64,000 bases of DNA from a virus (lineage: Duplodnaviria > Heunggongvirae > Uroviricota > Caudoviricetes), in IMG/VR virus record IMGVR_UViG_2913167280_000003, positions 1 through 64,000 of that record; one strand, 5' to 3'. The notes below the pieces were generated by a model. That model was not told where the DNA came from. It saw only the letters and a list, made by a program, of their open reading frames with translations, and made no database searches. Positions 1 through 64,000 of the stretch are shown one piece after another. The position numbers were made by a program, and so were the translations under genes. How positions within the stretch are numbered: the stretch's first letter is position 1; the number at the start of each line of letters is the position of its first letter.

Positions 1-224
1 TTTACTATGCCACTACACTCCGGTAAAGATAGTACGTTCAAGAAATGTATATTACCATGTCCTAATTACATCTCGATGCAGTGATAACAGCACTCAAACA
101 ATATCTACCTATACAATATAAATACTCCATGACCAAGAAACGTATGAAGATATGGAACTTCACAAGTTTGCTCTTCATGGAGTATGGCTATCAGAGGGGC
201 CAGTAACCGCAACCTTTAAGTATA

Positions 225-473
225 TCAATCTATATTCAGGAGCAATGCATTATCTATGATGATCTGCTCCCATTCTTCGAATGCCCGGTCGCGGACGCCC
301 TGGGGAACGCTGTTAGTTTTGAAATCGACGACCGTCCGCCATTTTCCGTCCGGACGGTACATGCGCAGAGCTTTACTTCCCCCTTCCCTGCGCACCTCAA
401 CGTTATGCTTGTCAGCAAACTCTTGTAATGCTCGTAGCGTCCCATGCTTTACTGTGTAGTATCGCTTTTTCAA
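225..473 (-). CDS. Small basic protein, tentatively Lxc/Bof-like modulator of C1 repression
   Basis: 82-aa basic ORF at the distal end of the darB transcription unit; size and position recall P1 lxc (bof). No motif verified. Confidence 0.3.
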   Translation of the reverse strand: MKKRYYTVKHGTLRALQEFADKHNVEVRREGGSKALRMYRPDGKWRTVVDFKTNSVPQGVRDRAFEEWEQIIIDNALLLNID

Positions 474-910
474 GTTTTCTCTCCAGCCTGTGCTAAGGCT
501 TCAACTTCCAAATCGTAAGACTCAAACTCATAGTCCTGGTCATCAACCTCTTCAGACACTGGCAGTAAATGCCAGGCTGAGTATATCTGGCCATTATCGA
601 AACGCTCCTGGCTGTAGAGCGTCGCGGCTATGAGTGTCAGCGCCGGGCGGTCATAACGGTAAATTTTGCGAACGTCACGGTCAACGAGACGACCGAAATT
701 ACCATAACCGCGCTCCAGTAATAATTTTTTAATTTCCGGCCAGTATGGGCCATAGCTGCGGTACAGGCGGGGATTTTTCAGTAATCGCCCGCGTAGCCCA
801 GACAGGAAAAAATCAACGTATTCGTCTTCTGTCTTTCCTAACAACGCCGTACGCAGTACCGCCTCAAGATATGTTTTATTCGGTTTTATTGTATCAGATA
901 GTGTGGCCAT
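470..910 (-). CDS. Hypothetical protein downstream of darB (Ulx-like position)
   Basis: 146-aa ORF whose start overlaps the stop of the 82-aa ORF by 4 nt; same strand as darB. Assignment by synteny only. Confidence 0.35.
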   Translation of the reverse strand: MATLSDTIKPNKTYLEAVLRTALLGKTEDEYVDFFLSGLRGRLLKNPRLYRSYGPYWPEIKKLLLERGYGNFGRLVDRDVRKIYRYDRPALTLIAATLYSQERFDNGQIYSAWHLLPVSEEVDDQDYEFESYDLEVEALAQAGEKT

Positions 911-943
911 ATTATGCGACGCCCGGCGAACCGGGCGCTCCTG

Positions 944-2848
944 TTATGCGTATTGTTGGATGACGGCCATAACGTCCGCCACGTTGTGTTTTGTCTCAAT
1001 AATCCACCAGTTGCCCGGGAAATCGCTGTTCTTCGCCTTCGCTGGCAGCCAGCGAGCGCCGAATTTCGCCTTGATTGCGTCTTTAGCGCGGAAAAGAACG
1101 CCTTTCATGCCGGAGGCTTCCTGAAGCCCAAATACCTCGCCAGCGGCGAATTTTGGTGCGTACATCATCTTCAGGTCGGCGGTGGATACGCGATAATTCA
1201 GACCAAGAGACTGAGCTATGCTGGTGGCATCACCTTGTATTGATGATAACTCTTCTTGTTTCTCGTTTCTGGCGGCAATTTCTTCCTCCGTGATGTTGCC
1301 AAGGGCCAGGTTTATCCGATCAGCGTCTGCCTGTTTCTCTTCATCGGTGCGACCGGCAAGTGCCGTGTTAATTCTCTGCAATATCTCCGCATGATTCTTG
1401 CGCATGCTGAGCAATTCCGGCGTAACCTCGTTAAGGTCCACCAGCCCAAGGATGGCAAGGTCAGAAAACATTGATACCAGGTTGTAGGTCATGCGATAGC
1501 TGAGTTGGCCATAGGCTGATGGCAACTGCACCGAATCCATTTTATAGGCATCCATAAATTTAGAGCCTTCGTTTACGACATCCGCAATTGCAGGTGTGAT
1601 TTTCCCTGTGGTGATGGCCTCCCTGATTGCTGTTACCCACGATTGAGTCAGCGCGGCGACTGCATGATTCAGATTGGTTTTCCGTTCTGCTGCAATGCGC
1701 GCGCTTGCTGCGTCCATTGCCTGCTTGATCTCGTCTTTATTGCTGTAAATGCCAATGGTGCCAAACTGTGCTGTGGTGATCTCAAAATCTGACGCCCGGA
1801 ACTCATTGGTACCGAAAATGGCATTGGTGACCTCAAGTTCAGAATCCCCGTTACGGGTAGCCCCCTGGCTTGTTTTCTCCGGCATTCTGGCGATCGCATC
1901 CGCTATTTTCTCCTGAATTGCTTCAGGGGATAGCGTATCTCCGTATGACGCGATTACATCGCCATAATTGGAGCCAAACAGTTCAGTCAGGAATACTTCT
2001 GCCAAACGGACCTGGCGGTTATTCCCTTCCGACATCATACCAAGCACCCATTTAGCAATTGACGACTTCAGGGCGCCGTCACGGCGATCCGGATAAACCG
2101 CATGCTTCAGCGGGTCCGTATAGGTACCAACAAAATCAATGCTGTAGCCTGACTCTGTAGTCTGAACGCCGTATGAGTCAGTGATTTTGATCATGCCGCG
2201 CTGCTGGAAACGGTAGAAATCGTCACAGGAAATGATGTCGTTAATCCCGGCGATGGAGACGCCACCACTGATTTTCTGCATAACAGCATCTTCATCGGGA
2301 GTTACATCAACCTGTTTATCCAGCGTCTTCACATCCCAGTTACCCGATTTTGTGCCTTTGAAGGTAAAGATGATCTCCACGTCTGCGCGCTGGCTGTCGA
2401 AGTCCAGAGACTTAATGCGGACGATATCACCGGCACAATCGTAGTATTGGCCTACACGCCATGAGCGATCGCCGATAACAAGGAACTCACTCGCATGGTT
2501 AACCAGGTCAGGATCAACATCCAGAATGCCTTTATTTATTGCATCCTCCACCAGCGGGCGCAGGCGTTTGATATCCGTCGCGGCCTTCTGAGTACGGTTC
2601 AATAATTTCTCATAGCGGGAGATGGCTTGAGAGATATTAGCCTTGCGCTGAATGGCGCTTTTCAACGACGCGCGATACTGTGCTAACAACGTACGGTCTG
2701 TGTGATGGACGCTCCCCCAGCGGGCCTTCCAGTCTGCGTTATCAGCTGCTTTGGCCATTGCCGCCTGTTTGAATTTAGCTACCTCGGCGGTGGTCTTTTC
2801 AAGTTCCGCTTTGTTTCGCTCTAATTCAGCGGTAAGTACCCCCCACAT
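944..2848 (-). CDS. darB: DarB-like antirestriction protein, C-terminal segment (out of frame with the upstream segment)
   Basis: 634-aa ORF starting inside the last codons of the 1628-aa ORF; the two frames differ by one base at a 6-nt homopolymer (2839-2844). Combined length of about 2260 aa matches my recollection of P1 DarB. Confidence 0.55.
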   Translation of the reverse strand: MWGVLTAELERNKAELEKTTAEVAKFKQAAMAKAADNADWKARWGSVHHTDRTLLAQYRASLKSAIQRKANISQAISRYEKLLNRTQKAATDIKRLRPLVEDAINKGILDVDPDLVNHASEFLVIGDRSWRVGQYYDCAGDIVRIKSLDFDSQRADVEIIFTFKGTKSGNWDVKTLDKQVDVTPDEDAVMQKISGGVSIAGINDIISCDDFYRFQQRGMIKITDSYGVQTTESGYSIDFVGTYTDPLKHAVYPDRRDGALKSSIAKWVLGMMSEGNNRQVRLAEVFLTELFGSNYGDVIASYGDTLSPEAIQEKIADAIARMPEKTSQGATRNGDSELEVTNAIFGTNEFRASDFEITTAQFGTIGIYSNKDEIKQAMDAASARIAAERKTNLNHAVAALTQSWVTAIREAITTGKITPAIADVVNEGSKFMDAYKMDSVQLPSAYGQLSYRMTYNLVSMFSDLAILGLVDLNEVTPELLSMRKNHAEILQRINTALAGRTDEEKQADADRINLALGNITEEEIAARNEKQEELSSIQGDATSIAQSLGLNYRVSTADLKMMYAPKFAAGEVFGLQEASGMKGVLFRAKDAIKAKFGARWLPAKAKNSDFPGNWWIIETKHNVADVMAVIQQYA

Positions 2849-5800
2849 CCTCGCCAGCTGCGTGCTGCGCCTTGATGTAGTTCTGAAGGTCGATAGTAGC
2901 CTGTTCTTTCTGGCGAGCGCGTTGCGCTGCTTTCGCCTTATCCATTTGAACCTGCATCATAGCCAAACGTTCGCCGTCATCCTTAGCGGTATACATCTGC
3001 ATTTCGATCATGTCGTTGGCGTCGGCGTTCTCCATTTCTGACTTATCTGAACGGAGAATATCGGATATCCAACCAGCTTTACGTTTCAGTGTCTTCAGGC
3101 GGTATTCATCGAAAGAACCCTTGCCGCAGTAGTAGTGAACGCGAACGCTTGCACGGTTGGAGCCAACACGGGCGCCGCGACCGTTACGCTGTGCAATACT
3201 GGCTGGAGTCCACGGCAACGTCAGGTGGTGGATATCCGTCGTTCCTCGATGCAGGTTGATACCCACCTCTGCCTTTTTGTTGCAGATGATGATCGGGGTC
3301 CGGCCCTCCTGGAAGTCGGCAGCAATCTTTTCCAGCCCGCCCAGCGACATTTCATTTTGCTGCGCGATATAGGCGTCATACAGAGCCATTTGCTCGTTGT
3401 ATTTCGCTATCTGTGCATCTGTTGGTTCATCCGGTAGCTCTTTCGGAGGTTTAACCGCTTTCAGTTTCTTACCGGTTTTACCTGCCTCTGCAACCGTCTG
3501 AGCATTCAGGATCCCCACCTTTGAAGGTTCAAGGTTAAGAGCATTGCAGATAATGCGCTTGAGCTTCTGGTGCTGCGTTTTTTCATCGGTGAAGATGATT
3601 TGCTTACCTTCCGGGAAAAACTCCTTCAGCGTGGCAATCAGCTTCGCGTATTTGGGCGTAACGGGGTGAGTTACGGTCTGTTCGTCAATGCCAAACCTGG
3701 CCAGGCGCTTATTCACTTCCTGCTCGAACGCTTCCGGAACCTGCAACTGAATAAACTCGCCCTTATCTATCAGGGAGTATTGCGATTGTTGCGTGATTGA
3801 ATCATCACTGTCGTCGTCTTCGCTGGTGGCTTGTTTAGGCAAACTGTCCGCCAGCTGCTGCACCGCATCGGCGTACTCCGGCAGGAAACGATAGGTGATC
3901 CGGCGATAGTACAGGTCCATGTCAGTACATACGCGGTCCATATCCCTGATTATTGAGAAGATCGGACGGGCTTTCTCGTGCTCAATCACGCCGTCTTCAT
4001 TGACCGAGGTCGTTACGCCATTGTTGGCTTTGGCCGCCGCTTCCACCTGCTGACGCAATTCTTCATACGCCGCCAGTTGTTCTTCAGTAAGTGGTGCATC
4101 CTGCTGGTGCTCGTCCAGCTCCGGGATCTCCACGGTATCCTTAACGTCTTCCGCCGTTTTAAGCGTTGTCCACCGATGGAATATACCGCGCAGCGCATCA
4201 AGGTTTTCAAAGCCCACCAGCGCCATTTTTTCTTCAACTTCACCGCTTATTTTCTGTACCGCTTCCAGCCTGGTCTTGCCGAAGAATTTAACGAAGTCAT
4301 CAGGACCGTAGATCCCCATCTTCTGCCAGTATTCCTTCGGCAGAACATGAAAAAGCATGTTGTATGCATCGATCGGGGTGTTAACGACTGGCGTTGCAGT
4401 CAGGAGAACCGGTCCGCGCCCGCCATTCTTTTTCATCAGGTACGCGTTTTTGATTGCCATATCTCTCGCCGATTGCGCTACCGCGCTGGTGGGCAGATAG
4501 GCCAACTGTGACGCTTCGCGACCATTTTTATAGCTATTGCGGTAGTTGTGGCCTTCGTCGGCGATCACGCTGTCGAAGCCCATATCCTCAAAGTACGGAT
4601 ACTTCTCTGCTTTTTCGGTGCCGGTATCTGAATACTCCGACAATATCCGGCGGCGCGCCGCCTCTTTGCGATGGGAATCGGAATCCATTGCGCTGGCTAC
4701 GCGCCCGGCAGCAACGAAGTCATAAAGCATATCCTGTGCATGCTCATCTACGGTGTCATCGCGTAGCGGAATGCGGGCGTATTGTTCTTTGGTAAACACG
4801 ACTGCACGGTAATTTGAGTGCAGGATCGCGTTCATCCGCGCCGTGATAGTGGCTTCATCTGCCAGCTTAAGGGCATCGCGCATAAGTGGAGTGCCATCAG
4901 CATCAAGTACAGGTTTACCGTTCTCATCGAGCACCGGCGCCTGGCGAATCTGATCGCCGTCCATCAGTACATCCAGACCGACGAACAGGTAGTTACTGAA
5001 GGCTTCTTCACTCAGGAACTCTTTTGCTTCGTAATACCAGTTTTCCAGCACTGATTTAGGCACTACATAAGCAGTACGGGTGGAGCGACCGTTCTCATAG
5101 TTGAACGCCTCAAGCGCCAGCGCGGTCGTGGTTTTACCTATTCCAGTACCGAATCCCATAATGCCGCGCCCATCTTCGGACAGTCGGCGCACCTCGCTAT
5201 TCTGGTAATCAAATGGCTGTCGCTTACCGCTTAATCCCTTCAACCCAAGCGGATCGCCAGAATGTTCATACGGGATATTGCTATTGAAAACAGTGTTGTA
5301 TTTGGCAACCAGCTCATCGTAGCGATCATGCGTCTTGAGCCACTTATTGAACTGCTCCTCAAGCAGAGCCATCTGCTCGCGGTACCCGTTCGCCGTCGTG
5401 CTATCTTTGCCACCGATACGCGCACCATTGAGATACTTTTCCAGCTGTGCCGGGAACCCGGTCGCGTTTTCTCCTGATTTACGGTCCCACTCGTAGCGGA
5501 TCTCGCCTGTTTCTTTATCCTTGCGCTGGACGACACCGTATCGGTGCCCGACGAACAGACCATCACCACCGTGATAGGTGTCAGAAACCATTTCGTCGCC
5601 TTCCAGCTGCACTGACTGCACATAGCGCAGATCCGGATAGCCGTTTTCCTGCAAAAATTCCAGAATGACGGAACGGTCGAACCAACGGCTATTGAGCTTA
5701 AACCGGATATTCTCTGCTGGCGTCTTGATGCGCTTCTCTTCGATCGCTGCCAGCTGATTAAGGACGTTGTTCTTTACTGGACCGTCGGGGAGTGTGGCAA

Positions 5801-7712
5801 GGAATTCCTGTTTTGGAGCCACTATCTCGTTAATGTCGCCGCTGGTGGCGCGGGCGAACGGAACAATCCCGCCATACGGTGAAACCGCAATACCAGGGGT
5901 GCTGGCCAATAAATTAAGCAACTCTTCATCACTGGCTGGCAGTTCGCCGGTAAACGCAAGGCGGAAATCATCGAGCTGGATTGGATCGCGGGTAAGATCG
6001 CTATAGAGATAACGCAGGGTGTCCTGATAGCTGGTGGAGTCATAACTGGCGCTGGAATCATGCGTGACCAGCTTTCCTGTCAGCTCGTCAGAAATAGTGC
6101 CATCCAGCTTAATTGCACCACGGAAAGCAAACCAGGCGCGCGCACCGCTTCCCGATAATTTAGCTATCGGACCGCGACCGGGGTTACCAAAACGGTCAAT
6201 CTCTGCCTGCAAACGGGATACCAGAGAAAGGCGCTGCTGTTCGATTTGTTCAGCACTATGCCCGGCGGCCTTCATATCCTGATATTCAATTAACATCCGG
6301 CCAATCATCGCCCCGCGATACAAGCGTTCACGGTATTTTTCAGGCTGGCTGTTAATCCAGTCCACCAGCTGTACCATATCGTCGCTGATTGATGTGGTGT
6401 ACTTATCGCGGACATTTGCCATCTGGGTAAATGTCATGCCGAGACGGCCTTCAGTGGTAGTCAGGTTACGCTGAAGAGCCTCCCAGCTATCCGCGCCATA
6501 ACTGGCAACATCAATCTTCAGCTCCTTCCCGGCATCAGCTTCAATCCAGCGACCACCAGCATATTTTTGCCATACGCCATTAATCAGGCGCATTTCCCCT
6601 TCATCAACAACGTCTGCGGTCGGTGACGGTTCAGCCATATCAAGCAAAGACCAGTCGATACGGCTTTCGAAACGATGAATCAGCTTCGCTTTAAGAGCCT
6701 GGTTATCAATCTGCCCGTCGGCACGAACCTCAATACGCCCCTGGAATCCCTTCTCCTGGGTGCCATGAATAAACCGGCGGCCGTCCTTTTCAAACCACTT
6801 GCCAGAAATAAACGTTGGCCAAAGCACATTTGCCGATTCAAGAGTACCTTCATCCACCAGGGGGATTTTCTCAGCCATCTCCGCCGGATGTTTGCGCATC
6901 AGCACCACGTCAACGACTGTACTGGTCCCGTTTGCGTCAAAAGTACCGGTAGGCAAGCGGTGAGCGCCAAGAAATTCAGCTTTACGGGATAGGCGCAGGC
7001 GTAACCGCTTCATGTTTGAACCTGAAACAATGGACGGCGGCACAATCACACACATGAATCCGCCTGGCTTTATCTTGTCCAGCATGCGGAGCATGAAGTA
7101 AGAACCCATGTCCGTTTCTTCTGCGTAAGGCTTATCGATGTTGCGTGTGTTATCACGCCCGCCGAACGGAACGTTACCCACAACATGGTCGAATGAATCG
7201 TTAGGCGTGCTTACAGCCAGCTGTTCGAACGGGGAAATCTGTACGCTGTCTTCCGGATGCAACAGCTGGTTTATACGACCGGAAACACTGCTGATCTCAG
7301 TCGCAGTCATCACTGTACCAACCGGTTTTGTCTCATTAAAAACACCGGTTCCCGCGGAAGGTTCCAGGGTGTTACCTACGTCCGCGCCATAGAGCTTCAT
7401 GATCTCCCAGACGCCTTCAGCGATAGGTTTTGGTGTGTAATATTCGGAGACGGACCCGCCAATGCCGCCTTCACCGGTGTACCCAGCCAGGATCTGGCGC
7501 TGTTCATCTGTCAGTGTCGTGCCGTCCACCAGCGAATTAAGCAAATCTATCGCCTTCTGATTCGCCTCCCGGCGCAGTCGGTCATAGCTTTTGCCTTCCA
7601 CCTTTTCCACGCCGTATCTAATCGGCGCTCGATGAGATGTTATTGCCCTAATGTATTTCAATATTTCGCTGACACTTGAACAGCGAAAAACCCCCATAGA
7701 TAGCTTGTTCAT
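2826..7712 (-). CDS. darB: DarB-like antirestriction protein, N-terminal segment (N6-adenine methyltransferase-like and SF2 helicase-like domains)
   Basis: 1628-aa ORF. SAM-binding-like motif LEPSAGTGVF, NVPFGG (NPPY-like), Walker A GFGTGIGKTT and DEGH box. Confidence 0.75.
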   Translation of the reverse strand: MNKLSMGVFRCSSVSEILKYIRAITSHRAPIRYGVEKVEGKSYDRLRREANQKAIDLLNSLVDGTTLTDEQRQILAGYTGEGGIGGSVSEYYTPKPIAEGVWEIMKLYGADVGNTLEPSAGTGVFNETKPVGTVMTATEISSVSGRINQLLHPEDSVQISPFEQLAVSTPNDSFDHVVGNVPFGGRDNTRNIDKPYAEETDMGSYFMLRMLDKIKPGGFMCVIVPPSIVSGSNMKRLRLRLSRKAEFLGAHRLPTGTFDANGTSTVVDVVLMRKHPAEMAEKIPLVDEGTLESANVLWPTFISGKWFEKDGRRFIHGTQEKGFQGRIEVRADGQIDNQALKAKLIHRFESRIDWSLLDMAEPSPTADVVDEGEMRLINGVWQKYAGGRWIEADAGKELKIDVASYGADSWEALQRNLTTTEGRLGMTFTQMANVRDKYTTSISDDMVQLVDWINSQPEKYRERLYRGAMIGRMLIEYQDMKAAGHSAEQIEQQRLSLVSRLQAEIDRFGNPGRGPIAKLSGSGARAWFAFRGAIKLDGTISDELTGKLVTHDSSASYDSTSYQDTLRYLYSDLTRDPIQLDDFRLAFTGELPASDEELLNLLASTPGIAVSPYGGIVPFARATSGDINEIVAPKQEFLATLPDGPVKNNVLNQLAAIEEKRIKTPAENIRFKLNSRWFDRSVILEFLQENGYPDLRYVQSVQLEGDEMVSDTYHGGDGLFVGHRYGVVQRKDKETGEIRYEWDRKSGENATGFPAQLEKYLNGARIGGKDSTTANGYREQMALLEEQFNKWLKTHDRYDELVAKYNTVFNSNIPYEHSGDPLGLKGLSGKRQPFDYQNSEVRRLSEDGRGIMGFGTGIGKTTTALALEAFNYENGRSTRTAYVVPKSVLENWYYEAKEFLSEEAFSNYLFVGLDVLMDGDQIRQAPVLDENGKPVLDADGTPLMRDALKLADEATITARMNAILHSNYRAVVFTKEQYARIPLRDDTVDEHAQDMLYDFVAAGRVASAMDSDSHRKEAARRRILSEYSDTGTEKAEKYPYFEDMGFDSVIADEGHNYRNSYKNGREASQLAYLPTSAVAQSARDMAIKNAYLMKKNGGRGPVLLTATPVVNTPIDAYNMLFHVLPKEYWQKMGIYGPDDFVKFFGKTRLEAVQKISGEVEEKMALVGFENLDALRGIFHRWTTLKTAEDVKDTVEIPELDEHQQDAPLTEEQLAAYEELRQQVEAAAKANNGVTTSVNEDGVIEHEKARPIFSIIRDMDRVCTDMDLYYRRITYRFLPEYADAVQQLADSLPKQATSEDDDSDDSITQQSQYSLIDKGEFIQLQVPEAFEQEVNKRLARFGIDEQTVTHPVTPKYAKLIATLKEFFPEGKQIIFTDEKTQHQKLKRIICNALNLEPSKVGILNAQTVAEAGKTGKKLKAVKPPKELPDEPTDAQIAKYNEQMALYDAYIAQQNEMSLGGLEKIAADFQEGRTPIIICNKKAEVGINLHRGTTDIHHLTLPWTPASIAQRNGRGARVGSNRASVRVHYYCGKGSFDEYRLKTLKRKAGWISDILRSDKSEMENADANDMIEMQMYTAKDDGERLAMMQVQMDKAKAAQRARQKEQATIDLQNYIKAQHAAGEDVGGTYR

Positions 7713-7724
7713 TGGTAATCCTTA

Positions 7725-7745
7725 ACAAGTGACTAGTGTTAAATT
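7725..7745 (+). promoter_or_regulatory. P1-type late promoter candidate upstream of prt
   Basis: ACAAGTGACTA, 4 nt, TAAATT, about 40 nt upstream of the prt start. Same architecture recurs upstream of other late operons in this window. Confidence 0.45.
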
Positions 7746-7778
7746 CCGTTCAAACACGATGCGAATTATTCTAATTAA

Positions 7779-10509
<2,731 letters not shown>

Positions 10510-10522
10510 CCACCAAAAATAA

Positions 10523-10548
10523 CCCCGGCGAGTGCCGGGGTTCTCGTT
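10523..10548 (+). terminator. Rho-independent terminator after pro
   Basis: CCCCGGC-GAGT-GCCGGGG hairpin followed by TTCTCGTT. Confidence 0.6.
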
Positions 10549-10553
10549 AACTA

Positions 10554-10808
10554 TTATCGCCTTCGCCTGCGTGCCATATATTTGCGCACCGCGCGGCGTG
10601 GGCAATCTGAAGCGGTTTCTTTCTGCTGCATCAATCTCGCGGCCATGCTCAAAAATGTCAGGCACAGCCGAAGCCCCGCATACAATAGCGGTTCCAGTGG
10701 CCACGTCTCATTGAGCACATATACCGCCATAAAAATCGAGTCGAAAACTATCGCCGCCAGCGATAACTTCATTGTCGAAAGTCGGCGGAACTGCCGGAGT
10801 TTATTCAT
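10554..10808 (-). CDS. Small hydrophobic protein downstream of lyz
   Basis: 84-aa ORF with hydrophobic segments and an Arg-rich C-terminus, overlapping the lyz stop. Could be spurious. Confidence 0.3.
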   Translation of the reverse strand: MNKLRQFRRLSTMKLSLAAIVFDSIFMAVYVLNETWPLEPLLYAGLRLCLTFLSMAARLMQQKETASDCPRRAVRKYMARRRRR

Positions 10809-11358
10809 TGACCAGCCCCGTCAGGCAAAGCTGGCGTTCTTTTTCACGGCGAATCTTTAAACCTCGCAGGGGAACGCCGTTACTGTTCACGAAATCAGGG
10901 AGATGGTTACACATATTCACCCATTCCCCTTTCTGCGCCCACTTGTGGATGGACGTTTCGACTCGCATGCCTCGCGCTTTGCTGTAGTAGGTCCGCAAAC
11001 TGTTACATCCCATATTGAATGCCGCGCTTGTCATTGCGCTGAAGGCATTATCTGGCATGTCTTTGCCCCGGAAGTGCTGGTTAATACAGCGTTCAGCGAT
11101 CAGGATATTCTTTTCCCAATCAGCGGCGATTTGCTGGTCGGTTTTTCTAACACCCGGCGTTACCCCGTGTGTATTACCGATCCCGTCAGTCCATACCCCC
11201 GCCGGGCACATGTATGGATCACGTCGGCAACCTTCAGCGTTACCAATCAGCTCCAGCCCCGCCTGGTTGGTTCGCACATTGCCATTACCCATCACGATGG
11301 TAATCATCACCGCGATCGCGCAAATTGCACCGCCTCCTGCGGCTGTTTTCCCCTTCAT
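10801..11358 (-). CDS. lyz: SAR endolysin (T4-lysozyme family)
   Basis: N-terminal signal-anchor-release segment GGGAICAIAVMITIVMGNG followed by lysozyme catalytic region AEGCRRDPYMCPAGVWTDGIGNT. Start placed at the internal ATG (11358) with a GAGG RBS rather than the extended ORF-track start. Confidence 0.9.
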   Translation of the reverse strand: MKGKTAAGGGAICAIAVMITIVMGNGNVRTNQAGLELIGNAEGCRRDPYMCPAGVWTDGIGNTHGVTPGVRKTDQQIAADWEKNILIAERCINQHFRGKDMPDNAFSAMTSAAFNMGCNSLRTYYSKARGMRVETSIHKWAQKGEWVNMCNHLPDFVNSNGVPLRGLKIRREKERQLCLTGLVNE

Positions 11359-11446
11359 AAAGACCTCATAAGCGAATTGTTTTACGCCCAAGGACAAACA
11401 CCCATTCACAGCCAATACCGACTGACTCGATCCCTTTAGAAGGCAC

Positions 11447-11467
11447 AGGATAATGCAAATCACTTGT
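11447..11467 (-). promoter_or_regulatory. P1-type late promoter candidate upstream of lyz
   Basis: Minus strand reads ACAAGTGATTT, 4 nt, TATCCT (TANNNT) about 85 nt upstream of the lyz start. Confidence 0.4.
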
Positions 11468-11492
11468 TAGCTACGTTTCAAAGATATACATT

Positions 11493-11509
11493 ATTGCTCT
11501 AATTAATTT
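11493..11509 (+). promoter_or_regulatory. C1 repressor operator-like site upstream of ssb
   Basis: ATTGCTCTAATTAATTT, 16/17 match to the P1 C1 operator consensus ATTGCTCTAATAAATTT. Confidence 0.55.
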
Positions 11510-11528
11510 GTTTTATTGGGTAAGAAAA

Positions 11529-12017
11529 GTGGCACAACGCGGTGTAAACAAAGTCATCCTGATTGGTACCCTGGGGCAAGACCCGGAGATCAGGCATATA
11601 CCAAATGGCGGAGCAGTCGGAAGACTCAGCATCGCAACGAATGAATCATGGCGCGACAAGCAAACGGGCCAACAGAAAGAGCAAACAGAATGGCATAGAG
11701 TCGTTTTGTTCGGGAAACTTGCTGAAATTGCGAGTGAGTATTTACGAAAAGGTTCTCAGGTCTACATCGAAGGGAAACTTAAAACCCGTAAGTGGACAGA
11801 TGACGCCGGTGTAGAACGTTACACGACGGAAATTATCGTCAGCCAGGGCGGAACCATGCAAATGATCGGCGCCCGCCGCGACGATTCACAATCCTCAAAT
11901 AGCTGGGGGCAATCAAACCAACCTCAAAACCACCAGCAATACAGCGGTGGCGGTAAACCTCCGAGCAACGCCAATAACGAACCTCCAATGGACTTTGAAG
12001 ACGATATTCCGTTTTAG
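11529..12017 (+). CDS. ssb: Single-stranded DNA-binding protein
   Basis: N-terminus [21 protein letters not shown] matches the SSB OB-fold start; Gly/Gln-rich linker; acidic C-terminal tail ending DDIPF. Start assigned to GTG 11529. Confidence 0.9.
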
Positions 12018-12291
12018 GAGTTGACTTGTGAGCCATGTGTAAAAAACGACTGAAAGAAAACACCACGGAAGAGGTGGAAAGTGATTAATTTTTACTAGAA
12101 TAAAAAGGGGCCCCAGAGAGCGCCCTGATAATACGAAATTAAAGGGAAATAAATTACAAGAAGTGTAATTCTTTGCCCTCTGAATATGCAATCATGGTTA
12201 GACAAGCAAGATAGGGCGAATTAAAATTAATCAATAGTCACTTTGTTAAGATGCGCAACATCGCTTTAACATTTTATGCTTGTCATGATAT

Positions 12292-12912
12292 TTGCCTGGA
12301 AGCCTCATGAATACATATTCTGATAAAATACACAACCTTATAGATATAGCCAAATTAGCTGTGGCCATGAGGGAACATAGCTATTTTTTCGCACTTCGTC
12401 GAGGAATAGATGTTAATTTTTGTGCTGATTTAAACGGGAGTGGTACACAAGGGATATTCATAAGAAAAAAAAGTTTTAACGCGTATGAGCCAAGTTTTAT
12501 TGAAGTAATTTTTGAACCCACTCATAAAAACGATGATTCATTTCTATACGAAGAGGACCTTACTACCGATCAACGAAAAGACTACGAACCTAGTATTAAC
12601 AGAGGAAAACATCGATTCGTTGCCCAACGTGCTAAACTAAATCTCGACTGGGACAGTAATGAAATCCAACAATGGCGTTTGGATATTGAGCGACTTTCTA
12701 AACCACACAACACTCTTAATGACTGGTTAGAAAATGATTCAGAGATAATGATAATACATCTCTGCGGCGGTTATAGGTTCCGTGAACCAGTGATACTTTC
12801 TCAAAGAGACATTAAACAATATGTAGCTTCAGGATTGACTCTGGAAGACTTAAAAAATCGGCTAAAGTGCTCAATATGTGGTGAGCGAAACGCCAAAATT
12901 AAAGTTTTTTGA
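12292..12912 (+). CDS. Hypothetical protein, low-GC orphan gene
   Basis: 206-aa ORF in a markedly AT-rich segment between ssb and the end of the dar operon; no recognisable motif. Followed by a 10-bp-stem hairpin (12931-12960). Confidence 0.5.
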   Translation: MPGSLMNTYSDKIHNLIDIAKLAVAMREHSYFFALRRGIDVNFCADLNGSGTQGIFIRKKSFNAYEPSFIEVIFEPTHKNDDSFLYEEDLTTDQRKDYEPSINRGKHRFVAQRAKLNLDWDSNEIQQWRLDIERLSKPHNTLNDWLENDSEIMIIHLCGGYRFREPVILSQRDIKQYVASGLTLEDLKNRLKCSICGERNAKIKVF

Positions 12913-13023
12913 TCTACTTTAGTTGGAAATGGCTTGCTTCCATAACCTAAAGCAAGCCACTACACATTTACCTTAAGCACACGATAACATGCCAGAACAG
13001 GTTATTTTTGCACTATCAGGGAG

Positions 13024-13332
13024 TTAATATACTATCTGGTCTACATGATCACCAAAATCATCGTCGTCGTCCTCATCGCCACCATCTACAGATGGCCAAT
13101 CAACAAACCAGCCAGCGTAAAGATGCAGCGTTCGGAGAACATCACTTGCGGGAGAATCAAGGGTGTTAACGAATCCCATATAGCTATTGGGATTTGCCCC
13201 AGCTATGGCTTCAGCGATCATGTCCTCGGTAATGTCACCGGAGATAATGCTTAAACGCCCGGAAACTTCTTCATTATCATCAAACTCGACAATGGCATTC
13301 CCGCCTAATGGCGCTGCGATTTTAATCTGCAT
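13024..13332 (-). CDS. Small highly acidic protein at the 3' end of the dar operon
   Basis: 102-aa ORF whose start overlaps the ddrB stop; C-terminus DGGDEDDDDDFGDHVDQIVY. Confidence 0.45.
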   Translation of the reverse strand: MQIKIAAPLGGNAIVEFDDNEEVSGRLSIISGDITEDMIAEAIAGANPNSYMGFVNTLDSPASDVLRTLHLYAGWFVDWPSVDGGDEDDDDDFGDHVDQIVY

Positions 13333-16309
13333 TATTTAGCTCCTTTGCCACACCTAATAACAGTTCCAGCAATCCGTCACCATTCATCAGTGATGCGGCA
13401 GCGGCCTCTTTGTCATGATACAACTGAAGAGCCATAGAGAATACTTCCGTTGCTGACGTTTTGGAAATTGTCGGAGATTTTTGTCGAAATTTACCAGAAT
13501 TACTCACTGAGACAGGCGGGTATACCTTCGCCATATAAATATCACTCAATCGAGATCTGAAGCACCATTCAGGCTTGCCACGCCCACCGATATTAACGAA
13601 AGATGGCTTATCCCCTTCAACATTGGCCTTCAGGAATGACCTGGCTTTCTCTAACAAACCCGGGTTACTGTACTCGAGATGATGACCCAGCTCGTGCCAC
13701 AGTGCACTTGCATTTTCATCGTTCAAATTGACAGCAACAACACCATTTAGATTTGCATATGCCCTTCCCTGGTGGTGAACCACCTTTGATAAGGTCAATA
13801 TTTTCCCGCCGGTCAGGCGGTAAATATCAGCAAGTTCCTTGCGCAGGTCTATCCCTCCATTCTGTCCAGCGCGGGCTTCTTCCACTTTTTCCGTGATAAA
13901 AGAGTCGGCCCACTCAAGAGCTTTTTCTTCAGATACGGATGAGTTGGTGATCGCACTGTTCATGACAGATAACACTTTCTCGTGGATCGAATCCATACTT
14001 CGCTGATTCATTTGCCAGCGTGTCTGCGGGTTATATGAGAATCGCTTAAGTAGTTGGTCAAGATGCTCAAGTTCTTCTTCGCTGACATACTTTTTAGCCT
14101 CACCAATAATGCCGGGGAGAATATTGCCGTTAGGATTAAACGCTCGCGAAAGGAAGAGTTTCAGCGCCCCCATGCCCTCCGATGCTTCAATATCACCAAT
14201 AACCCGGTTAACAATGGCCGCACTCTTCGGATTAGCATCCGCCAACGCCCTGGCTACGATTTGCAGGGACGATACGACCTCACGCTGCATATCCGTCCTG
14301 ATCCCATCAATAAACTCTGGCGTTATGCCGTGCTCTTTAAGAATATCCCGGCCTTCCGCCGTTACCCCATCGATATCCCCGAGATGTTTATTAACCCGAC
14401 TTTGCAATGCCTTAAATGCCTTCAGAATTCCACGGGCATCATCCGCTTTACTAACGGCCTTCCTGAATGCTGGCAAGAGGTCTGAGTTAACCTCATTTTG
14501 TTGATCGGCCCACTGAATGGAGGCTTCTTTCATCTCGTCCAGAGTCAGATCACCCAACGCGGTATGGTCTGTGAATATGAGCGACAACCTCTGAACCATT
14601 TCTGACAATGGTGATGCCGAATGCGCCGCGCTAAGGAAGGCTTTCACCCTGGTTGGGCGAATGGAAAACCAGTCAATAGCTGGTGGCATATCTCCGTTTT
14701 GTATCGCCTGCGCTATCTCATCAAAGCCGTCGCGCCCAAGGGAGGATGCGTGATTTAACAATCCGCGAAGTAACGAATTACTGATACCGAATAATCGGCA
14801 CCATTTTTTCACGTCGGCAACAGGCATTCGGACAAAATGCGCAAGCACTTGTACAAGCTGCTCATCCTGGGGATCGGTGCGGGATAGCAGCCTGATCAGA
14901 TGAATAATGTCTTTGATACCGGATGCCCGATGTAATAGCAAGCTGGTATATGGAGCAACACCGTTGTAACTACCGTCGGAAGCTGACTCGAAAAGACCGC
15001 CGGATATCCCTTGCATGCCTTCGTTTTCCAGTTCCTGAGACACCTGGCGAAGGATATCCTGTAACGACACATCACCACCGCCAAACATATCCCCCAGCGC
15101 CTGGCCCTGGTGCTGTAACTCATCATTGATACGTTGCGCCATCAACTTAAAGGCGGTGGCCATACGCTTCGCGCTACGGTTATTCGCGACGATGAACAAC
15201 GCGAGTGCTTTCACTTCCGGGGCCGTTTCGCTGAACATATCCCCCTGAGCAATAACATCGGTAATATGCTGGCCTGACTCCTTCGATTGCCTTACCAGGT
15301 CTACCGCATCTTTCAATGCCGCCAGCGCCTTTTTATCGAGGCTATCCGCTGTTTCAATGCCATCAACGATAGTTGTCACAGCCTGCTTGTGCGCTTCTCC
15401 TGATAAAGCCTGCATCTGGACAAAATCATTGGCTGCCGCATTAAGCGCCGTCAGAACATTACGCATATCCGGATCAGGTTCTTCTGCAACCATCCTTACC
15501 AGGCGCGCATCCTTATATGCCTTGGCAAAGATCGCGTTTTGTATCCGGTCAACAAGTTGCCGTGTTGGTCGCCCATCTTCCGTTACAAGGCCAGCAGCCT
15601 GTGTGGCACCAACTTGCGTCATGAATCCGCGAATAAACGCGTCATTACTGCGGCTAAGCAGATCCCCGCTTTCTGACGGGTTAAACAGCGCCATCATCGC
15701 CGGAGTTATGCTGTCGGCATCAACAAAAGCCTTTTCACTGGCTGCCATTTCCTGGAGATCAGAAATATTTGAGTCCTTGGCAAACTGAACTCGGTCAACC
15801 TTCGTCAACCGGCGGCGCACCAGTACCGGAGCCGTCATTAATTCAACCTTTTCAGGGCGTATGCCGAATTCGGTCGCATGTTCAATCAGGTACTCCCGAT
15901 ACCGATCCGCATTACCGTCCTGATAGGCTTTAATGATCCCCATGGTCCGCCCATTACCTGACTCAACGGCATTGTCCTCACCAATTATCGGTGCGCCATG
16001 GCTGGATAAACCGGAATCGGTAAGCTGGGCAGGACGCAAATCCTTGGATATCTGGTTAACCTGAAGAAGGCTGGATGCGCGGGTCCGGTCGCGCGGCTGA
16101 AGTTCCTGGGGATAGTCTGGATTAATTTTCCCATCCAGAGTATTGGATACCAAAAGAGCTGAGGCATCGACGATATCAAACGCCGTTTTTACCTCGTCTC
16201 CCTTCGCTGTCACCACATACGAAACCCGCCCGTAATCGGGCAGGTTCTTTAGCAGCTCGATCAGCGTTTCTATGCTGGTGGCCATAACCACCTGATCGCT
16301 TAAGCTCAT
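13322..16309 (-). CDS. ddrB: DdrB-like large virion-associated protein with HEXXH motif
   Basis: 995-aa ORF last in the hdf-darA-ddrA-ddrB order; contains WHELGHHLEY (zinc-metallopeptidase-like HEXXH). Name by synteny. Confidence 0.55.
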   Translation of the reverse strand: MSLSDQVVMATSIETLIELLKNLPDYGRVSYVVTAKGDEVKTAFDIVDASALLVSNTLDGKINPDYPQELQPRDRTRASSLLQVNQISKDLRPAQLTDSGLSSHGAPIIGEDNAVESGNGRTMGIIKAYQDGNADRYREYLIEHATEFGIRPEKVELMTAPVLVRRRLTKVDRVQFAKDSNISDLQEMAASEKAFVDADSITPAMMALFNPSESGDLLSRSNDAFIRGFMTQVGATQAAGLVTEDGRPTRQLVDRIQNAIFAKAYKDARLVRMVAEEPDPDMRNVLTALNAAANDFVQMQALSGEAHKQAVTTIVDGIETADSLDKKALAALKDAVDLVRQSKESGQHITDVIAQGDMFSETAPEVKALALFIVANNRSAKRMATAFKLMAQRINDELQHQGQALGDMFGGGDVSLQDILRQVSQELENEGMQGISGGLFESASDGSYNGVAPYTSLLLHRASGIKDIIHLIRLLSRTDPQDEQLVQVLAHFVRMPVADVKKWCRLFGISNSLLRGLLNHASSLGRDGFDEIAQAIQNGDMPPAIDWFSIRPTRVKAFLSAAHSASPLSEMVQRLSLIFTDHTALGDLTLDEMKEASIQWADQQNEVNSDLLPAFRKAVSKADDARGILKAFKALQSRVNKHLGDIDGVTAEGRDILKEHGITPEFIDGIRTDMQREVVSSLQIVARALADANPKSAAIVNRVIGDIEASEGMGALKLFLSRAFNPNGNILPGIIGEAKKYVSEEELEHLDQLLKRFSYNPQTRWQMNQRSMDSIHEKVLSVMNSAITNSSVSEEKALEWADSFITEKVEEARAGQNGGIDLRKELADIYRLTGGKILTLSKVVHHQGRAYANLNGVVAVNLNDENASALWHELGHHLEYSNPGLLEKARSFLKANVEGDKPSFVNIGGRGKPEWCFRSRLSDIYMAKVYPPVSVSNSGKFRQKSPTISKTSATEVFSMALQLYHDKEAAAASLMNGDGLLELLLGVAKELNNAD

Positions 16310-16321
16310 CCCTGTTACGCC

Positions 16322-16687
16322 TTATGCTGCCTCTTTAATGTTGGCGGCTATCCATGCCGCCGTGTGCTGTTTAACCTGGTCCAGGTCGATGTATATGCCA
16401 ACATATTGACTCAAGTCCTGTAACGTACCGATAAATGCATCAGTGCTCTGATCGACGAATTTATCAGCCAGGAAATCAGCAACCAGTTTTGGCACACCAT
16501 CATGTTCCGAAGGTTGTTTCTCCTCGCCACTACCGCCGCCAGACGCGCCGTACCCCATCTGTTGCATGATCTGGTCAATTTCATCGCTGATATCCAGCAA
16601 CTCCATGCCACTCGCGGTAGCCGCTTTGGACATCAGAGCATCCAACTTATCGCTGAGGTCCATTAACTCAATAGCTGATAGTGTCAT
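16322..16687 (-). CDS. ddrA: DdrA-like protein
   Basis: 121-aa acidic ORF between darA and ddrB, overlapping the darA stop. Synteny only. Confidence 0.45.
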   Translation of the reverse strand: MTLSAIELMDLSDKLDALMSKAATASGMELLDISDEIDQIMQQMGYGASGGGSGEEKQPSEHDGVPKLVADFLADKFVDQSTDAFIGTLQDLSQYVGIYIDLDQVKQHTAAWIAANIKEAA

Positions 16688-18603
16688 GCCGCTACCCCCG
16701 CTTTCTGGATTGCTACCAGCAGATCAGCCAGGTGGCGAGCTGCACCGTTAACCAGCTCTTCGTTTTCCTCAAAACGCCCGGCAGCCTGAAGGGCTGTAAT
16801 CGCTTCCCGGACATTACCCCGGGCGTTACGGATCTCCGCCATGTCAGTGCTTTGCATATCCATCACGTTATTGAGATATTCAATGGCTTTATTAGCCTCT
16901 GCATCTGCTTCGCTAACCGTTTCATCAGGCTGTGCCGGGGCCGGTTCTGGCTGAGTAATCTCACCGACTTCGGCCTGCAATGCATTGATCATGCTCTGCA
17001 CCATTTTCTCGGTGCCAGCGCCCCCCGGAAACGCAATATTGGGGAAAGTTTTTTGAAACTGAGTTTTCAGCATGACGCGGAACTCGTCTGGTGAGCTGGT
17101 GGCCAGCTCCAGAGCTTTTTGTGCATATTTGCCAAACGGACCATTAGTAAGTGTCTTCGCCAGGAAGTCGAAAGAATCCTCGCGAGGCAATAACTTCAGG
17201 TCGTACTCACTCATTTGCTGATCAGAAAGCGGGGTATCGTAAGTAACAATGCCGTAGCGCGCATATTCATAATACGGGTCACCTTCATCAGGGCGCGGCA
17301 GAATTGCTTTGTTACCTTCAGGTATCGCGCCAGGGGCCGCCGGACGCATTTGCAGGGCATATCGATATGCACCTACAGAGACTTCTGGTTCAGGCGAAGA
17401 GCTGCCGGTATCCTCCACTGGTTCAGGTTCGACGTTTTCCGGTTTAGGTTCTTCTGGTTGGACTAGATATTCCGATACATTACCCGCTTTATAGGCTTTA
17501 AACAGCTTGCCGATCGCATCTGCCATGTCCACACCTTGTATGGATTTAGCCTTGATCATGTACACGCTGCCATCCGGATCGGTTAACTGGATATACCCTT
17601 CGCCGTCCCCAATGAATTGCTTCATTGATGCACCATTACTGAGCGTCGCTTCCCCGTCCATATGCATACGATTTTTGATACTGGCAAGGCGATCCGTCAG
17701 CGCGCGAGAGTGCCCACCAGTCATCCCCACTGGAGCAATGGTATCGCGCCCACCAGTGCGATTGAGCTGATCAATCTCCGCCTGCAAACGCTCATTTTCT
17801 TGATAAAGAGAATCCGCTTCCGAAGCAACCGCGTTAATTTTCTGCTCCAGATCTGCCTTCTGGCCTTCTACCGCTGTCACCTGATCCGCGAGGTCGCTCA
17901 TGGCATCCTCTTTCTGGTCACTGTCAGCCTGTAGTTGGGTTATTTCATCAACCAGGGCTTTTTTCTTCTTCTGCGCACGCTGGAATTTTGCCGAGTTTTT
18001 CTCTGCAAGGTTGGCAAGTTTCATGGTGACCTGCGCCAGCGTCATATCACGGCCACTCATCGGAGCAACGGTGTGAGTAACGTCTTTTTTATTCAGTAAG
18101 AACTGGAAAGCAACCAGCGTATCGCTATTGGTGATCCGGTTTTCCGCTGTCGGGCTATGAAACAAAATGCTGATAGTCTGACCATCACTGAGCGGAATAA
18201 TGGCTGGCAGGACCGGCAGACCATTAACGTTACGTGCCCGGCCAATTTCAGCGCCGCCGATCGCGCGCGCGCCGCTCTGGGCCACATCCCCCGTTTTATC
18301 ACTCCCCGCAGAGATTCCGGTACCATTCAGCTTCTGGTTCAATGCCCGGACAAATGCCTGCATAGTCCGGTGTAACTGCAAACGAGTAGAGCTAATCGCC
18401 TCCAGTAAATCCGTAGCACACCAGTGGATCGGCGTGTCATAGAAGAACGTAGCCTCGATTTCCTCCAGGGTGTTGGATTCCGTCATCAGATAGCGGTCCT
18501 CACCGGCCATTAATGCGCGATATTCATCATCAGTCACCGGCGGGGGAAGCACGTCAAGCCCAGGCTTAATCGTCACCCCTTTATTGATATTGAACTGTTC
18601 CAT
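16684..18603 (-). CDS. darA: DarA-like antirestriction/capsid morphogenesis protein
   Basis: 639-aa ORF, size and operon position as recalled for P1 darA. Confidence 0.55.
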   Translation of the reverse strand: MEQFNINKGVTIKPGLDVLPPPVTDDEYRALMAGEDRYLMTESNTLEEIEATFFYDTPIHWCATDLLEAISSTRLQLHRTMQAFVRALNQKLNGTGISAGSDKTGDVAQSGARAIGGAEIGRARNVNGLPVLPAIIPLSDGQTISILFHSPTAENRITNSDTLVAFQFLLNKKDVTHTVAPMSGRDMTLAQVTMKLANLAEKNSAKFQRAQKKKKALVDEITQLQADSDQKEDAMSDLADQVTAVEGQKADLEQKINAVASEADSLYQENERLQAEIDQLNRTGGRDTIAPVGMTGGHSRALTDRLASIKNRMHMDGEATLSNGASMKQFIGDGEGYIQLTDPDGSVYMIKAKSIQGVDMADAIGKLFKAYKAGNVSEYLVQPEEPKPENVEPEPVEDTGSSSPEPEVSVGAYRYALQMRPAAPGAIPEGNKAILPRPDEGDPYYEYARYGIVTYDTPLSDQQMSEYDLKLLPREDSFDFLAKTLTNGPFGKYAQKALELATSSPDEFRVMLKTQFQKTFPNIAFPGGAGTEKMVQSMINALQAEVGEITQPEPAPAQPDETVSEADAEANKAIEYLNNVMDMQSTDMAEIRNARGNVREAITALQAAGRFEENEELVNGAARHLADLLVAIQKAGVAA

Positions 18604-18604
18604 G

Positions 18605-19216
18605 TTAATTTCCTGCTTTCAGTTGCTTAAGACGGCGTTTTAGTTCGCCATTTCGGGCCTTTTCGTTATTGAGTCGGCCCGTCTCCTTATCCAGCTTCGC
18701 CCGCAAATCGGTGATCTGCTGTTGATTGAAAGACACCGAGTTCTGCGCGGACTTATAAGCGGCAGCCACCTGAGCATTCCTCTGTTTTGCCTCTTGAAGG
18801 CGCTGAAAATTGGATTTAACTGCCGGTTTCTTGTTTACCGGATTGGCAACACGTTTCGCTTTGGCGATCAGTGATTTCTGGAATTTTGCGGAGTTTTTGC
18901 GGGCCGCTTGCCCCATGACGGTACCAAGCGTCTTGATATCCGGCGACTGAGCGTTAGGAATAGCTTTTCCATTCAGTTTCACAGACGATATATCGCCAGT
19001 ATCGTTTACCTGTATGGCAAGAATTTGTCCGTCGTTAAGAACCAGCTTTGCGGTTTTAACTTTAACGCCATCTTTCGTTGTTGCGCGGTTGCTGGAGTCA
19101 ACCTCAATCACCGTCACACCGGTTTTATTGATCGCCGTGATAAGGGATTTCAGCCCCTTTTCATTAACCTGGTCAAAATCGACCGTTGTATACTTATTTT
19201 TCGTCATCTGACACAT
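18605..19216 (-). CDS. hdf: Hdf-like protein
   Basis: 203-aa ORF immediately upstream of darA, overlapping lydB. Confidence 0.45.
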   Translation of the reverse strand: MCQMTKNKYTTVDFDQVNEKGLKSLITAINKTGVTVIEVDSSNRATTKDGVKVKTAKLVLNDGQILAIQVNDTGDISSVKLNGKAIPNAQSPDIKTLGTVMGQAARKNSAKFQKSLIAKAKRVANPVNKKPAVKSNFQRLQEAKQRNAQVAAAYKSAQNSVSFNQQQITDLRAKLDKETGRLNNEKARNGELKRRLKQLKAGN

Positions 19217-19637
19217 CCTGTGCGAGATTTATTACGTAACTTCTGCGGATTTGCTGAGTAACAGGGAAAATCCGATACAACGGGTTAATGAACGAGTCGC
19301 CATGCGTAACCATGACGTTGAAATGCCACAGCCGTTCTCCTTTACCCATATATTCAGTGGGTATGTATAACCATTCGCTGTTTTCGCCCTGTTCAGCCGA
19401 TGTCAGACAACGTTGCTCGCCTTCAATCACTGTCGTCGGCTTCTGAACATCGCGGATCCAATACCTGACCGTTGCGCCGCGTAAAAAAGGAAATTTGGAC
19501 CGGTATTTGAACGGCACCCGGATGAAGCCCGGTTTAATTTCCACTTCACCAAGCTCTAAATTCGTGATGTCCTTGCGTTTTAGCAAATAGCGATCGGCTA
19601 AGGCTAACGCAAGAGCGCATACACCCCAGCCAATCAT
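19194..19637 (-). CDS. lydB: LydB-like antiholin
   Basis: 147-aa ORF immediately downstream of the holin-like gene with a 4-nt overlap. Synteny with P1 lydA-lydB. Confidence 0.5.
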   Translation of the reverse strand: MIGWGVCALALALADRYLLKRKDITNLELGEVEIKPGFIRVPFKYRSKFPFLRGATVRYWIRDVQKPTTVIEGEQRCLTSAEQGENSEWLYIPTEYMGKGERLWHFNVMVTHGDSFINPLYRIFPVTQQIRRSYVINLAQDVSDDEK

Positions 19638-19963
19638 TTCCCGCCTCCCTTTTTCACCAAACTTGTAAGAACATTCAGAATGCTATCGATATTCACTCGT
19701 TTCATCCCTGAAATCACCTCATGACCGTTATTGCTGGCTATCGTTACCATTAAGTACGTAATTGATAACTCCCAGCCCTCGTGTTGCCCCAATAGGTACG
19801 CCACCGCGCCAGCTGTCACTGCAACAAAGATCTCCGTAACCAATCCCAACAAATTGCCAGACTGGCGACCGTCTCGGACATCCATCAGGAACGTGCCTAT
19901 CCCACCAATTACTGAAAGCAGGAGCGCAATAGCAACTGGAGCTAATTCCTGTGTGTCAAGCAC
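19634..19963 (-). CDS. lydA: Holin (LydA-like)
   Basis: 109-aa protein with three hydrophobic helices (LAPVAIALLLSVIGGIGTFLM, IFVAVTAGAVAYLLG, ITYLMVTIASNNG) and a charged C-terminus. Confidence 0.6.
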   Translation of the reverse strand: MLDTQELAPVAIALLLSVIGGIGTFLMDVRDGRQSGNLLGLVTEIFVAVTAGAVAYLLGQHEGWELSITYLMVTIASNNGHEVISGMKRVNIDSILNVLTSLVKKGGGK

Positions 19964-20037
19964 AAGTTCCCTCCTACGTTGTCAGGAGGTAATGGTATGC
20001 AAAGTAACTTCTCAACCGGTCATGTTGCATAAGAGGC

Positions 20038-20301
20038 TTACCTATTCAACTGACTTTTGGAACCTTCAATAATGAGCCTGCTATTGGCGCTGAAAATAAG
20101 AACCATGCAGCTCTGAAGGCTTTCATTCATATCCTTATATTCCGCGAGATACATGCCAATAAAGCCAGCAAGTACGGCGGAAATACATTCGGCCAGCAAT
20201 TTCTTGCATGAAGGCTCGTAACGGTTTTCACATAGCCCAGTCAAATACGAATACACCCCACCAAGAAGGGATAACATCACGATATGTACATAAAATGTCA
20301 T
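20038..20301 (-). CDS. Small membrane protein (LydC-like position)
   Basis: 87-aa ORF with two hydrophobic segments between lydA and the cin remnant. Confidence 0.4.
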   Translation of the reverse strand: MTFYVHIVMLSLLGGVYSYLTGLCENRYEPSCKKLLAECISAVLAGFIGMYLAEYKDMNESLQSCMVLIFSANSRLIIEGSKSQLNR

Positions 20302-20429
20302 TTTTTACCTATACAACAGTAAGTTGAACAACATTTGAGAACGGTATGCACTTTGTGATTTCCACACACACTGGTTTTTGTTAATTAAAATCCGCAGCTT
20401 GCTATAAATAACGATAGTGAGCAGAAAAT

Positions 20430-20669
20430 ATGCTAATAGGCTAAGTACGCGTATCAACAAATGAACAAAACACTGCTTTGCAACGAAATGCCCTTAAAAG
20501 CGCAGGATGTGAGCTAATTTTTGAGGATAAGGCGAGCGGCAAAAAGGCTGAACGCCCTGGGTTAAAAAAGGTTCTGCGTATGCTTTCCAGAAGTGACACC
20601 CTGGTCGTATGGAAGTTAGAGCGTCTTGGGCGCAGCATACGTCACTTGGTTGTGCTGGTGGAAGATTGA
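20430..20669 (+). pseudogene. cin: Serine invertase (Cin/Gin/Hin family) remnant, nonsense at codon 5 and truncated after about 79 codons
   Basis: Reads MLIG-stop-VRVSTNEQNTALQRNALKSAGCELIFEDKASGKKAERPGLKKVLRMLSRSDTLVVWKLERLGRSIRHLVVLVED. TAA at 20442-20444 replaces the conserved Tyr5 codon and the frame stops at 20669; the rest of the enzyme is absent. Confidence 0.8.
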
Positions 20670-20906
20670 AAAGTTAGCAGTTATCACAGCTACCCGATCA
20701 CTATCCGGAGCAATGAAGAAGATAGCGAGAATGGAAGAAAACACCTAACAATTTGATACATGATATTTTTACACGAAGAGCGAAACTCCTTTTGCAGGAA
20801 ATGGTCGCAATTACCTTTATGATGAAGGGTTGTCAACAGTTATTCTATTTTTTATAATCCACAAAAAAACAATTCAGGGTATTTTATATAAAAGTCAAGG
20901 CAACAT

Positions 20907-21449
20907 ATGGATATTGATTTTCTTAAAGAGTGTCTCCTAGTTGAAGTTATTGGTGGGGGTAATAAACAATTCTCATGGCCTCGCGCCATTCGCCATGCCT
21001 GGCGGCAACCTAAACGCAGGTTTCTTTTTTGGTGGCGTATAGCATCTTATCTATATGATATGGACAACAAATATCTAAAAAAACTCGGAAAGAAAATTAA
21101 CAGAAATTTATCCTTTAAATACAATACTGATATTGAACTTGGAGCATCAATAGCTCCTGGATTATACATTGGACATTATAGTGGCATTGTTATTACAAGA
21201 TATGCAACGATTGGTAGAAATTTTAATATAAGGCAAAACACAACTATTGGTTTAAAAAATTCTAACACTAACAGAGTTACCATTGGAGATAATGTTAATA
21301 TTGGAGCAAACTCCTGCATAATCTCAGACCACATCACTATAGGTGATAATGTAAAAATAGGGGCTTTTACCTTTGTAAATAAAGATATACCTTCAAATTC
21401 AACTTATTACACCAGGAAAATCAATATATGCAAGGAAAGGGAGGCGTAG
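20907..21449 (+). CDS. Hexapeptide-repeat (left-handed beta-helix) acetyltransferase
   Basis: 180-aa ORF in an AT-rich segment. Tandem [LIV]-G-x4 repeats: IGHYSGIVITRYATIGRNFNIRQNTTIGLKN, TIGDNVNIGANSCIISDHITIGDNVKIGAFTFV. Confidence 0.75.
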   Translation: MDIDFLKECLLVEVIGGGNKQFSWPRAIRHAWRQPKRRFLFWWRIASYLYDMDNKYLKKLGKKINRNLSFKYNTDIELGASIAPGLYIGHYSGIVITRYATIGRNFNIRQNTTIGLKNSNTNRVTIGDNVNIGANSCIISDHITIGDNVKIGAFTFVNKDIPSNSTYYTRKINICKEREA

Positions 21450-21464
21450 CCCCCCCCTTCTTTA

Positions 21465-22043
21465 CTATTTCATAAATTCTGGCCACTCGATATTAGGAGC
21501 ATCGTCAGGGTTAACTCGGTTAAGTAACACCCGGTATCTTTTCCATTTTATCAAACTTACTTTCTCTTCTTCTGTAGCCATATCCAAATCGACAGCATCT
21601 TGCAGAGTGGCAATAATTTCACCTGCATATGCAATCTTCTCCTTCTTCTGAGACTCAGCCGCTCTTACAAATGCATCACGCTCTGCCTTCTCATCATTAA
21701 CCCACACATTTCCATTCCATTTTTGATAATCCCCATCCGGGAAAATAGCTGTCACGTCTGGAGGTAATGCGCCAAGTTCAGAAATATAAATGGCTGCACC
21801 CGTTTTCGTTTCGTAGACGGTCTTTCCGCGATGGTCCTCCACCAGATGCCATTTCATTTCATCAGCATTAAATACAGCAGCAAAACCTGCTGGAATATCT
21901 GGAGGCGCAATATCTGTGCTGTTTGCAGGAATACCCGTATGTGGAGGAATATATGCGTCACTTTCACCAATAAATTCATTTGTACCATCGAGATAATTAA
22001 ATACGCGAATAGTTTGTGCTTCTGCACTCATTTTAAAACTCAT
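21465..22043 (-). CDS. U: Tail fibre assembly protein (U-like)
   Basis: 192-aa ORF immediately downstream of and overlapping the tail-fibre gene. Assigned by position and size. Confidence 0.6.
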
Positions 22044-25000
22044 TATGCAAGCCTCACTATATAATTAAATGCAATGTTTTTGACGGTGTTTTCGGTATTA
22101 CCCGTTGGATTTACCGTGATAGTGTGTCCGTGTGTTCCCAATGCCAAAGTGTGTGCATGGGCGCCAATACCAACAGTATGATTGTGAGCACCAATTCCTA
22201 CTGTATGGGCATGGTTGCCTGCAGAGCTTGTTTGAACTGTATTCCGAAGGCCATCTGCATCCCAATCACCTCTGGTGCCAGATGCTTGAGCTCCTGTTAT
22301 GTAACCATGTGTATGGGCACCTGTTGTATTGGTTGTTTTTGTTCCGTAATCAAATGTACTGACTGTTTTCGTGCCGTAATCAAATGAGCTGGTCGTTTTA
22401 GTACCGAGGTCAGTATTTGATGCACTGGCACTGTGAGTATGCGATTTAATCCCGTCCTGTTCCTGTGACAATACGGCACGCCCACTGGCGGGTTTGCCCT
22501 TGATTGTCCAGCCGCGCATATCAGGAATAACACCAGAAGGATAGGCTATAGCCAGTTTCGGATATGCTGCCTTATCAAACGTCTGCCCCTGCATGATTGC
22601 ATAGCCTGCAGGTGGTGTATCTGATGGCCACGGCAGCGGAACACCTGGCGGAAACGCTTCAATATTTGCCGAGCCGTCAAATTTTACGCCGTTAATTGTC
22701 CTTGCCGTTTTCAGCTTTGTTGCTGTAGCAGCATTGCCAGACAGTTCACCAGAAAGGCCAGCACTGAAGGTTTGCTTCGCCGCCCATGTCTGGGCTTCGT
22801 CAATTATCGGCACTCGTCTTGCCGTGATCGTGCGGCTTCCCGGATTTCCTGAGATGCGCACCATGAAGAAACGGTAGTTTGCTTTACTTACAGTGCTGCG
22901 CCATACATGCATTGAGCGCCCCGTACCGGAGTCATCACTTGGGCCAACCGCGATGTTTATTAGGTTTCCATCAATGACGCCCCAGTCCATGCCGTCGGGA
23001 ATGTTAGTCATATTATCAAGCCGAACGGTTATCAGACTGCCCGGAACGAAATCGTAGGTCTGCCAGTCCAGGCTGGTGAGTTTTGCCACTGCGCCACCGA
23101 TACCCAGATTCAGGGGCAACGAAAAGGAGTTATATACTTCTCGCCATTCGGTCCATTTGCTCCCGGCGTAGACGCGCTCAAAAGTGCGCCCCTGTGTGGT
23201 TTCTGCTTTCCCTGTGGTTGTGTAACGCTGCCAGACAGACACACCATCAAAACGTCTGATTACTTCCAGTATCCCAAGCAGTGTTGCTCCAGCGGTATCC
23301 TGCATTGGACCGTTTGTTGCCTTCCCTGTAACGCTGTAAATGCCAGGTGAAGTCAGATCATTCAAATCACCTTCGTAATAACGACATTCTGACTGGTGGC
23401 CTACTCTTGACCACGGTTCCCACTGTGGGTTCTTTGCATCCCATGCAGCAGAAAGACAGCGAACATACACATTTCCGCGGCGGGTCGTGTAACGTTGTGT
23501 TCGTGAGTAACCACCACCTTCAAGGACTTCAAGAAGTCCCTGCCCATAACTGCCTTCTTCTGGATAGTTGCGTTCAAATGACGCTATAGAGCCACTACTG
23601 TTTCGCCATGAGCCAAGATGCTCTGCGCCTCCGAGCGTATTCAGGTCAATGGTTGTACTCAGAGAGCGTGTTGCTGACTGAATCTGTCGCCAGTAGCTCC
23701 AAGGGCCGTCAGAGCCATTCCAGGAACCAGAAAGGTTGCGCATATAAACATTGCCAGTTCTGGTGGTATAACGCTGCATTCCGGAAAAATTACCGCCATT
23801 GAATACCTCAAGAACACCGACGGCACCGTCTTCCGGGAAATGTTTCTCCAGTGTTGCGTTGGATGATGTGGATTTATACCAGCCCCCCACATAATCCTTA
23901 ACTGGACCGAAAGTATTCAGGTCTGCATCAACTGGCATTTCGCCGTTGTTTTTCATAAACGTCAGGCTGGTGACGTCAAGGTTTGCAGGCGTCAGAGAAA
24001 TATCTTTAGAACCGTCAAATGAAACGCCGTTTATCTTTCTGGCTGTTTTTAATTTCGTCGCGGTATCGGCGTTCCCCGTCAACGCACCGCTGATCCCACC
24101 GTTGAAAGTCTGGCGTGCGCTCCAGGTGTTAGCCGTACTCAACAGGGGGATCTTTTCGCCGCTTGTGCCGAGTTCTCTTAAACCAAGGTATTGGATAACA
24201 GCAAGGACACTTGTTTTAGCCAGAATATCGCGACCGACTGACGTTAAATCAGTCTGGGCAACAGTATCTTTACCGGTAAAGTACGGCAATTTATTTGCGC
24301 CGGTCGCAAGGCCAGCGAGCGCGGTTAAAGTTGCATCCAGAGGCTGTTTGCCTGCCAGCGCATTGGTCATTGTTGTCGCAAAGTTCGGGTCATTGCCAAG
24401 TGCTGCTGCAAGCTCATTCAGGGTATCAAGAGCTTCTGGTGATGAGCCGACCAATGCAGATATAGCAGCCCGTACGTAAGCAGTCGTAGCGATCTGCGTA
24501 TTATTTGTTCCCTGTGCAGCGGTAGGCGCAGTAGGGATTCCCGTTAATGCAGGACTTGCCAAAGGCGCTTTAAGAGCCAGTGCGTTATTGATAGTGGCAC
24601 TGAAATTCGGGTCGTTATTGATAGCTGCCGCAATTTCTTTCAGCGTATCCAATGCTCCAGGAGCACCATTGATAAGTGCAGTTATAGCGGCCTTAACAAA
24701 GGCTGTATTTGCGATCTGCGTGCTGTTTGTACCTTGAGCTGCCGTCGGCGCGGTTGGCGTTCCTGTCAGACTCGGGCTTTCTATCGGCGCTTTGGTATCA
24801 GCCAGATCTTTTACAGACTTGACGGCTTTAGGGGTAGCCGCCATTGTTTCGCTGTCGCTGTCAGTTGCGCTACTGAGCTGAACTAACCCCTTTTGCGTTG
24901 TGCTTGCATCCTGCGCCGTATACTTGCTTTTCGCCAGATCGTAGGCTTTTTTAACTGCCAGAGAACTTGCAGCGACATCGCTTCTGCTGCTGGTTACAGA

Positions 25001-25546
25001 GTCTGAAATTTCAATGCCAATCGTGCGGTTGATACGCTCTGATGTATCAATCATCTCCTGGGTAATGGCAGATACCCCGGCAGGGATATTCACCGTACAA
25101 ACAAGCAGCTCACCATCTCCTAACTGATATGAATCGGTATAAGTTCTGGCGACAAATTCAGCCGCATGAATATGTGAGGCGGTATTAACCTGATAGGTGT
25201 CTTCTCCAAGAAGGTATCTTCCCTTCAGCACAATTGCATATTTTTTGCCTGCACTAAGTGCAAGGGAGATATCCCTACGGTGTTGAATAGTTACCTGATA
25301 GAATTCGCCAATATCCACTGACGCCGCGCCAGCAGTTTTATCACCATCCAGTGAGGTGATTAACAGGTTCATCCCACCGCCAGGCTTCGGCAGGAAACCG
25401 GCATAAAATCCTGGGTCAACAATTCCCCTGAATTTTCGGTTTAGCGCGGCTGACAGATATGGTTCGTGGTATTGCACATCAGCCACCAGAGCCAGTGACT
25501 CGGGGGATGGGTAAGTAACTGATGTGACAACTGTAACGTCATTCAT
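22043..25546 (-). CDS. S: Tail fibre protein (S-like)
   Basis: About 1167 aa from the internal ATG at 25546 (AAGGA RBS). Two tandem ~75-aa fibre repeats ([10 protein letters not shown]...NDPNF) and a His-rich C-terminal region ([22 protein letters not shown]). Confidence 0.8.
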
Positions 25547-25557
25547 CAAGCATATCC

Positions 25558-25992
25558 TTATGCTATAGTCGAGTTGATGGCCATAACTGCGGTATATGTT
25601 TTGCCCACATACAGCGAGTCTTCCTGAACACAAATAATTGCGATGGGCTTATTCTCGTTATCCAGAACAACCAGAGTGTTGAATGGGTAGTTTTTCCCTT
25701 CCTGCAACTGGCTTTGATCAAGGTCCATTCGGACAGTAATTATCCCGCCAGAGTAGGTAGGGACGAGGTTGATGGTGCAAAATTGACTGGTCAGTTCTGC
25801 CAGCTCGAAAGTCTTTGGCAGTTCTCCAATCTCATAAGTGCCATCTTCATTTTTGGTAACCAGTGAGCTGGTACCGAAAACGGCCTTGCTGATTAAAAAT
25901 CGAGAGCCTTTGTTAATGGACGATTCAGCGCGCCGCTGATAGTAATAGTCCAACAACTGACTCTTATAGAGGTTTGTTGAGACGTCAGACAT
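25558..25992 (-). CDS. Tail fibre-associated protein (R-like position)
   Basis: 144-aa ORF immediately upstream of S in the same operon. Confidence 0.4.
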
Positions 25993-26022
25993 GATTTTCC
26001 CTAATCAATGTTGTGAAGCCTC

Positions 26023-26046
26023 ATTGTAAGAGAAGTCACTTGTCAC
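26023..26046 (-). promoter_or_regulatory. P1-type late promoter candidate upstream of the R-S-U tail-fibre operon
   Basis: Minus strand reads GTGACAAGTGACTT, CTCT, TACAAT about 30 nt upstream of the R start. Confidence 0.45.
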
Positions 26047-26070
26047 CCCGCCCGGCGGACGGGGTGATTG

Positions 26071-26910
26071 TCAGGCATAGCTATCCAGCAACAAATCATC
26101 TGCACGAGTGCGATCAAACGTAGGCGTTGCTTTCACAATAGTGCCGCCAGGCGTTGCGGTGATCGGGGCGCTAATCGACGTAACTCCAGTAAGTGAAGTT
26201 GTATCCGAAGTTTCAAACCAGCAGTACGCTTTTTCAGTATCAGAAATCTCGTTCAAAGTGATCATGTCGGCCTGTTCATTCACAACAACCGACAAATAGA
26301 GCGTAAGCCCATCAAACACTATATGCAGTGGTAGTAGAGGCTTTACGAACTGATTAAACTTTCTGAGAATTTCTTCTGTGATTGCGGACTGATCTATCGT
26401 GCCGGTAATTCCCATTGTCCGGGCCAGGTCGTTTATGGGAATGCTGATCATCCCTCTGGAAGTCAGAAACATCTCGCCGAATGTGCCGCCGGTAGTTTCC
26501 AGTGTGCTTTCTGGAATCAGGACCGTGCCATAGGGATGACGTTCAAGGTCTACCGGGGCATATATCGGATCCCATAAAACAGAAATACCGTTAAATTCGC
26601 GGTAAATTGTCTGGTTTATAGGGCGTTCAGTTCCCTTAAAGTGGATCTCGTCAAGCCGCTGTTGTAACAGCATTGGTACGGAAGACGAATTCGACGTTCT
26701 GATAGTAAAGAACTGGCCAAGTTCATTTGTCCTGGTCTCCAGATCTTCCTTGCTCATGGAGAAAATAGACTTCCGGTTGGTAATTCGCTCCAACCATGGG
26801 TCAACAAAAGTGTCCATCATTGACTGAACCAAATCAGCCAATGATTTATAGAGCAATGACTTTTGCTTAGCTGATGTAAGCCGGTTATTAAACCAGGAAC
26901 GTTGCATCAC
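26071..26910 (-). CDS. Baseplate/tail morphogenesis protein (gp16-like position)
   Basis: 279-aa ORF in the sit-baseplate operon; synteny only. Confidence 0.35.
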   Translation of the reverse strand: MMQRSWFNNRLTSAKQKSLLYKSLADLVQSMMDTFVDPWLERITNRKSIFSMSKEDLETRTNELGQFFTIRTSNSSSVPMLLQQRLDEIHFKGTERPINQTIYREFNGISVLWDPIYAPVDLERHPYGTVLIPESTLETTGGTFGEMFLTSRGMISIPINDLARTMGITGTIDQSAITEEILRKFNQFVKPLLPLHIVFDGLTLYLSVVVNEQADMITLNEISDTEKAYCWFETSDTTSLTGVTSISAPITATPGGTIVKATPTFDRTRADDLLLDSYA

Positions 26911-28340
26911 TCCTCCTCATACGAAATATTAAAGGTGGAGTTTTCTGTATCCAGATAAACGAAATCGTAAAAGCCGTTGGACTCATTCCACTCGACAAAT
27001 TCCAGATAAAAATCGCGGAAATAGCCAAGCGTTTCGATATACGCCCAAACGTCTTTTTTCTTAATCAGGATGTACTTACCAACGCGGTTTGGGTCAAAGA
27101 AAGCTGAGTCGCGCCCGAATTTTGTTTCCAGCGCCGACGTCAGTTCATCGGTCACGTTTTCAATGGTCAGGCTTGCCGATATCCGCCCGGTGATTGTTAT
27201 CTTAAATGGTAGTTTTCTGACCTCTTTATAAGAGAATTTCTTGTTCAGCTCATTCGGTACCTTCTTAAAGGCAGCCAGGATCATTTCTTCAAGCTCTGAC
27301 TGACTTTTATTTGGATGCCATCCTGAAATAAATATCTTATTGATATTCTGAACATTATAAGCACCATCTAATTTCTCTTGCTGGCCCTCACCCCAAGCTT
27401 TTACCCAGGACAGGCCTGGGATGTTACGCACCAGAAAATACGTATAGTCCCCGCCCCATACGACCTGATCATCATAGGCAAGGTAATATTGTGCACGGTT
27501 ACGTGTGATCTCCGTTGTTTCGGCATCGGTACCGGCGGTTATAGGTGTCGTTGTCTTAACTGAAATCGAGTTAGCTAAATTAGCCGCAGAATCGACAGGC
27601 GTCAGATTTTGGCCAGCAACCAGAGTTATATCGCCGTTGGTACACCAGACCTTAAGCGTAATTGTCGAACCTTCCGGCGGTATTTGCCCAATTAGTCCAT
27701 CGCCGAATCGAACGCCCAACTGTTCGGATGGTTTATAAAACTCAACATAGACCTGGCTTTTACTACCAGCTAACCGGAACATAGTGCTGGAAGACCACTG
27801 CGTAGTCTTACCATCGGTCGTCACGAATACTTCCAGCTTATAGCAGACAGCAGTGAGAGCCTTTGATAATACGACTTCCAGAAATTCTTTGGCCGCCGTA
27901 ACGGTATATGTCACCTCCTGAATTTCCAACTGCGCCACTTCTACCGTACCGGCGCCGTCAACCAATCTGCATACATCCATAGTCATGTAAGGGTACTGGT
28001 CGTCAGATATTAAAGGCGTGTTTTTGGGGATTACCGCTGGGGCATCTTCACTTGTGGCTGTGATCTCAACCATCCCCGATGACGGTGTTGGTTTGGTACC
28101 AACGTAACTGTTCGTTTCTGCCGCTGCCAGGATAGAGGAACGCCGCGTCGCGGTCGATATAAAGCCTTCAGCCAGCGCCGCATCGGCATACTGAAAGCAC
28201 CTGTATACAATCTGGGTAATAAACAATGTCAGCATCGAGACAAATTGAGAGCCGACAAACTTCGACCAGAATGAATCTTTCTCGACAAGCTCTTCAAACT
28301 CTGCGCGAATACTGTCTTTAGTCGGTGTTGTTTTACTCAT
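26907..28340 (-). CDS. Baseplate protein (BplA-like position)
   Basis: 477-aa ORF overlapping neighbours by 4 nt on both sides in the baseplate operon. Confidence 0.4.
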   Translation of the reverse strand: MSKTTPTKDSIRAEFEELVEKDSFWSKFVGSQFVSMLTLFITQIVYRCFQYADAALAEGFISTATRRSSILAAAETNSYVGTKPTPSSGMVEITATSEDAPAVIPKNTPLISDDQYPYMTMDVCRLVDGAGTVEVAQLEIQEVTYTVTAAKEFLEVVLSKALTAVCYKLEVFVTTDGKTTQWSSSTMFRLAGSKSQVYVEFYKPSEQLGVRFGDGLIGQIPPEGSTITLKVWCTNGDITLVAGQNLTPVDSAANLANSISVKTTTPITAGTDAETTEITRNRAQYYLAYDDQVVWGGDYTYFLVRNIPGLSWVKAWGEGQQEKLDGAYNVQNINKIFISGWHPNKSQSELEEMILAAFKKVPNELNKKFSYKEVRKLPFKITITGRISASLTIENVTDELTSALETKFGRDSAFFDPNRVGKYILIKKKDVWAYIETLGYFRDFYLEFVEWNESNGFYDFVYLDTENSTFNISYEEE

Positions 28341-28696
28341 AGCACCACGTCCTGTGTGATAGTTATATCCCTGATACGAATGGATATTTTCAACTTATCA
28401 AAAGCATCCCCCTCGGCTACTGACAAGCCAGAAATCGGTATGTCGGGTAAATCTACCGTCAGTTTTTGCAATAGCATTGCCTCAACCGCAATTTGAACAT
28501 GCGACAAGTTGGTCGGTTCGTGTTTAAACTGCGGTAAAACATTGCCCCATGACGGATCGCCGTATACCTCACCCTGATAAGTGTTTAGCCACTCATATAA
28601 ACGAGCGCCCCAGGCCTCCTCCTGGGACTCATACGTTTTTACGCCGGATAACTCCAGCGTCAGCAAAGGATCAATTTCGTTATTGTTGGCCATCAA
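28337..28696 (-). CDS. Small baseplate protein (PmgA-like position)
   Basis: 119-aa ORF translationally coupled between sit and the baseplate gene. Confidence 0.35.
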   Translation of the reverse strand: MMANNNEIDPLLTLELSGVKTYESQEEAWGARLYEWLNTYQGEVYGDPSWGNVLPQFKHEPTNLSHVQIAVEAMLLQKLTVDLPDIPISGLSVAEGDAFDKLKISIRIRDITITQDVVL

Positions 28697-31600
28697 TCAA
28701 CTCTCGCGTAGTCATTCATCAACGGATCATCAATTGACAGTGGTACCGTGCGCATAACGCCCGGCTGAGGCGTGCTGACCTTTACGACAGTTCCCTGGCC
28801 TTTCGCCGAGTCTTTGGTGTGCTCTTCAATCCTGGCAAGCAATGAGGTCATCTGCGCAAACAGCCGCTTCGTTTCACCATCAAGTGAAACGGTATTATCA
28901 GCCAACTGCATTGTCGGCTTGGCACCGGAACCGCCTAGGTCACTAATAACCTGCCCGTCTATCTGCATACGACCAGTTGGTTGCTGCAAATCGTTGGCGA
29001 CAGTCGTCACTTGCGACGTGGTGGCTGGTTCAGGCGCATTACTTTTCCGCATCCCCGGCGCGTTGCGGACTTTATCGAACAGCCCATCTATCCCCATTTG
29101 TGCGCCGAGCTGGTCAAAGTAACTTGAGTTGTTAGCAACCGGACGCGCCTCTTCAACTGGCATAGGTGTATCAACATACACATTGCCAGCTGCCGTTGCG
29201 GTTCCCTTTCCTCGTGCACGTTCTTCGAGGGTTCCCTGGACGACTTCTCGACGCATCCCCCGGCCATTCATAAATTTGTTGACCAGATCGTTAACGCCAA
29301 CAGCATTGCCGATTTTGTCTACCAGACCGTCTTTCTCAAACGGGCTATCACCAGGGGTAAACGCCAGGCCAGTAGACTGATCGATAACGGCGTTATCAGG
29401 CAGTGGTCCCATCACTCCAGATTGCGCCCCACCCTGTGCTCCTGCTCCAGGTGTATAGATTTCACCACCTAAATAGCGAGCACGATGAGTATTGACCTTG
29501 ATCGCATACTCGCGGTTTTCCTTCGATAAGTCACCGGTGCCTTTTTTCCACTTATTAATAGTGCCAAACCCTGCGTTATATGCAGTGATGGCCTCGTTTA
29601 AGTCTCCATTGGCTTGCTTCAGATACTTGCTCATGAGAAGAGCCGCAGCTTCTGCCGATTTCACAGGATCAAACGATTCACCTTTAGCTAAGCCAGTCTC
29701 TTCACGAGCAATGCCCGTGAACTGAAACATCCCTAGAGCACCAGTTTGGGATTTTGCGTACGGATTACCACCAGATTCAGTTGCAGCAATCGCGTAAAGA
29801 GTGCCTTCAGGAAGACCATATTTATTCTCTAGTTCAGCAAAATACGGAGCTAACTTATCGAGATTTGCCTTACCTTCAGCGCCAAGGCTTCCGACTTTTA
29901 CATCTAAGTTGCCATTATTGTAGGTATCAGCAGCTTTCTGAATGTCATTCCTAGTGCCGGTGGTATTACGCGACGATGATGACGAGCTATTTTGTCCAAT
30001 AGCTGTATCAATTTTCCGCACCGCGCTATTGCCCGTTTCTACGGCATTTGCATTGATAATCTGATTGGCAGTTTCTTTAACTGTTTTATTGCTATCTTTC
30101 GCCGTGTCCAGTGCCGCATTTATCACGCGGGTAGCAATATTAGTCTGTTTGGCATCGGATTCAGTTTTAGAATCAGATGTCTCCTGGTGGCTATTAACCG
30201 GAGCTTTTAACTCTGGAGTGATTTCTTTTGCATTAGCCTCGCCGATCGGATTGGGTATTTTTGATACAATCATTGCCGCAGGGGTATTTTTAACGGCATC
30301 AACCGCTGCATCTAATGCTTTACCGGGTAAATTTTTAACCCCATCCCAAATATTACCAGCCGCCTCTTTAATGTGTTTCCCTGGGTTCTTAATGAAGTCA
30401 ATTGCACTATCAATTGCATCACTGAAAACCTGTTTCAGGTTATCGACAGTAAAGAAGTCTTTTATGGCATCCAGCTTTTCAAGCAACTTATTAGATGTAT
30501 CGCTAAACCATGCTGAAACAGCATCACCAATCTTTGCTGTGTAATCATCGAACTTGGTAGAAATGGTGTCGCCAATGTTAGAAATATATGTTTCTAAGTT
30601 GGTAATCCCACTATCAATGGCCTGGGCAATACTTTCCGTCGAAAATGATTGCAACATATTGCCGATATCCTCAAATCCAAGTGATTTGAGAACATCACCA
30701 ATAGCACTGCTAATACCAGATACCAGTCCCCCCATATCGAGAACATTGGCTAACGTATAAGCGGCTTTTTGCTGGAATGACGGATCTTGTCCTGATTTAA
30801 GCCCAAACGCTCGACGTTGCGCTTCTGTATCATTCCAACCGGTTACCGCATCATAAATACCTCCAGCCACTGTGCCGACTAGGGGAATTGCGCGTAACGC
30901 CCCTTTACCAACTGCCTTTAACCCCAGTTTACCAGCTGCCCGGGCAGCCAAATCTCCGCCTTCATGGGCGAGAGTCTTCTTGCCCCCACCGCGTAGCATT
31001 CCTACGAGTTTCTTTGCCCCCAGAGCGCCAAAAGCGAGTGCTCCCGCTTTTTTCAGCATGCCACGCCCCATTAATAACGACGCGACGCCTCCGGCCCCCT
31101 TCCCTAACAGGCTAAATAATTTGGACAGCAAGCCGCCCTTCTTTTTCCCGGTGTTTTTGCCTATCTGTTCAAGGGCGCGGAGAATCTTGTCATTGCCCTC
31201 TTTAATTTCGCTGGTCTGATCCTGAAGTTCCTGAACCGTCCGTTTTTGGGTGTTAACCTGAACGACATCGGCACTACTTTGCGATTTACGCCTAAAAAAA
31301 CCTTTTCTACGGCTGTTATCGTCATTGCCACGAATCACATCAGCAATAGACTTTCTGGCACCATTAAGCGATCCGCCAACTTCTTTTGATATCCCGCCAA
31401 GCTCTTTTCCCGCTGCCCACAATGGGTCAGCAACGGCATAACCTAAAGCATCGACGGCACGAGTCTCTGAAGGGTTACCTATACCTTCAGCTACTTTTGA
31501 CAGTTTTTTTAATAAACCTGATTCAGCATTTAGACGCTCATCATCCTCTTTGCGCCTGGCCTTTTCAGCGCGTTCAGCACGGGCATCTTCCGATGCGGCC

Positions 31601-32085
31601 TTACTCCCTGACTTTCCAATAAAACGACCACGCGCATCGCGTTGGTTTTGGCTTTTTTGCGTACCGCCTTTTTGACCAAACATTTCGCGGGCGTGTTCGG
31701 CTGCTTCGGTCCGTTGCGCCTTTACATCTTCTGTTATAGCCTTCCTGCGTCGTTTTTTATCCTTTCGCGTAGTTGATTTGGCCTGCGGTTCCTGTAGAGC
31801 AACATCCTCCTGAACTACACGAGGAACGTCCCCTAAATTAAGCCGTTTCATTGCCTCAACAATAGGGTCCACTGATGGCGCTTTGGCCACAAAGTCTGGC
31901 TGGGAATGTTCGATTGTGCGATTTAATGCCGACACACTGCGAGAGACAGGATCAACAGTTGCAACTCGCCCCCCTTTCAAATCTTCAACAGCTTCCCGAA
32001 TACCTGCAAGCTCTTCCAGCTCTTTTGCGCTGGCGGTTTCAACCGTCCTTATCACATCGTCAATGTTGGCGTTTTTTCTTTCCAT
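28693..32085 (-). CDS. sit: Structural injection transglycosylase / tape-measure-like protein
   Basis: 1130-aa ORF with a soluble lytic transglycosylase core (AIAATESGGNPYAKSQTGALGMFQF ... AYNAGFG) inside a long Gly/Ala/Lys-rich repetitive protein. Confidence 0.85.
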   Translation of the reverse strand: MERKNANIDDVIRTVETASAKELEELAGIREAVEDLKGGRVATVDPVSRSVSALNRTIEHSQPDFVAKAPSVDPIVEAMKRLNLGDVPRVVQEDVALQEPQAKSTTRKDKKRRRKAITEDVKAQRTEAAEHAREMFGQKGGTQKSQNQRDARGRFIGKSGSKAASEDARAERAEKARRKEDDERLNAESGLLKKLSKVAEGIGNPSETRAVDALGYAVADPLWAAGKELGGISKEVGGSLNGARKSIADVIRGNDDNSRRKGFFRRKSQSSADVVQVNTQKRTVQELQDQTSEIKEGNDKILRALEQIGKNTGKKKGGLLSKLFSLLGKGAGGVASLLMGRGMLKKAGALAFGALGAKKLVGMLRGGGKKTLAHEGGDLAARAAGKLGLKAVGKGALRAIPLVGTVAGGIYDAVTGWNDTEAQRRAFGLKSGQDPSFQQKAAYTLANVLDMGGLVSGISSAIGDVLKSLGFEDIGNMLQSFSTESIAQAIDSGITNLETYISNIGDTISTKFDDYTAKIGDAVSAWFSDTSNKLLEKLDAIKDFFTVDNLKQVFSDAIDSAIDFIKNPGKHIKEAAGNIWDGVKNLPGKALDAAVDAVKNTPAAMIVSKIPNPIGEANAKEITPELKAPVNSHQETSDSKTESDAKQTNIATRVINAALDTAKDSNKTVKETANQIINANAVETGNSAVRKIDTAIGQNSSSSSSRNTTGTRNDIQKAADTYNNGNLDVKVGSLGAEGKANLDKLAPYFAELENKYGLPEGTLYAIAATESGGNPYAKSQTGALGMFQFTGIAREETGLAKGESFDPVKSAEAAALLMSKYLKQANGDLNEAITAYNAGFGTINKWKKGTGDLSKENREYAIKVNTHRARYLGGEIYTPGAGAQGGAQSGVMGPLPDNAVIDQSTGLAFTPGDSPFEKDGLVDKIGNAVGVNDLVNKFMNGRGMRREVVQGTLEERARGKGTATAAGNVYVDTPMPVEEARPVANNSSYFDQLGAQMGIDGLFDKVRNAPGMRKSNAPEPATTSQVTTVANDLQQPTGRMQIDGQVISDLGGSGAKPTMQLADNTVSLDGETKRLFAQMTSLLARIEEHTKDSAKGQGTVVKVSTPQPGVMRTVPLSIDDPLMNDYARVD

Positions 32086-32166
32086 GATCTTATCGCCTAC
32101 CGCTTCGGTTTAAGTTTTTCTTCCAGTTTCTCCAACAGGAAAAACGCATAGGATTCAGTGAGCCTT

Positions 32167-33048
32167 TCAGCGTCCTGAATCGGTATACCCCCATACAAAA
32201 CCAGGTTGGACACTAAGGTCTGATAGCTTTTCAATCCCCACCTGTGGAATGAAGTCGGTAGCCCGAAAGGGCACCCACAGACGGGTATACGCACCCTCTG
32301 TGGACTCCTTTGTATCCTGGTTTGGGCATTTGTGCGGCGGGAGACGAAGTCGCATTTCGCCTTTATCGATGTAGCACGGTAAACCATGTTCGAGCTTTTC
32401 ATGAGCCAGCCGGATGTGTGCCGCCAGCTTCATAAATTCAGTATCAATGGCCATCCGTTTGATCGTTTCATAACGACGCTCAGCCTGCTCTTCACGAGTA
32501 CCGCTAACATCGTTATAAAGTTCACACTGATAAGCGAATTCCCAAAAACGCAAATCAACGATCGCTTCTTTGAATTCCGCGTCGTCTTCAGGTGGCAATG
32601 CTGCACGGCGCATCCCCAGCATTTCCATTGCCCAACCATCAAGCGGCACGATACGCCATTGATAAGGCACGCCCTCTACAGACACCTCAATATCGTCAAT
32701 GAACGGTTCCACTTCCAGGACCTGGATATCTTCAGCCAGAGCATTCATATCGCAATCGTAATAATGCTCTTTACCGCAATGTTTACAGGTGTAGGTAAAT
32801 GTCTCGATCGGTGTTTCGCGGGAGCCAGTAAATATCCACCATAACGCGGTAATCCGGTCCTGTGCCGTCCATTTCAGTGGATCATGTTTCGCAGGTTCAG
32901 CCAGCAAGGCTTTTAAATACGCCGTTGTTTGCTGTTCTTGTTCCTCCGGTGTTATCGAGTTGAAACGCATCGCATCAGCAATATTTGGCTGACGGAACTG
33001 GATTAATTCAGTTGGCCGCGATGGTAGAGGGAAAAGGGGTAAAAGCAT
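32167..33048 (-). CDS. Virion morphogenesis protein (PmgB-like position)
   Basis: 293-aa ORF downstream of sit in the same operon. Confidence 0.35.
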   Translation of the reverse strand: MLLPLFPLPSRPTELIQFRQPNIADAMRFNSITPEEQEQQTTAYLKALLAEPAKHDPLKWTAQDRITALWWIFTGSRETPIETFTYTCKHCGKEHYYDCDMNALAEDIQVLEVEPFIDDIEVSVEGVPYQWRIVPLDGWAMEMLGMRRAALPPEDDAEFKEAIVDLRFWEFAYQCELYNDVSGTREEQAERRYETIKRMAIDTEFMKLAAHIRLAHEKLEHGLPCYIDKGEMRLRLPPHKCPNQDTKESTEGAYTRLWVPFRATDFIPQVGIEKLSDLSVQPGFVWGYTDSGR

Positions 33049-33062
33049 CCTTGCTCCTTAAT

Positions 33063-33674
33063 TTAAAGCGAAAAACTAAAGCCCAGAAGGGAAGCCAAAG
33101 AACTTGAGGATTGGTTAAACGTGCTGTGCAATGCGAAGGTCATTGGGAATGACTTAAATTCCGTAACCTGATCCCGTGCATAGGTGACATCGCCGGTAGT
33201 GATCGGGAATACCGTCATCTCATTTTCCAGTTTTGTTAAACCGGAAGACAGCAACCGATAAATACGCACATTGAGCAAATATTTAGACGGTATGTTCCCG
33301 GTACCGTCCGGATTGATCACCCGACTTTTTGCCGTTTTAAACCAGTCCAAAACGAGGCCATCAACGGTATCCCTGACCATCATTGTTATCTGCCCAGGCG
33401 AACGCTCCGTTGGCTGAAGAATATTCCCTCCGCCGATTTTAATCGTTTCATATTCGATGCTGTAATCGTGGTAGGTAATGTCTTTAGCAAAGAAGTCTGC
33501 CCCCTCCAGTCCATCAACTTCGACAGAGAACTGCCATCCTTGCGCGAACAGCATTTTGTTCATGATGATTGACGTCAGCTTACCGACTTCCCGCTCACCA
33601 ACGCCGGAGCCAAATAATGTCGTCGTAAATGCCGAAGATACATAAGACTTTACTGATGCAACATTAAGTCCCAT
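33063..33674 (-). CDS. Tail protein (Tub-like position)
   Basis: 203-aa ORF between the pmgB-like and pmgC-like genes. Confidence 0.4.
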   Translation of the reverse strand: MGLNVASVKSYVSSAFTTTLFGSGVGEREVGKLTSIIMNKMLFAQGWQFSVEVDGLEGADFFAKDITYHDYSIEYETIKIGGGNILQPTERSPGQITMMVRDTVDGLVLDWFKTAKSRVINPDGTGNIPSKYLLNVRIYRLLSSGLTKLENEMTVFPITTGDVTYARDQVTEFKSFPMTFALHSTFNQSSSSLASLLGFSFSL

Positions 33675-33684
33675 ATCAGCCCCC

Positions 33685-34304
<620 letters not shown>

Positions 34305-34445
34305 CATTGAGTGGGAATATTGCCGTCTGGGAGTAATATGGTATCATTAAGTTAGAGTAGGTAGTGTAGATGGAATGAGGAGTATCATATGGTTATCACA
34401 CAATCAGGTTGCTTTGAGTCAGGTTGTTTTGAGTAAAACAATAAA

Positions 34446-34470
34446 ACGCCCTTTAATGGGCGTATTTTTT
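34446..34470 (+). terminator. Terminator-like hairpin between the pmgC-like promoter and the membrane-protein gene
   Basis: ACGCCC-TTTAAT-GGGCGT followed by ATTTTTT; A-rich on the 5' side, so possibly bidirectional. Confidence 0.45.
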
Positions 34471-34480
34471 AGGATTTAAA

Positions 34481-35374
34481 ATGCATTCTTTACAGAAATA
34501 CATAAAACATAAATATACTCACTTAACTTTTTTTCTCTCATTACTTTTTTTCATGATATTTGAATCGCGAGAAGATCTTATCAAGAAAATATTATCTTTT
34601 TCTCTCAATGAAGTTTTACCATTCTTAATGTTTGCGTTCTTCTCCGTATTTATCAGCATAACGATAAAGGAAAAGATAGCAAAGAAATACCCAGAAACAA
34701 ACGATGGGATTACCATTATAGCTTTAATCTTTGGTGTAACACTATATAGTGTGTTTATCTTATATTATTTATATGGTGATGTATACCAATCCACAATTGC
34801 TTTACTTATAAGTTCTGTGCTACTTGGTTCTGGGTGGTGGGTTCAGGCTACTGTGAGTAAAGTAGCCGCAAGAAAATCACACACCTTAAATACACTAATG
34901 AATCAAAGAAACAGTGAATTATTTCACAAGAAAGTTTCATCGGTAGCGAATACGTTCGGGCTTAGAAAAACCATAAATGAAATTATTGCCAAACAAAGAC
35001 TTGTCCCAAATGATAAAGATTTAAAAAATAAAAAGGTCCATGATGAATACATATCAGCAGGTAATGATATGTTCTTCGTTCTTAATTATTATGAATTTAT
35101 CTGTTCAGGAATAATAAATGGGGACTTTGATGAAGATTCAATGAGAGAATGTCTTGGACAAATTGTTCCAGGTCTCGAAGTTAGAGCATTTCATTTTATA
35201 AGAATTGCAAGAGAAATTTCAGGGAGTAGCTGCTTCTGTAATTTTGTCGCTGTTTCAGACAAATGGTCTACTAATGGAGGCTCTCTTATTCTCAGACACG
35301 AGAAAGGAGAACCTGTGATTAATAACCTGACCCATTGCTTTGAAGAAACAGACTGTTTTAACATAACTTCTTAA
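34481..35374 (+). CDS. Predicted 4-TM membrane protein with ~170-aa cytoplasmic C-terminal domain (accessory gene)
   Basis: 297-aa ORF, very AT-rich, AGGA RBS 6 nt upstream. Hydrophobic helices LTFFLSLLFFMIF, VLPFLMFAFFSVFISITI, GITIIALIFGVTLYSVFILYYLYG, TIALLISSVLLGSGWWV. Bracketed by ~90-bp direct repeats. Confidence 0.6.
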   Translation: MHSLQKYIKHKYTHLTFFLSLLFFMIFESREDLIKKILSFSLNEVLPFLMFAFFSVFISITIKEKIAKKYPETNDGITIIALIFGVTLYSVFILYYLYGDVYQSTIALLISSVLLGSGWWVQATVSKVAARKSHTLNTLMNQRNSELFHKKVSSVANTFGLRKTINEIIAKQRLVPNDKDLKNKKVHDEYISAGNDMFFVLNYYEFICSGIINGDFDEDSMRECLGQIVPGLEVRAFHFIRIAREISGSSCFCNFVAVSDKWSTNGGSLILRHEKGEPVINNLTHCFEETDCFNITS

Positions 35375-35380
35375 TATTTT

Positions 35381-35407
35381 GTAACCCATAATCGCTTTAT
35401 GGGTTAC
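35381..35407 (+). terminator. Hairpin downstream of the membrane-protein gene
   Basis: GTAACCCAT-(9 nt)-ATGGGTTAC perfect 9-bp stem, 7 nt after the stop codon. Confidence 0.4.
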
Positions 35408-35609
35408 GTTAAATTTGCAATAAAAAAATCAATCGCCGGGCTTTAAGCATCCATCGTTTTTGGCTTGTTGATATAACTTACTTAGCCCAGAAAGAGGGAA
35501 TGTGGCAATTTTTTCATTATCAACATAAGCATCAATCACATTAGCATTTGAATCTGCTGCATCCTGCCAAAAGGCATACCACCAAGAATCTCCAACCATT
35601 GACCCAAGA

Positions 35610-35699
35610 GGGATTTGACGTCTTCGAGTAATTGTCGTTGTGTCATTGACACCTCGTAGAATCTGGTGTGTTAACCGATTCTACGAGTTATCATTTGTT
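35610..35699. repeat. Direct repeat copy 2 (~90 bp), duplicate of the pmgC-like 5' end and promoter
   Basis: 85/89 identical to 34215-34303; retains the ATG and first 12 codons ([12 protein letters not shown]) and the ACAAATGATAA-N4-TAGAAT motif. Confidence 0.85.
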
Positions 35700-35799
35700 A
35701 CCGGTCAGTCTACACATTTCAGATGCTGCGTTAAAAAACTCAAGAGCTTCAAGTAGCATATCGTCATCAACACCCAGCCCGAAGATGCTGAGATAAAAT

Positions 35800-36984
35800 T
35801 CAAGCTTTAAGAGGCTTTGTGTATGTTCGTGTAATCCATCCAGTAATAAACTCGTCCCCTGATTTAACCTGCACGAAAAGCCATTGGCGATCTTTTTTAT
35901 CTAAAATAGCAACAATTGTATTTTTACCAATGCACTCTATCACTTCACTATTTAAAGAAGGACTGACATGTAATCTTACATTATCACCTGTTATAGCTCT
36001 AAAATTATTAAGATCCTCCCACTGAATATCTTTATTTTCTTGTGTTAGCTTTTGCTTAGATATTGGCTTATCCTCATTTAGGGATAGAATATATGATTCC
36101 ATCCCGTAAATTTGCGATAATGTTTTTTCTTTCGCATAATCAGTTATAGCGCCAAGAAATACTTGACACAAAATCCACAGAAGAAAAGTCTGAACAGGAG
36201 AAGGAAGCGCCTTAAATGAATCAATAAACGTCGAACTAGATTTATTTAATCCTTTGTCTTGAGCATCACTTTCAGTGTGTGATGTTTCAATGGCACCTTC
36301 GATATAAGCCTGTGCAATTGTTGAAAGACCTTGCTCCATTATTTGATGAAATGAAGCCTTTTGTGCTTGAGTATATTGATTTAATAATTCTTTTATTTCA
36401 TTGTTTAAATCTATCTTGTGAGTTACATTTTTCCGCAATTCATTAAGCATTGCTTGCATGTTATTCAAGCCAGCTTGCTTATTAAGCATCTCGAACTGGT
36501 TTCGTAACGGCATAGCTATTTCGGCCTGTTTCCTTAGCATTTGAATGTGTTTATTTGCATCATGAGTGGAAAAAGCCTGAGCCTGTTTCTGTAAAATATC
36601 AATATGTTTACGAAACTCGTTGCCTATTCCTGCCAGTTTCGGCATATTCTCAAACTGTTTTCGAATAGAATCACTAACTATGGATTGCAAATTAAATCTT
36701 GCTATTTGTTCTTGAGCTAGCTGTCCTATTCTTAACTGTTTTTGCAAGTTTGCCATATGTTCTTTATACGATGGAATGATTGCGTTTTTTTGCAGTTCCG
36801 CCAACTGTCTAACCAAATTATTAGAAGCATAATCTGATTTTAATAAATCACTTACCGATTTATATTCGGGCATTTTGATTTTATTTAAATCATCACGCCA
36901 AGTAATATTTGAATCTTTATTATAAAGATCGCTTACTGAGCCAAGAGCAAGTTTTTTAATGTCCTTCACTTTATTCACCGTCAT
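35800..36984 (-). CDS. Hypothetical protein: helical N-terminal region, one predicted TM helix, C-terminal SH3b-like domain
   Basis: 394-aa ORF, AT-rich; hydrophobic segment VQTFLLWILCQVFLGAITDY; C-terminal region (NVRLHVSPSLNSEVIECIGKNTIVAILDKKDRQWLFVQVKSGDEFITGWITRTY) resembles bacterial SH3 folds. Start overlaps the upstream gene by 14 nt. Confidence 0.5.
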   Translation of the reverse strand: MTVNKVKDIKKLALGSVSDLYNKDSNITWRDDLNKIKMPEYKSVSDLLKSDYASNNLVRQLAELQKNAIIPSYKEHMANLQKQLRIGQLAQEQIARFNLQSIVSDSIRKQFENMPKLAGIGNEFRKHIDILQKQAQAFSTHDANKHIQMLRKQAEIAMPLRNQFEMLNKQAGLNNMQAMLNELRKNVTHKIDLNNEIKELLNQYTQAQKASFHQIMEQGLSTIAQAYIEGAIETSHTESDAQDKGLNKSSSTFIDSFKALPSPVQTFLLWILCQVFLGAITDYAKEKTLSQIYGMESYILSLNEDKPISKQKLTQENKDIQWEDLNNFRAITGDNVRLHVSPSLNSEVIECIGKNTIVAILDKKDRQWLFVQVKSGDEFITGWITRTYTKPLKA

Positions 36985-37435
36985 CTTGCTTTAAACACCC
37001 ATCATTTTTAGCTTCCTTGTAAATACTTGAAATGCCATCAAGAGAGAATGATGTAATTCGACGCGATCCGATATATACATCCATGTTTTTTTCTTTTGTG
37101 GCTGACGCTGACTTCCAAAAAGAATACCATTCCCTACGATTAGGAGAAGTGTTTTGCGTGCCAATATTAAAACTATCCGAACCAACAATTAAAGTAATTA
37201 CATCTGCTTTACGAGAAATTGTGTCGCGTGTAGAAAAATCGGCATTCTCTTTTCCTCCGCTTACATACAAATTTCTTCCAGCGATATGGTCTTCAGAACC
37301 ATCCCTTGCACCAGCATCACAAGAAAAATTAATTGTATAGCCATCCTCATGACATGCTCCGGCAAAGCGCCTCATTTGACGCTCCTGTTGACCATCTTGT
37401 CTTAACTGGAATTTAAATGCTTGTAGTCGTTTCAT
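36971..37435 (-). CDS. Hypothetical soluble protein, first gene of a two-gene operon
   Basis: 154-aa ORF with no TM segment or signal peptide; translationally coupled to the 394-aa gene. Confidence 0.5.
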   Translation of the reverse strand: MKRLQAFKFQLRQDGQQERQMRRFAGACHEDGYTINFSCDAGARDGSEDHIAGRNLYVSGGKENADFSTRDTISRKADVITLIVGSDSFNIGTQNTSPNRREWYSFWKSASATKEKNMDVYIGSRRITSFSLDGISSIYKEAKNDGCLKQDDGE

Positions 37436-37597
37436 CCCACTATTTTAAACAAAAACAGTTAGGTGGAGAACCGCGCCTTATATCCCCACCCTGAAGGACG
37501 GGGTTTTACGGCGCACCGGATAACTCATTTAGGGTACATATTTTCGCCTTTAAAAAAAAGAGGTTATTAGATCCATTTGTGTATTTATTAAACAGAT

Positions 37598-37614
37598 AAT
37601 GCTCTAATAAATTT
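37598..37614 (+). promoter_or_regulatory. C1 operator-like site upstream of the immI operon (Op51-like)
   Basis: AATGCTCTAATAAATTT, 16/17 match to the C1 operator consensus, about 320 bp upstream of icd. Confidence 0.6.
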
Positions 37615-37789
37615 GTATTTTTAAGTCGCGAATGCTATCTTTTCGCATCATATTGACCTTTTAATCGTTCAGGCTTATAGTTCCGCCGTCGTAGCAAATT
37701 CTGCGACCAGGTTTGACAGCCTGAAAACTTACGCGGACAACCGCACATTTCCGATATTGCGGTATTTTTGTGTCCGTAAAACCACGTTA

Positions 37790-37870
37790 CGCCCGAATTA
37801 TGGTGGGGCGTGATGGGGAGGCTTCGGCCTGCTGGTTTCGTAAGTGCCAGTCTGTCAACCCTGTCACGTC
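37790..37870 (+). ncRNA. c4: c4-like antisense RNA region (approximate boundaries)
   Basis: ORF-free region between the operator and icd. Contains CTGTCAACC (37852-37860) and CTGTCACG (37861-37868), complementary to the repeated TTTGACAGC motifs at 37711-37720 and 37881-37889. Confidence 0.4.
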
Positions 37871-37927
37871 CTGCCACCTGTTTGACAGCGGGTCGCAGGT
37901 TGTTTATCAACTTACGAGGCCGTAACT

Positions 37928-38149
37928 ATGGTTAATGCCAATCCTTGCGCACGCCAAGAATTCATCTGGCGTTTCTATTCCTGTAAAAAACACCACTATC
38001 ACTTCGTTATCGCAGCAACAGAAGACGAAGCACGCTCTCAATTGCCTGATGGCCCCTGCATTTTTACTGCCCGTTTTTCGACTAACTCGCGCAATTCACT
38101 TAGTTACTGGAACCTCCCCTTCTCTGCCGACGTTCAGGGGGTTTTATGA
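37928..38149 (+). CDS. icd: Icd-like small protein, translationally coupled to ant
   Basis: 73-aa ORF whose stop overlaps the ant start by 4 nt, directly downstream of the c4-like region. Confidence 0.55.
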   Translation: MVNANPCARQEFIWRFYSCKKHHYHFVIAATEDEARSQLPDGPCIFTARFSTNSRNSLSYWNLPFSADVQGVL

Positions 38150-39183
38150 AAAAACCTCTCGTCACCCGGAATGAAATAGCCGAAGCGGTCGCCCTGCATA
38201 CTGCCTGTATGCCGACACGGGAGATCCCCGGCGCAATTGCCAACTACTTCATGATAACCAGGCGTTTTTATACCCGAACAGATAAGGCTGTGATCAACAG
38301 GCTACTGATAGCCGAGATCAGGGATTATTTGATTGAACAAGGACGTCTACGTTACGCAACAGTGGCAGCAGAAATGAGAAAGGAGGCACATAGAATGACC
38401 GGTAATAATTTGAATGTTGAAAAACCAGCACCTGTTACGTCAGCTACGCCAGCACCAGCCGTGAATATTATCCCCAACACCGGAGACACAATCGACAGCC
38501 TGACACTGTTAAAGATGGTCAATGAAGCGCGTAAGTTATGTGGGGAACCAGAGGTTCGGAACAACAAATTCATCGAAAAAATACTCGATGAGCTTGATGG
38601 TGAGCACTACACAAAAAGTGTAGTGGAAAAAATGAACAAAACATCAATGCTTGTCATAACCATGACCTACAAACAAGCCCTGCGAGTCGCCGCGCGCGAA
38701 TCAAAAGCTGTCCGCCGTTCGCTGATCGACAAACTGGAAGAATTGCAGCAGGCAAACTCCCCTACCCCATCGATCCCCCAAACATTACCAGAAGCCCTAC
38801 GCCTGGCTGCCGAGTTGGCAGAACAGAAAATGCAGCTGGAACAACAGCTGGTGGCCGCAGCCCCTAAAGTCGATTTTGCCGACCGGGTATCAGTGGCTAA
38901 TGGAATCCTGATCGGGAACTTTGCAAAGGTCGTTGGACTGAAGCAAAACGCCCTTTTCTCATGGTTGCGCCAGAACGGCATTCTCATGGCTTTTGGTGCG
39001 CGCAAAAACGTACCGCGCCAACAGTACATCAACGCCGGGTATTTCACGGTGAAAGAAGTGGTGCTGGATGATGAAAATGGCTACCAGATACGGCTGACGC
39101 CCCAATTAACGGGTAAAGGCCAGCAGTGGTTAACTCGTAAGCTACTTGCTACTGGTTTGTTAAAACCAGTAGCAATAGGTTAA
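38146..39183 (+). CDS. ant: Antirepressor (Ant1; Ant2 probably from an internal in-frame start)
   Basis: 345-aa ORF. Its C-terminal ~150 aa (PQTLPEALRLAAELAEQKMQLEQQL ... GKGQQWLTRKLLATGLL) are closely related to the KilA C-terminus. Confidence 0.7.
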   Translation: MKKPLVTRNEIAEAVALHTACMPTREIPGAIANYFMITRRFYTRTDKAVINRLLIAEIRDYLIEQGRLRYATVAAEMRKEAHRMTGNNLNVEKPAPVTSATPAPAVNIIPNTGDTIDSLTLLKMVNEARKLCGEPEVRNNKFIEKILDELDGEHYTKSVVEKMNKTSMLVITMTYKQALRVAARESKAVRRSLIDKLEELQQANSPTPSIPQTLPEALRLAAELAEQKMQLEQQLVAAAPKVDFADRVSVANGILIGNFAKVVGLKQNALFSWLRQNGILMAFGARKNVPRQQYINAGYFTVKEVVLDDENGYQIRLTPQLTGKGQQWLTRKLLATGLLKPVAIG

Positions 39184-39194
39184 CAAAAGAAAAA

Positions 39195-39220
39195 ACCTGC
39201 CAGCGAACTGGCAGGTTTCT
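39195..39220 (+). terminator. Rho-independent terminator after ant
   Basis: ACCTGCCAG-CGAA-CTGGCAGGT followed by TTCT. Confidence 0.6.
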
Positions 39221-39260
39221 GAGCAGTTCGACCAACCCGATCTGGATCGAGTTAGAAAAA

Positions 39261-39277
39261 TTTGCTCTAATAAATTT
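39261..39277 (+). promoter_or_regulatory. C1 operator-like site upstream of kilA-repL (Op53-like)
   Basis: TTTGCTCTAATAAATTT, 16/17 match to the consensus, 70 bp upstream of kilA. Confidence 0.6.
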
Positions 39278-39346
39278 CGTTTTCTAAGTGCAAAGAATCA
39301 CCATTTCGAGCTGGTGATTGAAGGTTGATGCAAATTTGGAGAAAAA

Positions 39347-40147
39347 ATGCAACAAACATTCAATGCGGATATGAATATATCAAACCTTCATCAAAATGTC
39401 GATCCTTCAACCACTCTACCTGTTATTTGTGGTGTTGAAATTACGACCGACCGCGCTGGCCGTTACAACCTTAATGCTCTACACAGAGCGAGCGGACTCG
39501 GTGCCCATAAAGCGCCAGCTCAATGGCTAAGAACGCTGTCAGCCAAACAGCTCATTGAAGAGCTTGAAAAAGAAACTATGCAGAATTGCATAGTTTCGTT
39601 CGAAGGCCGTGGCGGCGGCACTTTTGCCCATGAATTGCTCGCTGTGGAGTACGCAGGCTGGATTTCTCCCGCGTTTCGGCTGAAGGTAAACCAGACATTT
39701 ATCGACTATCGAGCCGGAAGATTACAACCAGCTATTCCGCAGAGTCTCCCTGAAGCACTCCGTTTGGCAGCCGACCTGGCAGAGCAAAAGCAACGCCTGG
39801 AGCAAAAAATGCTTATGGATGCCCCTAAAGTCGAATTCGCCGAACGCGTTGCTACCGCCAGCGGGGTTCTAATAGGCAACTATGCCAAAGTGCTCGGCCT
39901 GGGCCAAAACTATCTCTTCACCTGGTTGCGTGATAACGGAATTCTGATCGCAACCGGTGAACGCAGGAACGTCCCCAAACAAGAATACATCTCTCGTGGG
40001 TACTTCACCCTCAAAGAAACCGTGATCGATACAAGCAACGGAAGCAGGATTTCTTTCACGACTCGTATAACCGGCAAAGGTCAGCAGTGGCTGATGAAGC
40101 GATTGCTTGATGCTGGTGTGCTGGTACCTGTCGCGGCAACGCACTAA
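39347..40147 (+). CDS. kilA: KilA (KilA-N domain plus antirepressor-like C-terminal domain)
   Basis: 266-aa ORF immediately upstream of repL, with a C-terminal domain near-duplicate of the Ant C-terminus. Confidence 0.7.
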   Translation: MQQTFNADMNISNLHQNVDPSTTLPVICGVEITTDRAGRYNLNALHRASGLGAHKAPAQWLRTLSAKQLIEELEKETMQNCIVSFEGRGGGTFAHELLAVEYAGWISPAFRLKVNQTFIDYRAGRLQPAIPQSLPEALRLAADLAEQKQRLEQKMLMDAPKVEFAERVATASGVLIGNYAKVLGLGQNYLFTWLRDNGILIATGERRNVPKQEYISRGYFTLKETVIDTSNGSRISFTTRITGKGQQWLMKRLLDAGVLVPVAATH

Positions 40148-40176
40148 CAGACGTAGTAAGAACCACCAGCATTGTA

Positions 40177-41022
40177 ATGCTAGCTAAAGTCACTTTCCTG
40201 AGCTGTATAACGATGAGCGATTTTACTTTTTCTGGCTATGAATTGGCCTGCTTTGTAACACACTCCGGTCTATCCCGTAGCGCCGGGCATATCCTGTCGC
40301 AATGTGCAAATCTCGCGGCAACAACCAGTGAATACTTCATTCATAAGCCTCACCGCCTGATCGCGGCAGAAACAGGTTATAGCCAATCAACCGTCGTTCG
40401 TGCATTCCGTGAAGCTGTAAACAAAGGAATCCTGTCTGTAGAGATTGTTATCGGCGATCACCGTGAACGCCGTGCTAACCTGTACCGGTTTACACCATCC
40501 TTTTTGGCCTTCGCACAACAAGCTAAAAACGCGCTGACTGAAAGCAAATTAAAGATCTCTTCAGCCGCAACCAAGGTTAAAGCTGTTCTCGCTAAGACAT
40601 TGGCTTTATTTGATTTTTTATCCACACCCCCATGTCAAAATGATACCCCCTCCCCCTGTCAGGATGACGTGGCAATAAAGAATAAGAAGTCACAAGTTAA
40701 AAAAACAAAAAGATCAGTTTCCGGCGGTGCCGGAACGACCAGACTCAAAAAATTGACTTCATGGATCGCTGAGGCAAAAGCAAAGGCTGACAATCTGCGG
40801 TTATCCAAAAAACGCGCTCAAAAACATGAGTTCAAGCAGAAAGTAGAGGCGGCTGCGCGGAAATATGCTTACCTGAAGAACAAGCGTTCGCCTGATATTG
40901 GCGGGATATCAAACTTCGATAACCTACCGCATTGCATGACGGTAAACGAAGCTCTTAATGCGGTTTTAGCCAAAAATAAAGATAACGAACAATGGGGTAT
41001 ACCGGCGGGATTCAGAGGGTGA
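40177..41022 (+). CDS. repL: Lytic replication initiator RepL (oriL expected within the gene)
   Basis: 281-aa ORF downstream of kilA under the same C1 operator; size and order as recalled for P1 kilA-repL. Confidence 0.65.
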   Translation: MLAKVTFLSCITMSDFTFSGYELACFVTHSGLSRSAGHILSQCANLAATTSEYFIHKPHRLIAAETGYSQSTVVRAFREAVNKGILSVEIVIGDHRERRANLYRFTPSFLAFAQQAKNALTESKLKISSAATKVKAVLAKTLALFDFLSTPPCQNDTPSPCQDDVAIKNKKSQVKKTKRSVSGGAGTTRLKKLTSWIAEAKAKADNLRLSKKRAQKHEFKQKVEAAARKYAYLKNKRSPDIGGISNFDNLPHCMTVNEALNAVLAKNKDNEQWGIPAGFRG

Positions 41023-41071
41023 TAGATTGCTCTAATCTGGAGTCACCTGGCGTTTTCAGTTGAGATCGGAG

Positions 41072-41317
41072 ATGCAATCTGATTTTTTACAGTTAGCGAT
41101 CGCTTTTACAGGATATGTTTGCATTGGCTTCTGTGTATACATGATCAGCCGAAAAATGCTTGTCGATATCGACCGCAAAGAACGAGCAGAGGAAATCTTA
41201 GTATGGATTTTCTTTGGCGCGGTCTGGCCATTAGGGATCATGTTTGCTGCAACGTTTCTTCTGATGTGGATATTCACCATTCCAGGTGATTTATATAGAA
41301 AAAAAGCCAGACATTGA
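41072..41317 (+). CDS. Small two-TM membrane protein
   Basis: Start at ATG 41072 with GGAG RBS; hydrophobic segments LAIAFTGYVCIGFCVYMI and ILVWIFFGAVWPLGIMFAATFLLMWIF. Confidence 0.35.
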   Translation: MQSDFLQLAIAFTGYVCIGFCVYMISRKMLVDIDRKERAEEILVWIFFGAVWPLGIMFAATFLLMWIFTIPGDLYRKKARH

Positions 41318-41499
41318 TACAATCGCTGCGGGTGCTTGAGGCTATCTGCTTCAGGCACTACCCGACAAGCAGATAGAAGAAAGCCCCAGATAACATTACG
41401 CGTCCTGCAAGACGCTTAACATTAATCTGAGGCCATATCTATGCTTAGCATACGTAGATTAGCCCTCTCCCCTTTTTAGGAGCAAGGAATTTTTTACTG

Positions 41500-42132
41500 C
41501 TATGCCGCCTTTCCAATTATGGATTCAGCGACCAGAACAACCCCATGCTTACTTCTATCTGGGTGTTCACTCCATATCTCGGATTCAGGAATACTTACCC
41601 CGTCATAGCAAACACGTTCGCCGTCAAACGGGTAATACTGAGCGGCATCGGTGTCGAGGATAAACACTTTTAGCTCGGAAGAGCGACGGGCGATGTGTTG
41701 CCAAAGAGCTTTTCCACCTTCGTATTGCTCATTATCACTGAGCAAAACAACACCAGCTTTTGAGGCTACGGTTTCGTAAACAAAAGTAGCTAAACCGACA
41801 TCCCGGACGGTTCCATCAACCACGATACCTTCAATCTGGGCAACATCGCTATCCTCCCAGAACTTCCTTACAAGTACGCCTTCAAGCTGCGGGCGACGTT
41901 GAAGTTCAAGAGTAGCGACAACCTTATGGCGCATATCACCATCGATAACAGAAGGCGCAGCCTCTATTACAGCTGCAAATGGGGTTTTGGAATCCCATAT
42001 AACCTGGTAAAGCACACCCTGGATGGTAACTCCGTCCAGGATCGAAAATCGACGAGCGACAGTACCCGGGGAGTACGACATTGGAATCACAGCCATTTTA
42101 GAGTCCCCCTTTAACAGTACAGGCACAAACAT
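41500..42132 (-). CDS. Hypothetical protein (PmgF-like position)
   Basis: 210-aa ORF with its own AT-rich upstream region. Confidence 0.35.
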   Translation of the reverse strand: MFVPVLLKGDSKMAVIPMSYSPGTVARRFSILDGVTIQGVLYQVIWDSKTPFAAVIEAAPSVIDGDMRHKVVATLELQRRPQLEGVLVRKFWEDSDVAQIEGIVVDGTVRDVGLATFVYETVASKAGVVLLSDNEQYEGGKALWQHIARRSSELKVFILDTDAAQYYPFDGERVCYDGVSIPESEIWSEHPDRSKHGVVLVAESIIGKAA

Positions 42133-42221
42133 CTACCTCAATAATTGTAGTTTATTAGAACATTAATAATCTAACATAAAACTCAAGACAATGTTATCGA
42201 TGCATTCTTATATAAAATAGT

Positions 42222-42250
42222 TATAAAAAAAGCTCCCGAAGGAGCTTTAA
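42222..42250 (-). terminator. Rho-independent terminator at the end of the head/tail operon
   Basis: On the minus strand AAAGCTCC-TTCG-GGAGCTTT followed by TTTTTTT. Confidence 0.6.
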
Positions 42251-42267
42251 AATACAAGGGATGACTC

Positions 42268-42777
42268 TTAATCCCACTCAATCCAGTTGTAGACGATACG
42301 AAGTGACGGGCGCACAGCGGCAGTCACATCTTCGGTACTAAAGTCGATTGCATCACAGTAGATCTTGCAGTCCAACATTTCAATTGTTGTAGCAGCTTTT
42401 GTCACGGCGTTAACCCCGGAAGATTTGGATTCAGGGGTCGCAGCCATCGTGATATCAACATAGTCCTTCGCCGCAATGCGATCTTTAATGAACTGAAGAA
42501 TATCGCCTTCGATAGTCTCCACGCACTGGACCTGGATTTCCCCGGAGTTACGGATTGGACCGTGCTGGTTGAACTTCACACCATTCGGACCATAGTCCTC
42601 CACATCCTCGCGGGTCATTTCAGGGATCTGCGACGAGCGGACCAGTACGCTGATATCTTCATGGCCTGCAAAAGTGAGCTGGAATTCAGAAGATACGAGT
42701 CGTTCGCCTTTGGCCGCGTTGGCAGTATAGCGGCCCTTAATAAATTTACGGTTTCCCTTAGTGTTATTGTGTCCCAT
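42268..42777 (-). CDS. Virion structural protein, possibly tail tube-like
   Basis: 169-aa ORF, last gene of the operon running from the major capsid gene. Size fits small myovirus tube proteins; not verified. Confidence 0.4.
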   Translation of the reverse strand: MGHNNTKGNRKFIKGRYTANAAKGERLVSSEFQLTFAGHEDISVLVRSSQIPEMTREDVEDYGPNGVKFNQHGPIRNSGEIQVQCVETIEGDILQFIKDRIAAKDYVDITMAATPESKSSGVNAVTKAATTIEMLDCKIYCDAIDFSTEDVTAAVRPSLRIVYNWIEWD

Positions 42778-42788
42778 ATAAAATCCTT

Positions 42789-43370
42789 TTACTGGAACGC
42801 CCGAATAATATCGGAGCTGTTATATATCGAAGAACCGGTCAACTGGAGGTTGACGGTGTTTTTCAGGAAATGCCCATTACTATCCCTGGGGGCATCGAGA
42901 TCGAAACTAAGGTCCTGGATAGCGACATCAATGATGTTGATCCGGCGACCAATGTTTAGCGTCACACGCTCCGGGATTCGACCACCAATACTGGCGTCTT
43001 TAAGTTCCGGGCTAATCATTGCTGACAACGCGGCGATAGCACCTGAAACTTCCGTATATGGGTTAAACAAAGCAATGAAAGTTACTGGCAGCGTGAAAGT
43101 CGGCGGTGTCCCCCCTTCCCAAACCATTAAGCTGTTCCAACGGGCAACTGACGTTGTTTCAGTACCAACCTGCGCAAAACCACTGAAGGCACCAGCAACA
43201 GAACCCATAGACATACCGGTAAACGGCGCTTCCCAATTCTGGGCCAGATTCATTGCCGCCCCCTGGCTGATATATCCGGTAACCTGGTACTGAGAGTTCG
43301 TTAAAGTAACTTTCAGAAATGGCGATACACCGTCAGCCTGGCTGTAAACCCCAAAAGGTATAGGTACCAT
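42789..43370 (-). CDS. Virion structural protein (PmgG-like position)
   Basis: 193-aa ORF in the structural operon. Confidence 0.4.
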   Translation of the reverse strand: MVPIPFGVYSQADGVSPFLKVTLTNSQYQVTGYISQGAAMNLAQNWEAPFTGMSMGSVAGAFSGFAQVGTETTSVARWNSLMVWEGGTPPTFTLPVTFIALFNPYTEVSGAIAALSAMISPELKDASIGGRIPERVTLNIGRRINIIDVAIQDLSFDLDAPRDSNGHFLKNTVNLQLTGSSIYNSSDIIRAFQ

Positions 43371-43405
43371 TCAAGTTAAAGGCCGGAGTTCTCCGGCCTC
43401 CTCCT

Positions 43406-44218
43406 TTAGCCGAGGCGCTTACGGCGCAGTTTCATTGACTTTTTGCGGGCCAGTTTTGCCGCGCCGGTCTGGGCTTTACGACGCGCTTTTTTCAGCGCCG
43501 ATTTTTGAGCCGCAGTCAGACGTTTTTTACGCAGACGTTTACGGATGAGCTTGATCTCACCGTTACGAACAACCTTCTTAAATGCTTCAGTCAGCATTTC
43601 ATCAGAAGTGCCAGCAACAACAAACGCCGCTTCCAGTTCGTCGCGGTCGTCGCTATCCAAACCAGCGATAGCGGAACCAACATCAGCAGCTGCGTCGTCG
43701 TCTTCATCGTCGGCCAGTGCTTCGATCAGGTCATCATCTACACCGCATGCTGCGAGGAAGTCAGCAACATTTGCCCATGCTTCGTTATAGGCATCGTCCT
43801 GTTCTTCTGTAACTTCGGTGTCGTCGTCAGAGATACCAGCAATAGCCTGAACGAAACCATCAAGGGAGTCGAAAGTCAGATCACCGCTATCAGCCCAGGC
43901 GAAAACGGCATCGGCCGCATTACTCAACGCATTCTGCATAGCACTTCGATTTGCAGCTTCCAGAATCATCTTGTGCGCCTGTTCGACGGTCCATTCTTTA
44001 CCATCTTTTCCTTCCAGGATTTGCTCAGGTGCCGGGTCAGATTGAACGTTCTCGTTAATCTGTGCCGCCGGTTCCGGATTATTATTAATCACCGGTTCGG
44101 TTGGCGGTTGGGCACTTGCACGGGCAGATTCCATCAACTGAACCGGATCAGCGTTCAAAGCGAAACGGGACAATTCATTCCCCAAAAATGCCCCGGATTG
44201 AAAAAAGTTTTTGCTCAT
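43406..44218 (-). CDS. Acidic structural/scaffold-like protein with basic C-terminal tail (gp21-like position)
   Basis: 270-aa ORF, strongly acidic centre and Lys/Arg-rich C-terminus, directly downstream of the sheath-like gene. Confidence 0.4.
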   Translation of the reverse strand: MSKNFFQSGAFLGNELSRFALNADPVQLMESARASAQPPTEPVINNNPEPAAQINENVQSDPAPEQILEGKDGKEWTVEQAHKMILEAANRSAMQNALSNAADAVFAWADSGDLTFDSLDGFVQAIAGISDDDTEVTEEQDDAYNEAWANVADFLAACGVDDDLIEALADDEDDDAAADVGSAIAGLDSDDRDELEAAFVVAGTSDEMLTEAFKKVVRNGEIKLIRKRLRKKRLTAAQKSALKKARRKAQTGAAKLARKKSMKLRRKRLG

Positions 44219-44227
44219 TGTATTCCC

Positions 44228-45817
44228 TTACTTAATAAGCAGCGGTACGCCCTGGATACGACGGGCTACACCTGTCGGGCAGCAGGCCCAGACCACTTCC
44301 CATTTATCGAATTCCGCCTGCGTAACTTTCAGCACATACGGTTCTGTACCGTCAGCATCCGGATCACGAGGAGCCACCAGAGCGCCGGAGGCAACAAAGC
44401 GATCTAAAAGTTTGGTCATCCCTTTAGTCAGGCCAGCCGCAGTAATGCCGTCCGGGCTATGCTTCATCTGTCTGGCTAACTGGACAAAGAAACGGCTGAT
44501 TGCGTTCATCAGGGATGGGACGTGCTGGAAGTGCAGATAGTTATCCTGCGTGCAGCAAGTTAGAGCGTCGTCGATGATCATCTGGCCAGAGGTGCCCACA
44601 GATACTTTATTCAGACGGCCCTTAACCATTGCTTCTTCGTCCGGGGTATCTTCCGGATACAGCGGTTGAATTGATGCACGAGCAATGACGGCACGTTCTT
44701 CACCAGCCGGTGAGTAATGCCAACCGCCGACATCGGAATTTTTCTTAACGCCACGGGCTTTTGCCGCATACGCCGTGCCAGACAAACCGAAGACCACACG
44801 GGATTGGGTCCATTTGTCTTTGCAGGAGAACGGGTAGTGATAGAAAGCACAGCTTACATAATCGGTACCAAGTAAACCGGTATCTTCAACAGCAGAGAGC
44901 GCTTCCGTATACGTCAATGTCGGTTTGACATCAAAGAAGCCATCAATCAGGCGATCAGAACAGATATTACCTAACGCGGTGATCGCCGCATTGTCATAGC
45001 AACCCAGGCCGAGAACAGCGGTGTACATGTACGGCGCATTGTTCAGCACCTTAACCGCACGCAGGTAGGCTTCGGTGGAGATTTTCGACTGATCGCCGTT
45101 GGTACCGCCAGTGAACGCCAGTGATTTTTTATTTGTTACTTTCGCGGTCGAAATCAGCTCTTCATTAACAACCGCGCGCAGATATTTAGAACGGGCTTCC
45201 AGAGCCGTAGGCAGATAACACAATCGGCCCATATCATCTTTCGCTTCTTCCGCCAAAGATACAATATGTGTCTCCAGGGTCGTAACCACACCGAGCGAAG
45301 TCGTCTGGGTCAGTTTCAGGAGGAAGCGTTCATTACCTGCGCTGTCCGCAGCTGCCGTTTCGATGGTTAACTCACGCGTAGGTGAAACGCATGGGTCGCC
45401 GTCATCAACGTAGATCGCAAAGGCTTCGCCGCTATCAAGTTCAATTTCAGAACCGTATGGCAACGCGCTGTAAGCCGGTTCGCCTGATTCATCGAACATG
45501 ATAATCGGGAACTTCGCATCATCCGGAACAGCACGAACAACGTAACCAGACGTTTGCTGAATAGCTTCGTACACATGACGAATTGATTCGAACTGTGAGC
45601 CGGAAGACGGTTTCAGCGGTTCGCCGAGAACATCTTCGTAATTGGACTCAGTAACAGCGAGAACAGTAAACGGCTTGCCACGCGCAAATACGCCAATACC
45701 AGCCCATAAGCTGCTATTTAATGCCACACCGGTAGATAACGTCGCATCGGCATTGATCGGGCTAACCGCGACGCCGGATGCATTACCTAATGACTGTTGA
45801 ATTGAATATTGAGACAT
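44228..45817 (-). CDS. Tail sheath protein (gp22-like)
   Basis: 529-aa ORF immediately downstream of the major capsid gene; size and position as recalled for P1 gene 22. Confidence 0.55.
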   Translation of the reverse strand: MSQYSIQQSLGNASGVAVSPINADATLSTGVALNSSLWAGIGVFARGKPFTVLAVTESNYEDVLGEPLKPSSGSQFESIRHVYEAIQQTSGYVVRAVPDDAKFPIIMFDESGEPAYSALPYGSEIELDSGEAFAIYVDDGDPCVSPTRELTIETAAADSAGNERFLLKLTQTTSLGVVTTLETHIVSLAEEAKDDMGRLCYLPTALEARSKYLRAVVNEELISTAKVTNKKSLAFTGGTNGDQSKISTEAYLRAVKVLNNAPYMYTAVLGLGCYDNAAITALGNICSDRLIDGFFDVKPTLTYTEALSAVEDTGLLGTDYVSCAFYHYPFSCKDKWTQSRVVFGLSGTAYAAKARGVKKNSDVGGWHYSPAGEERAVIARASIQPLYPEDTPDEEAMVKGRLNKVSVGTSGQMIIDDALTCCTQDNYLHFQHVPSLMNAISRFFVQLARQMKHSPDGITAAGLTKGMTKLLDRFVASGALVAPRDPDADGTEPYVLKVTQAEFDKWEVVWACCPTGVARRIQGVPLLIK

Positions 45818-45832
45818 AACTTTTCCTGTTAT

Positions 45833-45850
45833 GCGCCCCCGCGGGGGCGC
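45833..45850. promoter_or_regulatory. Perfect GC-rich palindromic hairpin between the capsid and sheath genes
   Basis: GCGCCCCCGCGGGGGCGC; candidate attenuator or RNA stability/processing element. Confidence 0.4.
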
Positions 45851-45876
45851 TATGTTAAACGGAGAGCTTCCCCTGA

Positions 45877-47604
45877 TTACTCAGAGTCACCAGCATCAAT
45901 CGTGTTACCGGTCAGGAAGTTAATTCCGCCATTTTTGGCCATAGTCAGAGTTACACGGGTGAAGTAGTCAGCACCGTTGCGTGGATGCATATCGTTGATA
46001 GCAGAACCCCACAGAGTGGTTCGGTTGACCAGTGCCGGGGTGGTCGGATGCTGGAATGGGATAGCTGGGACCGCATCACCAGTCACGAAGCCTGCCTTGC
46101 CCGGATTTTCATCACGGACGTAGCACAGCACATCCATCGGGCTGAACTGGATACCTTCGGCGGTCAGGTTCGTGCAAATACCCTCAGGTACTTCGTACAC
46201 CTTCACGTTACCGAACAGGGTGCCGATGAAGTGAACGTACGGAGTCTGGGTATAGTCTTCAGCTGGCTGGAAGAAATCCTTCGGAAGCTGTTTGAAGAAA
46301 GATGCTGCATCAGCACCAGCAAACATCCCCATCGCACCAGAAGATTTAACGCGCTCAATAATGTCGCGATATACAGTCTGGAATTTGCCGCGAATGATGG
46401 TTGCCCATACATCAAAGGATTGGTTAACCGGCAGAGCGATGTCAAAGGAGTCGGTCGCAAGAGTACGCCAGATCATGATGCGAAGACGCAGCATATCCTG
46501 TTCATGAGACAGGTATTCCTTCAGGGTGCGGAACTGTAGGGAACCCAGGTCCAGACCAAACTCACGCTGTGCTTCATACGCCGCCTGTACCGTGTGCTCA
46601 GCCGCGATAACGAACTGGCTTGGGAACAAGGTGTATTTCTTCATTTCGTGGTTGATCAGCGGGATAAGCTCAGGAGCGGCTTCAATATTGATTTCCGTCT
46701 CAATTGCGATCTCAGTGCCTTTATCCGGCGCTTTGGAGAACGACAGGGCAATCTGACCAATGTTGTAGTTCAGAGAGCAGGTAACAGTGATTTGCTCCCC
46801 AGCAGCATTAGTAAACGAGTGAAGTAGGCTGCCGGAGCCGTTATCAACAACAGACTTAATACGGTTAACGTAGATGTTAGTGCGACCTTTGCGAATTGGG
46901 ACATTCTGGCCTTCGAAGTCTTCCATCTTGAAGGTTGCGGTTTTGCTGGTGCCATCGGAGCTTGCCACCAGCACATAGCGGCGGCGTAACTGGCTGTACA
47001 CACCAACGGACTGCATGTCCAGAACATCACCAGCAGCATAAGAACCAAAAGAAGAACCCGCCACGTTAAAGACTTCGTAGATGTCGGACTGGTCACGCGT
47101 AACCGGAATGAAGGTACACGCATCAGCGGTAGCTGCCCCCAACTGAACAGGCAGGATCATCGCCAGGAATAAAGGCAGACGCATAACACCGTCAGAAACA
47201 CTCATCATCTCTGCCGCGACTGATTCCAGCATCGCTTTATTGGTGGAGTCCATGCTATTGCGGGTGGACTCAATCAGGCAGTTTTCCAGCGTCTGGTGGC
47301 AGGAGGCCAGAATTTCCGGACGCGGCATAGATTTATGTGTTGCGGCATAGTCAGCCAGTGCACTTGCCCATGCGGTAGCAATTTGAGCGGTGGCATTATC
47401 AGAAATACCCGCAAAAATCGGGTCTTTGCGTGCAGCTTCAAGGATAGATGCGGCACGCGCGGCATCATCTTTGATGAATTGGTTATCAGTACCGAACTGT
47501 GCTGTACTTGCCCAGCCAAGAACGGCTTTAGAGCGTTTTGCGATATCTGCAATACGATTCTGGTATTCGCGTAAGTTACTCAAGTTACTCTTCCTTAAAC
47601 ACAA
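45877..47604 (-). CDS. Major capsid protein (gp23-like)
   Basis: 575-aa ORF adjacent to parS, preceded by a late-promoter-like motif; TTG start in the ORF track, so the true start is uncertain. Confidence 0.55.
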   Translation of the reverse strand: MCLRKSNLSNLREYQNRIADIAKRSKAVLGWASTAQFGTDNQFIKDDAARAASILEAARKDPIFAGISDNATAQIATAWASALADYAATHKSMPRPEILASCHQTLENCLIESTRNSMDSTNKAMLESVAAEMMSVSDGVMRLPLFLAMILPVQLGAATADACTFIPVTRDQSDIYEVFNVAGSSFGSYAAGDVLDMQSVGVYSQLRRRYVLVASSDGTSKTATFKMEDFEGQNVPIRKGRTNIYVNRIKSVVDNGSGSLLHSFTNAAGEQITVTCSLNYNIGQIALSFSKAPDKGTEIAIETEINIEAAPELIPLINHEMKKYTLFPSQFVIAAEHTVQAAYEAQREFGLDLGSLQFRTLKEYLSHEQDMLRLRIMIWRTLATDSFDIALPVNQSFDVWATIIRGKFQTVYRDIIERVKSSGAMGMFAGADAASFFKQLPKDFFQPAEDYTQTPYVHFIGTLFGNVKVYEVPEGICTNLTAEGIQFSPMDVLCYVRDENPGKAGFVTGDAVPAIPFQHPTTPALVNRTTLWGSAINDMHPRNGADYFTRVTLTMAKNGGINFLTGNTIDAGDSE

Positions 47605-47634
47605 GGCACTTGTGTGAATCCCTTTTCGGAAGAG

Positions 47635-47659
47635 ATTTTATTGAAAGTCACTTGTTGAC
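47635..47659 (-). promoter_or_regulatory. P1-type late promoter candidate upstream of the major capsid gene
   Basis: Minus strand reads GTCAACAAGTGACTT, TCAA, TAAAAT about 30 nt upstream of the ORF start. Confidence 0.45.
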
Positions 47660-47720
47660 TTTCTCGCGAAAAGTAATTTTTTAAATTTTTTATGCGGGGA
47701 AGCGGACGGTGAAAGCAGGC

Positions 47721-47800
47721 GTTAAATCGTGGGAATTTCAGTCTGAAATTTTTCTAAAAAATATATTTAAATCATGATGTTAGAAATGAAATTGGCGCGG
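47721..47800. other. parS: parS-like partition centromere
   Basis: About 80 bp downstream of parB, AT-rich centre flanked by heptamer-like boxes (AATTTCA, TGAAATT); layout resembles the P1 parS as I recall it but the box sequences differ. Confidence 0.5.
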
Positions 47801-47847
47801 GACATTTTAGGAAGGGGAGGGGCTAACACCACCTCCCACCAGCAGGT

Positions 47848-48813
47848 TTATTTTCCTGCGGACATTTTCTCAATGATTTTTTTTATTGCTTCGTCAATTT
47901 CAGTTTGCACTTCAGATGGGAGTCTGGAGAACTCGTAGGCGACTACTCGTTTTTTCGGATCGGTCTTCTTTCGTGCGTACTGGCGTCGGTCAGAGAAATC
48001 TCGCAGCTTCTCTACCACTACAGATTTAACCGGCGCAGGTTTCAGGCTTTTGCTTTCCGCTTTGAAGATAGCCAGTATCTTCGCTTTATCCTCTTTCGCG
48101 CCCTCAGTCTCTGCAATTCGCTCGCGCACCGTATCAACCAGTTCTCCAATCGGTACGTTTTTAGCGTTAGCATCTTCGGAGATCTGGAGCAGCAACTGGT
48201 AATCAGGCAGGGCGAGATCGCTGGCAACAGGGAAGACAGCAATCATCTCATCCGGCACTGCCGCAGCCTGGAAAGCTCGCGTCACTTTAGCCTTTGAGAT
48301 GTTCTCAGCTCGGGCGATCTCTTCTTTGGTCATATTCTTGCCGTACATAACCTCGAAGCGTTTACCCAGCTCGCGCAGGGTGTGTTCGCGGGCTGTCTGG
48401 ATATCAATGGCCAGCTGGCGGGCATCCGCCAGGCTGATCTCATCTTTTGTCACCAGAATCTCAAATTTCGTTTCATTGAAGATACACGCAGCGCGGCGGC
48501 GTGATCCGTCCAATACCTCAATGCGCTCCCCAACCATACGACCGATAGCCGGGAAGAACTGTTGCAATTTAATGGTGCGGGAAATATCGCTTACCGACTC
48601 AGGAGTAAGCAGAGACTGATCGCGGCCGTTAACTGCCGGGTCAACGAACGTGCGCGACTCAATCTCACCACTCAGCACAACGGTAAGCAAAAATTTAGCC
48701 TGGCGGCCAGATTTTAGGGTAAAGGTTTTGGTGCCTTCACTGCCTTCAAGCATGCGAGCAAACTCGGAGCTATTCTTGCCCAGCACTCGTCCACGGGAAA
48801 CTATTTTCTTCAT
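47848..48813 (-). CDS. parB: Partition protein ParB (centromere-binding)
   Basis: 321-aa ORF overlapping the parA stop; ParB-box-like LDGSRRRAACIF. Confidence 0.85.
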   Translation of the reverse strand: MKKIVSRGRVLGKNSSEFARMLEGSEGTKTFTLKSGRQAKFLLTVVLSGEIESRTFVDPAVNGRDQSLLTPESVSDISRTIKLQQFFPAIGRMVGERIEVLDGSRRRAACIFNETKFEILVTKDEISLADARQLAIDIQTAREHTLRELGKRFEVMYGKNMTKEEIARAENISKAKVTRAFQAAAVPDEMIAVFPVASDLALPDYQLLLQISEDANAKNVPIGELVDTVRERIAETEGAKEDKAKILAIFKAESKSLKPAPVKSVVVEKLRDFSDRRQYARKKTDPKKRVVAYEFSRLPSEVQTEIDEAIKKIIEKMSAGK

Positions 48814-50021
48814 GCCGACTCACCCCTGACAAACTCAATCCGATCAAACACAGCCTTAGTGAAACGCTCGGCCTCGGTTCGTGCCTTCTTCAGTGCCTCA
48901 GCACTGCCTGGATATGATTGCGGGTTGGCACTGATTACGGTGTCGAAAGACTCGCCGCATCGCTCGAAGCCATCCAGGCGAGGCAGAGAAGAGTCCAGAA
49001 TGTTGCTGGCGTAAACCTCGCGCGCAAGGCTGTGTGATGTCTCGTGGTCGCGCTTGCCGGTCATCTTCGACATAAAACCAATGCTGGCGCTTAAACGCGG
49101 CTCTACGCCTTCCTCCTCCAGTTGCTCCAGCATTTCTGGCAGACGGGTGAGATATTTCAGAGTTGAGTGGAAGTCAACCTGGGCTGGTGGGGTAGGGGTA
49201 AGCAACAGATCGCTTGCCGCCAGACCGTTAAGCAGGAACGGATCCAGGTGCGGACCGGTATCGATAAAGATAAAGTCATAATCGTCAGCAACACGATCAA
49301 TGATATTGCGTCGAAGGATTTCGTACTGATTTTGTCCAGGAAGATGCTCTTCAACCAGCTCTTTCCATTGGCTGGCAACAAAACCATCGTCGATAGAGGC
49401 TGGAATCACGTCTACGCCAGGAACGATGGTCGGACGAATCACCTCTTTGCGTAGCGTCTCCGCGTCCAGGTCGTTCAGCATCGCCTGCGCGGCTGTTTCC
49501 AGAATGGAGCCAATACTGTGAGTATGGTCGAGGAACATTGTGCTGGATGCCTGCGGGTCAAGGTCAATAACCAGAATGCGCAGGTCGTGACGCAGTAAAT
49601 CCTGATGCACACGCAGCGCGTGCGCCAACGTGACTGTGGAAACCGTTTTGGATACGCCACCTTTCAGGTTTACGACAAAAATAACGTAAGGCGATTTGTG
49701 AATGTCGCGATATTTGGGAATCTTGCGGTGGGCATAGATATCAATGACGTTCTGGATGGTGAGCGCGTACTGTTCAACGTTACCGACCTGTTTCTTGTTG
49801 AACTGGTACCCATCATCTTCCATCTCTTTGATGGCCTGCTCCACAATGCGGCGGCTCAGCTTCGGCAACTTTGCCACAGCGTTACGAGTAAACGTCTGAT
49901 AATACTCGGTCTGATTGAACTCTTTGCGCTGATCTTCGATATCCTGGCTCATGGCCTTCAGCAATGCGCTTGCACGAAGAGCTATGGTGCCGACACCGCC
50001 GTAATCGCGTTTCATCATCAT
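48810..50021 (-). CDS. parA: Partition ATPase ParA
   Basis: 403-aa ORF with deviant Walker A NLKGGVSKTVSTVTLAHAL, between the incA iterons and parB. Confidence 0.9.
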   Translation of the reverse strand: MMMKRDYGGVGTIALRASALLKAMSQDIEDQRKEFNQTEYYQTFTRNAVAKLPKLSRRIVEQAIKEMEDDGYQFNKKQVGNVEQYALTIQNVIDIYAHRKIPKYRDIHKSPYVIFVVNLKGGVSKTVSTVTLAHALRVHQDLLRHDLRILVIDLDPQASSTMFLDHTHSIGSILETAAQAMLNDLDAETLRKEVIRPTIVPGVDVIPASIDDGFVASQWKELVEEHLPGQNQYEILRRNIIDRVADDYDFIFIDTGPHLDPFLLNGLAASDLLLTPTPPAQVDFHSTLKYLTRLPEMLEQLEEEGVEPRLSASIGFMSKMTGKRDHETSHSLAREVYASNILDSSLPRLDGFERCGESFDTVISANPQSYPGSAEALKKARTEAERFTKAVFDRIEFVRGESA

Positions 50022-50130
50022 CTCCTTATCGTTTCGTATAAGTGAATTGTACGTGTGATTCTGTTACGTGCAACTTTTTTTGATATGTGCGTTATTTATT
50101 GCACGTTATGAAATAGCGAAGGGGCTATTC

Positions 50131-50416
50131 GATGTGTGCTGGAGGGATGATGAAGGCCCAGAATATGCGATAGAGGGAAGTCGCATTAAATTATGTGTTG
50201 TGGAGGGACCGCAGGTATCAAATATGTGCGCTGAAGGGAAAGACAGAAGATTAGATGTGCGCTGGAGGGAAAACCGGATGGTTAGATGTGTGCTGGAGGG
50301 AAAGTCTGGGCAAACTGCGGGGCGCAGCCCTCCAGCGCACACCAAAAACAGGAAAATGGACAGGCATTCCCGGCAGCGCACATTTTTCAAATGCAGCTGC
50401 CCTCCAGCACACACTT
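50131..50416. repeat. incA: incA iteron array (RepA-binding 19-bp repeats, both orientations)
   Basis: At least eight copies or variants of GATGTGTGCTGGAGGGAAA (for example 50131-50149, 50254-50272, 50285-50303; inverted at 50326-50343 and 50398-50416). Confidence 0.85.
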
Positions 50417-51275
50417 ATTCGGGAAGTTTCAGCTTTGGATTGCGAGAATGGACGATTACAAAACTTTCCCGGCCTTTCTTCTCAATTGAACAGTCGAGAT
50501 AACCGATTGTTTTAAGCTGTTCTATCGCTTTCTTAATGATACGGTTTTGTTCGCCAACAGCTGACTGCAAAGCCAGGCGCTCGCGGATTCGCGCGAACGA
50601 TAGCGGCAACGGGTTCTGCGGAAGGCTTTCGATGAAAGTGTAAATGGCTTGCGCAGCTTCTTTCTTCGGAAGGGCGCGCAAGGCGTGGTGCTGCAACAGG
50701 ACACGATAATCAAGCTGGAACAGCTCCCACAGCTTCGAGTCGGCTTCCAGCTCGATCAGATCGAGGTCAGCATCGAAACGTCCGACCTTCAACAGACCAG
50801 TCTGGTAGCCACCTTTAGCATCTTTACCGCGCTTAAAAGCGATACCCTTGTTACGCAAGCGGCCAAGTGATTCATGAATGGTTAAACGCAGTTTCGCATC
50901 CAGACGTTTTGAGGGGAAACCACAGGCTTTAGCGAACTCCTGAAACGATAACTGGATGGTGTTTGAAGACAAGCCGTATTTGCTGAACGCGTAGATGACA
51001 CCGATCCACGTTTTGAAATCAGTATCCATATCGAGTCGAGGACCGGTGATTTTAATATCATCGTAACCCTCGGCTTTAGCTATCTCCAGCTGGGAAAATG
51101 CTTTGGTGGCATCAATCTCTTTACTTTCTCCTTTGCTCTTTGATGGCTTCGGCACGAATACCCCCAAACGCATCAACGCTACAGGCTGCACAGTGTTGTT
51201 TGAATTAACTGTTAGTTCTTTTGCCTTACTTTCAATGTCTGCGTAAAGAATATCGGATATAAAAGATTGATTCAT
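50415..51275 (-). CDS. repA: Plasmid replication initiator RepA
   Basis: 286-aa ORF flanked by iteron arrays on both sides, matching P1 RepA length and the P1 iteron sequence. Confidence 0.9.
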   Translation of the reverse strand: MNQSFISDILYADIESKAKELTVNSNNTVQPVALMRLGVFVPKPSKSKGESKEIDATKAFSQLEIAKAEGYDDIKITGPRLDMDTDFKTWIGVIYAFSKYGLSSNTIQLSFQEFAKACGFPSKRLDAKLRLTIHESLGRLRNKGIAFKRGKDAKGGYQTGLLKVGRFDADLDLIELEADSKLWELFQLDYRVLLQHHALRALPKKEAAQAIYTFIESLPQNPLPLSFARIRERLALQSAVGEQNRIIKKAIEQLKTIGYLDCSIEKKGRESFVIVHSRNPKLKLPE

Positions 51276-51289
51276 ATTGCTTTTTCCGA

Positions 51290-51560
51290 ATTATGTGGAT
51301 AGTTTTTATCAGTGATGATAACTACCCAGGCTTTCCCGTCAGCACACATCCTATATCCCGCCAGCACACATTAGCAACCCGTCAGCACACATTTTTTTCC
51401 CTCCAGCGCACATCATTTTCCCTCCAGCACACATCGCGAAAGGCTTCTAAGCCAGACGGGACGCGGCCTACAACGATCAGGGATCTATATGGATCTAATT
51501 GGGATCTGTATGGACCTGATTATTGGATCTATCCAGTGGATAATGTGGATAAGTGAAAAA
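51290..51560. other. oriR: Plasmid origin oriR: DnaA boxes, incC iterons, GATC-rich region
   Basis: Five same-orientation iterons (51333-51435), five GATC sites within 55 bp (51474-51529), DnaA-box matches TGTGGATAA (51544-51552) and TGTGGATAG (51294-51302). Confidence 0.8.
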
Positions 51561-51593
51561 CCGGCCAACGTAGCCGGTTGGAAGGGAGTCGTA

Positions 51594-51986
51594 TTATTCT
51601 ACGCTTTCGATGAGAAGACCATGTTCATAGCATTTAAGCTCATCGCCCTCGTACAGGAATTGGTATCCAATACCACCATATTCAGGCACGTTAGGGAACA
51701 ATTCATCACTCGCCGAAGAACAAATCACACCAATGCAGCGATCAACATTTTCTCGTTCTTCAGTGCTGAAGAAATCCTCTTCAGTAAGCACTTGAGTACA
51801 TTCCTCATCAGCATAAGTCGGGAATACATGCTCAATACAATCTGGGTGCTTTAAGCCCAGCTGATCAGCAAGTTCGAAGGCATGACGGAATTGTTCAGAA
51901 CCTGGCTTGCCTACAGTGATTTGCTCAATTTTGTAGATTGAAGTCGCTTTGTTGATAGTTTGCTTAACTGTTACTTTATCAGACAT
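51594..51986 (-). CDS. Hypothetical protein (UpfA-like position)
   Basis: 130-aa acidic ORF beyond the origin. Confidence 0.35.
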   Translation of the reverse strand: MSDKVTVKQTINKATSIYKIEQITVGKPGSEQFRHAFELADQLGLKHPDCIEHVFPTYADEECTQVLTEEDFFSTEERENVDRCIGVICSSASDELFPNVPEYGGIGYQFLYEGDELKCYEHGLLIESVE

Positions 51987-51997
51987 AAAAATCCCTT

Positions 51998-52330
51998 TTA
52001 GTTACCGCTGATAGCGCGGTTGTAGTCATTGACGTTGCGATTCTTCCTGTTAATCCCCATCAGCATCGTTTCTGTATCGAGGATATAGGCTGGCAGATCA
52101 TCAAAATATTCACTGCTAAACTCTGGCATCCTACACATAAACGCACTTTTGGGGGCAGGGTGGTTAACCTTTGTCGGCGTCGGCGTTAAATTCGCTGATC
52201 GACTCCCGGAGCAACCGCTGAGTGTCAGCAGGAATGCGCTGGCGAACACTACCTGACGCAACCAGTTGTTTCTGAACTTCAGCTTTTCGTTCCATTTGTC
52301 TGTCTGCATACTTCGCTTGTTCTGATTCAT
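51998..52330 (-). CDS. Outer-membrane lipoprotein, candidate o-spanin
   Basis: Signal peptide with lipobox LTLSGC followed by a Pro-rich region; its start lies inside the upstream TM/coiled-coil gene in another frame. True start probably the internal Met (MQTDK). Confidence 0.5.
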   Translation of the reverse strand: MNQNKRSMQTDKWNEKLKFRNNWLRQVVFASAFLLTLSGCSGSRSANLTPTPTKVNHPAPKSAFMCRMPEFSSEYFDDLPAYILDTETMLMGINRKNRNVNDYNRAISGN

Positions 52331-52586
52331 TTTTCACTTCCTGGCTGTGAAAATGTTGATCCGCTTTATTCATCGTCTCAATGGTCTGGTTAAGATCAAT
52401 GATTGACTTATCGCGCTCCTTAACAGCCTGATCAAGGCTGCCAATTTTCTCCAAGGCTTGCTTTAACTGATAACGTTCCCATGCAAACCCAGCACCAACA
52501 AGTGCGCAAATCAGGACAAGAACACCAGCAACAGCAAGTTTCTCCTTCAAAGACAAAGCTGTTTTTAACGTTGAAAAAAACGACAT
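52164..52586 (-). CDS. N-terminal TM anchor plus periplasmic coiled-coil protein, candidate i-spanin
   Basis: 140-aa ORF; TM helix LAVAGVLVLICALVGAGFAW followed by a coiled-coil-like region; 3' end overlaps the lipoprotein gene. Confidence 0.5.
   Translation of the reverse strand: MSFFSTLKTALSLKEKLAVAGVLVLICALVGAGFAWERYQLKQALEKIGSLDQAVKERDKSIIDLNQTIETMNKADQHFHSQEVKNESEQAKYADRQMERKAEVQKQLVASGSVRQRIPADTQRLLRESISEFNADADKG

Positions 52587-64000: not shown

What the first reader, a model, noticed from the sequence alone, without database searches (positions are those of the whole stretch)
2820..2850. darB is split into two overlapping ORFs by a one-base frameshift in a 6-nt homopolymer
The 1628-aa methyltransferase/helicase ORF ends at 2826 and the 634-aa continuation starts at 2848 in another frame; the frames meet at a run of six C (plus strand, 2839-2844). 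Removing one base gives a continuous protein of about 2260 aa, matching my recollection of P1 DarB. This is either a sequencing error, a genuine inactivating mutation of the antirestriction protein, or a slippage-prone tract allowing phase-variable darB expression.
Basis: seen in the sequence. Interest (0 to 1): 0.55.

Follow-up and report, generated by a model that had tools for sequence, protein, structure and literature searches.

The report
Recent one-base frameshift splitting darB
The phage P1-type antirestriction gene darB in this plasmid-prophage is cut in two by one extra G in a six-G run; this is an ordinary, very recent gene-breaking mutation (or possibly a base-calling error), not a new regulatory device.

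Summary
On the minus strand, darB (944-7712) is split into a 1628-aa ORF and a 634-aa ORF that overlap around a G6 run (C6 on the plus strand, 2839-2844). Deleting one G restores a 2255-aa DarB. This is the only indel in the 6.77-kb gene, and darB is the only one of about 50 P1-homologous genes in the window that changes frame.

The tract is not a conserved homopolymer. P1, P7 and 371 PLSDB plasmids read GGAGG here (Glu1624). One sister plasmid, 10 SNPs away over 18 kb, has an intact DarB with Gly1624, which implies an in-frame G5. The path is therefore GGAGG, then GGGGG, then GGGGGG.

The shifted C-terminal third has no stop codons and matches the sister protein exactly, so the event is very recent.

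The window is contig RHJM01000047.1. An Ion Torrent assembly of the same plasmid (Escherichia clade II strain E2593) also shows G6, but it makes a proven G5-to-G6 error elsewhere.

- **Most likely (about 0.68):** a genuine slippage mutation that truncates DarB.
- **Artefact:** about 0.24.
- **Phase variation or programmed recoding:** unsupported, 0.05 or less.

darB is often broken in P1-like plasmids, so interest is low.

The parts
944..7712 (-). Whole darB locus (6769 nt, one base longer than the 6768-nt intact gene), flanked by ulx (470-910, -) and prt (7788-9497, +) as in P1
   Evidence: tblastn with P1 proteins: DarB residues 1-1623 in frame -3 at 98.6% identity and 1625-2255 in frame -1 at 96.2%. 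Synteny as in P1. No product is on record for this gene in the source contig.
2839..2844 (-). G6 run on the coding strand (C6 on the plus strand); site of the single extra base
   Evidence: relatives read GATGTGGAGGTACTT, the window reads GATGTGGGGGGTACTT. It is the only indel in the gene.
2826..7712 (-). 5' ORF of 1628 aa: DarB residues 1-1624 (with Gly1624) plus the out-of-frame tail GTYR. It carries the N-terminal 30-residue capsid-targeting sequence, the N6-adenine methyltransferase domain and the SNF2/ResIII and Helicase_C domains.
   Evidence: Pfam hits: N6_Mtase 145-290, SNF2-rel/ResIII 833-912, Helicase_C 1455-1517. The first 30 residues are identical to P1. They are the capsid-targeting sequence according to PMC9024508.
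2826..2828 (-). Premature TGA stop, reached four codons after the shift
944..2848 (-). 3' ORF of 634 aa: M-W-G followed by DarB residues 1625-2255. It has no Pfam domain but is a conserved, constrained part of DarB. The ATG at 2848-2846 is a fortuitous out-of-frame ATG inside GAT-GTG.
   Evidence: no Pfam hit; matches phrog_1685 positions 1621-2278; 70% aa identity to the Cronobacter phage JK004 homologue over 630 aa; dN/dS 0.18-0.35; identical to the C-terminus of the intact sister protein P0016.

Best explanation
This is a genuine and very recent +1 G insertion, by replication slippage, in darB of a P1-like plasmid-prophage of Escherichia cryptic clade II. In this sub-lineage an A-to-G substitution (GAG to GGG, Glu1624Gly) first turned the interrupted GGAGG into an uninterrupted G5 run. 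In the window's plasmid the run then gained one G. Translation from the normal darB start now ends four codons later, giving a 1628-aa protein. That protein keeps the capsid-targeting N-terminus and the methyltransferase and helicase domains, but loses the conserved 631-residue C-terminal third. The leftover 634-aa ORF has only a GAGG directly abutting its ATG. It also lacks the packaging signal, so even if some is made it should not enter virions. The expected result is loss or weakening of DarB-dependent protection against EcoK/EcoB-type restriction, which is tolerated because darB is non-essential. Shown here: the sequence change, its uniqueness, its recency and the intact sister allele. 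Inferred: that the extra G is in the DNA rather than only in the reads, and the functional consequences.
For: (1) The single extra G is the only indel in 6.77 kb of darB.
(2) darB is the only one of about 50 P1-homologous genes in the 64-kb window with a frame change. All other coding indels against P1 are compensated or in multiples of three. The window also shows 0 gaps against an independent sister assembly over 18.3 kb. The assembly is therefore not prone to homopolymer errors.
(3) The same plasmid (0 mismatches over about 48 kb) was assembled separately as PDII01000037.1 and by Logan from SRR6148325, and both read G6. The window lacks all 57 homopolymer errors of the Ion Torrent assembly, including a G5-to-G6 miscall in repL. 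The window's data therefore resolve G5 correctly at a similar site (G5 followed by TA) yet still read G6 in darB.
(4) The sister plasmid SRR26188678_341 encodes an intact 2255-aa DarB with Gly1624. This gives the in-frame G5 precursor that a one-step slippage needs.
(5) darB is dispensable (CRISPRi 'NE', PMC10695390) and is frequently damaged in P1-like plasmids. Only 437 of 703 PLSDB records cover at least 80% of the gene. SJ46 has a nonsense codon at 1499, and a Salmonella plasmid has a 2-bp deletion.
Against: The second data set for this plasmid is Ion Torrent (PMC6639607), and it demonstrably overcalls G5 as G6 in repL. Its agreement on G6 is therefore weak corroboration. The sequencing platform and read set behind the window's own assembly (RHJM01) could not be identified. 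The 634-aa ORF appears in only one Logan run, so no public read set for RHJM01 was seen. The shifted C-terminal part shows no decay at all, which fits an artefact as well as a very recent mutation.
Confidence: 0.68

Rival explanations
1. Base-calling or assembly artefact. The real plasmid has the in-frame G5 allele (Gly1624) like its sister, and one G was overcalled in the homopolymer, so darB is intact.
For: The difference from the intact sister allele is exactly +1 in a homopolymer, and the downstream frame is perfectly preserved. The strain's public reads are Ion Torrent. The Ion Torrent assembly has 57 homopolymer indels in 48 kb, among them a G5-to-G6 overcall in repL, again at a G5 followed by TA. 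The platform of the window's own assembly is unknown.
Against: The window's assembly has none of those 57 errors and reads G5 correctly in repL. It has no other frameshifted gene in 64 kb and no gap against the sister over 18.3 kb. Its error rate at the 49 G/C 5-mers is therefore at most about 1 in 49. Three assemblies agree on G6.
Confidence: 0.24
2. Regulated expression. The G run acts as a contingency tract (G5/G6 switching, phase-variable DarB), or is bypassed by +1 ribosomal frameshifting or transcriptional slippage, so that some full-length DarB is still made.
For: G5 and G6 alleles both exist in two near-identical plasmids. A P-site tRNA-Gly on GGG could re-pair perfectly at +1 on G-GGG-GG, and that would restore the native frame (sequence). 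A GAGG lies upstream.
Against: The tract is only 5-6 nt, shorter than the roughly 7-8 or more typical of known contingency loci (established knowledge). It lies 72% into the gene. It is absent from every other relative examined: 371 plasmids, the compared phages and three large contig collections. No homologue is organised as two ORFs at this point. The A-site codon GGU is common (43 uses in ORF1). The stop codon is four codons away rather than adjacent. The GAGG spacing of 5 nt differs from the 3 nt of prfB. All these bases are simply conserved coding sequence of intact darB genes.
Confidence: 0.05
3. A functional split gene. The 1628-aa and 634-aa products are both made (the second by termination-reinitiation at the overlapping ATG) and together replace DarB.
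For: The ATG of the second ORF lies 20 nt upstream of the first ORF's stop, a geometry that can allow translational coupling. Both halves are intact.
Against: The ATG is a chance out-of-frame triplet that is also present in intact genes. The GAGG abuts it with no spacer. The C-terminal piece lacks the N-terminal 30-residue capsid-targeting sequence needed for packaging (PMC9024508). No relative shows this arrangement, and the event is too recent to have been shaped by selection.
Confidence: 0.03

Closest known systems
DarB of phage P1/P7 (2255 aa; virion-packaged antirestriction methyltransferase-helicase 'polyvalent' protein)
   Same: Same locus and synteny (lxc-ulx-darB-prt). Identity is 96-97% at nucleotide level and 98.6% / 96.2% at protein level for the two parts. 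The N-terminal 30 residues are identical and the Pfam domains are the same.
   Different: One extra G at codon 1624/1625 splits the reading frame, and Glu1624 is replaced by Gly.
Other disrupted darB copies in P1-like plasmid-prophages (for example Salmonella phage SJ46, Salmonella sp. CHC plasmid NZ_OP927715.1, and many PLSDB records with partial darB)
   Same: An independent loss-of-function lesion in the same dispensable 6.8-kb gene, while the rest of the prophage looks intact.
   Different: The lesions and positions differ: SJ46 has a nonsense codon at 1499, CHC has a 2-bp deletion near nt 6017, and others have large 5' deletions. The G6 insertion was found only in this plasmid.
Homopolymer contingency loci (phase-variable poly-G/poly-C genes of Neisseria, Haemophilus, Campylobacter)
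   Same: A frameshift by a one-unit change in a G run, with in-frame and out-of-frame alleles in close relatives.
   Different: The tract is short (5-6 nt), not conserved, newly created by a substitution, and located late in the gene. There is no evidence of switching.
prfB-type programmed +1 ribosomal frameshifting
   Same: A +1 shift would restore the frame, and P-site re-pairing on G-GGG-G is possible.
   Different: There is no adjacent stop or rare A-site codon, the Shine-Dalgarno-like spacing is wrong, and homologues show no conservation of a split architecture.

Membership tests
DarB (P1 defence-against-restriction B) | Full-length similarity to P1 DarB and position between ulx and prt | tested here: met
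   residues 1-1623 and 1625-2255 align at 98.6% and 96.2% identity. ulx and prt flank the gene as in P1.
DarB (P1 defence-against-restriction B) | N-terminal capsid-targeting sequence (first 30 residues; PMC9024508) | tested here: met
   the first 30 residues are identical to P1 and P7.
DarB (P1 defence-against-restriction B) | N6-adenine methyltransferase plus SF2/SNF2 helicase dyad | tested here: met
   N6_Mtase/Eco57I, SNF2-rel_dom/ResIII and Helicase_C, all above their Pfam cut-offs, all in the 1628-aa ORF.
DarB (P1 defence-against-restriction B) | Single uninterrupted polypeptide of about 2255 aa | tested here: not met
   split into 1628 + 634 aa by one extra G. As written, it is a frameshifted (pseudo)gene copy of darB.
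DarB (P1 defence-against-restriction B) | Protects phage DNA against EcoK/EcoB type I restriction | not testable with these tools
   Needs efficiency-of-plating assays on restricting hosts.
Phase-variable contingency locus | Homopolymer long enough for high-rate slippage (typically 7-8 nt or more for G/C) | tested here: not met
   the run is 6 nt, and 5 nt in the in-frame sister allele.
Phase-variable contingency locus | Tract conserved among relatives, with length polymorphism | tested here: not met
   All 371 PLSDB plasmids that match the site, and all compared phages, read GGAGG. No G5/G6 allele was found in IMG/VR, GTDB representatives or JGI metagenomes. Only one sister has G5.
Phase-variable contingency locus | Mixed tract lengths within one population | not testable with these tools
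   Requires the reads (SRR6148325, SRR26188678, and the reads behind RHJM01).
Programmed +1 ribosomal frameshift (prfB-like) | Slippery P-site codon followed by a stop or rare A-site codon, with a Shine-Dalgarno-like stimulator 3 nt upstream | tested here: not met
   the A-site codon is GGU (43 uses in ORF1), the stop is four codons downstream, and GAGG lies 5 nt upstream.
Programmed +1 ribosomal frameshift (prfB-like) | Two-ORF arrangement conserved in homologues | tested here: not met
   where undamaged, homologues have one ORF.
Sequencing artefact at a homopolymer | Other homopolymer frameshifts in the same assembly | tested here: not met
   there is no other frame change in about 50 genes, and 0 gaps against the sister over 18.3 kb.
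Sequencing artefact at a homopolymer | Not reproduced in independent data | tested here: inconclusive
   G6 is reproduced in PDII01 and in the Logan assembly of SRR6148325. Those reads are Ion Torrent and overcall G5 in repL.

The most novel reading that the evidence does not exclude
The Glu1624Gly substitution created a new mutable G tract. In this plasmid lineage the tract flips between G5 (full-length DarB) and G6 (a truncated methyltransferase-helicase without the C-terminal third). This would be an incipient, heritable on/off or full/short switch of a virion-delivered antirestriction protein.
Probability: 0.04. Interest if true: 0.45.

Novelty: already known. Interest (0 to 1): 0.12.

Why it matters
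It matters little beyond correct annotation. darB in this contig should be treated as a frameshifted gene (the source record holds no protein for it), and the 1628-aa and 634-aa ORFs should not be counted as two novel proteins.

If the mutation is real, the plasmid offers a natural C-terminal truncation of DarB. It retains the packaging signal and both enzymatic domains, so it could be used to ask what the uncharacterised C-terminal third does.

The case also shows how a single substitution (GGAGG to GGGGG) creates a slippage-prone or miscall-prone site. It shows as well how often the 6.8-kb darB decays in P1-like plasmids.

Tried and rejected
**Searches that found nothing**
- Pattern scans for a G5 or G6 allele in IMG/VR, GTDB species representatives and JGI metagenomes gave no hits.
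- 61-mer and 62-mer BLAST searches against PLSDB gave no exact match among 371 records.

**Attempts to read the sister plasmid's DNA at the site**
- The DdrB look-up locus stops 490 nt short of the site.
- The IsaB and Ulx look-ups returned other plasmids.
- I therefore reconstructed four candidate full-length proteins and used exact-sequence look-up. That identified the Gly1624 allele, but the Gly codon itself is inferred to be GGG.

**Attempts to identify the platform behind RHJM01**
- Literature searches for RHJM and neighbouring accessions and for SRR6148325 found nothing. Only PDII01 / strain E2593 (Ion Torrent) was traced.
- The RepL look-up, meant to see whether Logan's SRR6148325 assembly has the repL miscall, did not list that run. 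This is uninformative.
- The column 'samples_with_this_contig = 4' for the window's contig could not be interpreted, so I did not use it.

**Other**
- Piya et al. 2017 (PMC6011833) is not held.
- I considered relaxed selection as evidence for a real pseudogene. Window-private changes downstream of the shift are 15 synonymous to 7 non-synonymous, similar to 52:18 upstream. There is no amino-acid difference from the sister downstream. The data therefore say only that the event is recent.
- The excess of non-synonymous SNPs between the window and its sister in darB (5 of 6) occurs on both branches. It is typical of very recent polymorphism, so I rejected it as evidence.
Full report
**1. The observation**

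The plus strand reads ...GGTAAGTACCCCCCACATCC..., with six C at 2839-2844. Two minus-strand ORFs meet there: 2826..7712 (1628 aa) and 944..2848 (634 aa). They overlap by 23 nt.

On the coding strand the sequence is GGC GAG GAT GTG GGG GGT ACT TAC CGC TGA. Frame 0 ends ...AAGEDVGGTYR*. The +1 frame reads ATG TGG GGG GTA CTT... = MWGVLTAELERNK.

**2. What the gene is**

The window is a P1-like plasmid-prophage, 96-97% identical to P1, P7 and hundreds of Escherichia and Salmonella plasmids.

- P1 DarB (2255 aa) aligns as residues 1-1623 in one frame and 1625-2255 in another.
- The first ORF carries the N6-methyltransferase, SNF2/ResIII and Helicase_C domains. The second has no Pfam domain.
- Both ORFs match consecutive parts of one PHROG profile, positions 1-1620 and 1621-2278.
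- The first 30 residues are identical to P1. They are the capsid-targeting signal of DarB (PMC9024508).
- The C-terminal third is a real, constrained part of the protein. It is 70% identical to the homologue in Cronobacter phage JK004, with dN/dS of 0.18-0.35 among P1-like copies, against 0.02-0.05 for the N-terminal part.

**3. The lesion**

A MAFFT alignment of the whole gene with P1, P7, SJ46 and four plasmids shows one indel only. The window has GATGTGGGGGGTACTT where all the others have GATGTGGAGGTACTT. The difference is therefore an A-to-G change plus one extra G, not a length change in a pre-existing homopolymer.

- All 371 PLSDB plasmids that match the site have GGAGG.
- Further relatives fetched later also have GGAGG.
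- Glu1624 is kept even in JK004.
- No G5 or G6 allele exists in IMG/VR, GTDB representatives or JGI metagenomes.

**4. Source and close relatives**

Exact-protein look-ups show that the window is positions 1-64000 of GCA_004212315.1 contig RHJM01000047.1. Identity is 100% and the coordinates coincide.

The 1628-aa product is not on record and darB is not listed among that contig's genes. This is consistent with the source annotating darB as a pseudogene.

The same plasmid, with 0 mismatches over about 48 kb, is present in two other assemblies:
- GCA_004745395.1 contig PDII01000037.1.
- Logan's assembly of SRR6148325.

PDII is Escherichia cryptic clade II strain E2593 from Hong Kong intertidal sediment. 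It was sequenced on Ion Torrent and assembled with MIRA and SPAdes (PMC6639607). Both of these assemblies read G6 at the site.

A sister plasmid in Logan run SRR26188678 differs by 10 SNPs and no gaps over 18.3 kb, and its DarB is called as 2255 aa. Its locus stops 490 nt before the site. I therefore built four candidate full-length proteins and looked them up by exact sequence. Only 'sister N-terminus + Gly1624 + window C-terminus' exists (P0016, on the 38,061-bp contig).

So an in-frame allele with Gly1624 (most simply GGG, a G5 run) exists. Its C-terminal 631 residues are identical to the window's out-of-frame part. The path is GGAGG, then GGGGG, then GGGGGG, and the last step is very recent.

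**5. Real mutation or artefact?**

*Evidence for a real mutation*
- The window's assembly is clean. darB is the only one of about 50 P1-homologous genes with a frame change.
- All other coding indels against P1 are compensated or in multiples of three.
- There is no gap against the sister over 18.3 kb.
- The window lacks all 57 homopolymer indels of the Ion Torrent assembly. Of these, 55 are +1 in A/T runs. One is a G5-to-G6 overcall at window 40646 that breaks repL.
- The data behind the window therefore differ from SRR6148325. They resolve a G5 followed by TA correctly in repL, yet still give G6 in darB.

*Evidence for an artefact*
- The corroborating reads are Ion Torrent and make exactly this kind of error.
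- The platform behind RHJM01 is unknown.
- The perfect preservation of the downstream frame fits either view.

I put a real mutation at about 0.68 and an artefact at about 0.24.

**6. Regulation?**

Restoring the frame needs a +1 (or -2) shift. P-site re-pairing on G-GGG-G is formally possible, but several features argue against programmed frameshifting:
- The A-site codon GGU is common.
- The stop codon is four codons away.
- The upstream GAGG is 5 nt from the shift codon.
- Every base involved is ordinary conserved darB coding sequence.
- No homologue has a two-ORF layout at this point.

A run of 5-6 nt, 72% of the way into the gene and private to two plasmids, does not meet the features of a contingency locus. 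The downstream ATG is a chance out-of-frame triplet (G ATG TG) with GAGG directly abutting it, and its product would lack the packaging signal. These readings together get 0.08 or less.

**7. Consequence and context**

If real, virions would carry, at best, a DarB truncated after residue 1624. Loss or weakening of protection against EcoK/EcoB-type restriction is expected but untested.

darB is non-essential (PMC10695390), and its mechanism is still undefined (PMC11109961; PMC5512222). Damage to darB is common in P1-like plasmids:
- Only 437 of 703 PLSDB records with darB sequence cover at least 80% of the gene.
- About 5 of 36 sampled full-length copies carry no annotated protein.
- SJ46 has a nonsense codon at 1499 and a Salmonella plasmid has a 2-bp deletion.

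**8. Verdict**

No new mechanism is indicated. Novelty: already known kind. Interest: low.

Noticed in passing
window 40642-40646 (repL, 40177-41022 +); L022 (PDII01000037.1): The Ion Torrent assembly of the same plasmid (strain E2593, GCA_004745395.1) differs from the window by 57 homopolymer indels and 0 substitutions over about 48 kb. One of them is a G5-to-G6 overcall that breaks repL. Many genes in that public assembly are therefore artefactually split.
   Followed up: yes
window 3322-7712 vs L019 (Logan SRR26188678_341): Six of the 10 SNPs between the window and its sister plasmid fall in the 4.4 kb of darB covered (binomial p about 0.016). Five of the six are non-synonymous: three derived in the window (L792, A925, F1121) and two in the sister. 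This contrasts with the strongly synonymous long-term pattern (Fisher p about 0.0008). It is probably unpurged recent polymorphism, but that was not resolved.
   Followed up: partly
window 21450-21457: The longest G/C homopolymer in the window is a C8 run. It sits in the 15-nt gap between two convergent ORFs: a Hexapep acetyltransferase-like gene (20907-21449, +) and a tail-fibre assembly gene (21465-22043, -).
   Followed up: no
window 20430-25633: Only the first 79 codons of the cin invertase are left (20430-20666), and the alternative S'/U' segment of P1 is missing. The tail-fibre gene (22043-25633, ORF 1196 aa) shares only its N-terminal 518 residues with P1 S. The invertible C-segment host-range switch therefore appears to be lost or replaced in this plasmid.
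   Followed up: partly
window 55056-57320: dmt encodes 754 aa here. In the P1 isolate used for comparison it encodes 1013 aa, and residues 79-418 of that protein have no counterpart in the window. Several relatives have a 1095-aa version with weak Hint_2 and faint LAGLIDADG_3 hits. This suggests an intein-like insert that the window lacks.
   Followed up: no
window 34481-37435 and 12015-12307: The simB/simC region of P1 is replaced by other genes: DUF4760 (297 aa), an SH3_3-containing protein (394 aa) and a YfjT-like protein (154 aa). rlfA/rlfB/pmgF are absent, and so are IS1 and isaA between ssb and isaB.
   Followed up: no
L014 (Salmonella phage SJ46), L011 (NZ_OP927715.1), PLSDB hits: darB carries independent lesions in relatives: a nonsense codon at 1499 in SJ46 and a 2-bp deletion near nt 6017 in a Salmonella plasmid. 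Many plasmids also keep only the gene from nt 2800 or nt 4954 onward, annotated 'helicase-related protein'. These recurrent end-points suggest a few widespread deletion variants.
   Followed up: partly
L016 position 5489 (= window 6992): Logan's assembly of SRR6148325 has a further one-base deletion (GCGCC to GCGC). It splits the upstream darB ORF into 270 + 1357 aa. The deletion is absent from the window and from PDII01's overlapping part, so it is another read-level artefact of that run.
   Followed up: yes

What the first reader, a model, noticed from the sequence alone, without database searches (positions are those of the whole stretch)
13024..13332. Strongly acidic 102-aa protein translationally coupled to the end of the Dar antirestriction operon
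The ORF start overlaps the ddrB stop and the product ends in DGGDEDDDDDFGDHVDQIVY. Small, very acidic proteins in antirestriction contexts are often DNA mimics (Ocr/ArdA-like logic), so this could be an extra antirestriction component co-packaged with Dar proteins. The inference rests on composition and position only.
Basis: inference. Interest (0 to 1): 0.45.

Follow-up and report, generated by a model that had tools for sequence, protein, structure and literature searches.

The report
P1 hxr: acidic partner of DdrB
The flagged ORF is the long-catalogued but uncharacterised phage P1 gene hxr, the last gene of the Dar antirestriction operon; comparative data show it is not the repressor it is annotated as, and that it is kept or lost together with the peptidase-bearing C-terminal half of DdrB, whereas the DNA-mimic idea has only its negative charge in its favour.

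Summary
Window 13024-13332 (minus strand) encodes a 102-aa protein with net charge -19 and pI 4.05. Its ATG overlaps the ddrB stop by 11 nt and has its own AAGGAG Shine-Dalgarno.

It is 95% identical to P1 Hxr (ORFVIII of the darA operon, known since 1998). It is annotated "possible repressor, homolog of Xre", which I could not support: there is no HTH and the protein is acidic.

AlphaFold gives a confident 80-aa alpha/beta core plus a disordered acidic tail of about 22 aa. No fold match was found in PDB or BFVD, and none to Ocr or ArdA.

The family occurs only in P1-like phage-plasmids. In 87/87 Hxr-bearing loci it overlaps the ddrB 3' end. Every DdrB carrying the C-terminal HExxH module (about 14 lineages) has such an acidic ORF. 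All 37 loci whose DdrB lacks that module (36 truncated after the N-module, one a deletion-fusion) also lack it, and neither part was ever found alone.

Best reading (about 0.4, inferred): a cognate binding partner, immunity- or chaperone-like, of DdrB's peptidase module. The DNA-mimic antirestriction reading (about 0.17) is not excluded, but it rests on charge alone. The gene is known; its function is open and cheaply testable.

The parts
13024..13332 (-). hxr CDS (102 aa plus TAA stop); ortholog of P1 Hxr / darA-operon ORFVIII
   Evidence: ORF list; 95% identity to P1 YP_006490; PHROG 2292 E 3e-58
13093..13332 (-). Codons 1-80: folded alpha/beta core (strands 2-6, 12-16, 28-32; helices 36-44, 62-71), ending in the family-conserved GW.V.WP motif
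   Evidence: AF2 with a 21-sequence alignment: block pLDDT 82-90 except the P1-type insertion at residues about 20-27. Conserved G32, G53, L66, L69, G74, W79, P80
13027..13092 (-). Codons 81-102: disordered polyacidic tail SVDGGDEDDDDDFGDHVDQIVY (net -10, no K/R) with a hydrophobic C-terminal tip
   Evidence: pLDDT below 50 for residues 83-87 and 93-102. Tail net charge -5 to -14 (-8 to -14 in the terminal, full-length tails) with zero K/R in all 21 aligned sequences. The poly-D length varies from 4 to 9 and is always in frame in 80 loci
13340..13345 (-). Shine-Dalgarno AAGGAG, 7 nt before the hxr ATG, inside ddrB
   Evidence: A GGAG-type SD is conserved at this position in most homologous loci
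13322..13332 (-). 11-nt overlap of the hxr start with the ddrB end (ATGCAGATTAA)
   Evidence: Overlaps of 1-17 nt are seen in all lineages examined
12928..12961 (-). Stem-loop ending the darA operon (13-bp stem GUGGCUUGCUUUA...), also facing the convergent isaB gene
   Evidence: RNA fold of 12925-13023(-): -30.9 kcal/mol, z -3.2. It falls inside the interval annotated as terminator in AJ000741. Strong GC hairpin plus T-run terminators follow hxr in all diverged loci. The simple terminator scan did not call it because the T-run is weak
13322..16309 (-). ddrB (995 aa), the gene hxr is coupled to
   Evidence: Pfam ddrB-ParB E 1.6e-39 at residues 36-167; P1 annotation
13673..13696 (-). DdrB residues 872-879, HELGHHLE: zincin-type HExxH(+E) motif of the C-terminal peptidase module
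   Evidence: H, E, G, H, E are invariant in 10 lineages at 23-46% identity. MPTase assignment for P1 DdrB from Iyer et al. 2017, PMC5512222. Pfam itself gives only weak M66/Reprolysin hits
19970..20008 (-). P1-type late promoter of the darA operon (upstream of lydA), from which hxr would be transcribed
   Evidence: 83-bp blastn match at 96% identity spanning the AJ000741 promoter feature 1017-1055, which carries a '-22 signal' plus -10

Best explanation
The ORF is the ortholog of phage P1 hxr (ORFVIII), the last gene of the late-transcribed darA operon (lydA-lydB-hdf-darA-ddrA-ddrB-hxr).

Its product is a small protein with an approximately 80-aa alpha/beta core of no recognisable fold. A disordered polyacidic tail of about 22 aa follows, ending in a conserved hydrophobic tip (..IVY, or ..IVN in relatives).

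Proposed mechanism: Hxr is made together with DdrB from overlapping cistrons and is the cognate binding partner of DdrB's C-terminal module, the variable middle region plus the zincin-like HExxH peptidase domain. The relationship would resemble that of an immunity protein or dedicated chaperone to an effector domain. In this model the core docks on the module and the acidic tail with its C-terminal tip occupies a basic or active-site groove. That would keep the peptidase silent or correctly timed in the producing cell until DdrB is processed (108 to 76 kDa) and loaded into the procapsid.

Shown: gene identity, operon position, overlap, predicted protein architecture, restricted phyletic distribution, and all-or-none co-inheritance with the DdrB C-module.

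Inferred: physical binding, the inhibitory or escort role, and the part played by the tail.
For: 1. Identity and operon. 97.5% DNA and 95% protein identity to P1 hxr. AJ000741 lists it as ORFVIII, followed by the operon terminator. The late promoter is conserved in the window.

2. Linkage. In 87/87 loci with an Hxr homologue (80 IMG/VR plus 7 from metagenomes and SRA assemblies), the hxr start overlaps the ddrB 3' end. DdrB identity in those loci runs as low as about 30-45%.

3. Long-form DdrB. In 12 diverged lineages with a long DdrB, an overlapping (1-14 nt) ORF of 96-127 aa with net charge -10 to -22 always follows. Most have a GGAG-type SD. Profile-profile comparison joins the divergent ones to the Hxr family (hhalign 86%, E 5e-6).

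4. All-or-none pattern. Thirty-six loci in which DdrB stops just after its N-module (395-505 aa stop-to-stop, no HExxH), and L138, have no Hxr-like ORF.
- L141/L142 lack DdrB residues about 210-450 of the N-module, keep the HExxH module and keep Hxr.
- In L100 versus L101 (97% identical flanks) the replaced block is exactly the C-module plus hxr, ending 6 nt after the hxr stop.
- In L138 an internal deletion fuses the N-module to the last ~20 codons of the hxr-like ORF.
- No locus has the C-module without hxr, although hxr borders a cargo-insertion hotspot and would be hit first by deletions from that side.

5. PLSDB counts. 504 plasmids match Hxr and 512 match the DdrB C-terminal 230 aa; in the at-least-90% identity band the counts are 482 and 481.

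6. Selection on the tail. Charge is conserved while sequence is not. There is no K/R in 21 tails, and the slippage-prone poly-D tract is always in frame. C-terminal tips are conserved within sub-lineages: EEIN, GVSF/GVCF, ELVEY, IVN.

7. Context from the literature. DdrB carries a C-terminal MPTase and is processed to 76 kDa before packaging (PMC5512222). A metalloprotease domain is required for ArdC antirestriction (PMC7213743).
Against:
- hxr and the C-module are physically adjacent, so joint loss can follow from single deletions. The number of truly independent events is small: at least 2-3 are clear.
- DdrB is itself acidic overall (net -24) and its C-terminal 230 aa are near neutral (pI 5.2-9.3 across lineages). 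There is no obvious bulk charge complementarity.
- The peptidase assignment is not recovered by Pfam at significance, and my single-sequence model of the domain was unusable (pLDDT 40).
- CRISPRi knock-down of hxr gives no plating defect (EOP 1.6; PMC10695390). Any toxicity of unpartnered DdrB would therefore have to be limited to Dar function.
- In some lineages (L097, L100) the tail is only weakly acidic.
Confidence: 0.4

Rival explanations
1. DNA-mimic antirestriction or antinuclease protein. Hxr's negative surface or tail would imitate DNA and titrate a type I R-M enzyme, or another DNA-binding defence protein. It would act either after being packaged and injected with the Dar proteins or late in the producing cell.
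For: - Net charge -19 and pI 4.05, the most acidic ORF in the window.
- Acidity is conserved across all lineages, including very divergent ones (net -10 to -22).
- It is encoded in an operon whose other products are antirestriction proteins.
- Virion proteomics cannot exclude packaging: trypsin with a two-peptide cutoff, and only three K/R in Hxr.
Against: - No match to Ocr, ArdA or any other family.
- About half the net charge is in a disordered tail.
- The conserved core residues are hydrophobic or structural.
- Expression would be from a late promoter. No internal promoter is annotated in P1 or found in the scan, so it cannot act on incoming DNA unless packaged, which is unshown.
- It is never found apart from the DdrB C-module and never retained when that module is lost, which is unexpected for a self-sufficient trans-acting inhibitor.
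- The family is confined to P1-like elements. From my own knowledge, not tested here, Ocr- and ArdA-type mimics are spread across many kinds of mobile element.
Confidence: 0.17
2. Polyanionic assembly helper. Hxr would act as a DNA surrogate or placeholder for the positively charged, DNA-facing surfaces of the Dar proteins (DarA-Hdf) or the procapsid interior. This would aid ordered loading of DdrB, DarB and Ulx before DNA packaging, after which it is displaced.
For: - Late co-expression with head-internal Dar proteins.
- DarA-Hdf have a positively charged DNA-facing surface (PMC12810830).
- Dar proteins load in a fixed order.
- The disordered acidic tail.
- Not detected in mature virions.
Against: - It predicts linkage to darA/hdf rather than specifically to the DdrB C-module, yet short-DdrB elements keep hdf-darA-ddrA and lose hxr.
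- There is no direct evidence.
- hxr is non-essential.
Confidence: 0.12
3. Xre-like transcriptional repressor, as in the GenBank/RefSeq annotation of P1 ('possible repressor; homolog of Xre', based on 28% identity over residues 23-80).
For: Only the legacy annotation.
Against: - No HTH_3 or any other Pfam or NCBIfam hit, even at E up to 1.
- pI 4.05 with only 3 basic residues.
- The AF2 model is beta-beta-beta-alpha-alpha with the two helices 17 residues apart, with no helix-turn-helix.
- No HTH protein among the structural neighbours.
- It is the last cistron of a late structural and antirestriction operon.
Confidence: 0.02

Closest known systems
Phage P1 Hxr (P1_gp021, YP_006490; ORFVIII of the darA operon, AJ000741); PHROG 2292
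   Same: 95% amino-acid identity, same length, same 11-nt overlap with ddrB, same downstream terminator and convergent isaB.
   Different: A few substitutions (D12N, I15V, A60S, V/A82S). The window's element lacks IS1 and isaA nearby. Function has never been determined for either.
Effector-immunity / toxin-immunity gene pairs (colicin-Im, barnase-barstar, polymorphic and MuF-type phage toxins with a downstream immunity gene)
   Same: A small, acidic protein is encoded immediately downstream of, and overlapping, the gene for a large delivered multi-domain protein with a C-terminal enzymatic module. The small gene and the C-terminal module are inherited or lost as one cassette.
   Different: No demonstrated toxicity of the DdrB module, no demonstrated binding, and no sequence or fold relation to any known immunity family. 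This is an analogy recalled from general knowledge, not a tested membership.
DNA-mimic antirestriction proteins Ocr (T7 gp0.3) and ArdA
   Same: Small size, strongly negative net charge, antirestriction genomic context.
   Different: No sequence or fold similarity. Much of the charge lies in a disordered tail. Expression is late rather than immediate-early or leading-region. The distribution is restricted to P1-like elements, in obligate linkage to ddrB.
ArdC (R388) and other MPTase-bearing polyvalent proteins
   Same: DdrB, Hxr's partner gene, belongs to this class: a delivered antirestriction protein with a C-terminal zincin-like peptidase (PMC5512222; PMC7213743).
   Different: As far as I found, no Hxr-like accessory gene has been described for ArdC-type proteins. 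Hxr homologues were found only next to P1-type DdrB.
Acidic C-terminal tails with a hydrophobic tip (E. coli/P1 SSB ...DDDIPF, T7 gp2.5)
   Same: A disordered acidic segment ending in hydrophobic residues and the free carboxylate, a typical protein-docking peptide. P1's own SSB, encoded 1 kb away, ends ...FEDDIPF.
   Different: The tip motif is I-V-Y/N (or EIN, VSF), not IPF. The tail is attached to an unrelated non-OB core. The resemblance is one of logic only.

Membership tests
P1 Hxr / PHROG 2292 (darA-operon ORFVIII) | Full-length sequence similarity to P1 Hxr | tested here: met
   95% identity over 102 aa; PHROG 2292 E 3.2e-58 covering 1-102
P1 Hxr / PHROG 2292 (darA-operon ORFVIII) | Position: last cistron of the darA operon, overlapping the ddrB stop, followed by the terminator | tested here: met
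   same arrangement in 87/87 loci
Xre / HTH_3 phage repressors | Helix-turn-helix DNA-binding domain detectable by profile | tested here: not met
Xre / HTH_3 phage repressors | Composition compatible with DNA binding, and a regulatory genomic position | tested here: not met
   pI 4.05, 3 K/R against 22 D/E; terminal gene of a late operon
Ocr / ArdA-type DNA mimics | Membership of the Ocr or ArdA sequence families | tested here: not met
   No Pfam, PHROG-annotated or PADLOC match
Ocr / ArdA-type DNA mimics | Rigid elongated fold displaying DNA-like arrays of carboxylates | tested here: not met
Ocr / ArdA-type DNA mimics | High net negative charge | tested here: met
   Net -19; family range -10 to -22
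Ocr / ArdA-type DNA mimics | Binds and inhibits type I R-M enzymes; alleviates restriction in vivo | not testable with these tools
   Requires restriction-alleviation and binding assays
Ocr / ArdA-type DNA mimics | Present in the recipient cell at the time of DNA entry (early expression or virion delivery) | tested here: inconclusive
   Late operon with no internal promoter found. Not in the virion proteome, but the assay was insensitive for this protein
Effector-immunity / dedicated-chaperone pair | Small gene immediately downstream of, and overlapping, the effector gene | tested here: met
   Overlap of 1-17 nt in all lineages
Effector-immunity / dedicated-chaperone pair | Co-inheritance of the small gene with the specific effector module (cassette behaviour) | tested here: met
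   The C-terminal HExxH module and hxr are both present or both absent in about 50 diverged loci. Cassette boundaries were mapped in L100/L101 and L138/L139. Caveat: adjacency makes joint deletion easy
Effector-immunity / dedicated-chaperone pair | Direct binding and neutralisation or stabilisation of the effector | not testable with these tools
SSB-Ct-like docking tail | Acidic tail ending in the D-D-D-I-P-F type tip | tested here: not met
   Tips are IVY, IVN, EIN, VSF, VEY; none is IPF

The most novel reading that the evidence does not exclude
Hxr is an overlooked seventh component of the P1 Dar system. It would be a new-fold protein whose disordered polyacidic tail and C-terminal tip gate the zincin peptidase module of the virion-delivered DdrB. 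That would make it a toxin-immunity-like pair embedded in a phage antirestriction machine. It would explain how DdrB processing is timed, and why the module and hxr travel as one cassette.
Probability: 0.3. Interest if true: 0.55.

Novelty: already known. Interest (0 to 1): 0.33.

Why it matters
The Dar system of P1 protects any DNA packaged in a P1 head from type I restriction and from the BREX-type StySA system. How it does so is still unknown after nearly 40 years.

Published models count six proteins and leave out hxr, which sits in the same operon and carries a probably wrong 'repressor' label in every P1-like genome and phage-plasmid. It matches about 500 plasmids in PLSDB, among them P1/P7-like plasmids; mcr-1 has been reported on a P7-like plasmid that carries hxr (PMC5786510).

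If Hxr is the partner of DdrB's peptidase module, that would give a handle on what the peptidase does and when. The practical gain now is a corrected annotation and a cheap, well-defined experiment.

Tried and rejected
- **Xre homology** (the P1 annotation). Rejected: no HTH by profile or model.

- **Exhaustive phmmer**. The hits P0019, P0023, P0025 (FG-GAP/VCBS-like repeats matching 'GDITEDMIAEAIAGA') and P0026 (repeat protein) are spurious low-complexity or repeat matches.

- **Loci matching only Hxr residues 1-82**. I suspected frameshifted tails. Translation showed all 80 ORFs intact; the truncation came from BLAST's treatment of the poly-D run. Only the rare cluster representative P0005 carries a frameshifted tail.

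- **Single-sequence AF2 of the DdrB C-terminal 256 aa.** pLDDT 39.9, unusable; no fold search was run on it.

- **afdb50 fold library.** Unavailable.

- **Profile of the DdrB C-module against PDB and Pfam.** Nothing significant. The peptidase call therefore rests on the invariant HExGH(H)xE motif and on Iyer et al. 2017.

- **Papers not held.** Piya et al. 2017 and Iida et al. 1998. I could not check whether ORFVIII/hxr mutants were ever phenotyped.

- **Co-loss as proof of function.** Tempered, because L100 versus L101 shows the block is replaced by cargo at a hotspot bordering hxr. What remains informative is that hxr is never lost alone and that truncations always stop at the module boundary.

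- **Simple charge complementarity with DdrB.** Rejected: DdrB is itself acidic.

- **SSB-tail mimicry.** Rejected on the tip motif.

- **SD sequestration enforcing coupling.** Not seen.

Full report
**1. Observation**

The ORF exists as described, on the minus strand at 13024..13332 (ATG to TAA, 102 aa). Its sequence ends DGGDEDDDDDFGDHVDQIVY.

The ATG lies 11 nt inside the 3' end of a 995-aa ORF (13322..16309, minus). That ORF is DdrB: Pfam ddrB-ParB at E 1.6e-39 and annotated ddrB in P1. A consensus AAGGAG sits 7 nt upstream of the ATG.

The protein has 22 D/E and 3 K/R, net charge about -19 and pI 4.05. Its acidity exceeds the 99th percentile of all 100 ATG ORFs of at least 80 aa in six frames of the window.

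The predicted mRNA fold leaves the SD and ATG unpaired. 'Translational coupling' is therefore inferred from the overlap alone.

**2. Identity**

The region is 97.5% identical in DNA to phage P1. The ORF is P1 hxr (P1_gp021), with 95% protein identity.

In the 1998 darA-operon record AJ000741 it is ORFVIII, the last of eight ORFs, followed by an annotated terminator. The matching stem-loop in the window is at 12928-12961; the 99-nt region 12925-13023 containing it folds at -30.9 kcal/mol, z -3.2. The operon's P1-type late promoter is conserved at 19970-20008.

So the object is a catalogued gene. What is not known is its function.
- RefSeq says 'possible repressor; homolog of Xre', on 28% identity over residues 23-80.
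- A genome-wide CRISPRi screen scored it non-essential, EOP 1.6 (PMC10695390).
- I found no paper in the library that studies it.
- Piya 2017 and Iida 1998 are not held.

**3. The protein**

No Pfam, NCBIfam, PADLOC or PDB-sequence match was found, even at permissive thresholds. The only hit is PHROG 2292, of unknown function.

An exhaustive phmmer over 1.84 billion representatives found only 19 hits. The genuine ones are about 100-aa proteins at 35-57% identity. Two profile searches added a few dozen clusters. Wherever a long contig was on record it was about 80-95 kb, and the named sources are Escherichia, Klebsiella, Citrobacter, Salmonella, Serratia, Yersinia and Rosenbergiella. PLSDB has 504 matching plasmids.

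AlphaFold2 with a 21-sequence alignment gives mean pLDDT 76.8.
- Residues 1-82 form a confident core (blocks at 82-90). The exception is the P1-type insertion at residues about 20-27.
- The core has strands 2-6, 12-16 and 28-32 and helices 36-44 and 62-71.
- Residues 83-102 are disordered, with pLDDT below 50.

Family conservation falls on G32, G53, V55, N56, L66, L69, G74, W79 and P80, which are structural residues. The tail is conserved only in character:
- net -5 to -14 (-8 to -14 in the terminal, full-length tails), with no K/R in any of 21 sequences;
- a poly-D run of 4-9 residues that is always in frame in 80 IMG/VR loci, despite being slippage-prone;
- a C-terminal tip conserved within sub-lineages: IVY, IVN, EEIN, GVSF, ELVEY.

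**4. Context across relatives**

- In 87/87 loci carrying an Hxr homologue, its start overlaps the ddrB 3' end. DdrB identity in those loci runs as low as about 30-45%.
- Searching from the DdrB side gives the reverse view. Every DdrB with the C-terminal module bearing the invariant H-E-x-G-H-(H)-x-E motif is followed by an overlapping (1-14 nt) ORF of 96-127 aa with net charge -10 to -22. This holds for 12 lineages analysed in detail plus L136 and L142.
- Those too diverged for HMMER (Serratia L091, Rosenbergiella L097, L100/L106, L135, L139, L141) share the same architecture. As a group they align to the Hxr profile (hhalign 86%, E 5e-6).
- Thirty-six loci have a DdrB that stops a few residues after its conserved N-module (395-505 aa stop-to-stop, no HExxH). 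These come from Pantoea-, Enterobacter- and Erwinia-type P1-like elements, and none has an Hxr-like ORF.
- L141/L142 lack much of the N-module, keep the HExxH module and keep Hxr.

**5. How much the co-loss means**

L100 (long) and L101 (short) are 97% identical on both sides. The block that differs in L100 runs from the end of the N-module to 6 nt past the hxr stop. In L101 it is replaced by 3.9 kb of cargo: an MFS transporter, a hydrolase and a LysR regulator.

The short forms are followed by 26 different downstream sequence clusters. The window itself shows an empty IS1 site about 850 bp downstream of hxr, beyond isaB. hxr therefore borders an insertion and deletion hotspot, and joint loss with the adjacent ddrB 3' half can be a single event. 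On its own it does not prove functional linkage.

Three things remain informative:
- hxr is never missing when the C-module is intact, although deletions from the hotspot would remove it first.
- Truncations always stop at the module boundary, never inside the C-module.
- An independent internal deletion (L138 versus L139) again removed the C-module together with the body of the hxr-like ORF. It fused the N-module to the last ~20 codons of that ORF.

This all-or-none pattern is what an effector-immunity or effector-chaperone pair predicts. A self-sufficient trans-acting inhibitor does not predict it.

**6. Mechanism**

According to Iyer et al. 2017, DdrB combines an N-terminal ParB-like domain with a C-terminal zincin-like peptidase (MPTase). 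It is processed to about 76 kDa before packaging, probably autocatalytically (PMC5512222). A related peptidase domain is required for ArdC antirestriction (PMC7213743).

I propose that Hxr binds the DdrB C-module stoichiometrically. It would restrain or escort that module in the producing cell, with the tail and tip acting as a docking or pseudo-substrate peptide. My confidence that Hxr is functionally tied to the C-module is about 0.55. My confidence in the specific inhibitor or chaperone role is about 0.4.

Weak points:
- There is no interaction evidence.
- The peptidase domain is not recovered by Pfam or PDB profiles.
- My single-sequence model of it failed.
- DdrB is itself acidic, so there is no bulk charge complementarity.
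- hxr knock-down has no plating phenotype.

**7. The DNA-mimic reading**

It is not excluded. Acidity is the one property conserved across the whole family, and the published virion proteome could not have seen Hxr: it used trypsin with a cutoff of at least 2 unique peptides, and Hxr has only K4, R26 and R67.

There is, however, no positive evidence. Against it:
- expression from a late operon;
- about half the net charge in a disordered tail;
- an orphan compact fold;
- confinement to P1-like elements;
- obligate linkage to one module of DdrB.

I give it about 0.17. A polyanionic assembly-placeholder role is suggested by the positively charged DNA-facing surface of DarA-Hdf and gets about 0.12. 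The repressor reading gets about 0.02.

**8. Verdict**

The object is the known gene hxr, so novelty is 'already known'.

The analysis adds three things:
- the legacy repressor annotation is unsupported;
- the protein is a new-fold core with a selected acidic tail;
- it behaves as a cassette with DdrB's peptidase module.

Interest is moderate (0.33). This is a cheap, well-posed experiment on an overlooked member of a classic, mechanistically unsolved antirestriction system, but nothing yet shows a surprising activity.

Noticed in passing
window 944-7712 (minus), indel near 2839: darB is split into two ORFs (2826..7712, 1628 aa; 944..2848, 634 aa) by a 1-nt insertion in a C-run (CCCCCC versus CCTCC in P1 OP279344). 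This is either a darB pseudogene or a homopolymer sequencing error.
   Followed up: partly
window 12050-12182 and 12174-13400: Relative to P1, the element lacks IS1 and most of isaA. Window 12050-12182 matches P1 22493-22625 and window 12174-13400 matches P1 23394-24620. The 9-bp overlap (12174-12182) appears to be a single copy of the IS1 target duplication, i.e. an empty IS1 site.
   Followed up: partly
L003 8001-8555; proteins P0014, P0040: Some P1-like elements carry a tandemly duplicated Hxr in one 184-187 aa ORF. The first copy has a shortened acidic tail (..WPGWDDEEDLI) and the second a full tail.
   Followed up: no
L093-L096, L101-L134 (short-form ddrB loci); L101 6354-10216: In Pantoea-, Enterobacter- and Erwinia-type P1-like elements DdrB ends a few residues after its N-module. 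Hypervariable cargo follows directly: 26 different downstream sequence clusters in 37 loci. In L101 the cargo is an MFS transporter, an alpha/beta hydrolase and a LysR regulator. This marks an integration hotspot at the module boundary.
   Followed up: partly
L138 about 6260-6320 versus L139 7421-7804: The L138 DdrB ends with ...DGGALPRRVVNHYELLARMQ, which matches the C-terminus of the hxr-like ORF of L139 (...DGVVPRRVAEHYELLGRLEQ). A deletion has fused the DdrB N-module to the last ~20 codons of that ORF.
   Followed up: partly
L007 4886-5326: A HicB-like antitoxin gene on the opposite strand is inserted between ddrA and ddrB in one diverged P1-like element. ddrB-hxr stay overlapped there.
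   Followed up: no
window 13048-13074 (poly-D codons of hxr); L009-L088: The GAT/GAC run encoding the poly-D tract varies from 4 to 9 Asp among 80 near-identical P1-like loci and is always in frame. Two variant tails (..EEVFSDETVNQLLY and ..EEGFSDETVNQLLY) also occur.
   Followed up: yes
window 12292-12912 (+): isaB (206 aa) is convergent with hxr and shares the intergenic stem-loop. It has no Pfam or NCBIfam family, only PHROG 30162 of unknown function, and ends in a CSICGE.. motif.
   Followed up: no
L098 2294-9037; L140: Very large polyvalent proteins carry a DdrB-like N-terminal region at 36% identity: at least 2247 aa in a Desulfobacterales MAG contig, and at least 2029 aa in an IMG/VR contig. 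Both ORFs run off the fetched loci, so their downstream genes could not be checked for Hxr-like partners.
   Followed up: no

Follow-up and report, generated by a model that had tools for sequence, protein, structure and literature searches.

DdrB is a head-packaged component of the Dar anti-restriction system of phage P1. The P1 virion proteome lists it as a head protein, represented by 39 peptides covering 59.5% of its sequence. In the GenBank record of P1 the ddrB product is a 'possible metallopeptidase', an entry that has stood in the genome annotation since 2004, and the prediction for P1 DdrB is also found in Lenart et al. 2013. The P7 record gives 'Prt, putative protease' and that of JL22 a 'putative metallopeptidase'. 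By profile-profile comparison, Iyer, Burroughs, Anand, de Souza and Aravind (2017 J Bacteriol, PMC5512222) assigned a C-terminal zincin-like metallopeptidase domain to P1 DdrB. These authors predicted autoproteolysis, with the cut made before packaging and an N-terminal fragment of ~76 kDa entering the head. The '76 kDa processed form' itself goes back to old gel data, cited second-hand in Iyer et al. 2017 (PMC5512222).

The sequence-only reading of the present locus had left it as a question whether a peptidase motif had been noted before for P1 DdrB, and the GenBank records and the two papers answer that it had. Among the papers searched, none describes a catalytic-site mutant of DdrB or shows that the protein binds zinc or cleaves peptides. 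In the P1-like locus described below the HEXXH observation is confirmed and the peptidase reading, already known, is plausible from conservation and modelling. What is added here is the finding that the motif is invariant in several hundred homologues, together with a confident model, a specific candidate for the third ligand, and domain boundaries.

The ddrB locus and the layout of its product

The window is the whole stretch of DNA analysed, 64,000 nucleotides of a Caudoviricetes genome. On its minus strand, positions 13322..16309 hold an open reading frame with an ATG start, 995 aa and a stop codon, containing NASALWHELGHHLEYSNPG. It aligns with ddrB of P1 and P7 over the full length (100% coverage) at 96.6-97.2% nucleotide identity, and its product is matched end to end by phrog_2299 (1-995 of 995). 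P1 DdrB (YP_006491) and P7 Prt (YP_009914499) have the same length of 995 aa. The window protein is 97.1% identical to P1 DdrB, with 29 amino acid differences, and has 27 substitutions relative to P7; the conserved positions are spared, and all conserved catalytic residues are the same in the three proteins. The gene sits in the late darA operon beside those for DarA, DdrA and Hdf, and the order hdf-darA-ddrA-ddrB-hxr is common to P1, P7 and the window, where hxr, ddrA and darA are present as neighbours of ddrB. P1 differs in having an IS1 element and isaA a few kb past hxr; the window lacks the former and most of the latter. On sequence grounds the product is DdrB itself, beyond merely DdrB-like, encoded by the orthologous gene of a P1-like phage-plasmid.

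Conservation was scored across 40 full-length homologues. The conserved N-terminal module (aa 1-425, 15035..16309, minus strand) encloses a DdrB-like ParB-superfamily domain (aa 36-167, 15809..16204, minus strand; Pfam PF18763, E=1.6e-39). This family alone passes in a whole-protein Pfam search of DdrB, which returned no peptidase family. Mean conservation of the query residues per 25-aa bin is 0.52-0.85 at aa 26-425 and 0.27 at aa 1-25. The hypervariable central region (aa 430-775, 13985..15022, minus strand) has conservation values of 0.07-0.33 and is marked by indels, with gap fractions of 0.22-0.28 at aa 476-525 and 0.20-0.36 at aa 700-775. The C-terminal part (aa 780-995, 13325..13972, minus strand) is predicted, from an AlphaFold2 model and 361 homologues, to form a zincin-like metallopeptidase domain with a core at aa 822-995 and an N-terminal helical extension.

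As modelled, DdrB has the polyvalent-protein build, with an N-terminal ParB-type domain, a variable helical middle and a C-terminal predicted peptidase. The combination of ParB-like and peptidase domains, the place in a late operon and the presence in the virion head all fit proteins of this class. Elsewhere the peptidase domain is fused to ddrB-ParB, InPase, Phage_Mu_F, Rho_N and LPD3, and it occurs in PHROG 'minor head protein' families; the domains added in relatives are InPase, PBECR2, MuF and LPD3. The fusion partners described in Iyer et al. 2017 (PMC5512222), namely DdrB-ParB, InPase, MuF, LPD domains and Rho-N, recur here.

The HEXXH motif and the predicted fold

The stretch WHELGHHLEY occupies residues 871-880 of DdrB, with HELGH at residues 872-876 (window 13682-13696, minus strand). 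Its presence in the 995-aa protein had been read correctly from the sequence, whilst its placing near the C-terminal third was inexact, as it lies 87% along the chain, in the last eighth. From DdrB's own composition 0.0275 occurrences of HExxH are expected by chance. The window's 68 open frames of 150 codons or more hold one further HExxH, HETSH in ParA (49032-49046), which is taken as a chance occurrence.

An exhaustive HMMER search with the C-terminal 255 aa of DdrB gathered 361 proteins at E<=1e-3. A word-indexed protein search confined to the C-terminal 172 aa returned just five fragments, and gave way to exhaustive HMMER and to a search with the full-length protein. Exactly one HExxH is present in 154 of the 157 matched stretches. 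Within HELGHHLE (aa 872-879, 13673..13696, minus strand), H872, E873 and H876 are kept in 149/149 diverged homologues and E879 in 99%; over the same C-terminal 255 aa, E914 is kept in 94% and Y925 and Y930 in 95% each. In alignment A1, made up of 27 sequences that share 21-45% identity with the query, the invariant columns are R849, A852, H872, E873, G875, H876, E879, E914, Y925, E955 and S958. Invariance in two sets of more distant full-length proteins (A2 and A3, with 104 and 84 members) is confined to the two His and the Glu of the motif, Y925 and E955, the last of which is invariant in all the alignments made. Since H872, E873 and H876 are conserved across all 149 diverged homologues, the HEXXH of DdrB is beyond chance, and a fortuitous motif was rejected. 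Conservation of the motif among homologues, one of the checks proposed earlier, has thus been borne out, with a Glu and a Tyr further downstream also invariant in distant relatives. At the sequence level, near-absolute purifying selection on H872, E873 and H876, together with E879, E914, Y925 and E955, is shown in several hundred homologues.

The roles of these residues can be assigned provisionally. H872 and H876 would be zinc ligands and E873 the general base activating water. The third zinc ligand is most likely E955, which lies in TEVFS (aa 954-958, 13436..13450, minus strand) and in the model stands at the N-terminus of helix 956-962. E914 (13568..13570, minus strand), nearly invariant in A2 and A3, is an alternative candidate, either for third ligand or for second-shell residue. 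Y925 and Y930 (Y925...Y930, 13520..13537, minus strand) are candidate transition-state stabilisers by analogy with the Tyr of lethal factor and clostridial neurotoxin. RAYA (aa 849-852, 13754..13765, minus strand), at and in the second beta strand, may form a substrate-binding edge strand.

From a single sequence AlphaFold2 gave a pLDDT of 38.9 for the domain, and this was replaced by a run on the 27 diverse homologues of A1, with a pLDDT of 89.8 and a pTM of 0.85. In that model helix 822-832 is followed by strands 842-845, 851-853 and 857-860, then by helix 867-881, which carries the HEXXH, and later by helix 956-962. The order fits the zincin core topology of a helix, a three-stranded sheet, an active-site helix and a second helix, and in this respect structure prediction around the motif, which the sequence-only reading had also put forward as a check, did not refute it. 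The model matches the core described in Iyer et al. 2017 (PMC5512222), where a helix and a three-stranded sheet precede the HEXXH helix, a second helix bears a Glu, and variable inserts lie between these two helices. On topology, a zincin fold for the DdrB C-terminus is plausible.

Neither the profile nor the family consensus had a significant match among PDB sequences by hmmsearch or phmmer. Foldseek likewise found no significant solved structure in the PDB (best E=0.9, probability 0.25); among its weak matches the only recurring families are zincins, PprI/IrrE being placed 1st, 9th and 23rd and anthrax lethal factor 11th and 47th. When A1 was compared by hhalign with MtfA of E. coli MG1655, a lethal-factor-like zincin, the probability was 0.4%, the strand and HEXXH helix being aligned sensibly. 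No Pfam peptidase family was matched above its gathering threshold by the 27 domain sequences, the 84 full-length relatives or the family consensus, and the sub-threshold matches of family members are mostly to zincins (Reprolysin_2/3/4/5, Zincin_1, Peptidase_M10). DdrB and its relatives do not pass the gathering threshold of MPTase-PolyVal (PF18818). The DdrB-type domain differs from the polyvalent-protein zincins in that no Pfam model matches it, whether in the query, the 27 and 84 relatives or the consensus. It also has Glu instead of Asp three residues past HEXXH, and the invariant residue near its strand 2 is an Arg, where one widespread phage clade is described as having His (Iyer et al. 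2017, PMC5512222).

In gluzincins with a long spacer, such as lethal factor of anthrax (M34) and thermolysin (M4), HEXXH is likewise combined with a Glu on a helix further along, in DdrB the candidate ligand E955, and with a conserved Tyr close to the active site. The E-x-x-S of DdrB (E955...S958) resembles the NExxSD motif of thermolysin. The spacer from H876 to E955, of 79 residues with an extra helix and beta-hairpins, sets DdrB apart from both enzymes, and the Foldseek matches of its domain to lethal factor are not significant (E=3.0 and 9.1, TM 0.23-0.25). Lethal factor is also the HHpred link for a related N4 domain (Iyer et al. 2017, PMC5512222). Membership of the metzincins, defined by HEXXHXXGXXH and a Met-turn, was rejected, as HELGHHLEYSN has E879 in place of the Gly and N882 in place of the third His.

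The overlapping gene hxr

The gene after ddrB, hxr (13024..13332, minus strand), shares 11 nt with the ddrB stop region and encodes a very acidic protein of 102 aa (pI 4.05). A small acidic hxr ORF overlaps the 3' end of all protease-bearing DdrB homologues examined (6/6), and hxr is missing beside the informative homologues without a peptidase (2/2). The conserved ddrB-hxr pair is a side lead added by the present analysis.

Proteases of the ImmA/IrrE type (PprI, COG2856) pair with XRE repressors, and the P1 record labels hxr an Xre homologue. PprI is also the best Foldseek PDB match to the DdrB domain (8slm, with 3dte and 3dti further down), at an insignificant E=0.9. An ImmA/IrrE (M78)-Xre pair was nonetheless rejected, there being no Peptidase_M78 match and, despite the label, no HTH domain in Hxr at E<=0.1. 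The protease-repressor analogy is unsupported because Hxr lacks a detectable HTH and is extremely acidic. It is a long shot that the DdrB peptidase is paired with Hxr in another manner, Hxr serving as an inhibitor or chaperone that silences it until head assembly, or else as its co-factor or its substrate; within this proposal the peptidase might also be ejected and cleave a host defence protein. If that is true, DdrB would counter restriction directly by proteolysis.

Processing, loading and possible substrates

Taken with the model, the conservation makes it very likely that the C-terminus of DdrB (aa ~780-995) is a genuine, probably active zinc peptidase domain of zincin type, with the gluzincins as the candidate subclass. 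The earlier suggestion of a genuine metalloprotease site is accordingly plausible from conservation and AlphaFold2 topology. Its second half, that the injected cargo may include a proteolytic activity, is a conjecture; the published hypothesis has a cut before packaging, after which the ~76 kDa N-terminal part enters the head.

In the proposed mechanism H872, H876 and E955 would bind Zn2+, E873 would activate water and Y925 would help to stabilise the transition state. Following Iyer et al. 2017 (PMC5512222), the peptidase domain would most likely act while the head is being assembled, cutting in cis or cleaving Dar proteins next to it. The cut would probably fall in the hypervariable linker at ~aa 700-775, freeing a ~76 kDa N-terminal part which contains the ParB domain and which might help to load DarB. 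Computed fragment masses indicate that a cut yielding an N-terminal fragment of ~76 kDa would fall near aa 700, in this variable, indel-rich linker. The match in mass may be partly coincidental, because a frameshift in the 1998 P1 sequence split ddrB into ORFs of 715 and 283 aa. Autoprocessing of DdrB specifically is put forward tentatively, its chances being somewhat short of even.

Any processing of DdrB could instead be the work of the prohead protease. Pro of P1 is similar to the gp21 protease of T4, the major capsid protein is presumed to be cut after Glu (E120), the P1 record notes that DarA undergoes processing as the head matures, and several [LIVM]-x-E sites occur in DdrB at aa 657-811. 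The DdrB peptidase would then have another task in assembly, for example trimming DarB, Ulx or DdrA or removing a targeting sequence, with which the fixed order of Dar loading, DdrB before DarB, is compatible. Such a division of labour is unlikely, since a strictly conserved second, dedicated peptidase in the same polypeptide argues for a substrate in cis or very close by. A catalytically dead relic, whose motif would serve only to hold a structural metal or to contact other proteins, would agree with the lack of a significant match to characterised peptidases and with ddrB being non-essential for plaque formation. This is highly improbable, however, as E873, dispensable for a purely structural zinc, stands at 100% in the 149 diverged homologues, along with the conserved Y925 and E955, and such residues are typically what pseudo-enzymes lose.

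The substrate might also lie in the host. A peptidase domain that stays attached or is co-packaged could be ejected with the DNA and cleave a type I restriction subunit or other defence protein, in which case the Dar cargo would be truly proteolytic. The peptide coverage of DdrB in the head (59.5%) would allow for the presence of most of the chain, and loss of DdrB alters protection against EcoB and EcoK. Iyer et al. 2017 (PMC5512222) list such a role as possible for polyvalent-protein peptidases, and N4 vRNAP, ArdC and TraC1 are delivered unprocessed (Iyer et al. 2017, PMC5512222). In Xanthomonas phage Rb1 a homologous peptidase protein is flanked by an 'internal head protein' on one side and a DarB-like SNF2 ATPase on the other. 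Yet the ddrB phenotype is currently put down to failed DarB loading, and Dar works only in cis on packaged DNA, a poor fit with a diffusible protease. An effector acting in trans is for these reasons somewhat unlikely.

If the predicted DdrB domain is active, the P1 Dar system would have a dedicated protease besides the prohead protease. Knowledge of its target, whether DdrB, other Dar proteins or a host protein, would clarify how the 250-kDa DarB is loaded into the head and released from it, and through this would bear on the engineering of P1 virions for protein delivery.

The HELGH motif of DdrB and its conservation

The open reading frame at 13322..16309 (minus strand, ATG start, 995 aa) is identified by sequence as the DdrB of a P1-like phage-plasmid. 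Its DNA is 96.6-97.2% identical over the full length to ddrB of P1, P7, SJ46, RCS47 and related P1-group phages, 29 of 995 residues differ between the P1 and window proteins, with every conserved catalytic residue the same, and the surroundings match the darA operon of P1, with hxr downstream and ddrA and darA (carrying DarA_N and DarA_C domains) upstream. Nearby, the IS1 element and most of isaA, found between ssb and isaB in P1 (5952-6852 of L001, the P1 comparison locus), are missing from the window (12050-12182), where the flanks join directly; this would fit an IS1 insertion specific to P1.

The HEXXH motif that the sequence-only reading had picked out in this protein is indeed present, as HELGH at residues 872-876 (13682-13696, minus strand; surrounding sequence ALWHELGHHLEYSNPG), although it lies in the last eighth of DdrB and not, as had been proposed, near the C-terminal third. 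The chance expectation from DdrB's own composition is 0.0275 motifs. Among 68 open frames of at least 150 codons scanned in the window, the only other HExxH is HETSH in the ParA partition ATPase (49032-49046, minus strand), which is taken as a chance occurrence. As to whether the motif had been noted for P1 DdrB, it has, and the metallopeptidase idea is already known from both public annotation and the literature. The P1 reference record describes ddrB as 'unknown protein function; possible metallopeptidase', the P7 gene is named prt ('putative protease') and the phage JL22 gene is annotated 'putative metallopeptidase'. The prediction was mentioned earlier by Lenart et al., and Iyer et al. (2017, PMC5512222) assigned a C-terminal zincin-like metallopeptidase domain to P1 DdrB, proposing that DdrB is trimmed by its own peptidase to ~76 kDa before packaging. 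No experimental test of the predicted peptidase was found in the literature searched.

When 1.84 billion representative proteins were searched exhaustively by HMMER with aa 741-995, 361 of them matched at E<=1e-3, and exactly one HExxH is present in 154 of 157 matched stretches among the matches listed. In the 149 rows less than 60% identical to the query, H872, E873 and H876 are kept in 100%, E879 in 99%, E914 in 94%, and Y925 and Y930 in 95% each. Across 27 mutually diverse domains (21-45% identity to the query) the invariant residues are R849, A852, H872, E873, G875, H876, E879, E914, Y925, E955 and S958, whilst two sets of more remote full-length proteins (104 and 84) leave just five columns without variation, the motif's H, E and H plus Y925 and E955. 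The motif is conserved in homologues along with downstream candidates for a third ligand, E955 and E914, which is the check that had been proposed for a genuine site. Keeping the general-base Glu along with a later Glu and a Tyr is what one would look for in a working enzyme of the gluzincin type and not in a relic, and a chance motif is ruled out by the same residues.

Predicted fold and search for peptidase relatives

AlphaFold2 returned a pLDDT of 38.9 from the single sequence, and a mean pLDDT of 89.8 (pTM 0.85) when supplied with the 27-domain alignment. The latter model comprises an N-terminal helical bundle (aa 744-814), a helix (aa 822-832), three strands (aa 842-845, 851-853 and 857-860), a helix bearing HELGHHLE (aa 867-881), a further helix (aa 883-895), a beta-rich insert containing E914, Y925 and Y930, and a helix at aa 956-962 with E955 at its start, followed by two more helices. 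The order of elements is that of the zincin core described by Iyer et al. (2017, PMC5512222): one helix, then a sheet of three strands, then the HEXXH helix and, beyond an insert that varies, another helix supplying the Glu ligand. E955, within T-E-V-F-S, would be the third zinc ligand, being kept more strictly than the alternative, E914, and placed at a helix start. Conservation and predicted topology together make a strong case for an enzyme-like site.

The metalloprotease-like fold sought for the motif is supported in topology by a confident model with the zincin order of elements, but not by a significant match to any solved or curated peptidase in Pfam, NCBIfam, PDB sequence, Foldseek or hhalign comparisons. 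The sole Pfam match in DdrB is a ParB-like domain (PF18763, aa 36-167), and neither a Pfam search with the family consensus, an NCBIfam search of DdrB, nor searches of PDB sequences with profile, consensus and single sequence gave a match. Foldseek against the PDB found nothing at E<=0.001, and hhalign aligned the strand and HEXXH helix with those of E. coli MtfA, but at a probability of 0.4%. The weak signals lean toward zincins: the best Foldseek PDB match, itself weak, is PprI/IrrE (found again at ranks 9 and 23), with anthrax lethal factor at ranks 11 and 47, and sub-threshold Pfam matches of family members are mostly to zincin families. Predicted viral structures yielded four strong matches, all uncharacterised phage proteins, followed by a 'phage head morphogenesis domain' protein (probability 0.99).

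A predicted peptidase module and its companion gene

In 40 full-length homologues, DdrB is well conserved at aa 26-425, hypervariable at aa 430-775 (indel-rich at aa 476-525 and 700-775) and moderately conserved at aa 780-995. A 131-aa counterpart of P1 iddB (unknown function; 14109-14504, plus strand, opposite ddrB) overlaps the hypervariable stretch at about aa 602-735. Relatives from Vibrio and other P1-like elements (comparison loci L010 4001-5845, L013 1501-3369 and L011 4001-8530) have differing domain sets: Vibrio elements encode InPase plus DdrB-ParB proteins of about 614 aa which lack the peptidase, whilst one 1509-aa relative unites PBECR2, InPase, ParB and peptidase. This argues, from sequence, that the peptidase is a separable, swappable module. 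In other proteins it is joined to two ParB domains plus InPase, to PBECR2, to Phage_Mu_F, to Rho_N or to LPD3, and a 'minor head protein' family is among the PHROG families sharing it. The unrelated Xanthomonas phage Rb1 (L016 1-6564) has a Dar-like trio in which a DdrB-type metallopeptidase protein (637 aa) is flanked by an internal head protein on one side and by a DarB-like SNF2 ATPase on the other. All of this fits a polyvalent-protein picture.

The downstream gene hxr (13024-13332, minus strand) overlaps ddrB by 11 nt. The P1 annotation gives it as a possible Xre-like repressor; no HTH domain was detected in Hxr, which is extremely acidic (pI 4.05; 22 Asp/Glu versus 3 Lys/Arg). In each of the five other peptidase-bearing homologues examined, the 3' end is overlapped by a comparable ORF of 97-121 aa and pI 4.05-4.33 (L005 9029-9322, L007 8901-9224, L011 8530-8880, L014 4205-4570 and L015 4433-4756), also where ddrB lies apart from the darA operon, and most of these ORFs share a G-x-x-V-x-W-P-like motif. 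Such an ORF is absent beside the peptidase-less homologues in both informative loci (L010 and L013). The sample is small (six peptidase-bearing homologues including the window) and two more distant phages do not fit the pairing cleanly; Hxr may work together with the peptidase.

Possible roles during head assembly

DdrB is a virion head protein (39 peptides, 59.5% coverage), listed as an aid to the incorporation of DarB, which it precedes in loading; ddrB is non-essential for plaque formation. Judged by fragment masses, a cut yielding an N-terminal piece of 76 kDa would fall close to aa 700, within the variable region. The autoprocessing claim nevertheless deserves caution. In the 1998 P1 darA-operon sequence (AJ000741, 4718-7704), a single-base frameshift divides ddrB into ORFVI (715 aa) and ORFVII (283 aa), the former close in length to the '76 kDa, ~700 aa' form later called a processing product. 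The 76 kDa figure comes from old gel data, as cited via the 2004 genome paper, and on both counts processing of DdrB is itself to be taken with reserve.

The C-terminal domain of DdrB is probably an active zinc endopeptidase. A dead domain is highly improbable, given the general-base Glu retained with its downstream partners. Cleavage of DdrB might fall to the gp21-like prohead protease Pro, leaving the DdrB peptidase to act on other Dar proteins, and the presumed Pro cut in the capsid protein, after Glu, speaks for such an arrangement, which we consider quite unlikely; action of the injected peptidase in trans, as a proteolytic cargo, also seems unlikely. Processing in cis or locally as the particle is assembled is tentatively favoured because the cargo carries a peptidase of its own, because the variable linker sits at the would-be cut and because the family is typical of multi-domain proteins delivered with DNA.

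What the first reader, a model, noticed from the sequence alone, without database searches (positions are those of the whole stretch)
20430..20669. cin invertase is a nonsense-containing truncated remnant; the invertible tail-fibre segment appears to be lost
The reading frame begins with the canonical serine-invertase N-terminus (MLIG, then VRVSTNEQN with the catalytic Ser context) but has TAA in place of the conserved Tyr5 codon and stops after about 79 codons; the downstream sequence is unrelated AT-rich DNA. Where P1 carries the alternative tail-fibre genes (Sv', U') inside the C-segment, this element has an acetyltransferase gene. The host-range switch is therefore inactivated and the phage is locked into one tail-fibre specificity.
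Basis: partly seen in the sequence, partly recalled or inferred. Interest (0 to 1): 0.7.

Follow-up and report, generated by a model that had tools for sequence, protein, structure and literature searches.

The report
Dead cin invertase in P1-like prophage
This P1-like phage-plasmid has only a broken stub of the cin DNA-invertase gene and has lost the flip-flop tail-fibre segment, so it probably makes a single, imported type of tail fibre; this kind of decay is already known in P1 relatives.

Summary
Window 20430-20669 holds the first 236 nt of a P1/P7-type cin gene (92% aa identity to P1 Cin residues 1-79). It has TAA in place of Tyr5 and a TGA stop at codon 80.

Homology to P1 ends at 20665|20666 and resumes only at about 24008, inside S. 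Missing are the cin 3' half, cixL, Sv', U', U and most of Sv. In their place is a 3.3-kb foreign block:
- a relic of a Tn3-family terminal inverted repeat (20667-20710);
- a low-GC gene cassette with its own promoter-like site and a hexapeptide-repeat acetyltransferase (20907-21449);
- a lambda-Tfa-type chaperone (21465-22043);
- a P2-like/phiNP-like distal fibre fused in frame to P1 S.

One perfect cixR site survives in S (24173-24198). The 64 kb holds no partner site, no other invertase and no second S/U copy.

The TAA recurs in three independent plasmid records, so it is not a sequencing error. Records with the same joint but an intact Tyr5 show that the truncation came first.

Truncated cin and lost C-segments are already published for P1-like plasmids. 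Interest is low. The side observation worth noting is that this acetyltransferase family often lies next to tail-fibre genes.

The parts
20038..20301 (-). lydC holin gene; last P1-backbone gene to the left of the lesion
   Evidence: ORF. P1 homology 19001-20665 at 92%. P1 annotation.
20359..20391 (+). Homologue of the P1cin sigma-70 promoter. The RBS and ATG at 20419-20432 are identical to P1.
   Evidence: 32/33 and 14/14 identical to the P1 annotated features. P2cin is not conserved (15/27).
20430..20669 (+). cin pseudogene: 236 nt of cin 5' sequence, TAA at codon 5 (20442-20444), Ser9 codon at 20454-20456, TGA at codon 80 (20667-20669)
20448..20519 (+). Homologue of the recombinational enhancer that lies inside the cin 5' end
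   Evidence: 68/72 identical to the P1 enhancer annotated at 31678-31749.
20665..20666 (.). Breakpoint: last cin base | first foreign base
   Evidence: Alignment A2 and blast end-points. The same joint is in 6 PLSDB plasmids and 1 IMG/VR contig.
20667..20710 (+). Relic of a Tn3-family terminal inverted repeat. Its inner end abuts cin. Its outer end faces right, with the terminal GGGG decayed to CGGA.
   Evidence: 35/38 match to the right IR of a tnpR-tnpA transposon in Aeromonas pBY3 (E 4e-4 against 7.3 Gb). That element's two IRs were verified. Pantoea pDSJ06 carries a solo copy. The window has no second copy.
20830..20858 (+). Promoter-like site TTGTCA-17-TATAAT (11/12), 49 nt upstream of the acetyltransferase ATG
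   Evidence: This is a consensus match only; the total number of sites in the region is not above the shuffled expectation.
20907..21449 (+). 180-aa hexapeptide-repeat (LbH) acetyltransferase ('sat'); a low-GC accessory ('moron') gene
   Evidence: Pfam Hexapep 34.4 bits (cut-off 27). Below every NCBIfam cut-off (EpsC 82.6/150, CysE 71/210, WcaB 49/196). Full-length match to phrog_2154. No PADLOC hit. 82% aa identity to phiNP sat.
21465..22043 (-). Tail-fibre assembly chaperone (lambda Tfa type) in place of P1 U
   Evidence: Pfam Caudo_TAP 125.6 bits. phrog_105. 71% aa identity to phiNP ORF5. Only 37% identity to P1 U over its C-terminal part.
22043..25546 (-). Intact mosaic tail-fibre gene S (1167 aa): aa 1-518 from P1 S, aa ~522-970 from a P2-like H, aa 951-1167 from a phiNP ORF6 / T4 gp37 / lambda Stf-type tip
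   Evidence: 95% to P1 S residues 1-518. 93% to Peduovirus P24B2 and 78% to vB_EcoM-613R2. 84% to phiNP ORF6.
24008..24172 (.). Last ~165 bp of the P1 C-segment inverted repeat still attached to cixR
   Evidence: Matches both P1 inverted-repeat copies, 92% and 87%.
24173..24198 (+). Orphan cixR crossover site, embedded in the S coding sequence
   Evidence: 26/26 identical to P1 cixR. It is the only match with up to 3 mismatches in the 64 kb; 0 expected by chance.
25558..25992 (-). R gene; the P1 backbone resumes here

Best explanation
The feature is a dead gene. An ancestral P1-like phage-plasmid carried the standard switch: cin, cixL, Sv'-U', U-Sv and cixR. In this lineage everything from cin codon 80 up to about 170 bp short of cixR (about 64 S codons downstream of cix) was replaced by foreign DNA.

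The foreign DNA consists of a Tn3-family transposon-end relic, a self-promoted hexapeptide acetyltransferase gene, a lambda-Tfa-type chaperone and a P2-like/phiNP-like distal fibre. The distal fibre is fused in frame to the constant part of P1 S.

The cin stub then decayed neutrally. It acquired a Tyr5 nonsense codon and five further amino-acid differences from intact Cin (one of them, E79D, at the joint codon itself), including D64E in the conserved DRLGR motif.

Three things are missing: a recombinase, a partner cix site and an alternative fibre arm. No inversion can therefore occur, and virions should carry one fibre type, with a tip of the family whose phiNP member binds the LPS outer core. 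The acetyltransferase is an accessory gene that travels with that fibre module.

Shown here: the truncation, the nonsense codon, the deletion limits, the orphan cixR, the intact S and tfa genes, and the order of events. Inferred: the loss of switching phenotype, the viability of the phage and what the acetyltransferase does.
For: - Sequence and homology limits.
- Synteny with the annotated P1 region.
- Only one cix site. No other Cin homologue. No second S/U copy.
- The window spans P1 from lxc to gp25, and its non-P1 gaps hold no invertase.
- The TAA is present in three independent records. The joint occurs with an intact Tyr5 in L013 and pPSS-10_3. RefSeq itself flags the pPSS-10_3 copy as 'recombinase family protein, incomplete, missing C-terminus'.
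- Against the intact JL22 cin there are 6 nonsynonymous and 4 synonymous codon changes.
- The foreign block is contiguous with phiNP sat-tfa-ORF6 at 75-76% nt identity over 20918-22633, with the same 15-bp gap between genes.
- Intermediate and parallel states exist. JL22 has an intact cin with a sat-tfa-stf arm inside its invertible segment. Ro157c2YLVW, deposited as a phage genome with STEC O157 given as host, lacks lydC and cin altogether but has U'-stub-sat-tfa-S.
- Published precedent for truncated cin and lost C-segment in P1-like plasmids: PMC6906374.
Against: - About 30 kb of the element and the whole host genome are not visible. A trans-acting invertase (for example a host Pin-type enzyme) cannot be excluded. 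By itself it would still lack a second cix site in the 64 kb seen.
- The Pcin promoter, RBS, enhancer and cixR are all well conserved. This could hint at residual function. It is also explained by recent descent and, for cixR, by its position inside the S coding sequence.
- No expression or phenotype data are available.
Confidence: 0.9

Rival explanations
1. The TAA is a sequencing or assembly error, and cin is functional or at least full-length.
For: It is a single-base difference (TAT to TAA) from P1 and JL22.
Against: The same TAA is in pHNCF11W-130kb, pRHB17-C14_2 and pTB91P2, from separate isolates recorded in China and the UK. Independently of the TAA, cin homology ends at nt 236 and a TGA follows. 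The C-terminal 107 residues, including the DNA-binding domain, are absent from the 64 kb.
Confidence: 0.01
2. The stub is retained because it still does something. It could act as a cis element: the Pcin promoter and transcript could read through into the acetyltransferase gene, or the Fis-binding enhancer could still matter. Alternatively a short N-terminal peptide could be made, for example the 63-aa TTG ORF at 20478-20669.
For: - P1cin promoter 32/33, RBS/ATG 14/14 and enhancer 68/72 identical to P1.
- A cin 5' stub of similar or shorter length is kept in hundreds of P1-like plasmids.
- No clear terminator lies between the stub and sat on the + strand.
Against: - Ro157c2YLVW has deleted lydC and cin completely and still carries sat-tfa-S.
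- sat has its own 11/12 promoter-like site 49 nt upstream.
- In the common IncY type the stub carries multiple stops and ends at a different point, nt ~177. That fits neutral decay.
- Any peptide would lack Ser9 (the TTG ORF) or be 4 aa long.
Confidence: 0.07
3. Switching persists by another route. A recombinase supplied in trans by the host or a co-resident prophage could act on the orphan cixR and a partner site outside the window. This would invert or exchange a larger segment.
For: - cixR is 26/26 identical to P1 and the enhancer sequence is kept.
- From general knowledge, Cin, Gin, Hin and Pin can substitute for each other.
- Related plasmids have swapped in Min/Pin-like invertases on the opposite strand (PMC6906374).
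Against: - No second cix-like site within 3 mismatches, no alternative fibre arm and no invertase anywhere in the 64 kb.
- cixR lies inside the S coding sequence, so its conservation needs no other explanation.
- An inversion with a distant partner would disrupt S without supplying a new C-terminus.
Confidence: 0.03

Closest known systems
Phage P1 cin / C-segment host-range switch (NC_005856: cin 31660-32220, cixL, Sv'-U'-U-Sv, cixR)
   Same: Same locus and same neighbours. The first 236 nt of cin are 94% identical (222/236), the enhancer is 68/72 identical and cixR is 26/26 identical. S residues 1-518 are 95% identical.
   Different: The cin 3' 325 nt, cixL, Sv', U', U and most of Sv are absent. 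There is a nonsense codon at Tyr5. The distal fibre and the chaperone are of foreign origin.
cin-defective P1-like plasmids pSvP1, pTZ20_1P and pJIE250-3 (Venturini et al. 2019, PMC6906374)
   Same: [quoted passage not shown] The authors conclude that the switch is likely non-functional.
   Different: Those lesions are attributed to IS-mediated rearrangements (IS26, IS2, ISEc84), or to replacement by a p15B Min-type invertase. Here the joint is with a Tn3-family IR relic, and the fibre genes are intact.
P1-like phages JL22 (ON018986) and vB_EcoM-Ro157c2YLVW (NC_050153)
   Same: Both carry an LbH acetyltransferase convergent with a lambda-type tfa and a chimeric S at the same locus. Ro157c2YLVW also lacks a working cin (PMC9603915).
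   Different: JL22 keeps an intact cin, both cix-bearing repeats and a Mu/P1-type Sv'-U' arm, so its sat lies inside an invertible segment. Their sat is only 47-49% identical to this one. Ro157c2YLVW deleted lydC and all of cin and keeps a U' stub.
Citrobacter rodentium phage phiNP ORF4-ORF5-ORF6 (sat, tfa, receptor-binding fibre tip)
   Same: Same three genes in the same order and orientation with the same 15-bp gap. Identity is 75-76% nt, and 82%, 71% and 84% aa. The phiNP tip belongs to the T4 gp37 / lambda Stf family, and the LPS outer-core GlcII residue is reported as its receptor (PMC9659904, PMC6456863).
   Different: phiNP is a 45-kb integrating myovirus. Its fibre is short (282 aa) and is not fused to a P1 S shaft. 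hicAB lies upstream of its sat, not a cin stub.
Small Tn3-family tnpR-tnpA transposon of Aeromonas salmonicida pBY3 (NZ_CP060033, 45173-48927)
   Same: 35 of 38 positions of its terminal inverted repeat match window 20669-20706.
   Different: Only one IR is present in the window. There is no tnpA, tnpR or res, and the terminal GGGG is not kept. The inner end, not the outer end, abuts the disrupted gene.

Membership tests
Functional Cin/Gin/Hin/Pin serine DNA invertase gene | Uninterrupted ORF of about 185-190 codons | tested here: not met
   TAA at codon 5 and TGA at codon 80.
Functional Cin/Gin/Hin/Pin serine DNA invertase gene | Complete N-terminal resolvase catalytic domain with the Ser9/10 nucleophile | tested here: not met
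   The Pfam PF00239 match covers only profile positions 2-87 of 145. The Ser9 codon is present but lies downstream of the nonsense codon. D64E falls in the conserved DRLGR motif.
Functional Cin/Gin/Hin/Pin serine DNA invertase gene | C-terminal helix-turn-helix DNA-binding domain | tested here: not met
   tblastn finds no match to Cin residues 80-186 anywhere in the 64 kb.
Cin-type invertible segment | Two cix sites in inverted orientation flanking alternative fibre arms | tested here: not met
   One site only, at 24173-24198. No Sv', U' or second S/U copy. No long inverted repeats in 19000-27000.
Cin-type invertible segment | Recombinational enhancer inside the 5' end of the invertase gene | tested here: met
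   68/72 identical to the P1 annotated enhancer. This is sequence only; Fis binding was not tested.
P1-like (Punavirus) phage-plasmid | Collinear P1 gene order with high nucleotide identity | tested here: met
   92-97% identity to P1 and JL22 over most of 234-63999, in P1 order.
Tn3-family transposon | Pair of ~38-bp terminal inverted repeats with a GGGG terminus, plus tnpA | tested here: not met
   A single IR-like sequence, with the terminus reading CGGA and no transposase. It is filed as a relic, not an element.
Hexapeptide-repeat (LbH) acyltransferase | Hexapeptide repeats scoring above the Pfam gathering threshold | tested here: met
   PF00132 34.4 bits against 27; PF14602 33 bits against 27.
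Serine O-acetyltransferase CysE (the name used in database records) | Score above the equivalog cut-off | tested here: not met
   TIGR01172 71.1 bits against 210.65; PRK11132 44.4 against 397.
Serine O-acetyltransferase CysE (the name used in database records) | N-terminal SATase helical domain | tested here: not met
   180 aa against 240-336 aa for the solved serine acetyltransferase chains matched. The match is to the LbH part only, and no SATase_N hit appears in Pfam.
Lambda Tfa / Caudo_TAP tail-fibre assembly protein | PF02413 domain and position directly downstream of the fibre gene | tested here: met
   125.6 bits against 22.1. The tfa start codon and the S stop codon share base 22043 (1-nt overlap).

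The most novel reading that the evidence does not exclude
The acetyltransferase may not be a random passenger. It could be part of a mobile three-gene 'adsorption plus receptor-masking' unit: sat, then convergent tfa, then the fibre tip. Under this reading the enzyme acetylates the LPS or polysaccharide receptor that the linked tip recognises. The lysogen, and debris from lysed cells, would then stop adsorbing phages that carry the same tip.

This would resemble O-antigen or capsule O-acetylation by other prophage-encoded enzymes, such as the hexapeptide O-acetyltransferase NeuO of prophage CUS-3. That example is from memory and was not tested here.

Gaining such a unit, as JL22 has done inside its C-segment, would then set the stage for repeated loss of the cin switch, as seen here and in Ro157c2YLVW.

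Supporting observation: in IMG/VR, 50 of 72 loci have a recognisable convergent tfa within 400 bp downstream of a sat homologue. That is 12 of 27 clusters at 80% aa identity, plus at least 5 further loci (clusters) judged by eye. The same layout occurs in phiNP, Hafnia yong2, 613R2, JL22 and Ro157c2YLVW.

The null explanation is equally plausible. From general knowledge, the 3' end of fibre operons is a common insertion spot for accessory genes. That would give the same linkage without any functional coupling.
Probability: 0.2. Interest if true: 0.5.

Novelty: new member of a known kind. Interest (0 to 1): 0.2.

Why it matters
This is mainly an annotation and host-range point. The element should be annotated with a cin pseudogene, an orphan cixR and a single chimeric fibre. 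Its adsorption specificity should be predicted from the phiNP/gp37-type tip, not from P1 S/S'. This is relevant because P1-like phage-plasmids spread resistance genes by infection (PMC9600943, PMC9603915).

It also adds a dated series of states for how the P1 switch is dismantled:
1. an intact switch with a sat-tfa arm (JL22);
2. a truncated cin with Tyr5 intact (pPSS-10_3, L013);
3. truncation plus the nonsense codon (this window);
4. cin wholly deleted (Ro157c2YLVW).

The recurrent linkage of one acetyltransferase family to fibre modules is a cheap, testable lead on lysogenic conversion.

Tried and rejected
- **Second cix site.** Searches with the 26-nt cixR and with the palindromised 20-nt core, up to 3 mismatches, found only 24173-24198.
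- **Quasi-cix site at the cin breakpoint.** The nearest resemblance is CTTGGTT at 20645-20651, about 14 nt from the joint. I rejected it as the crossover point (read directly).
- **Second Tn3-type IR, which would make the sat cassette a bounded element.** None found in the window.
- **Another invertase or a second S/U copy.** None found.
- **Origin of 20711-20906.** Only the same six plasmids match, plus a weak 76% match of 20820-20903 to an unannotated IncF intergenic region. No phage source was found.
- **Exact-match scan for the 23-nt joint.** Zero hits in 100,044 species-representative genomes and one contig in IMG/VR.
- **The window's own record.** It is absent from the phage, PLSDB and complete E. 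coli collections. The best full-arrangement match is pPSS-10_3 at 91.5%.
- **PADLOC.** No defence-system match for sat.
- **Rfam.** Only a sub-threshold IS009 hit inside tfa, taken as coding homology.
- **Literature on the sat-tfa linkage.** Nothing beyond the JL22 authors' remark that the function is unknown.
- **Not attempted.** Structure prediction of sat, because any LbH fold match would not identify the substrate.

Full report
**What is at the coordinates**

Window 20430-20669 (+) reads MLIG*VRVSTNEQN...LVVLVED*. The TAA is codon 5 (20442-20444), and a TGA at 20667-20669 closes the frame at codon 80. tblastn with P1 Cin aligns residues 1-79 at 92% identity (E 4e-44) and finds nothing else in the 64 kb. 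With Tyr5 restored, the 79-aa fragment matches only positions 2-87 of the 145-position Pfam Resolvase profile.

At the DNA level 222 of 236 nt are identical to P1 cin. Identity stops abruptly at 20665|20666: P1 continues GCTGCGTGAC and the window continues TTGAAAAGTT.

**Context**

The window is a P1-like phage-plasmid. It is collinear with P1 and JL22 at 92-97% identity from lxc to gp25. To the left of the stub lie ddrB, ddrA, darA, hdf, lydB, lydA and lydC, exactly as in P1.

P1 homology resumes at about 24008 and runs through the constant part of S into R. What P1 has in between is absent: the cin 3' half, cixL, Sv', U', U and most of Sv. tblastn with P1 U, U', S and Sv' finds no second copy anywhere in the window. 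No long inverted repeat exists in 19000-27000.

A 26/26 match to P1 cixR sits at 24173-24198 inside S. About 165 bp of the C-segment inverted repeat is still attached to it. It is the only cix-like site (up to 3 mismatches) in the window.

**What replaced the switch (20666-~24007)**

1. *A transposon-end relic.* The first ~44 nt (20667-20710) match the 38-bp terminal inverted repeat of a small Tn3-family tnpR-tnpA transposon in Aeromonas pBY3 at 35 of 38 positions (E 4e-4 against 7.3 Gb). They also match a solo copy in Pantoea pDSJ06. I verified that the Aeromonas sequence is one of a pair of terminal repeats flanking tnpR-tnpA, inserted in a split antirestriction gene. In the window the inner end of the repeat abuts cin. 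The outer end faces right and its GGGG terminus has decayed. No partner repeat exists. A plain insertion into cin would give the opposite polarity, so a further deletion or some other event is required. I could not reconstruct it.

2. *An acetyltransferase cassette.* A low-GC stretch (0.29-0.39) carries an 11/12 promoter-like site at 20830-20858 and a 180-aa hexapeptide-repeat acetyltransferase at 20907-21449. The protein passes the Pfam Hexapep threshold but is below every NCBIfam equivalog cut-off (EpsC, CysE, WcaB, NeuD). It lacks the N-terminal domain of true serine acetyltransferases. It matches phrog_2154 (function unknown) over its full length and has no PADLOC hit.

3. *A new chaperone.* Fifteen bases further on, and convergent, lies a lambda-Tfa-type chaperone (21465-22043; Caudo_TAP 125.6 bits).

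4. *A mosaic fibre gene.* S is intact (1167 aa, 25546-22046) and has three parts: residues 1-518 from P1 S (95%), residues ~522-970 from a P2-like H protein (93% to P24B2), and residues 951-1167 from the phiNP ORF6 tip (84%).

sat, tfa and the tip are contiguous with phiNP ORF4-ORF5-ORF6 at 75-76% nt identity, with the same spacing. phiNP ORF6 is reported as the receptor-binding protein of the T4 gp37 / lambda Stf family, and LPS outer-core GlcII as the receptor (PMC9659904, PMC6456863).

**Is the nonsense codon real, and which lesion came first?**

The identical joint occurs in six PLSDB plasmids and one IMG/VR contig.

| Record | Codon 5 | Source |
|---|---|---|
| This window | TAA | |
| pHNCF11W-130kb | TAA | |
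| pRHB17-C14_2 (UK, pig faeces) | TAA | |
| pTB91P2 (China) | TAA | |
| IMG/VR contig L013 | TAT | |
| pPSS-10_3 | TAC | |

pPSS-10_3 lacks lydC and has a different upstream region. The truncation is therefore older and has moved between backbones. The TAA is a later mutation in one sub-lineage and is not a sequencing error. RefSeq already annotates the pPSS-10_3 copy as an incomplete recombinase pseudogene.

Compared with the intact JL22 cin, the stub has 6 nonsynonymous and 4 synonymous codon changes. One is D64E in the conserved DRLGR motif. This fits relaxed constraint, although the numbers are small.

**Parallel and intermediate states**

- JL22 keeps an intact cin and both cix-bearing repeats. 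It has a sat-tfa-stf arm inside its invertible segment, opposite a Mu/P1-type Sv'-U' arm (PMC9603915).
- Ro157c2YLVW, deposited as a phage genome with STEC O157 given as host, has lost lydC and all of cin. It keeps a U' stub followed by sat-tfa-S. If that record represents a working phage, cin-less P1-like phages with this module can be viable.
- The common IncY plasmids keep only ~177 nt of a heavily decayed cin stub, next to a different invertase on the other strand. PMC6906374 identifies that invertase in pJIE250-3 as p15B Min-like.
- The E. fergusonii-type records look derived from the window type. Their homology leaves the window at 21474 and re-enters at 25125-25523, a duplicated S 5' fragment. 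A separate U'/U/S set follows.

**Mechanistic reading**

*Shown:* there is no recombinase ORF, no partner site and no alternative arm. S, tfa and R are intact.

*Inferred:* no C-segment inversion occurs, and virions carry one fibre type whose tip is of the phiNP/gp37/Stf family. The acetyltransferase is most simply an accessory gene with its own promoter that came in with the fibre module.

The conserved Pcin promoter (32/33), RBS (14/14), enhancer (68/72) and cixR (26/26) need no functional explanation. The first three are recent leftovers, and cixR lies inside coding sequence. Rival readings are listed with their refuting tests: sequencing error, a functional stub or cis element, and trans-acting inversion. 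Together they get about 0.1.

**Comparison with the literature**

Venturini et al. 2019 (PMC6906374) described truncated cin genes and lost or modified C-segments in pSvP1, pTZ20_1P and pJIE250-3. They concluded that the switch is likely non-functional and host range restricted.

The JL22 paper lists lydC-cin-Sv'-U'-U-S as one of eight hypervariable regions among P1-like phage-plasmids. It also notes the sacF/tfa substitution and states that its role is unknown.

This finding is thus another instance of a known kind of decay. The particular allele, a cin stub joined to a Tn3 IR relic followed by sat-tfa and a chimeric S, does not appear in the papers I could search.

**Side result**

The same acetyltransferase family lies convergent to a tail-fibre chaperone or fibre gene in phiNP, Hafnia yong2, 613R2, JL22 and Ro157c2YLVW. 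In IMG/VR, 50 of 72 loci with enough downstream sequence show this layout. After dereplication at 80% aa identity that is 12 of 27 clusters, and at least five more loci (clusters) have a convergent fibre or chaperone gene by inspection.

This may mean functional coupling, in which the enzyme modifies the receptor that the fibre recognises. It may equally mean that the end of the fibre operon is a common landing site for accessory genes. I cannot separate the two with these tools.

**Limits**

About 30 kb of the element and the whole host genome are unseen. There are no expression or phenotype data. The origin of the cin|IR joint is unexplained.

Noticed in passing
window 20907-21449 with 21465-22043; loci L019-L099, L006, L007, L014-L016: The phrog_2154 hexapeptide acetyltransferase family is repeatedly found convergent to, and within ~6-95 bp of, a tail-fibre assembly or fibre gene in unrelated phages. 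By tblastn this holds for 50 of 72 IMG/VR loci, or 12 of 27 clusters at 80% aa identity, and at least 5 more by inspection. In P1-like JL22 the gene lies inside the invertible C-segment.
   Followed up: partly
window 20667-20710: A solo relic of a Tn3-family 38-bp terminal inverted repeat lies exactly at the cin breakpoint, with its inner end towards cin. Pantoea pDSJ06 has a solo copy cut at the same inner edge. How the joint formed is unexplained.
   Followed up: partly
L102 (Salmonella pTB502) 3429-3700 compared with window 20430-20669: A different cin remnant loses homology within about 3 nt of the same cin position (~nt 236). It continues into unrelated DNA that carries a Min/Pin-like invertase on the opposite strand. 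This could be a recombination hotspot in cin or a coincidence.
   Followed up: no
window 22046-25546 (-): The tail-fibre gene S is a three-part mosaic: a P1 shaft (aa 1-518), a P2-like middle (aa ~522-970) and a phiNP/gp37/Stf-type His-rich tip (aa 951-1167). It has three ~90-aa internal repeats (DNA repeats spaced 267-279 nt at 23215-23777).
   Followed up: partly
L002 7907-9400 and L013 1523-1921 compared with window 21474 and 25125-25523: In E. fergusonii-type plasmids the same cin-stub/IR/sat block is followed by a duplicated 400-bp fragment of the S 5' end and then a separate U'/U/S set. It looks as though a window-type ancestor lost tfa and most of S and then acquired a second fibre cluster.
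   Followed up: partly
window 58023-60402: The P1 block carrying the tRNA genes, plp, tciABC, ban and dbn is replaced by 2.4 kb of unrelated ORFs; one (58049-58468) is rich in paired Cys-x-x-Cys motifs and may be a zinc-finger/HNH-type protein (judged by eye, not scanned). ARAGORN finds no tRNA in the whole window, and tblastn finds no ban, dbn, tciA, plp or rlfA homologue.
   Followed up: partly
window 47692-51461: The plasmid replicon and partition module differs from JL22 and P1. RepA is 41% and ParA 58% identical to the JL22 proteins, so this is a different incompatibility type on a P1 backbone.
   Followed up: no
window 34304-37599 and 41037-42225: Two further non-P1/JL22 inserts lie at the sim/ImmI and rlf positions, which are known variable regions. 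The first includes a 297-aa ORF that looks hydrophobic (possibly membrane-associated; not checked) and a 394-aa ORF of unknown function.
   Followed up: no
window 21502-21700 (-): A sub-threshold Rfam hit to IS009 (49.5 bits against a gathering score of 117, E 8.6e-10) lies inside the tfa coding sequence. It is most likely coding-sequence homology to prophage tfa genes and not an sRNA.
   Followed up: no

Follow-up and report, generated by a model that had tools for sequence, protein, structure and literature searches.

A hexapeptide-repeat acetyltransferase gene beside the tail-fibre genes of a P1-like phage-plasmid: a candidate for lysogenic conversion of LPS

The phage proteins Sf6 Oac, GtrC and OafA are integral-membrane acyltransferase-3 (AT3) proteins whose substrate is O-antigen and whose site of action is at or beyond the membrane. 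Enzymes of the WcaB (colanic acid) and EpsC type are about 160-170 aa long and acetylate polysaccharide repeat units in the cytoplasm. In phage P2, Z/fun is a lysogenic-conversion gene context. The AT3-type phage O-antigen acetyltransferases bring about lysogenic conversion through O-acetylation of LPS (PMC9558356). NeuO, a prophage-encoded β-helix O-acetyltransferase, modifies the K1 capsule, a surface glycan that serves as phage receptor; it protects against K1 phage, with improved survival (PMC3046976, PMC13001214). Putative acetyltransferases are encoded by 5-30% of Klebsiella prophages (PMC13123978). The P1-type phage JL22 carries sacF, whose role its authors call unknown in a paper that discusses cysteine synthesis (PMC9603915).

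We analysed an acetyltransferase gene in a window of 64,000 nucleotides (positions 1 to 64,000 of IMG/VR record IMGVR_UViG_2913167280_000003). Its carrier is a P1-like phage-plasmid, and the gene is a familiar kind of prophage cargo. The biological logic proposed for it is that of Sf6 Oac, GtrC and OafA; however, its predicted product is a soluble β-helix enzyme. Like NeuO, it would be a prophage-borne, soluble left-handed β-helix O-acetyltransferase with a catalytic His, but NeuO belongs to a separate β-helix subfamily. No NeuO, OatWY or polysialate O-acetyltransferase chain was found in the best 60 of 77 single-sequence matches (E≤0.01) or among all 51 family-profile matches (E≤1e-6). NeuO has a phase-variable heptanucleotide repeat, whereas tandem and simple repeats are absent from the window gene; NeuO acts on capsule, whereas the context of the window-gene family points to LPS core. 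WcaB and EpsC share with the window protein a short CysE-like β-helix architecture and gave significant matches, but the scores fell well under both equivalog cut-offs (WcaB, E=3e-13, 48.7 bits vs 194.65 and 49.5 vs 196; EpsC, E=2.5e-23, 82.6 bits vs 150; models NF041874 and TIGR04016 included). The phrog_2154 family, to which the window protein belongs, has its own motifs, and the conserved chromosomal context of its relatives is waa, not wca or eps. JL22 sacF (found also in Ro157c2YLVW) is a member of the same family (52% identical) whose backbone is also that of P1; it is likewise convergent with a lambda-type tfa beside the S fibre. It is, however, a different allele, located between U' and tfa in an intact, still invertible C segment with functional cin. 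In P2-like prophages the family occupies exactly the Z/fun slot, with G (tfa) on one side and FI (tail sheath) on the other, and is convergent with the fibre chaperone gene. The window-gene family is likewise a candidate for lysogenic conversion; it has no sequence relation to Z/fun, however, and other P2-like phages hold unrelated genes in this slot.

The acetyltransferase gene (20907-21449, + strand) has an ATG start and an intact reading frame of 180 aa. Together with its upstream region it makes up an AT-rich block at 20666-21474 (34.6% GC), as judged from composition and from the points at which blastn alignments to P1, JL22 and E. fergusonii plasmids break off; the homology to P1 ceases at 20665, within cin. 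GC content is 34.3% in the gene, 47.6% in the left flank, 48.6% in the right flank and 48.0% in the window. The gene is foreign DNA. An earlier note on this DNA had placed a 180-aa left-handed β-helix acetyltransferase gene in an AT-rich block between a cin stub and the tail-fibre assembly gene, and both the gene and its setting were confirmed. The coordinates given there (20670-21460) fit the inserted block rather than the coding sequence. An origin as a transposable element was considered and rejected: a search for flanking repeats, IS ends and target duplications around the block revealed one chance-level 12-nt pair, and no flanking direct or inverted repeats suggestive of such an element. 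The dN/dS ratio was 0.07-0.16 relative to five relatives (0.07-0.14 relative to close alleles); the gene is under purifying selection. A sigma-70 promoter-like site (TTGTCA-17 nt-TATAAT; 20830-20858, + strand) lies 48 bp 5′ of the ATG and agrees with the consensus at 11 of 12 positions; this candidate promoter is a consensus match only, promoter-like sites here being no commoner than in shuffled sequence. Its -10 hexamer and spacing are the same in four otherwise divergent alleles. A Shine-Dalgarno-like AAGG (20897-20900, + strand) was read from the sequence 6 nt ahead of the ATG. Rfam revealed no RNA element in the intergenic leader. P1 C1 operators come no closer to the gene than 11493 and 37598, more than 9 kb away.

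On the left, the block adjoins a remnant of the cin invertase gene (20430-20669, + strand), recognised by its resolvase N-terminal domain. This pseudogene has a TAA stop in place of Tyr5 at codon 5, and its homology to P1 cin extends only through residue 78 of 186. On the right is a lambda Tfa-type tail-fibre assembly (chaperone) gene (21465-22043, - strand; Caudo_TAP, E=1.8e-36), which is 86% identical at the DNA level to tfa of the P2-like phage P24A7b. The stop codons of the acetyltransferase gene and tfa are 15 bp apart, and the two genes are thus convergent, which bears out the earlier description of convergence with the fibre operon. The S tail-fibre gene follows (22043-25546, - strand; 1167 aa as called, with a maximal ORF reaching 25633). 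Its constant part is P1-like, and its variable part is a mosaic of P2 gpH-like and Stf/gp37-like tip segments. Within S, a cixR recombination site (24170-24199, + strand) is an exact 30-nt match to P1 cixR. No second cix site was found within the window. The C segment consequently cannot invert, and the fibre is fixed in one orientation, as had been claimed. Relative to JL22, this region has lost cin, cixL, Sv' and U'.

On the basis of its profile matches, the window protein is a member of the hexapeptide-repeat (left-handed β-helix) acyltransferase superfamily (Hexapep PF00132, 34.4 bits; Hexapep_2 PF14602, 33 bits; cut-off 27 for both). A helical N-terminal region (approximately residues 1-72) is followed by the left-handed β-helix. 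A full-length match was obtained to phrog_2154 (229.9 bits, E=3.1e-68; residues 2-178 aligned to positions 5-181 of the 185 in the profile), to which PHROGs gives no functional annotation. The family comprises at least 873 clusters at 90% identity, and its motifs include WWR at 42-44, RQNTT at 109-113 and Cys137. A literature search revealed no tested function of this acetyltransferase family in P1, P2 or prophages. His90 aligns with the catalytic His of CysE in a DHATG motif and is kept in all 162 family members compared, each of which has Asp or Glu at position 75. His90 and Asp75 are the predicted catalytic pair. An AlphaFold2 model built from a 32-sequence alignment had a mean pLDDT of 73 (45-72 in the β-helix), with short strands at residues 86-158 that were of low confidence. 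Foldseek comparison of this model with the PDB gave only weak serine acetyltransferase matches (best E=1e-3, TM about 0.3). The structure therefore contributes nothing beyond the sequence.

Relatives of the gene occur singly as cargo, usually just beyond the tail-fibre genes, in prophages of the P1-like, P2-like, lambdoid and Proteus kinds, and are present also on 365 plasmids. Of 80 viral contigs, 37 have the family gene just beyond the fibre genes, and it is likewise so placed in P1-like and P2-like prophages, phiNP (where it lies beside HicAB and DinI) and Proteus prophages. The protein is identical on four independent contigs. A phrog_1962 gene (annotated as glycosyltransferase) directly adjoins the family gene in Salmonella and other prophages, and a gene for a WaaZ-like or sialyltransferase-like protein adjoins it in Photorhabdus-type prophages. 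A constant operon partner was sought and rejected: in the 163 loci compared, the gene mostly stands alone and its partners differ. Evidence from gene neighbourhood accordingly rests on a minority of loci.

This minority includes LPS core (waa) operons of Leminorella, a second enterobacterial contig, Endozoicomonas, Pseudomonas and Aquipseudomonas, in which chromosomal relatives 45-58% identical to the window protein are encoded. In Leminorella, whose protein has the window-type alleles as its nearest relatives among 163 family members (57-58% identity), the order is GT4, GT8, WaaY, WaaZ (402 bits; cut-off 200), acetyltransferase and convergent WaaL. The second enterobacterial contig has WaaQ, WaaG, WaaP, GT8, WaaY, WaaZ, acetyltransferase, and convergent WaaL, WaaC, WaaF and HldD. 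In Endozoicomonas the order is GT4, three WaaP-like kinases, acetyltransferase, GT4, an unannotated gene and O-antigen ligase; in Candidatus Pelagadaptatus it is MsbA, HldE, acetyltransferase, AT3-SGNH and convergent heptosyltransferase. The order in Pseudomonas (at least 23 contigs) and in Aquipseudomonas (24 contigs) is WapO carbamoyltransferase, GT2 and acetyltransferase, with MsbA further along; WaaP-family kinases are present in the acetyltransferase locus of Pseudomonas only, not Aquipseudomonas. Clear LPS or polysaccharide clusters accounted for 5 of 80 genome loci, to which contigs from targeted look-ups were added. Most genome loci contain a solitary gene in unrelated surroundings, and in a one-genome-per-species set the downstream neighbours were mostly unrelated housekeeping genes. 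PA5003 of P. aeruginosa was considered as a homologue and rejected, since a P. syringae paper lists it as a GNAT-type protein; the reference strains thus lack the family gene. Pseudomonas cores are O-acetylated, the enzymes responsible being still unidentified, and assembly of the core oligosaccharide occurs on the cytoplasmic side (PMC8005017).

We consider the chances about even that the gene is a moron on the P1-like phage-plasmid, encoding a soluble O-acetyltransferase that acts on LPS, probably on the core, and causes lysogenic conversion. On this reading it is a cargo unit of one gene, acquired by horizontal transfer. The enzyme would be soluble and acetyl-CoA-dependent, with a left-handed β-helix of the CysE branch, and presumably a trimer, as are enzymes of the same fold; the His90/Asp75 pair would be catalytic, and the acceptor pocket would differ from that of serine acetyltransferase. 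In the lysogen, transcription would probably start from a near-consensus sigma-70 promoter that belongs to the gene itself, with the late tail-fibre operon on the other strand. LPS would be O-acetylated, probably at the core, and the cell surface thereby converted. Such a change could lower the adsorption of phages that use LPS or its core, relatives of the carrier included, or could alternatively alter other surface interactions. Expression in the lysogen, the core as acceptor and any effect on phage adsorption are our inferences; the acceptor is suggested by gene neighbourhood only, and acceptor specificity can change at 45-58% identity. PADLOC-DB 2.0 matched no defence-system family at E≤1, and there is thus no independent link to phage resistance. 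A broader proposal, that phrog_2154 and its chromosomal relatives are cytoplasmic LPS-core O-acetyltransferases, spread by phages and plasmids, which edit the core receptor of the lysogen and exclude core-dependent phages, is put forward tentatively and may well be wrong.

Public records name the protein a serine acetyltransferase, and the JL22 paper treats the paralogue in such terms (PMC9603915). As a genuine serine O-acetyltransferase it would be an auxiliary metabolic gene that raises cysteine synthesis, which we regard as very improbable. The best matches to curated families and solved structures were CysE or EpsC, and the closest solved structures were all CysE (E=2e-11 with the single sequence and 5e-19 with the family profile). 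The likeness to CysE (TIGR01172; PDB 1T3D, 1SSM and 6WYE) covers the last helices of its N-terminal domain and the β-helix, over residues 40 to approximately 170, and includes the catalytic His and Asp. However, the scores were 71.1 bits against a cut-off of 210.65 for cysE (TIGR01172) and 44.4 against 397 for PRK11132, and EpsC was missed as stated above; every curated score cut-off was missed. The window protein is 180 aa long, vs about 273 for CysE. It had no match to SATase_N at E≤0.01 and ends in ...CKEREA, without the C-terminal Ile tail that binds CysK. Asp157, Arg192 and His193 of CysE (E. coli numbering) are, as we take it from published CysE structures, the serine/cysteine-binding residues. 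Their equivalents in the window protein are Gly89, Arg123 and Val124. Among 163 family members, Asp never occurs at position 89, which holds Ser, Pro, Gly, Ala, Thr or Asn, and positions 123 and 124 are variable or hydrophobic. A full CysE active site, which the earlier note had named as the finding that would speak against a role on surface sugars, is therefore not present. Furthermore, cysK and cysM never adjoin the relatives, which lie in waa operons instead. Judged from these residues and scores, the window protein has a CysE fold, yet is not a serine acetyltransferase; its acceptor pocket is predicted to differ, and a sugar O-acetyltransferase is far more likely. The O-acetylation of sugars proposed in the earlier note agrees with these results and with the glycosyltransferase and LPS-core contexts.

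The acceptor may be a surface glycan other than the core, such as the O-antigen repeat unit, enterobacterial common antigen, colanic acid or capsule, in which case the outcome would still be lysogenic conversion. We consider this rather unlikely, though several observations agree with it. After cysE and EpsC, the nearest curated families are exopolysaccharide enzymes (WcaB, and NeuD/PglB/VioB at E=5e-13), but all of their cut-offs were missed. The gene is paired with that of a capsule-synthesis (KpsS-like) protein in one Pseudomonas locus, AT3-SGNH O-acetyltransferases adjoin it in Rosenbergiella, Vitreoscilla and Pelagadaptatus, and known prophage precedents target capsule or O-antigen (PMC3046976). 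However, in the loci examined, no O-antigen (rfb), colanic acid or group 1/2 capsule cluster contained a family gene, and the context that recurs independently is the waa core cluster. The probability is low that the acceptor is not a glycan at all and that the gene serves in defence, counter-defence or detoxification by modifying a small molecule, antibiotic, toxin, metabolite or phage component. Vat and CatB are β-helix acetyltransferases that act on xenobiotics. The slots in question often house defence or toxin-antitoxin genes (HicAB and DinI in phiNP; the P2 G-to-FI slot), the family is present on many conjugative plasmids, and solitary chromosomal copies have no glycan neighbours. Against this, PADLOC gave no match, Vat and CatB were absent from the best 25 of 32 NCBIfam matches at E≤0.01 (the remaining 7 were weaker than E=1.2e-4), and conserved operon partners, where present, are LPS-core genes or glycosyltransferases. 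The gene is dispensable, because it is frameshifted in the E. coli plasmid AP027688 and rare, being carried by 6 of 477 P1-like plasmids and 1 of 5426 complete E. coli genomes. This rarity, the frameshift and the scarred surroundings (cin dead, cixL lost) would suit a passenger without a role in the present host, left behind when recombination exchanged the fibre module and inactivated cin. We think this improbable, given the intact frame, the low dN/dS relative to close alleles, the conserved candidate promoter and ribosome-binding site, the identical protein on four independent contigs, and the large conserved family (873 matches).

If the gene does act on LPS core, a large family annotated as serine acetyltransferase, which extends over hundreds of plasmids and many Enterobacterales prophages, would be re-assigned to LPS-core modification. 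Misleading annotations, such as that behind the discussion of cysteine synthesis in the JL22 paper (PMC9603915), would be corrected. The family would supply a candidate enzyme for the O-acetyl groups of the Pseudomonas core (PMC8005017), and lysogenic conversion would extend to the core receptor of P1, P2, Mu and T4-type fibres, with relevance to host range in phage therapy and to P1 transduction. If the broader proposal also holds, P1-like, P2-like, lambdoid and Mu-like phages and conjugative plasmids would be the spreaders, the gene often travelling in a cassette of fibre tip, chaperone and acetyltransferase; it would provide a missing core O-acetylation enzyme (e.g. in Pseudomonas) and reveal a widespread, unrecognised superinfection exclusion by receptor editing. 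For the window alone the meaning is modest: an ordinary piece of cargo at a usual site for it.

The site that follows the tail-fibre genes takes up cargo in general. The earlier suggestion of a match between the enzyme and the fibre specificity that is now fixed was weakened by three observations: E. fergusonii and E. coli plasmids have the same allele (99.4% aa identity) and the same cin junction with a different downstream arrangement, the JL22 paralogue lies in an invertible context, and other small genes occupy the slot in the P2-like phage whose tfa is 86% identical. The link of the acetyltransferase to one particular fibre is loose. Identities of the acetyltransferase and tfa were correlated (Mantel r=0.79, reached by 0 of 2000 permutations). 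Co-inheritance with the fibre chaperone was nevertheless not taken to indicate a functional tie, since the correlation is accounted for by physical linkage and near-duplicate loci. Two loci (L105 and L109) depart from it, with tfa identity of 81% but acetyltransferase identity of 49%, as do the E. fergusonii plasmids, in which the same acetyltransferase has a different neighbour.

The acetyltransferase gene is an intact ORF of 180 codons (20907-21449, plus strand) that starts with ATG, with AAGG 6 bases upstream. It lies in an AT-rich block (20666-21474) with a GC content of 34.6%, vs 47.6% and 48.6% for the flanks; P1 homology of the window breaks off at 20665 and picks up again at ~24008. 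The lambda Tfa-type fibre chaperone gene (tfa, 21465-22043) follows on the opposite strand, and then the S fibre gene. Only 15 bp separate the stop codon of the acetyltransferase gene from the convergent tfa. The arrangement described in the earlier note, a gene between a cin stub and tfa, convergent and in an AT-rich block, was thus confirmed. The identical protein is encoded on 4 public contigs, including one 91-kb NCBI contig sharing the gene order. The dN/dS of the gene is 0.07-0.16, and it is under purifying selection.

The window is a P1-like phage-plasmid in which darA, hdf, lydB, lydA and lydC are followed by cin and the S/R tail-fibre operon. In the cin remnant (20430-20669), codon 5 (Tyr, TAT) has become a TAA stop ahead of the catalytic serine codon, and the frame diverges from P1 cin past residue 78 of 186. 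Judged from these lesions, cin was inactivated twice, by the nonsense codon and by truncation. A perfect 30-nt match to P1 cixR is located inside S (24170-24199), and no cixL or other partner cix site is present. This locks the fibre in a single orientation, as had been proposed, and cixR, left with neither a partner site nor a working invertase, is a relic of the once-invertible C segment.

The protein matched Pfam Hexapep and Hexapep_2 above gathering scores, and the phrog_2154 profile with E=3e-68; the PHROG entry carries no assigned function. The nearest curated families were EpsC, cysE and WcaB, and in each case the score was well short of the cut-off (82.6 vs 150, 71.1 vs 210.65 and 49.5 vs 196, respectively). 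The closest solved structures are all CysE, with alignments spanning residue 40 to about 170. His90 and Asp75 align with the catalytic His (DHATG motif) and catalytic Asp of CysE, respectively. In an alignment of 163 family members, 162/162 keep His90, and 162/162 have an acidic residue (Asp or Glu) at position 75. Published structures show that CysE holds L-serine by Asp157, Arg192 and His193 (E. coli numbering). None of the 163 members has Asp at position 89 (equivalent to Asp157), and the residues at 123/124 vary or are hydrophobic. The Pfam search of the window protein gave no match to the SATase_N domain, and the CysK-binding C-terminal tail is absent from it. Invariant family-specific motifs are WWR at 42-44, RQNTT at 109-113 and Cys137. 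Retention of the catalytic pair together with loss of the serine-binding residues points to a CysE-fold acetyltransferase, predicted to be catalytically competent and to have an acceptor site unlike that of CysE. The protein is almost certainly an acetyltransferase and very probably not a serine acetyltransferase; the database label "serine acetyltransferase" is unsupported for it. The earlier suggestion of a sugar rather than a serine acetyltransferase thus gained support: we looked for the full CysE active site, and the serine-binding residues were missing.

Family members are numerous (873 clusters at E<=1e-5), mostly in Enterobacterales. In 37/80 viral contigs, a fibre or fibre-chaperone gene lies directly downstream in convergent orientation. 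The allele of Citrobacter phage phiNP, 82% identical and given just the label of a "fitness" gene (PMC6456863), sits at the prophage end behind dinI and hicAB, convergent with tfa. In P2-like phages, the family member occupies the slot between fibre chaperone G and tail sheath FI. It is convergent with the fibre gene in a Proteus mirabilis myovirus prophage, and adjoins an NleG effector gene in an E. albertii lambdoid remnant. P1-like JL22 and Ro157c2YLVW, unlike the window, have an intact invertible segment, and their 52% paralogue lies within it, between U' and tfa. A paralogue in a P1-like plasmid was noticed earlier, and the reason for its presence was called unknown (PMC9603915). The window's acetyltransferase gene, tfa and fibre tip are colinear with those of phiNP-type and Salmonella prophages (73-76% DNA identity). 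Across loci, acetyltransferase identity correlates with tfa identity (r=0.79), indicating that the gene often travels with the fibre-tip module, yet is not bound to it.

The same family is widespread outside phages. A tblastn search found it on 365 plasmids, of which 179, such as pO55, are conjugative. Solitary members with 48-56% identity are common on these plasmids (pO55 and 364 others), which are IncF-type and other conjugative or mobilizable plasmids of Escherichia, Shigella and Enterobacter. In pO55 of E. coli O55:H7 (5932-6519, locus L177), the gene lies between the YacAB toxin-antitoxin pair and a ProQ/FinO gene. When one genome per species was considered, only 5/80 loci were fibre-adjacent; most were solitary genes in unrelated surroundings. 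The window allele itself is rare. It was found in 6/477 P1-like plasmids, and among 5426 complete E. coli genomes only one had it, in frameshifted form. That copy, on plasmid NZ_AP027688.1 (8479-9016, locus L002), is ~95% identical at the amino acid level; a frameshift near codon 62 splits the gene, and the RefSeq annotation covers only a remnant of 288 bp. Loss of the gene thus need not entail loss of the plasmid. The window, E. fergusonii plasmids and AP027688 have a common left junction in cin, which suggests a single ancestral event. In the E. fergusonii type (L001/L085), the acetyltransferase gene is directly followed by 399 bp duplicated from the 5' portion of S (98.5% identical to window 25125-25523), and then by U' and U. 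This type is another fibre-region rearrangement behind the same cin junction. The idea that the enzyme is matched to the now-fixed fibre is weakened, because these plasmids have the same allele with a different right side.

Where the gene belongs to a conserved chromosomal operon, that operon makes LPS core. The order in Leminorella grimontii is GT4, GT8, WaaY, WaaZ (402 bits, cut-off 200), acetyltransferase and convergent O-antigen ligase; among the 163 family members, those nearest to this acetyltransferase are the window-type alleles (57-58%). On a second enterobacterial contig, a canonical waa locus reads WaaQ, WaaG, WaaP, GT8, WaaY, WaaZ, acetyltransferase, then convergent WaaL, WaaC, WaaF and HldD. 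The Endozoicomonas gene lies between WaaP-type kinases and GT4, with O-antigen ligase downstream, and the order in Candidatus Pelagadaptatus is MsbA, HldE, acetyltransferase, AT3-SGNH and convergent heptosyltransferase. On at least 23 contigs of Pseudomonas and 24 of Aquipseudomonas, the gene comes after a WapO carbamoyltransferase and GT2 within the core cluster, which MsbA ends. At loci L181-L184 and L187-L189, the member lies between WapO plus GT2 and a conserved 486-aa protein without a Pfam hit. Reference strains PAO1 and DC3000 lack the gene. O-acetyl groups occur on Pseudomonas cores, and the responsible transferases have not been identified (PMC8005017); the family member is a candidate core O-acetyltransferase of some pseudomonads. 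This link of the phrog_2154 family to LPS-core operons is added by our analysis.

Glycosyltransferases are also occasional partners in prophages. phrog_1962, annotated as a glycosyltransferase, adjoins the acetyltransferase in Salmonella and other prophages; its product had no Pfam or PDB match. At L006 (Salmonella enterica s1 prophage, 5231-6534), L134, L135 and L139, the acetyltransferase gene is directly beside that for the ~245-aa phrog_1962 protein. The L006 pair lies between two oppositely placed tfa genes, and the other three loci read, on a single strand, fibre, tfa, 152-aa protein, acetyltransferase, glycosyltransferase. In Photorhabdus-type prophages, a WaaZ-like or sialyltransferase-like protein adjoins the acetyltransferase. 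At L053, L106, L115 and L116, a 302-aa WaaZ-like protein (KdoIII transferase-like, MptE/DUF115) is encoded 80 bp downstream. This pair resembles the WaaZ-acetyltransferase pair of Leminorella, with the opposite gene order.

Prophage-encoded O-acetyltransferases that remodel surface glycans are a well-known biological kind. NeuO of CUS-3, a beta-helix enzyme, acetylates K1 capsule and confers protection from K1 phage (PMC3046976, PMC13001214); Oac, GtrC and OafA are AT3-type phage surface-glycan O-acetyltransferases (PMC9558356); and 5-30% of Klebsiella prophages hold putative acetyltransferases (PMC13123978). We propose by analogy that the window enzyme acts similarly, although it is outside both the NeuO/OatWY and the AT3 families. 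We found no tested function for any phrog_2154 member in the literature on P1, P2 and prophages. The proposal in the earlier note of a foreign sugar acetyltransferase that might modify the host receptor is partly supported.

As cargo, the gene is self-contained. A candidate near-consensus sigma-70 promoter (20830-20858, TTGTCA-17 nt-TATAAT) lies inside the foreign block, and its -10 hexamer and spacing are kept in 4 alleles. Several C1 operators are present in the window; none overlaps this promoter, so expression in the lysogen is plausible. With acetyl-CoA as donor, the enzyme would acetylate a hydroxyl group on a sugar of LPS, most likely one belonging to the core, and would thereby change the surface of the lysogen. 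LPS core is the adsorption receptor of P1 and P2, and the fibre tip in the window is of the Stf/gp37 type common to T4-like phages; reduced adsorption of LPS-dependent phages may reasonably follow. The acceptor is probably a surface glycan, and the chances that it is LPS, specifically the core, are about even. Superinfection exclusion by the enzyme is a tentative and rather doubtful outcome.

Modification of a glycan other than LPS core is unlikely: the curated families nearest to the protein are EPS enzymes, and a single locus looks capsule-like, but among the loci examined no relative lay in an rfb, wca or cps cluster. The gene occupies slots that also take toxin-antitoxin and defence cargo, and the family's presence on many plasmids likewise fits a non-glycan acceptor or a defence role; however, PADLOC defence models did not match the window protein, and neither Vat nor CatB was among the best 25 of 32 NCBIfam matches, making such a role improbable. 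That the gene is an inert passenger, contradicted by both purifying selection and conserved expression signals, is more improbable still. Least credible is a true serine acetyltransferase, against which residues, domain content, scores and gene context all speak.

Rfam searches gave further matches in the window. Inside tfa (21502-21700, minus strand), a sub-threshold match to E. coli sRNA candidate IS009 (49.5 bits vs 117, E=6e-10) is probably due to the relatedness of this gene to tfa of cryptic prophages, and not to an RNA gene. At 37675-37727 and 37796-37881 (plus strand), elements of the P1 immI region, C4 antisense RNA with its a1/b1 targets, were matched above gathering, confirming P1-type immunity circuitry. 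A match to sok antitoxin RNA at 41330-41504 (plus strand; 87 bits vs gathering 59) implies that this P1-like plasmid has a module for post-segregational killing of the hok/sok type; classical P1 depends on phd/doc.
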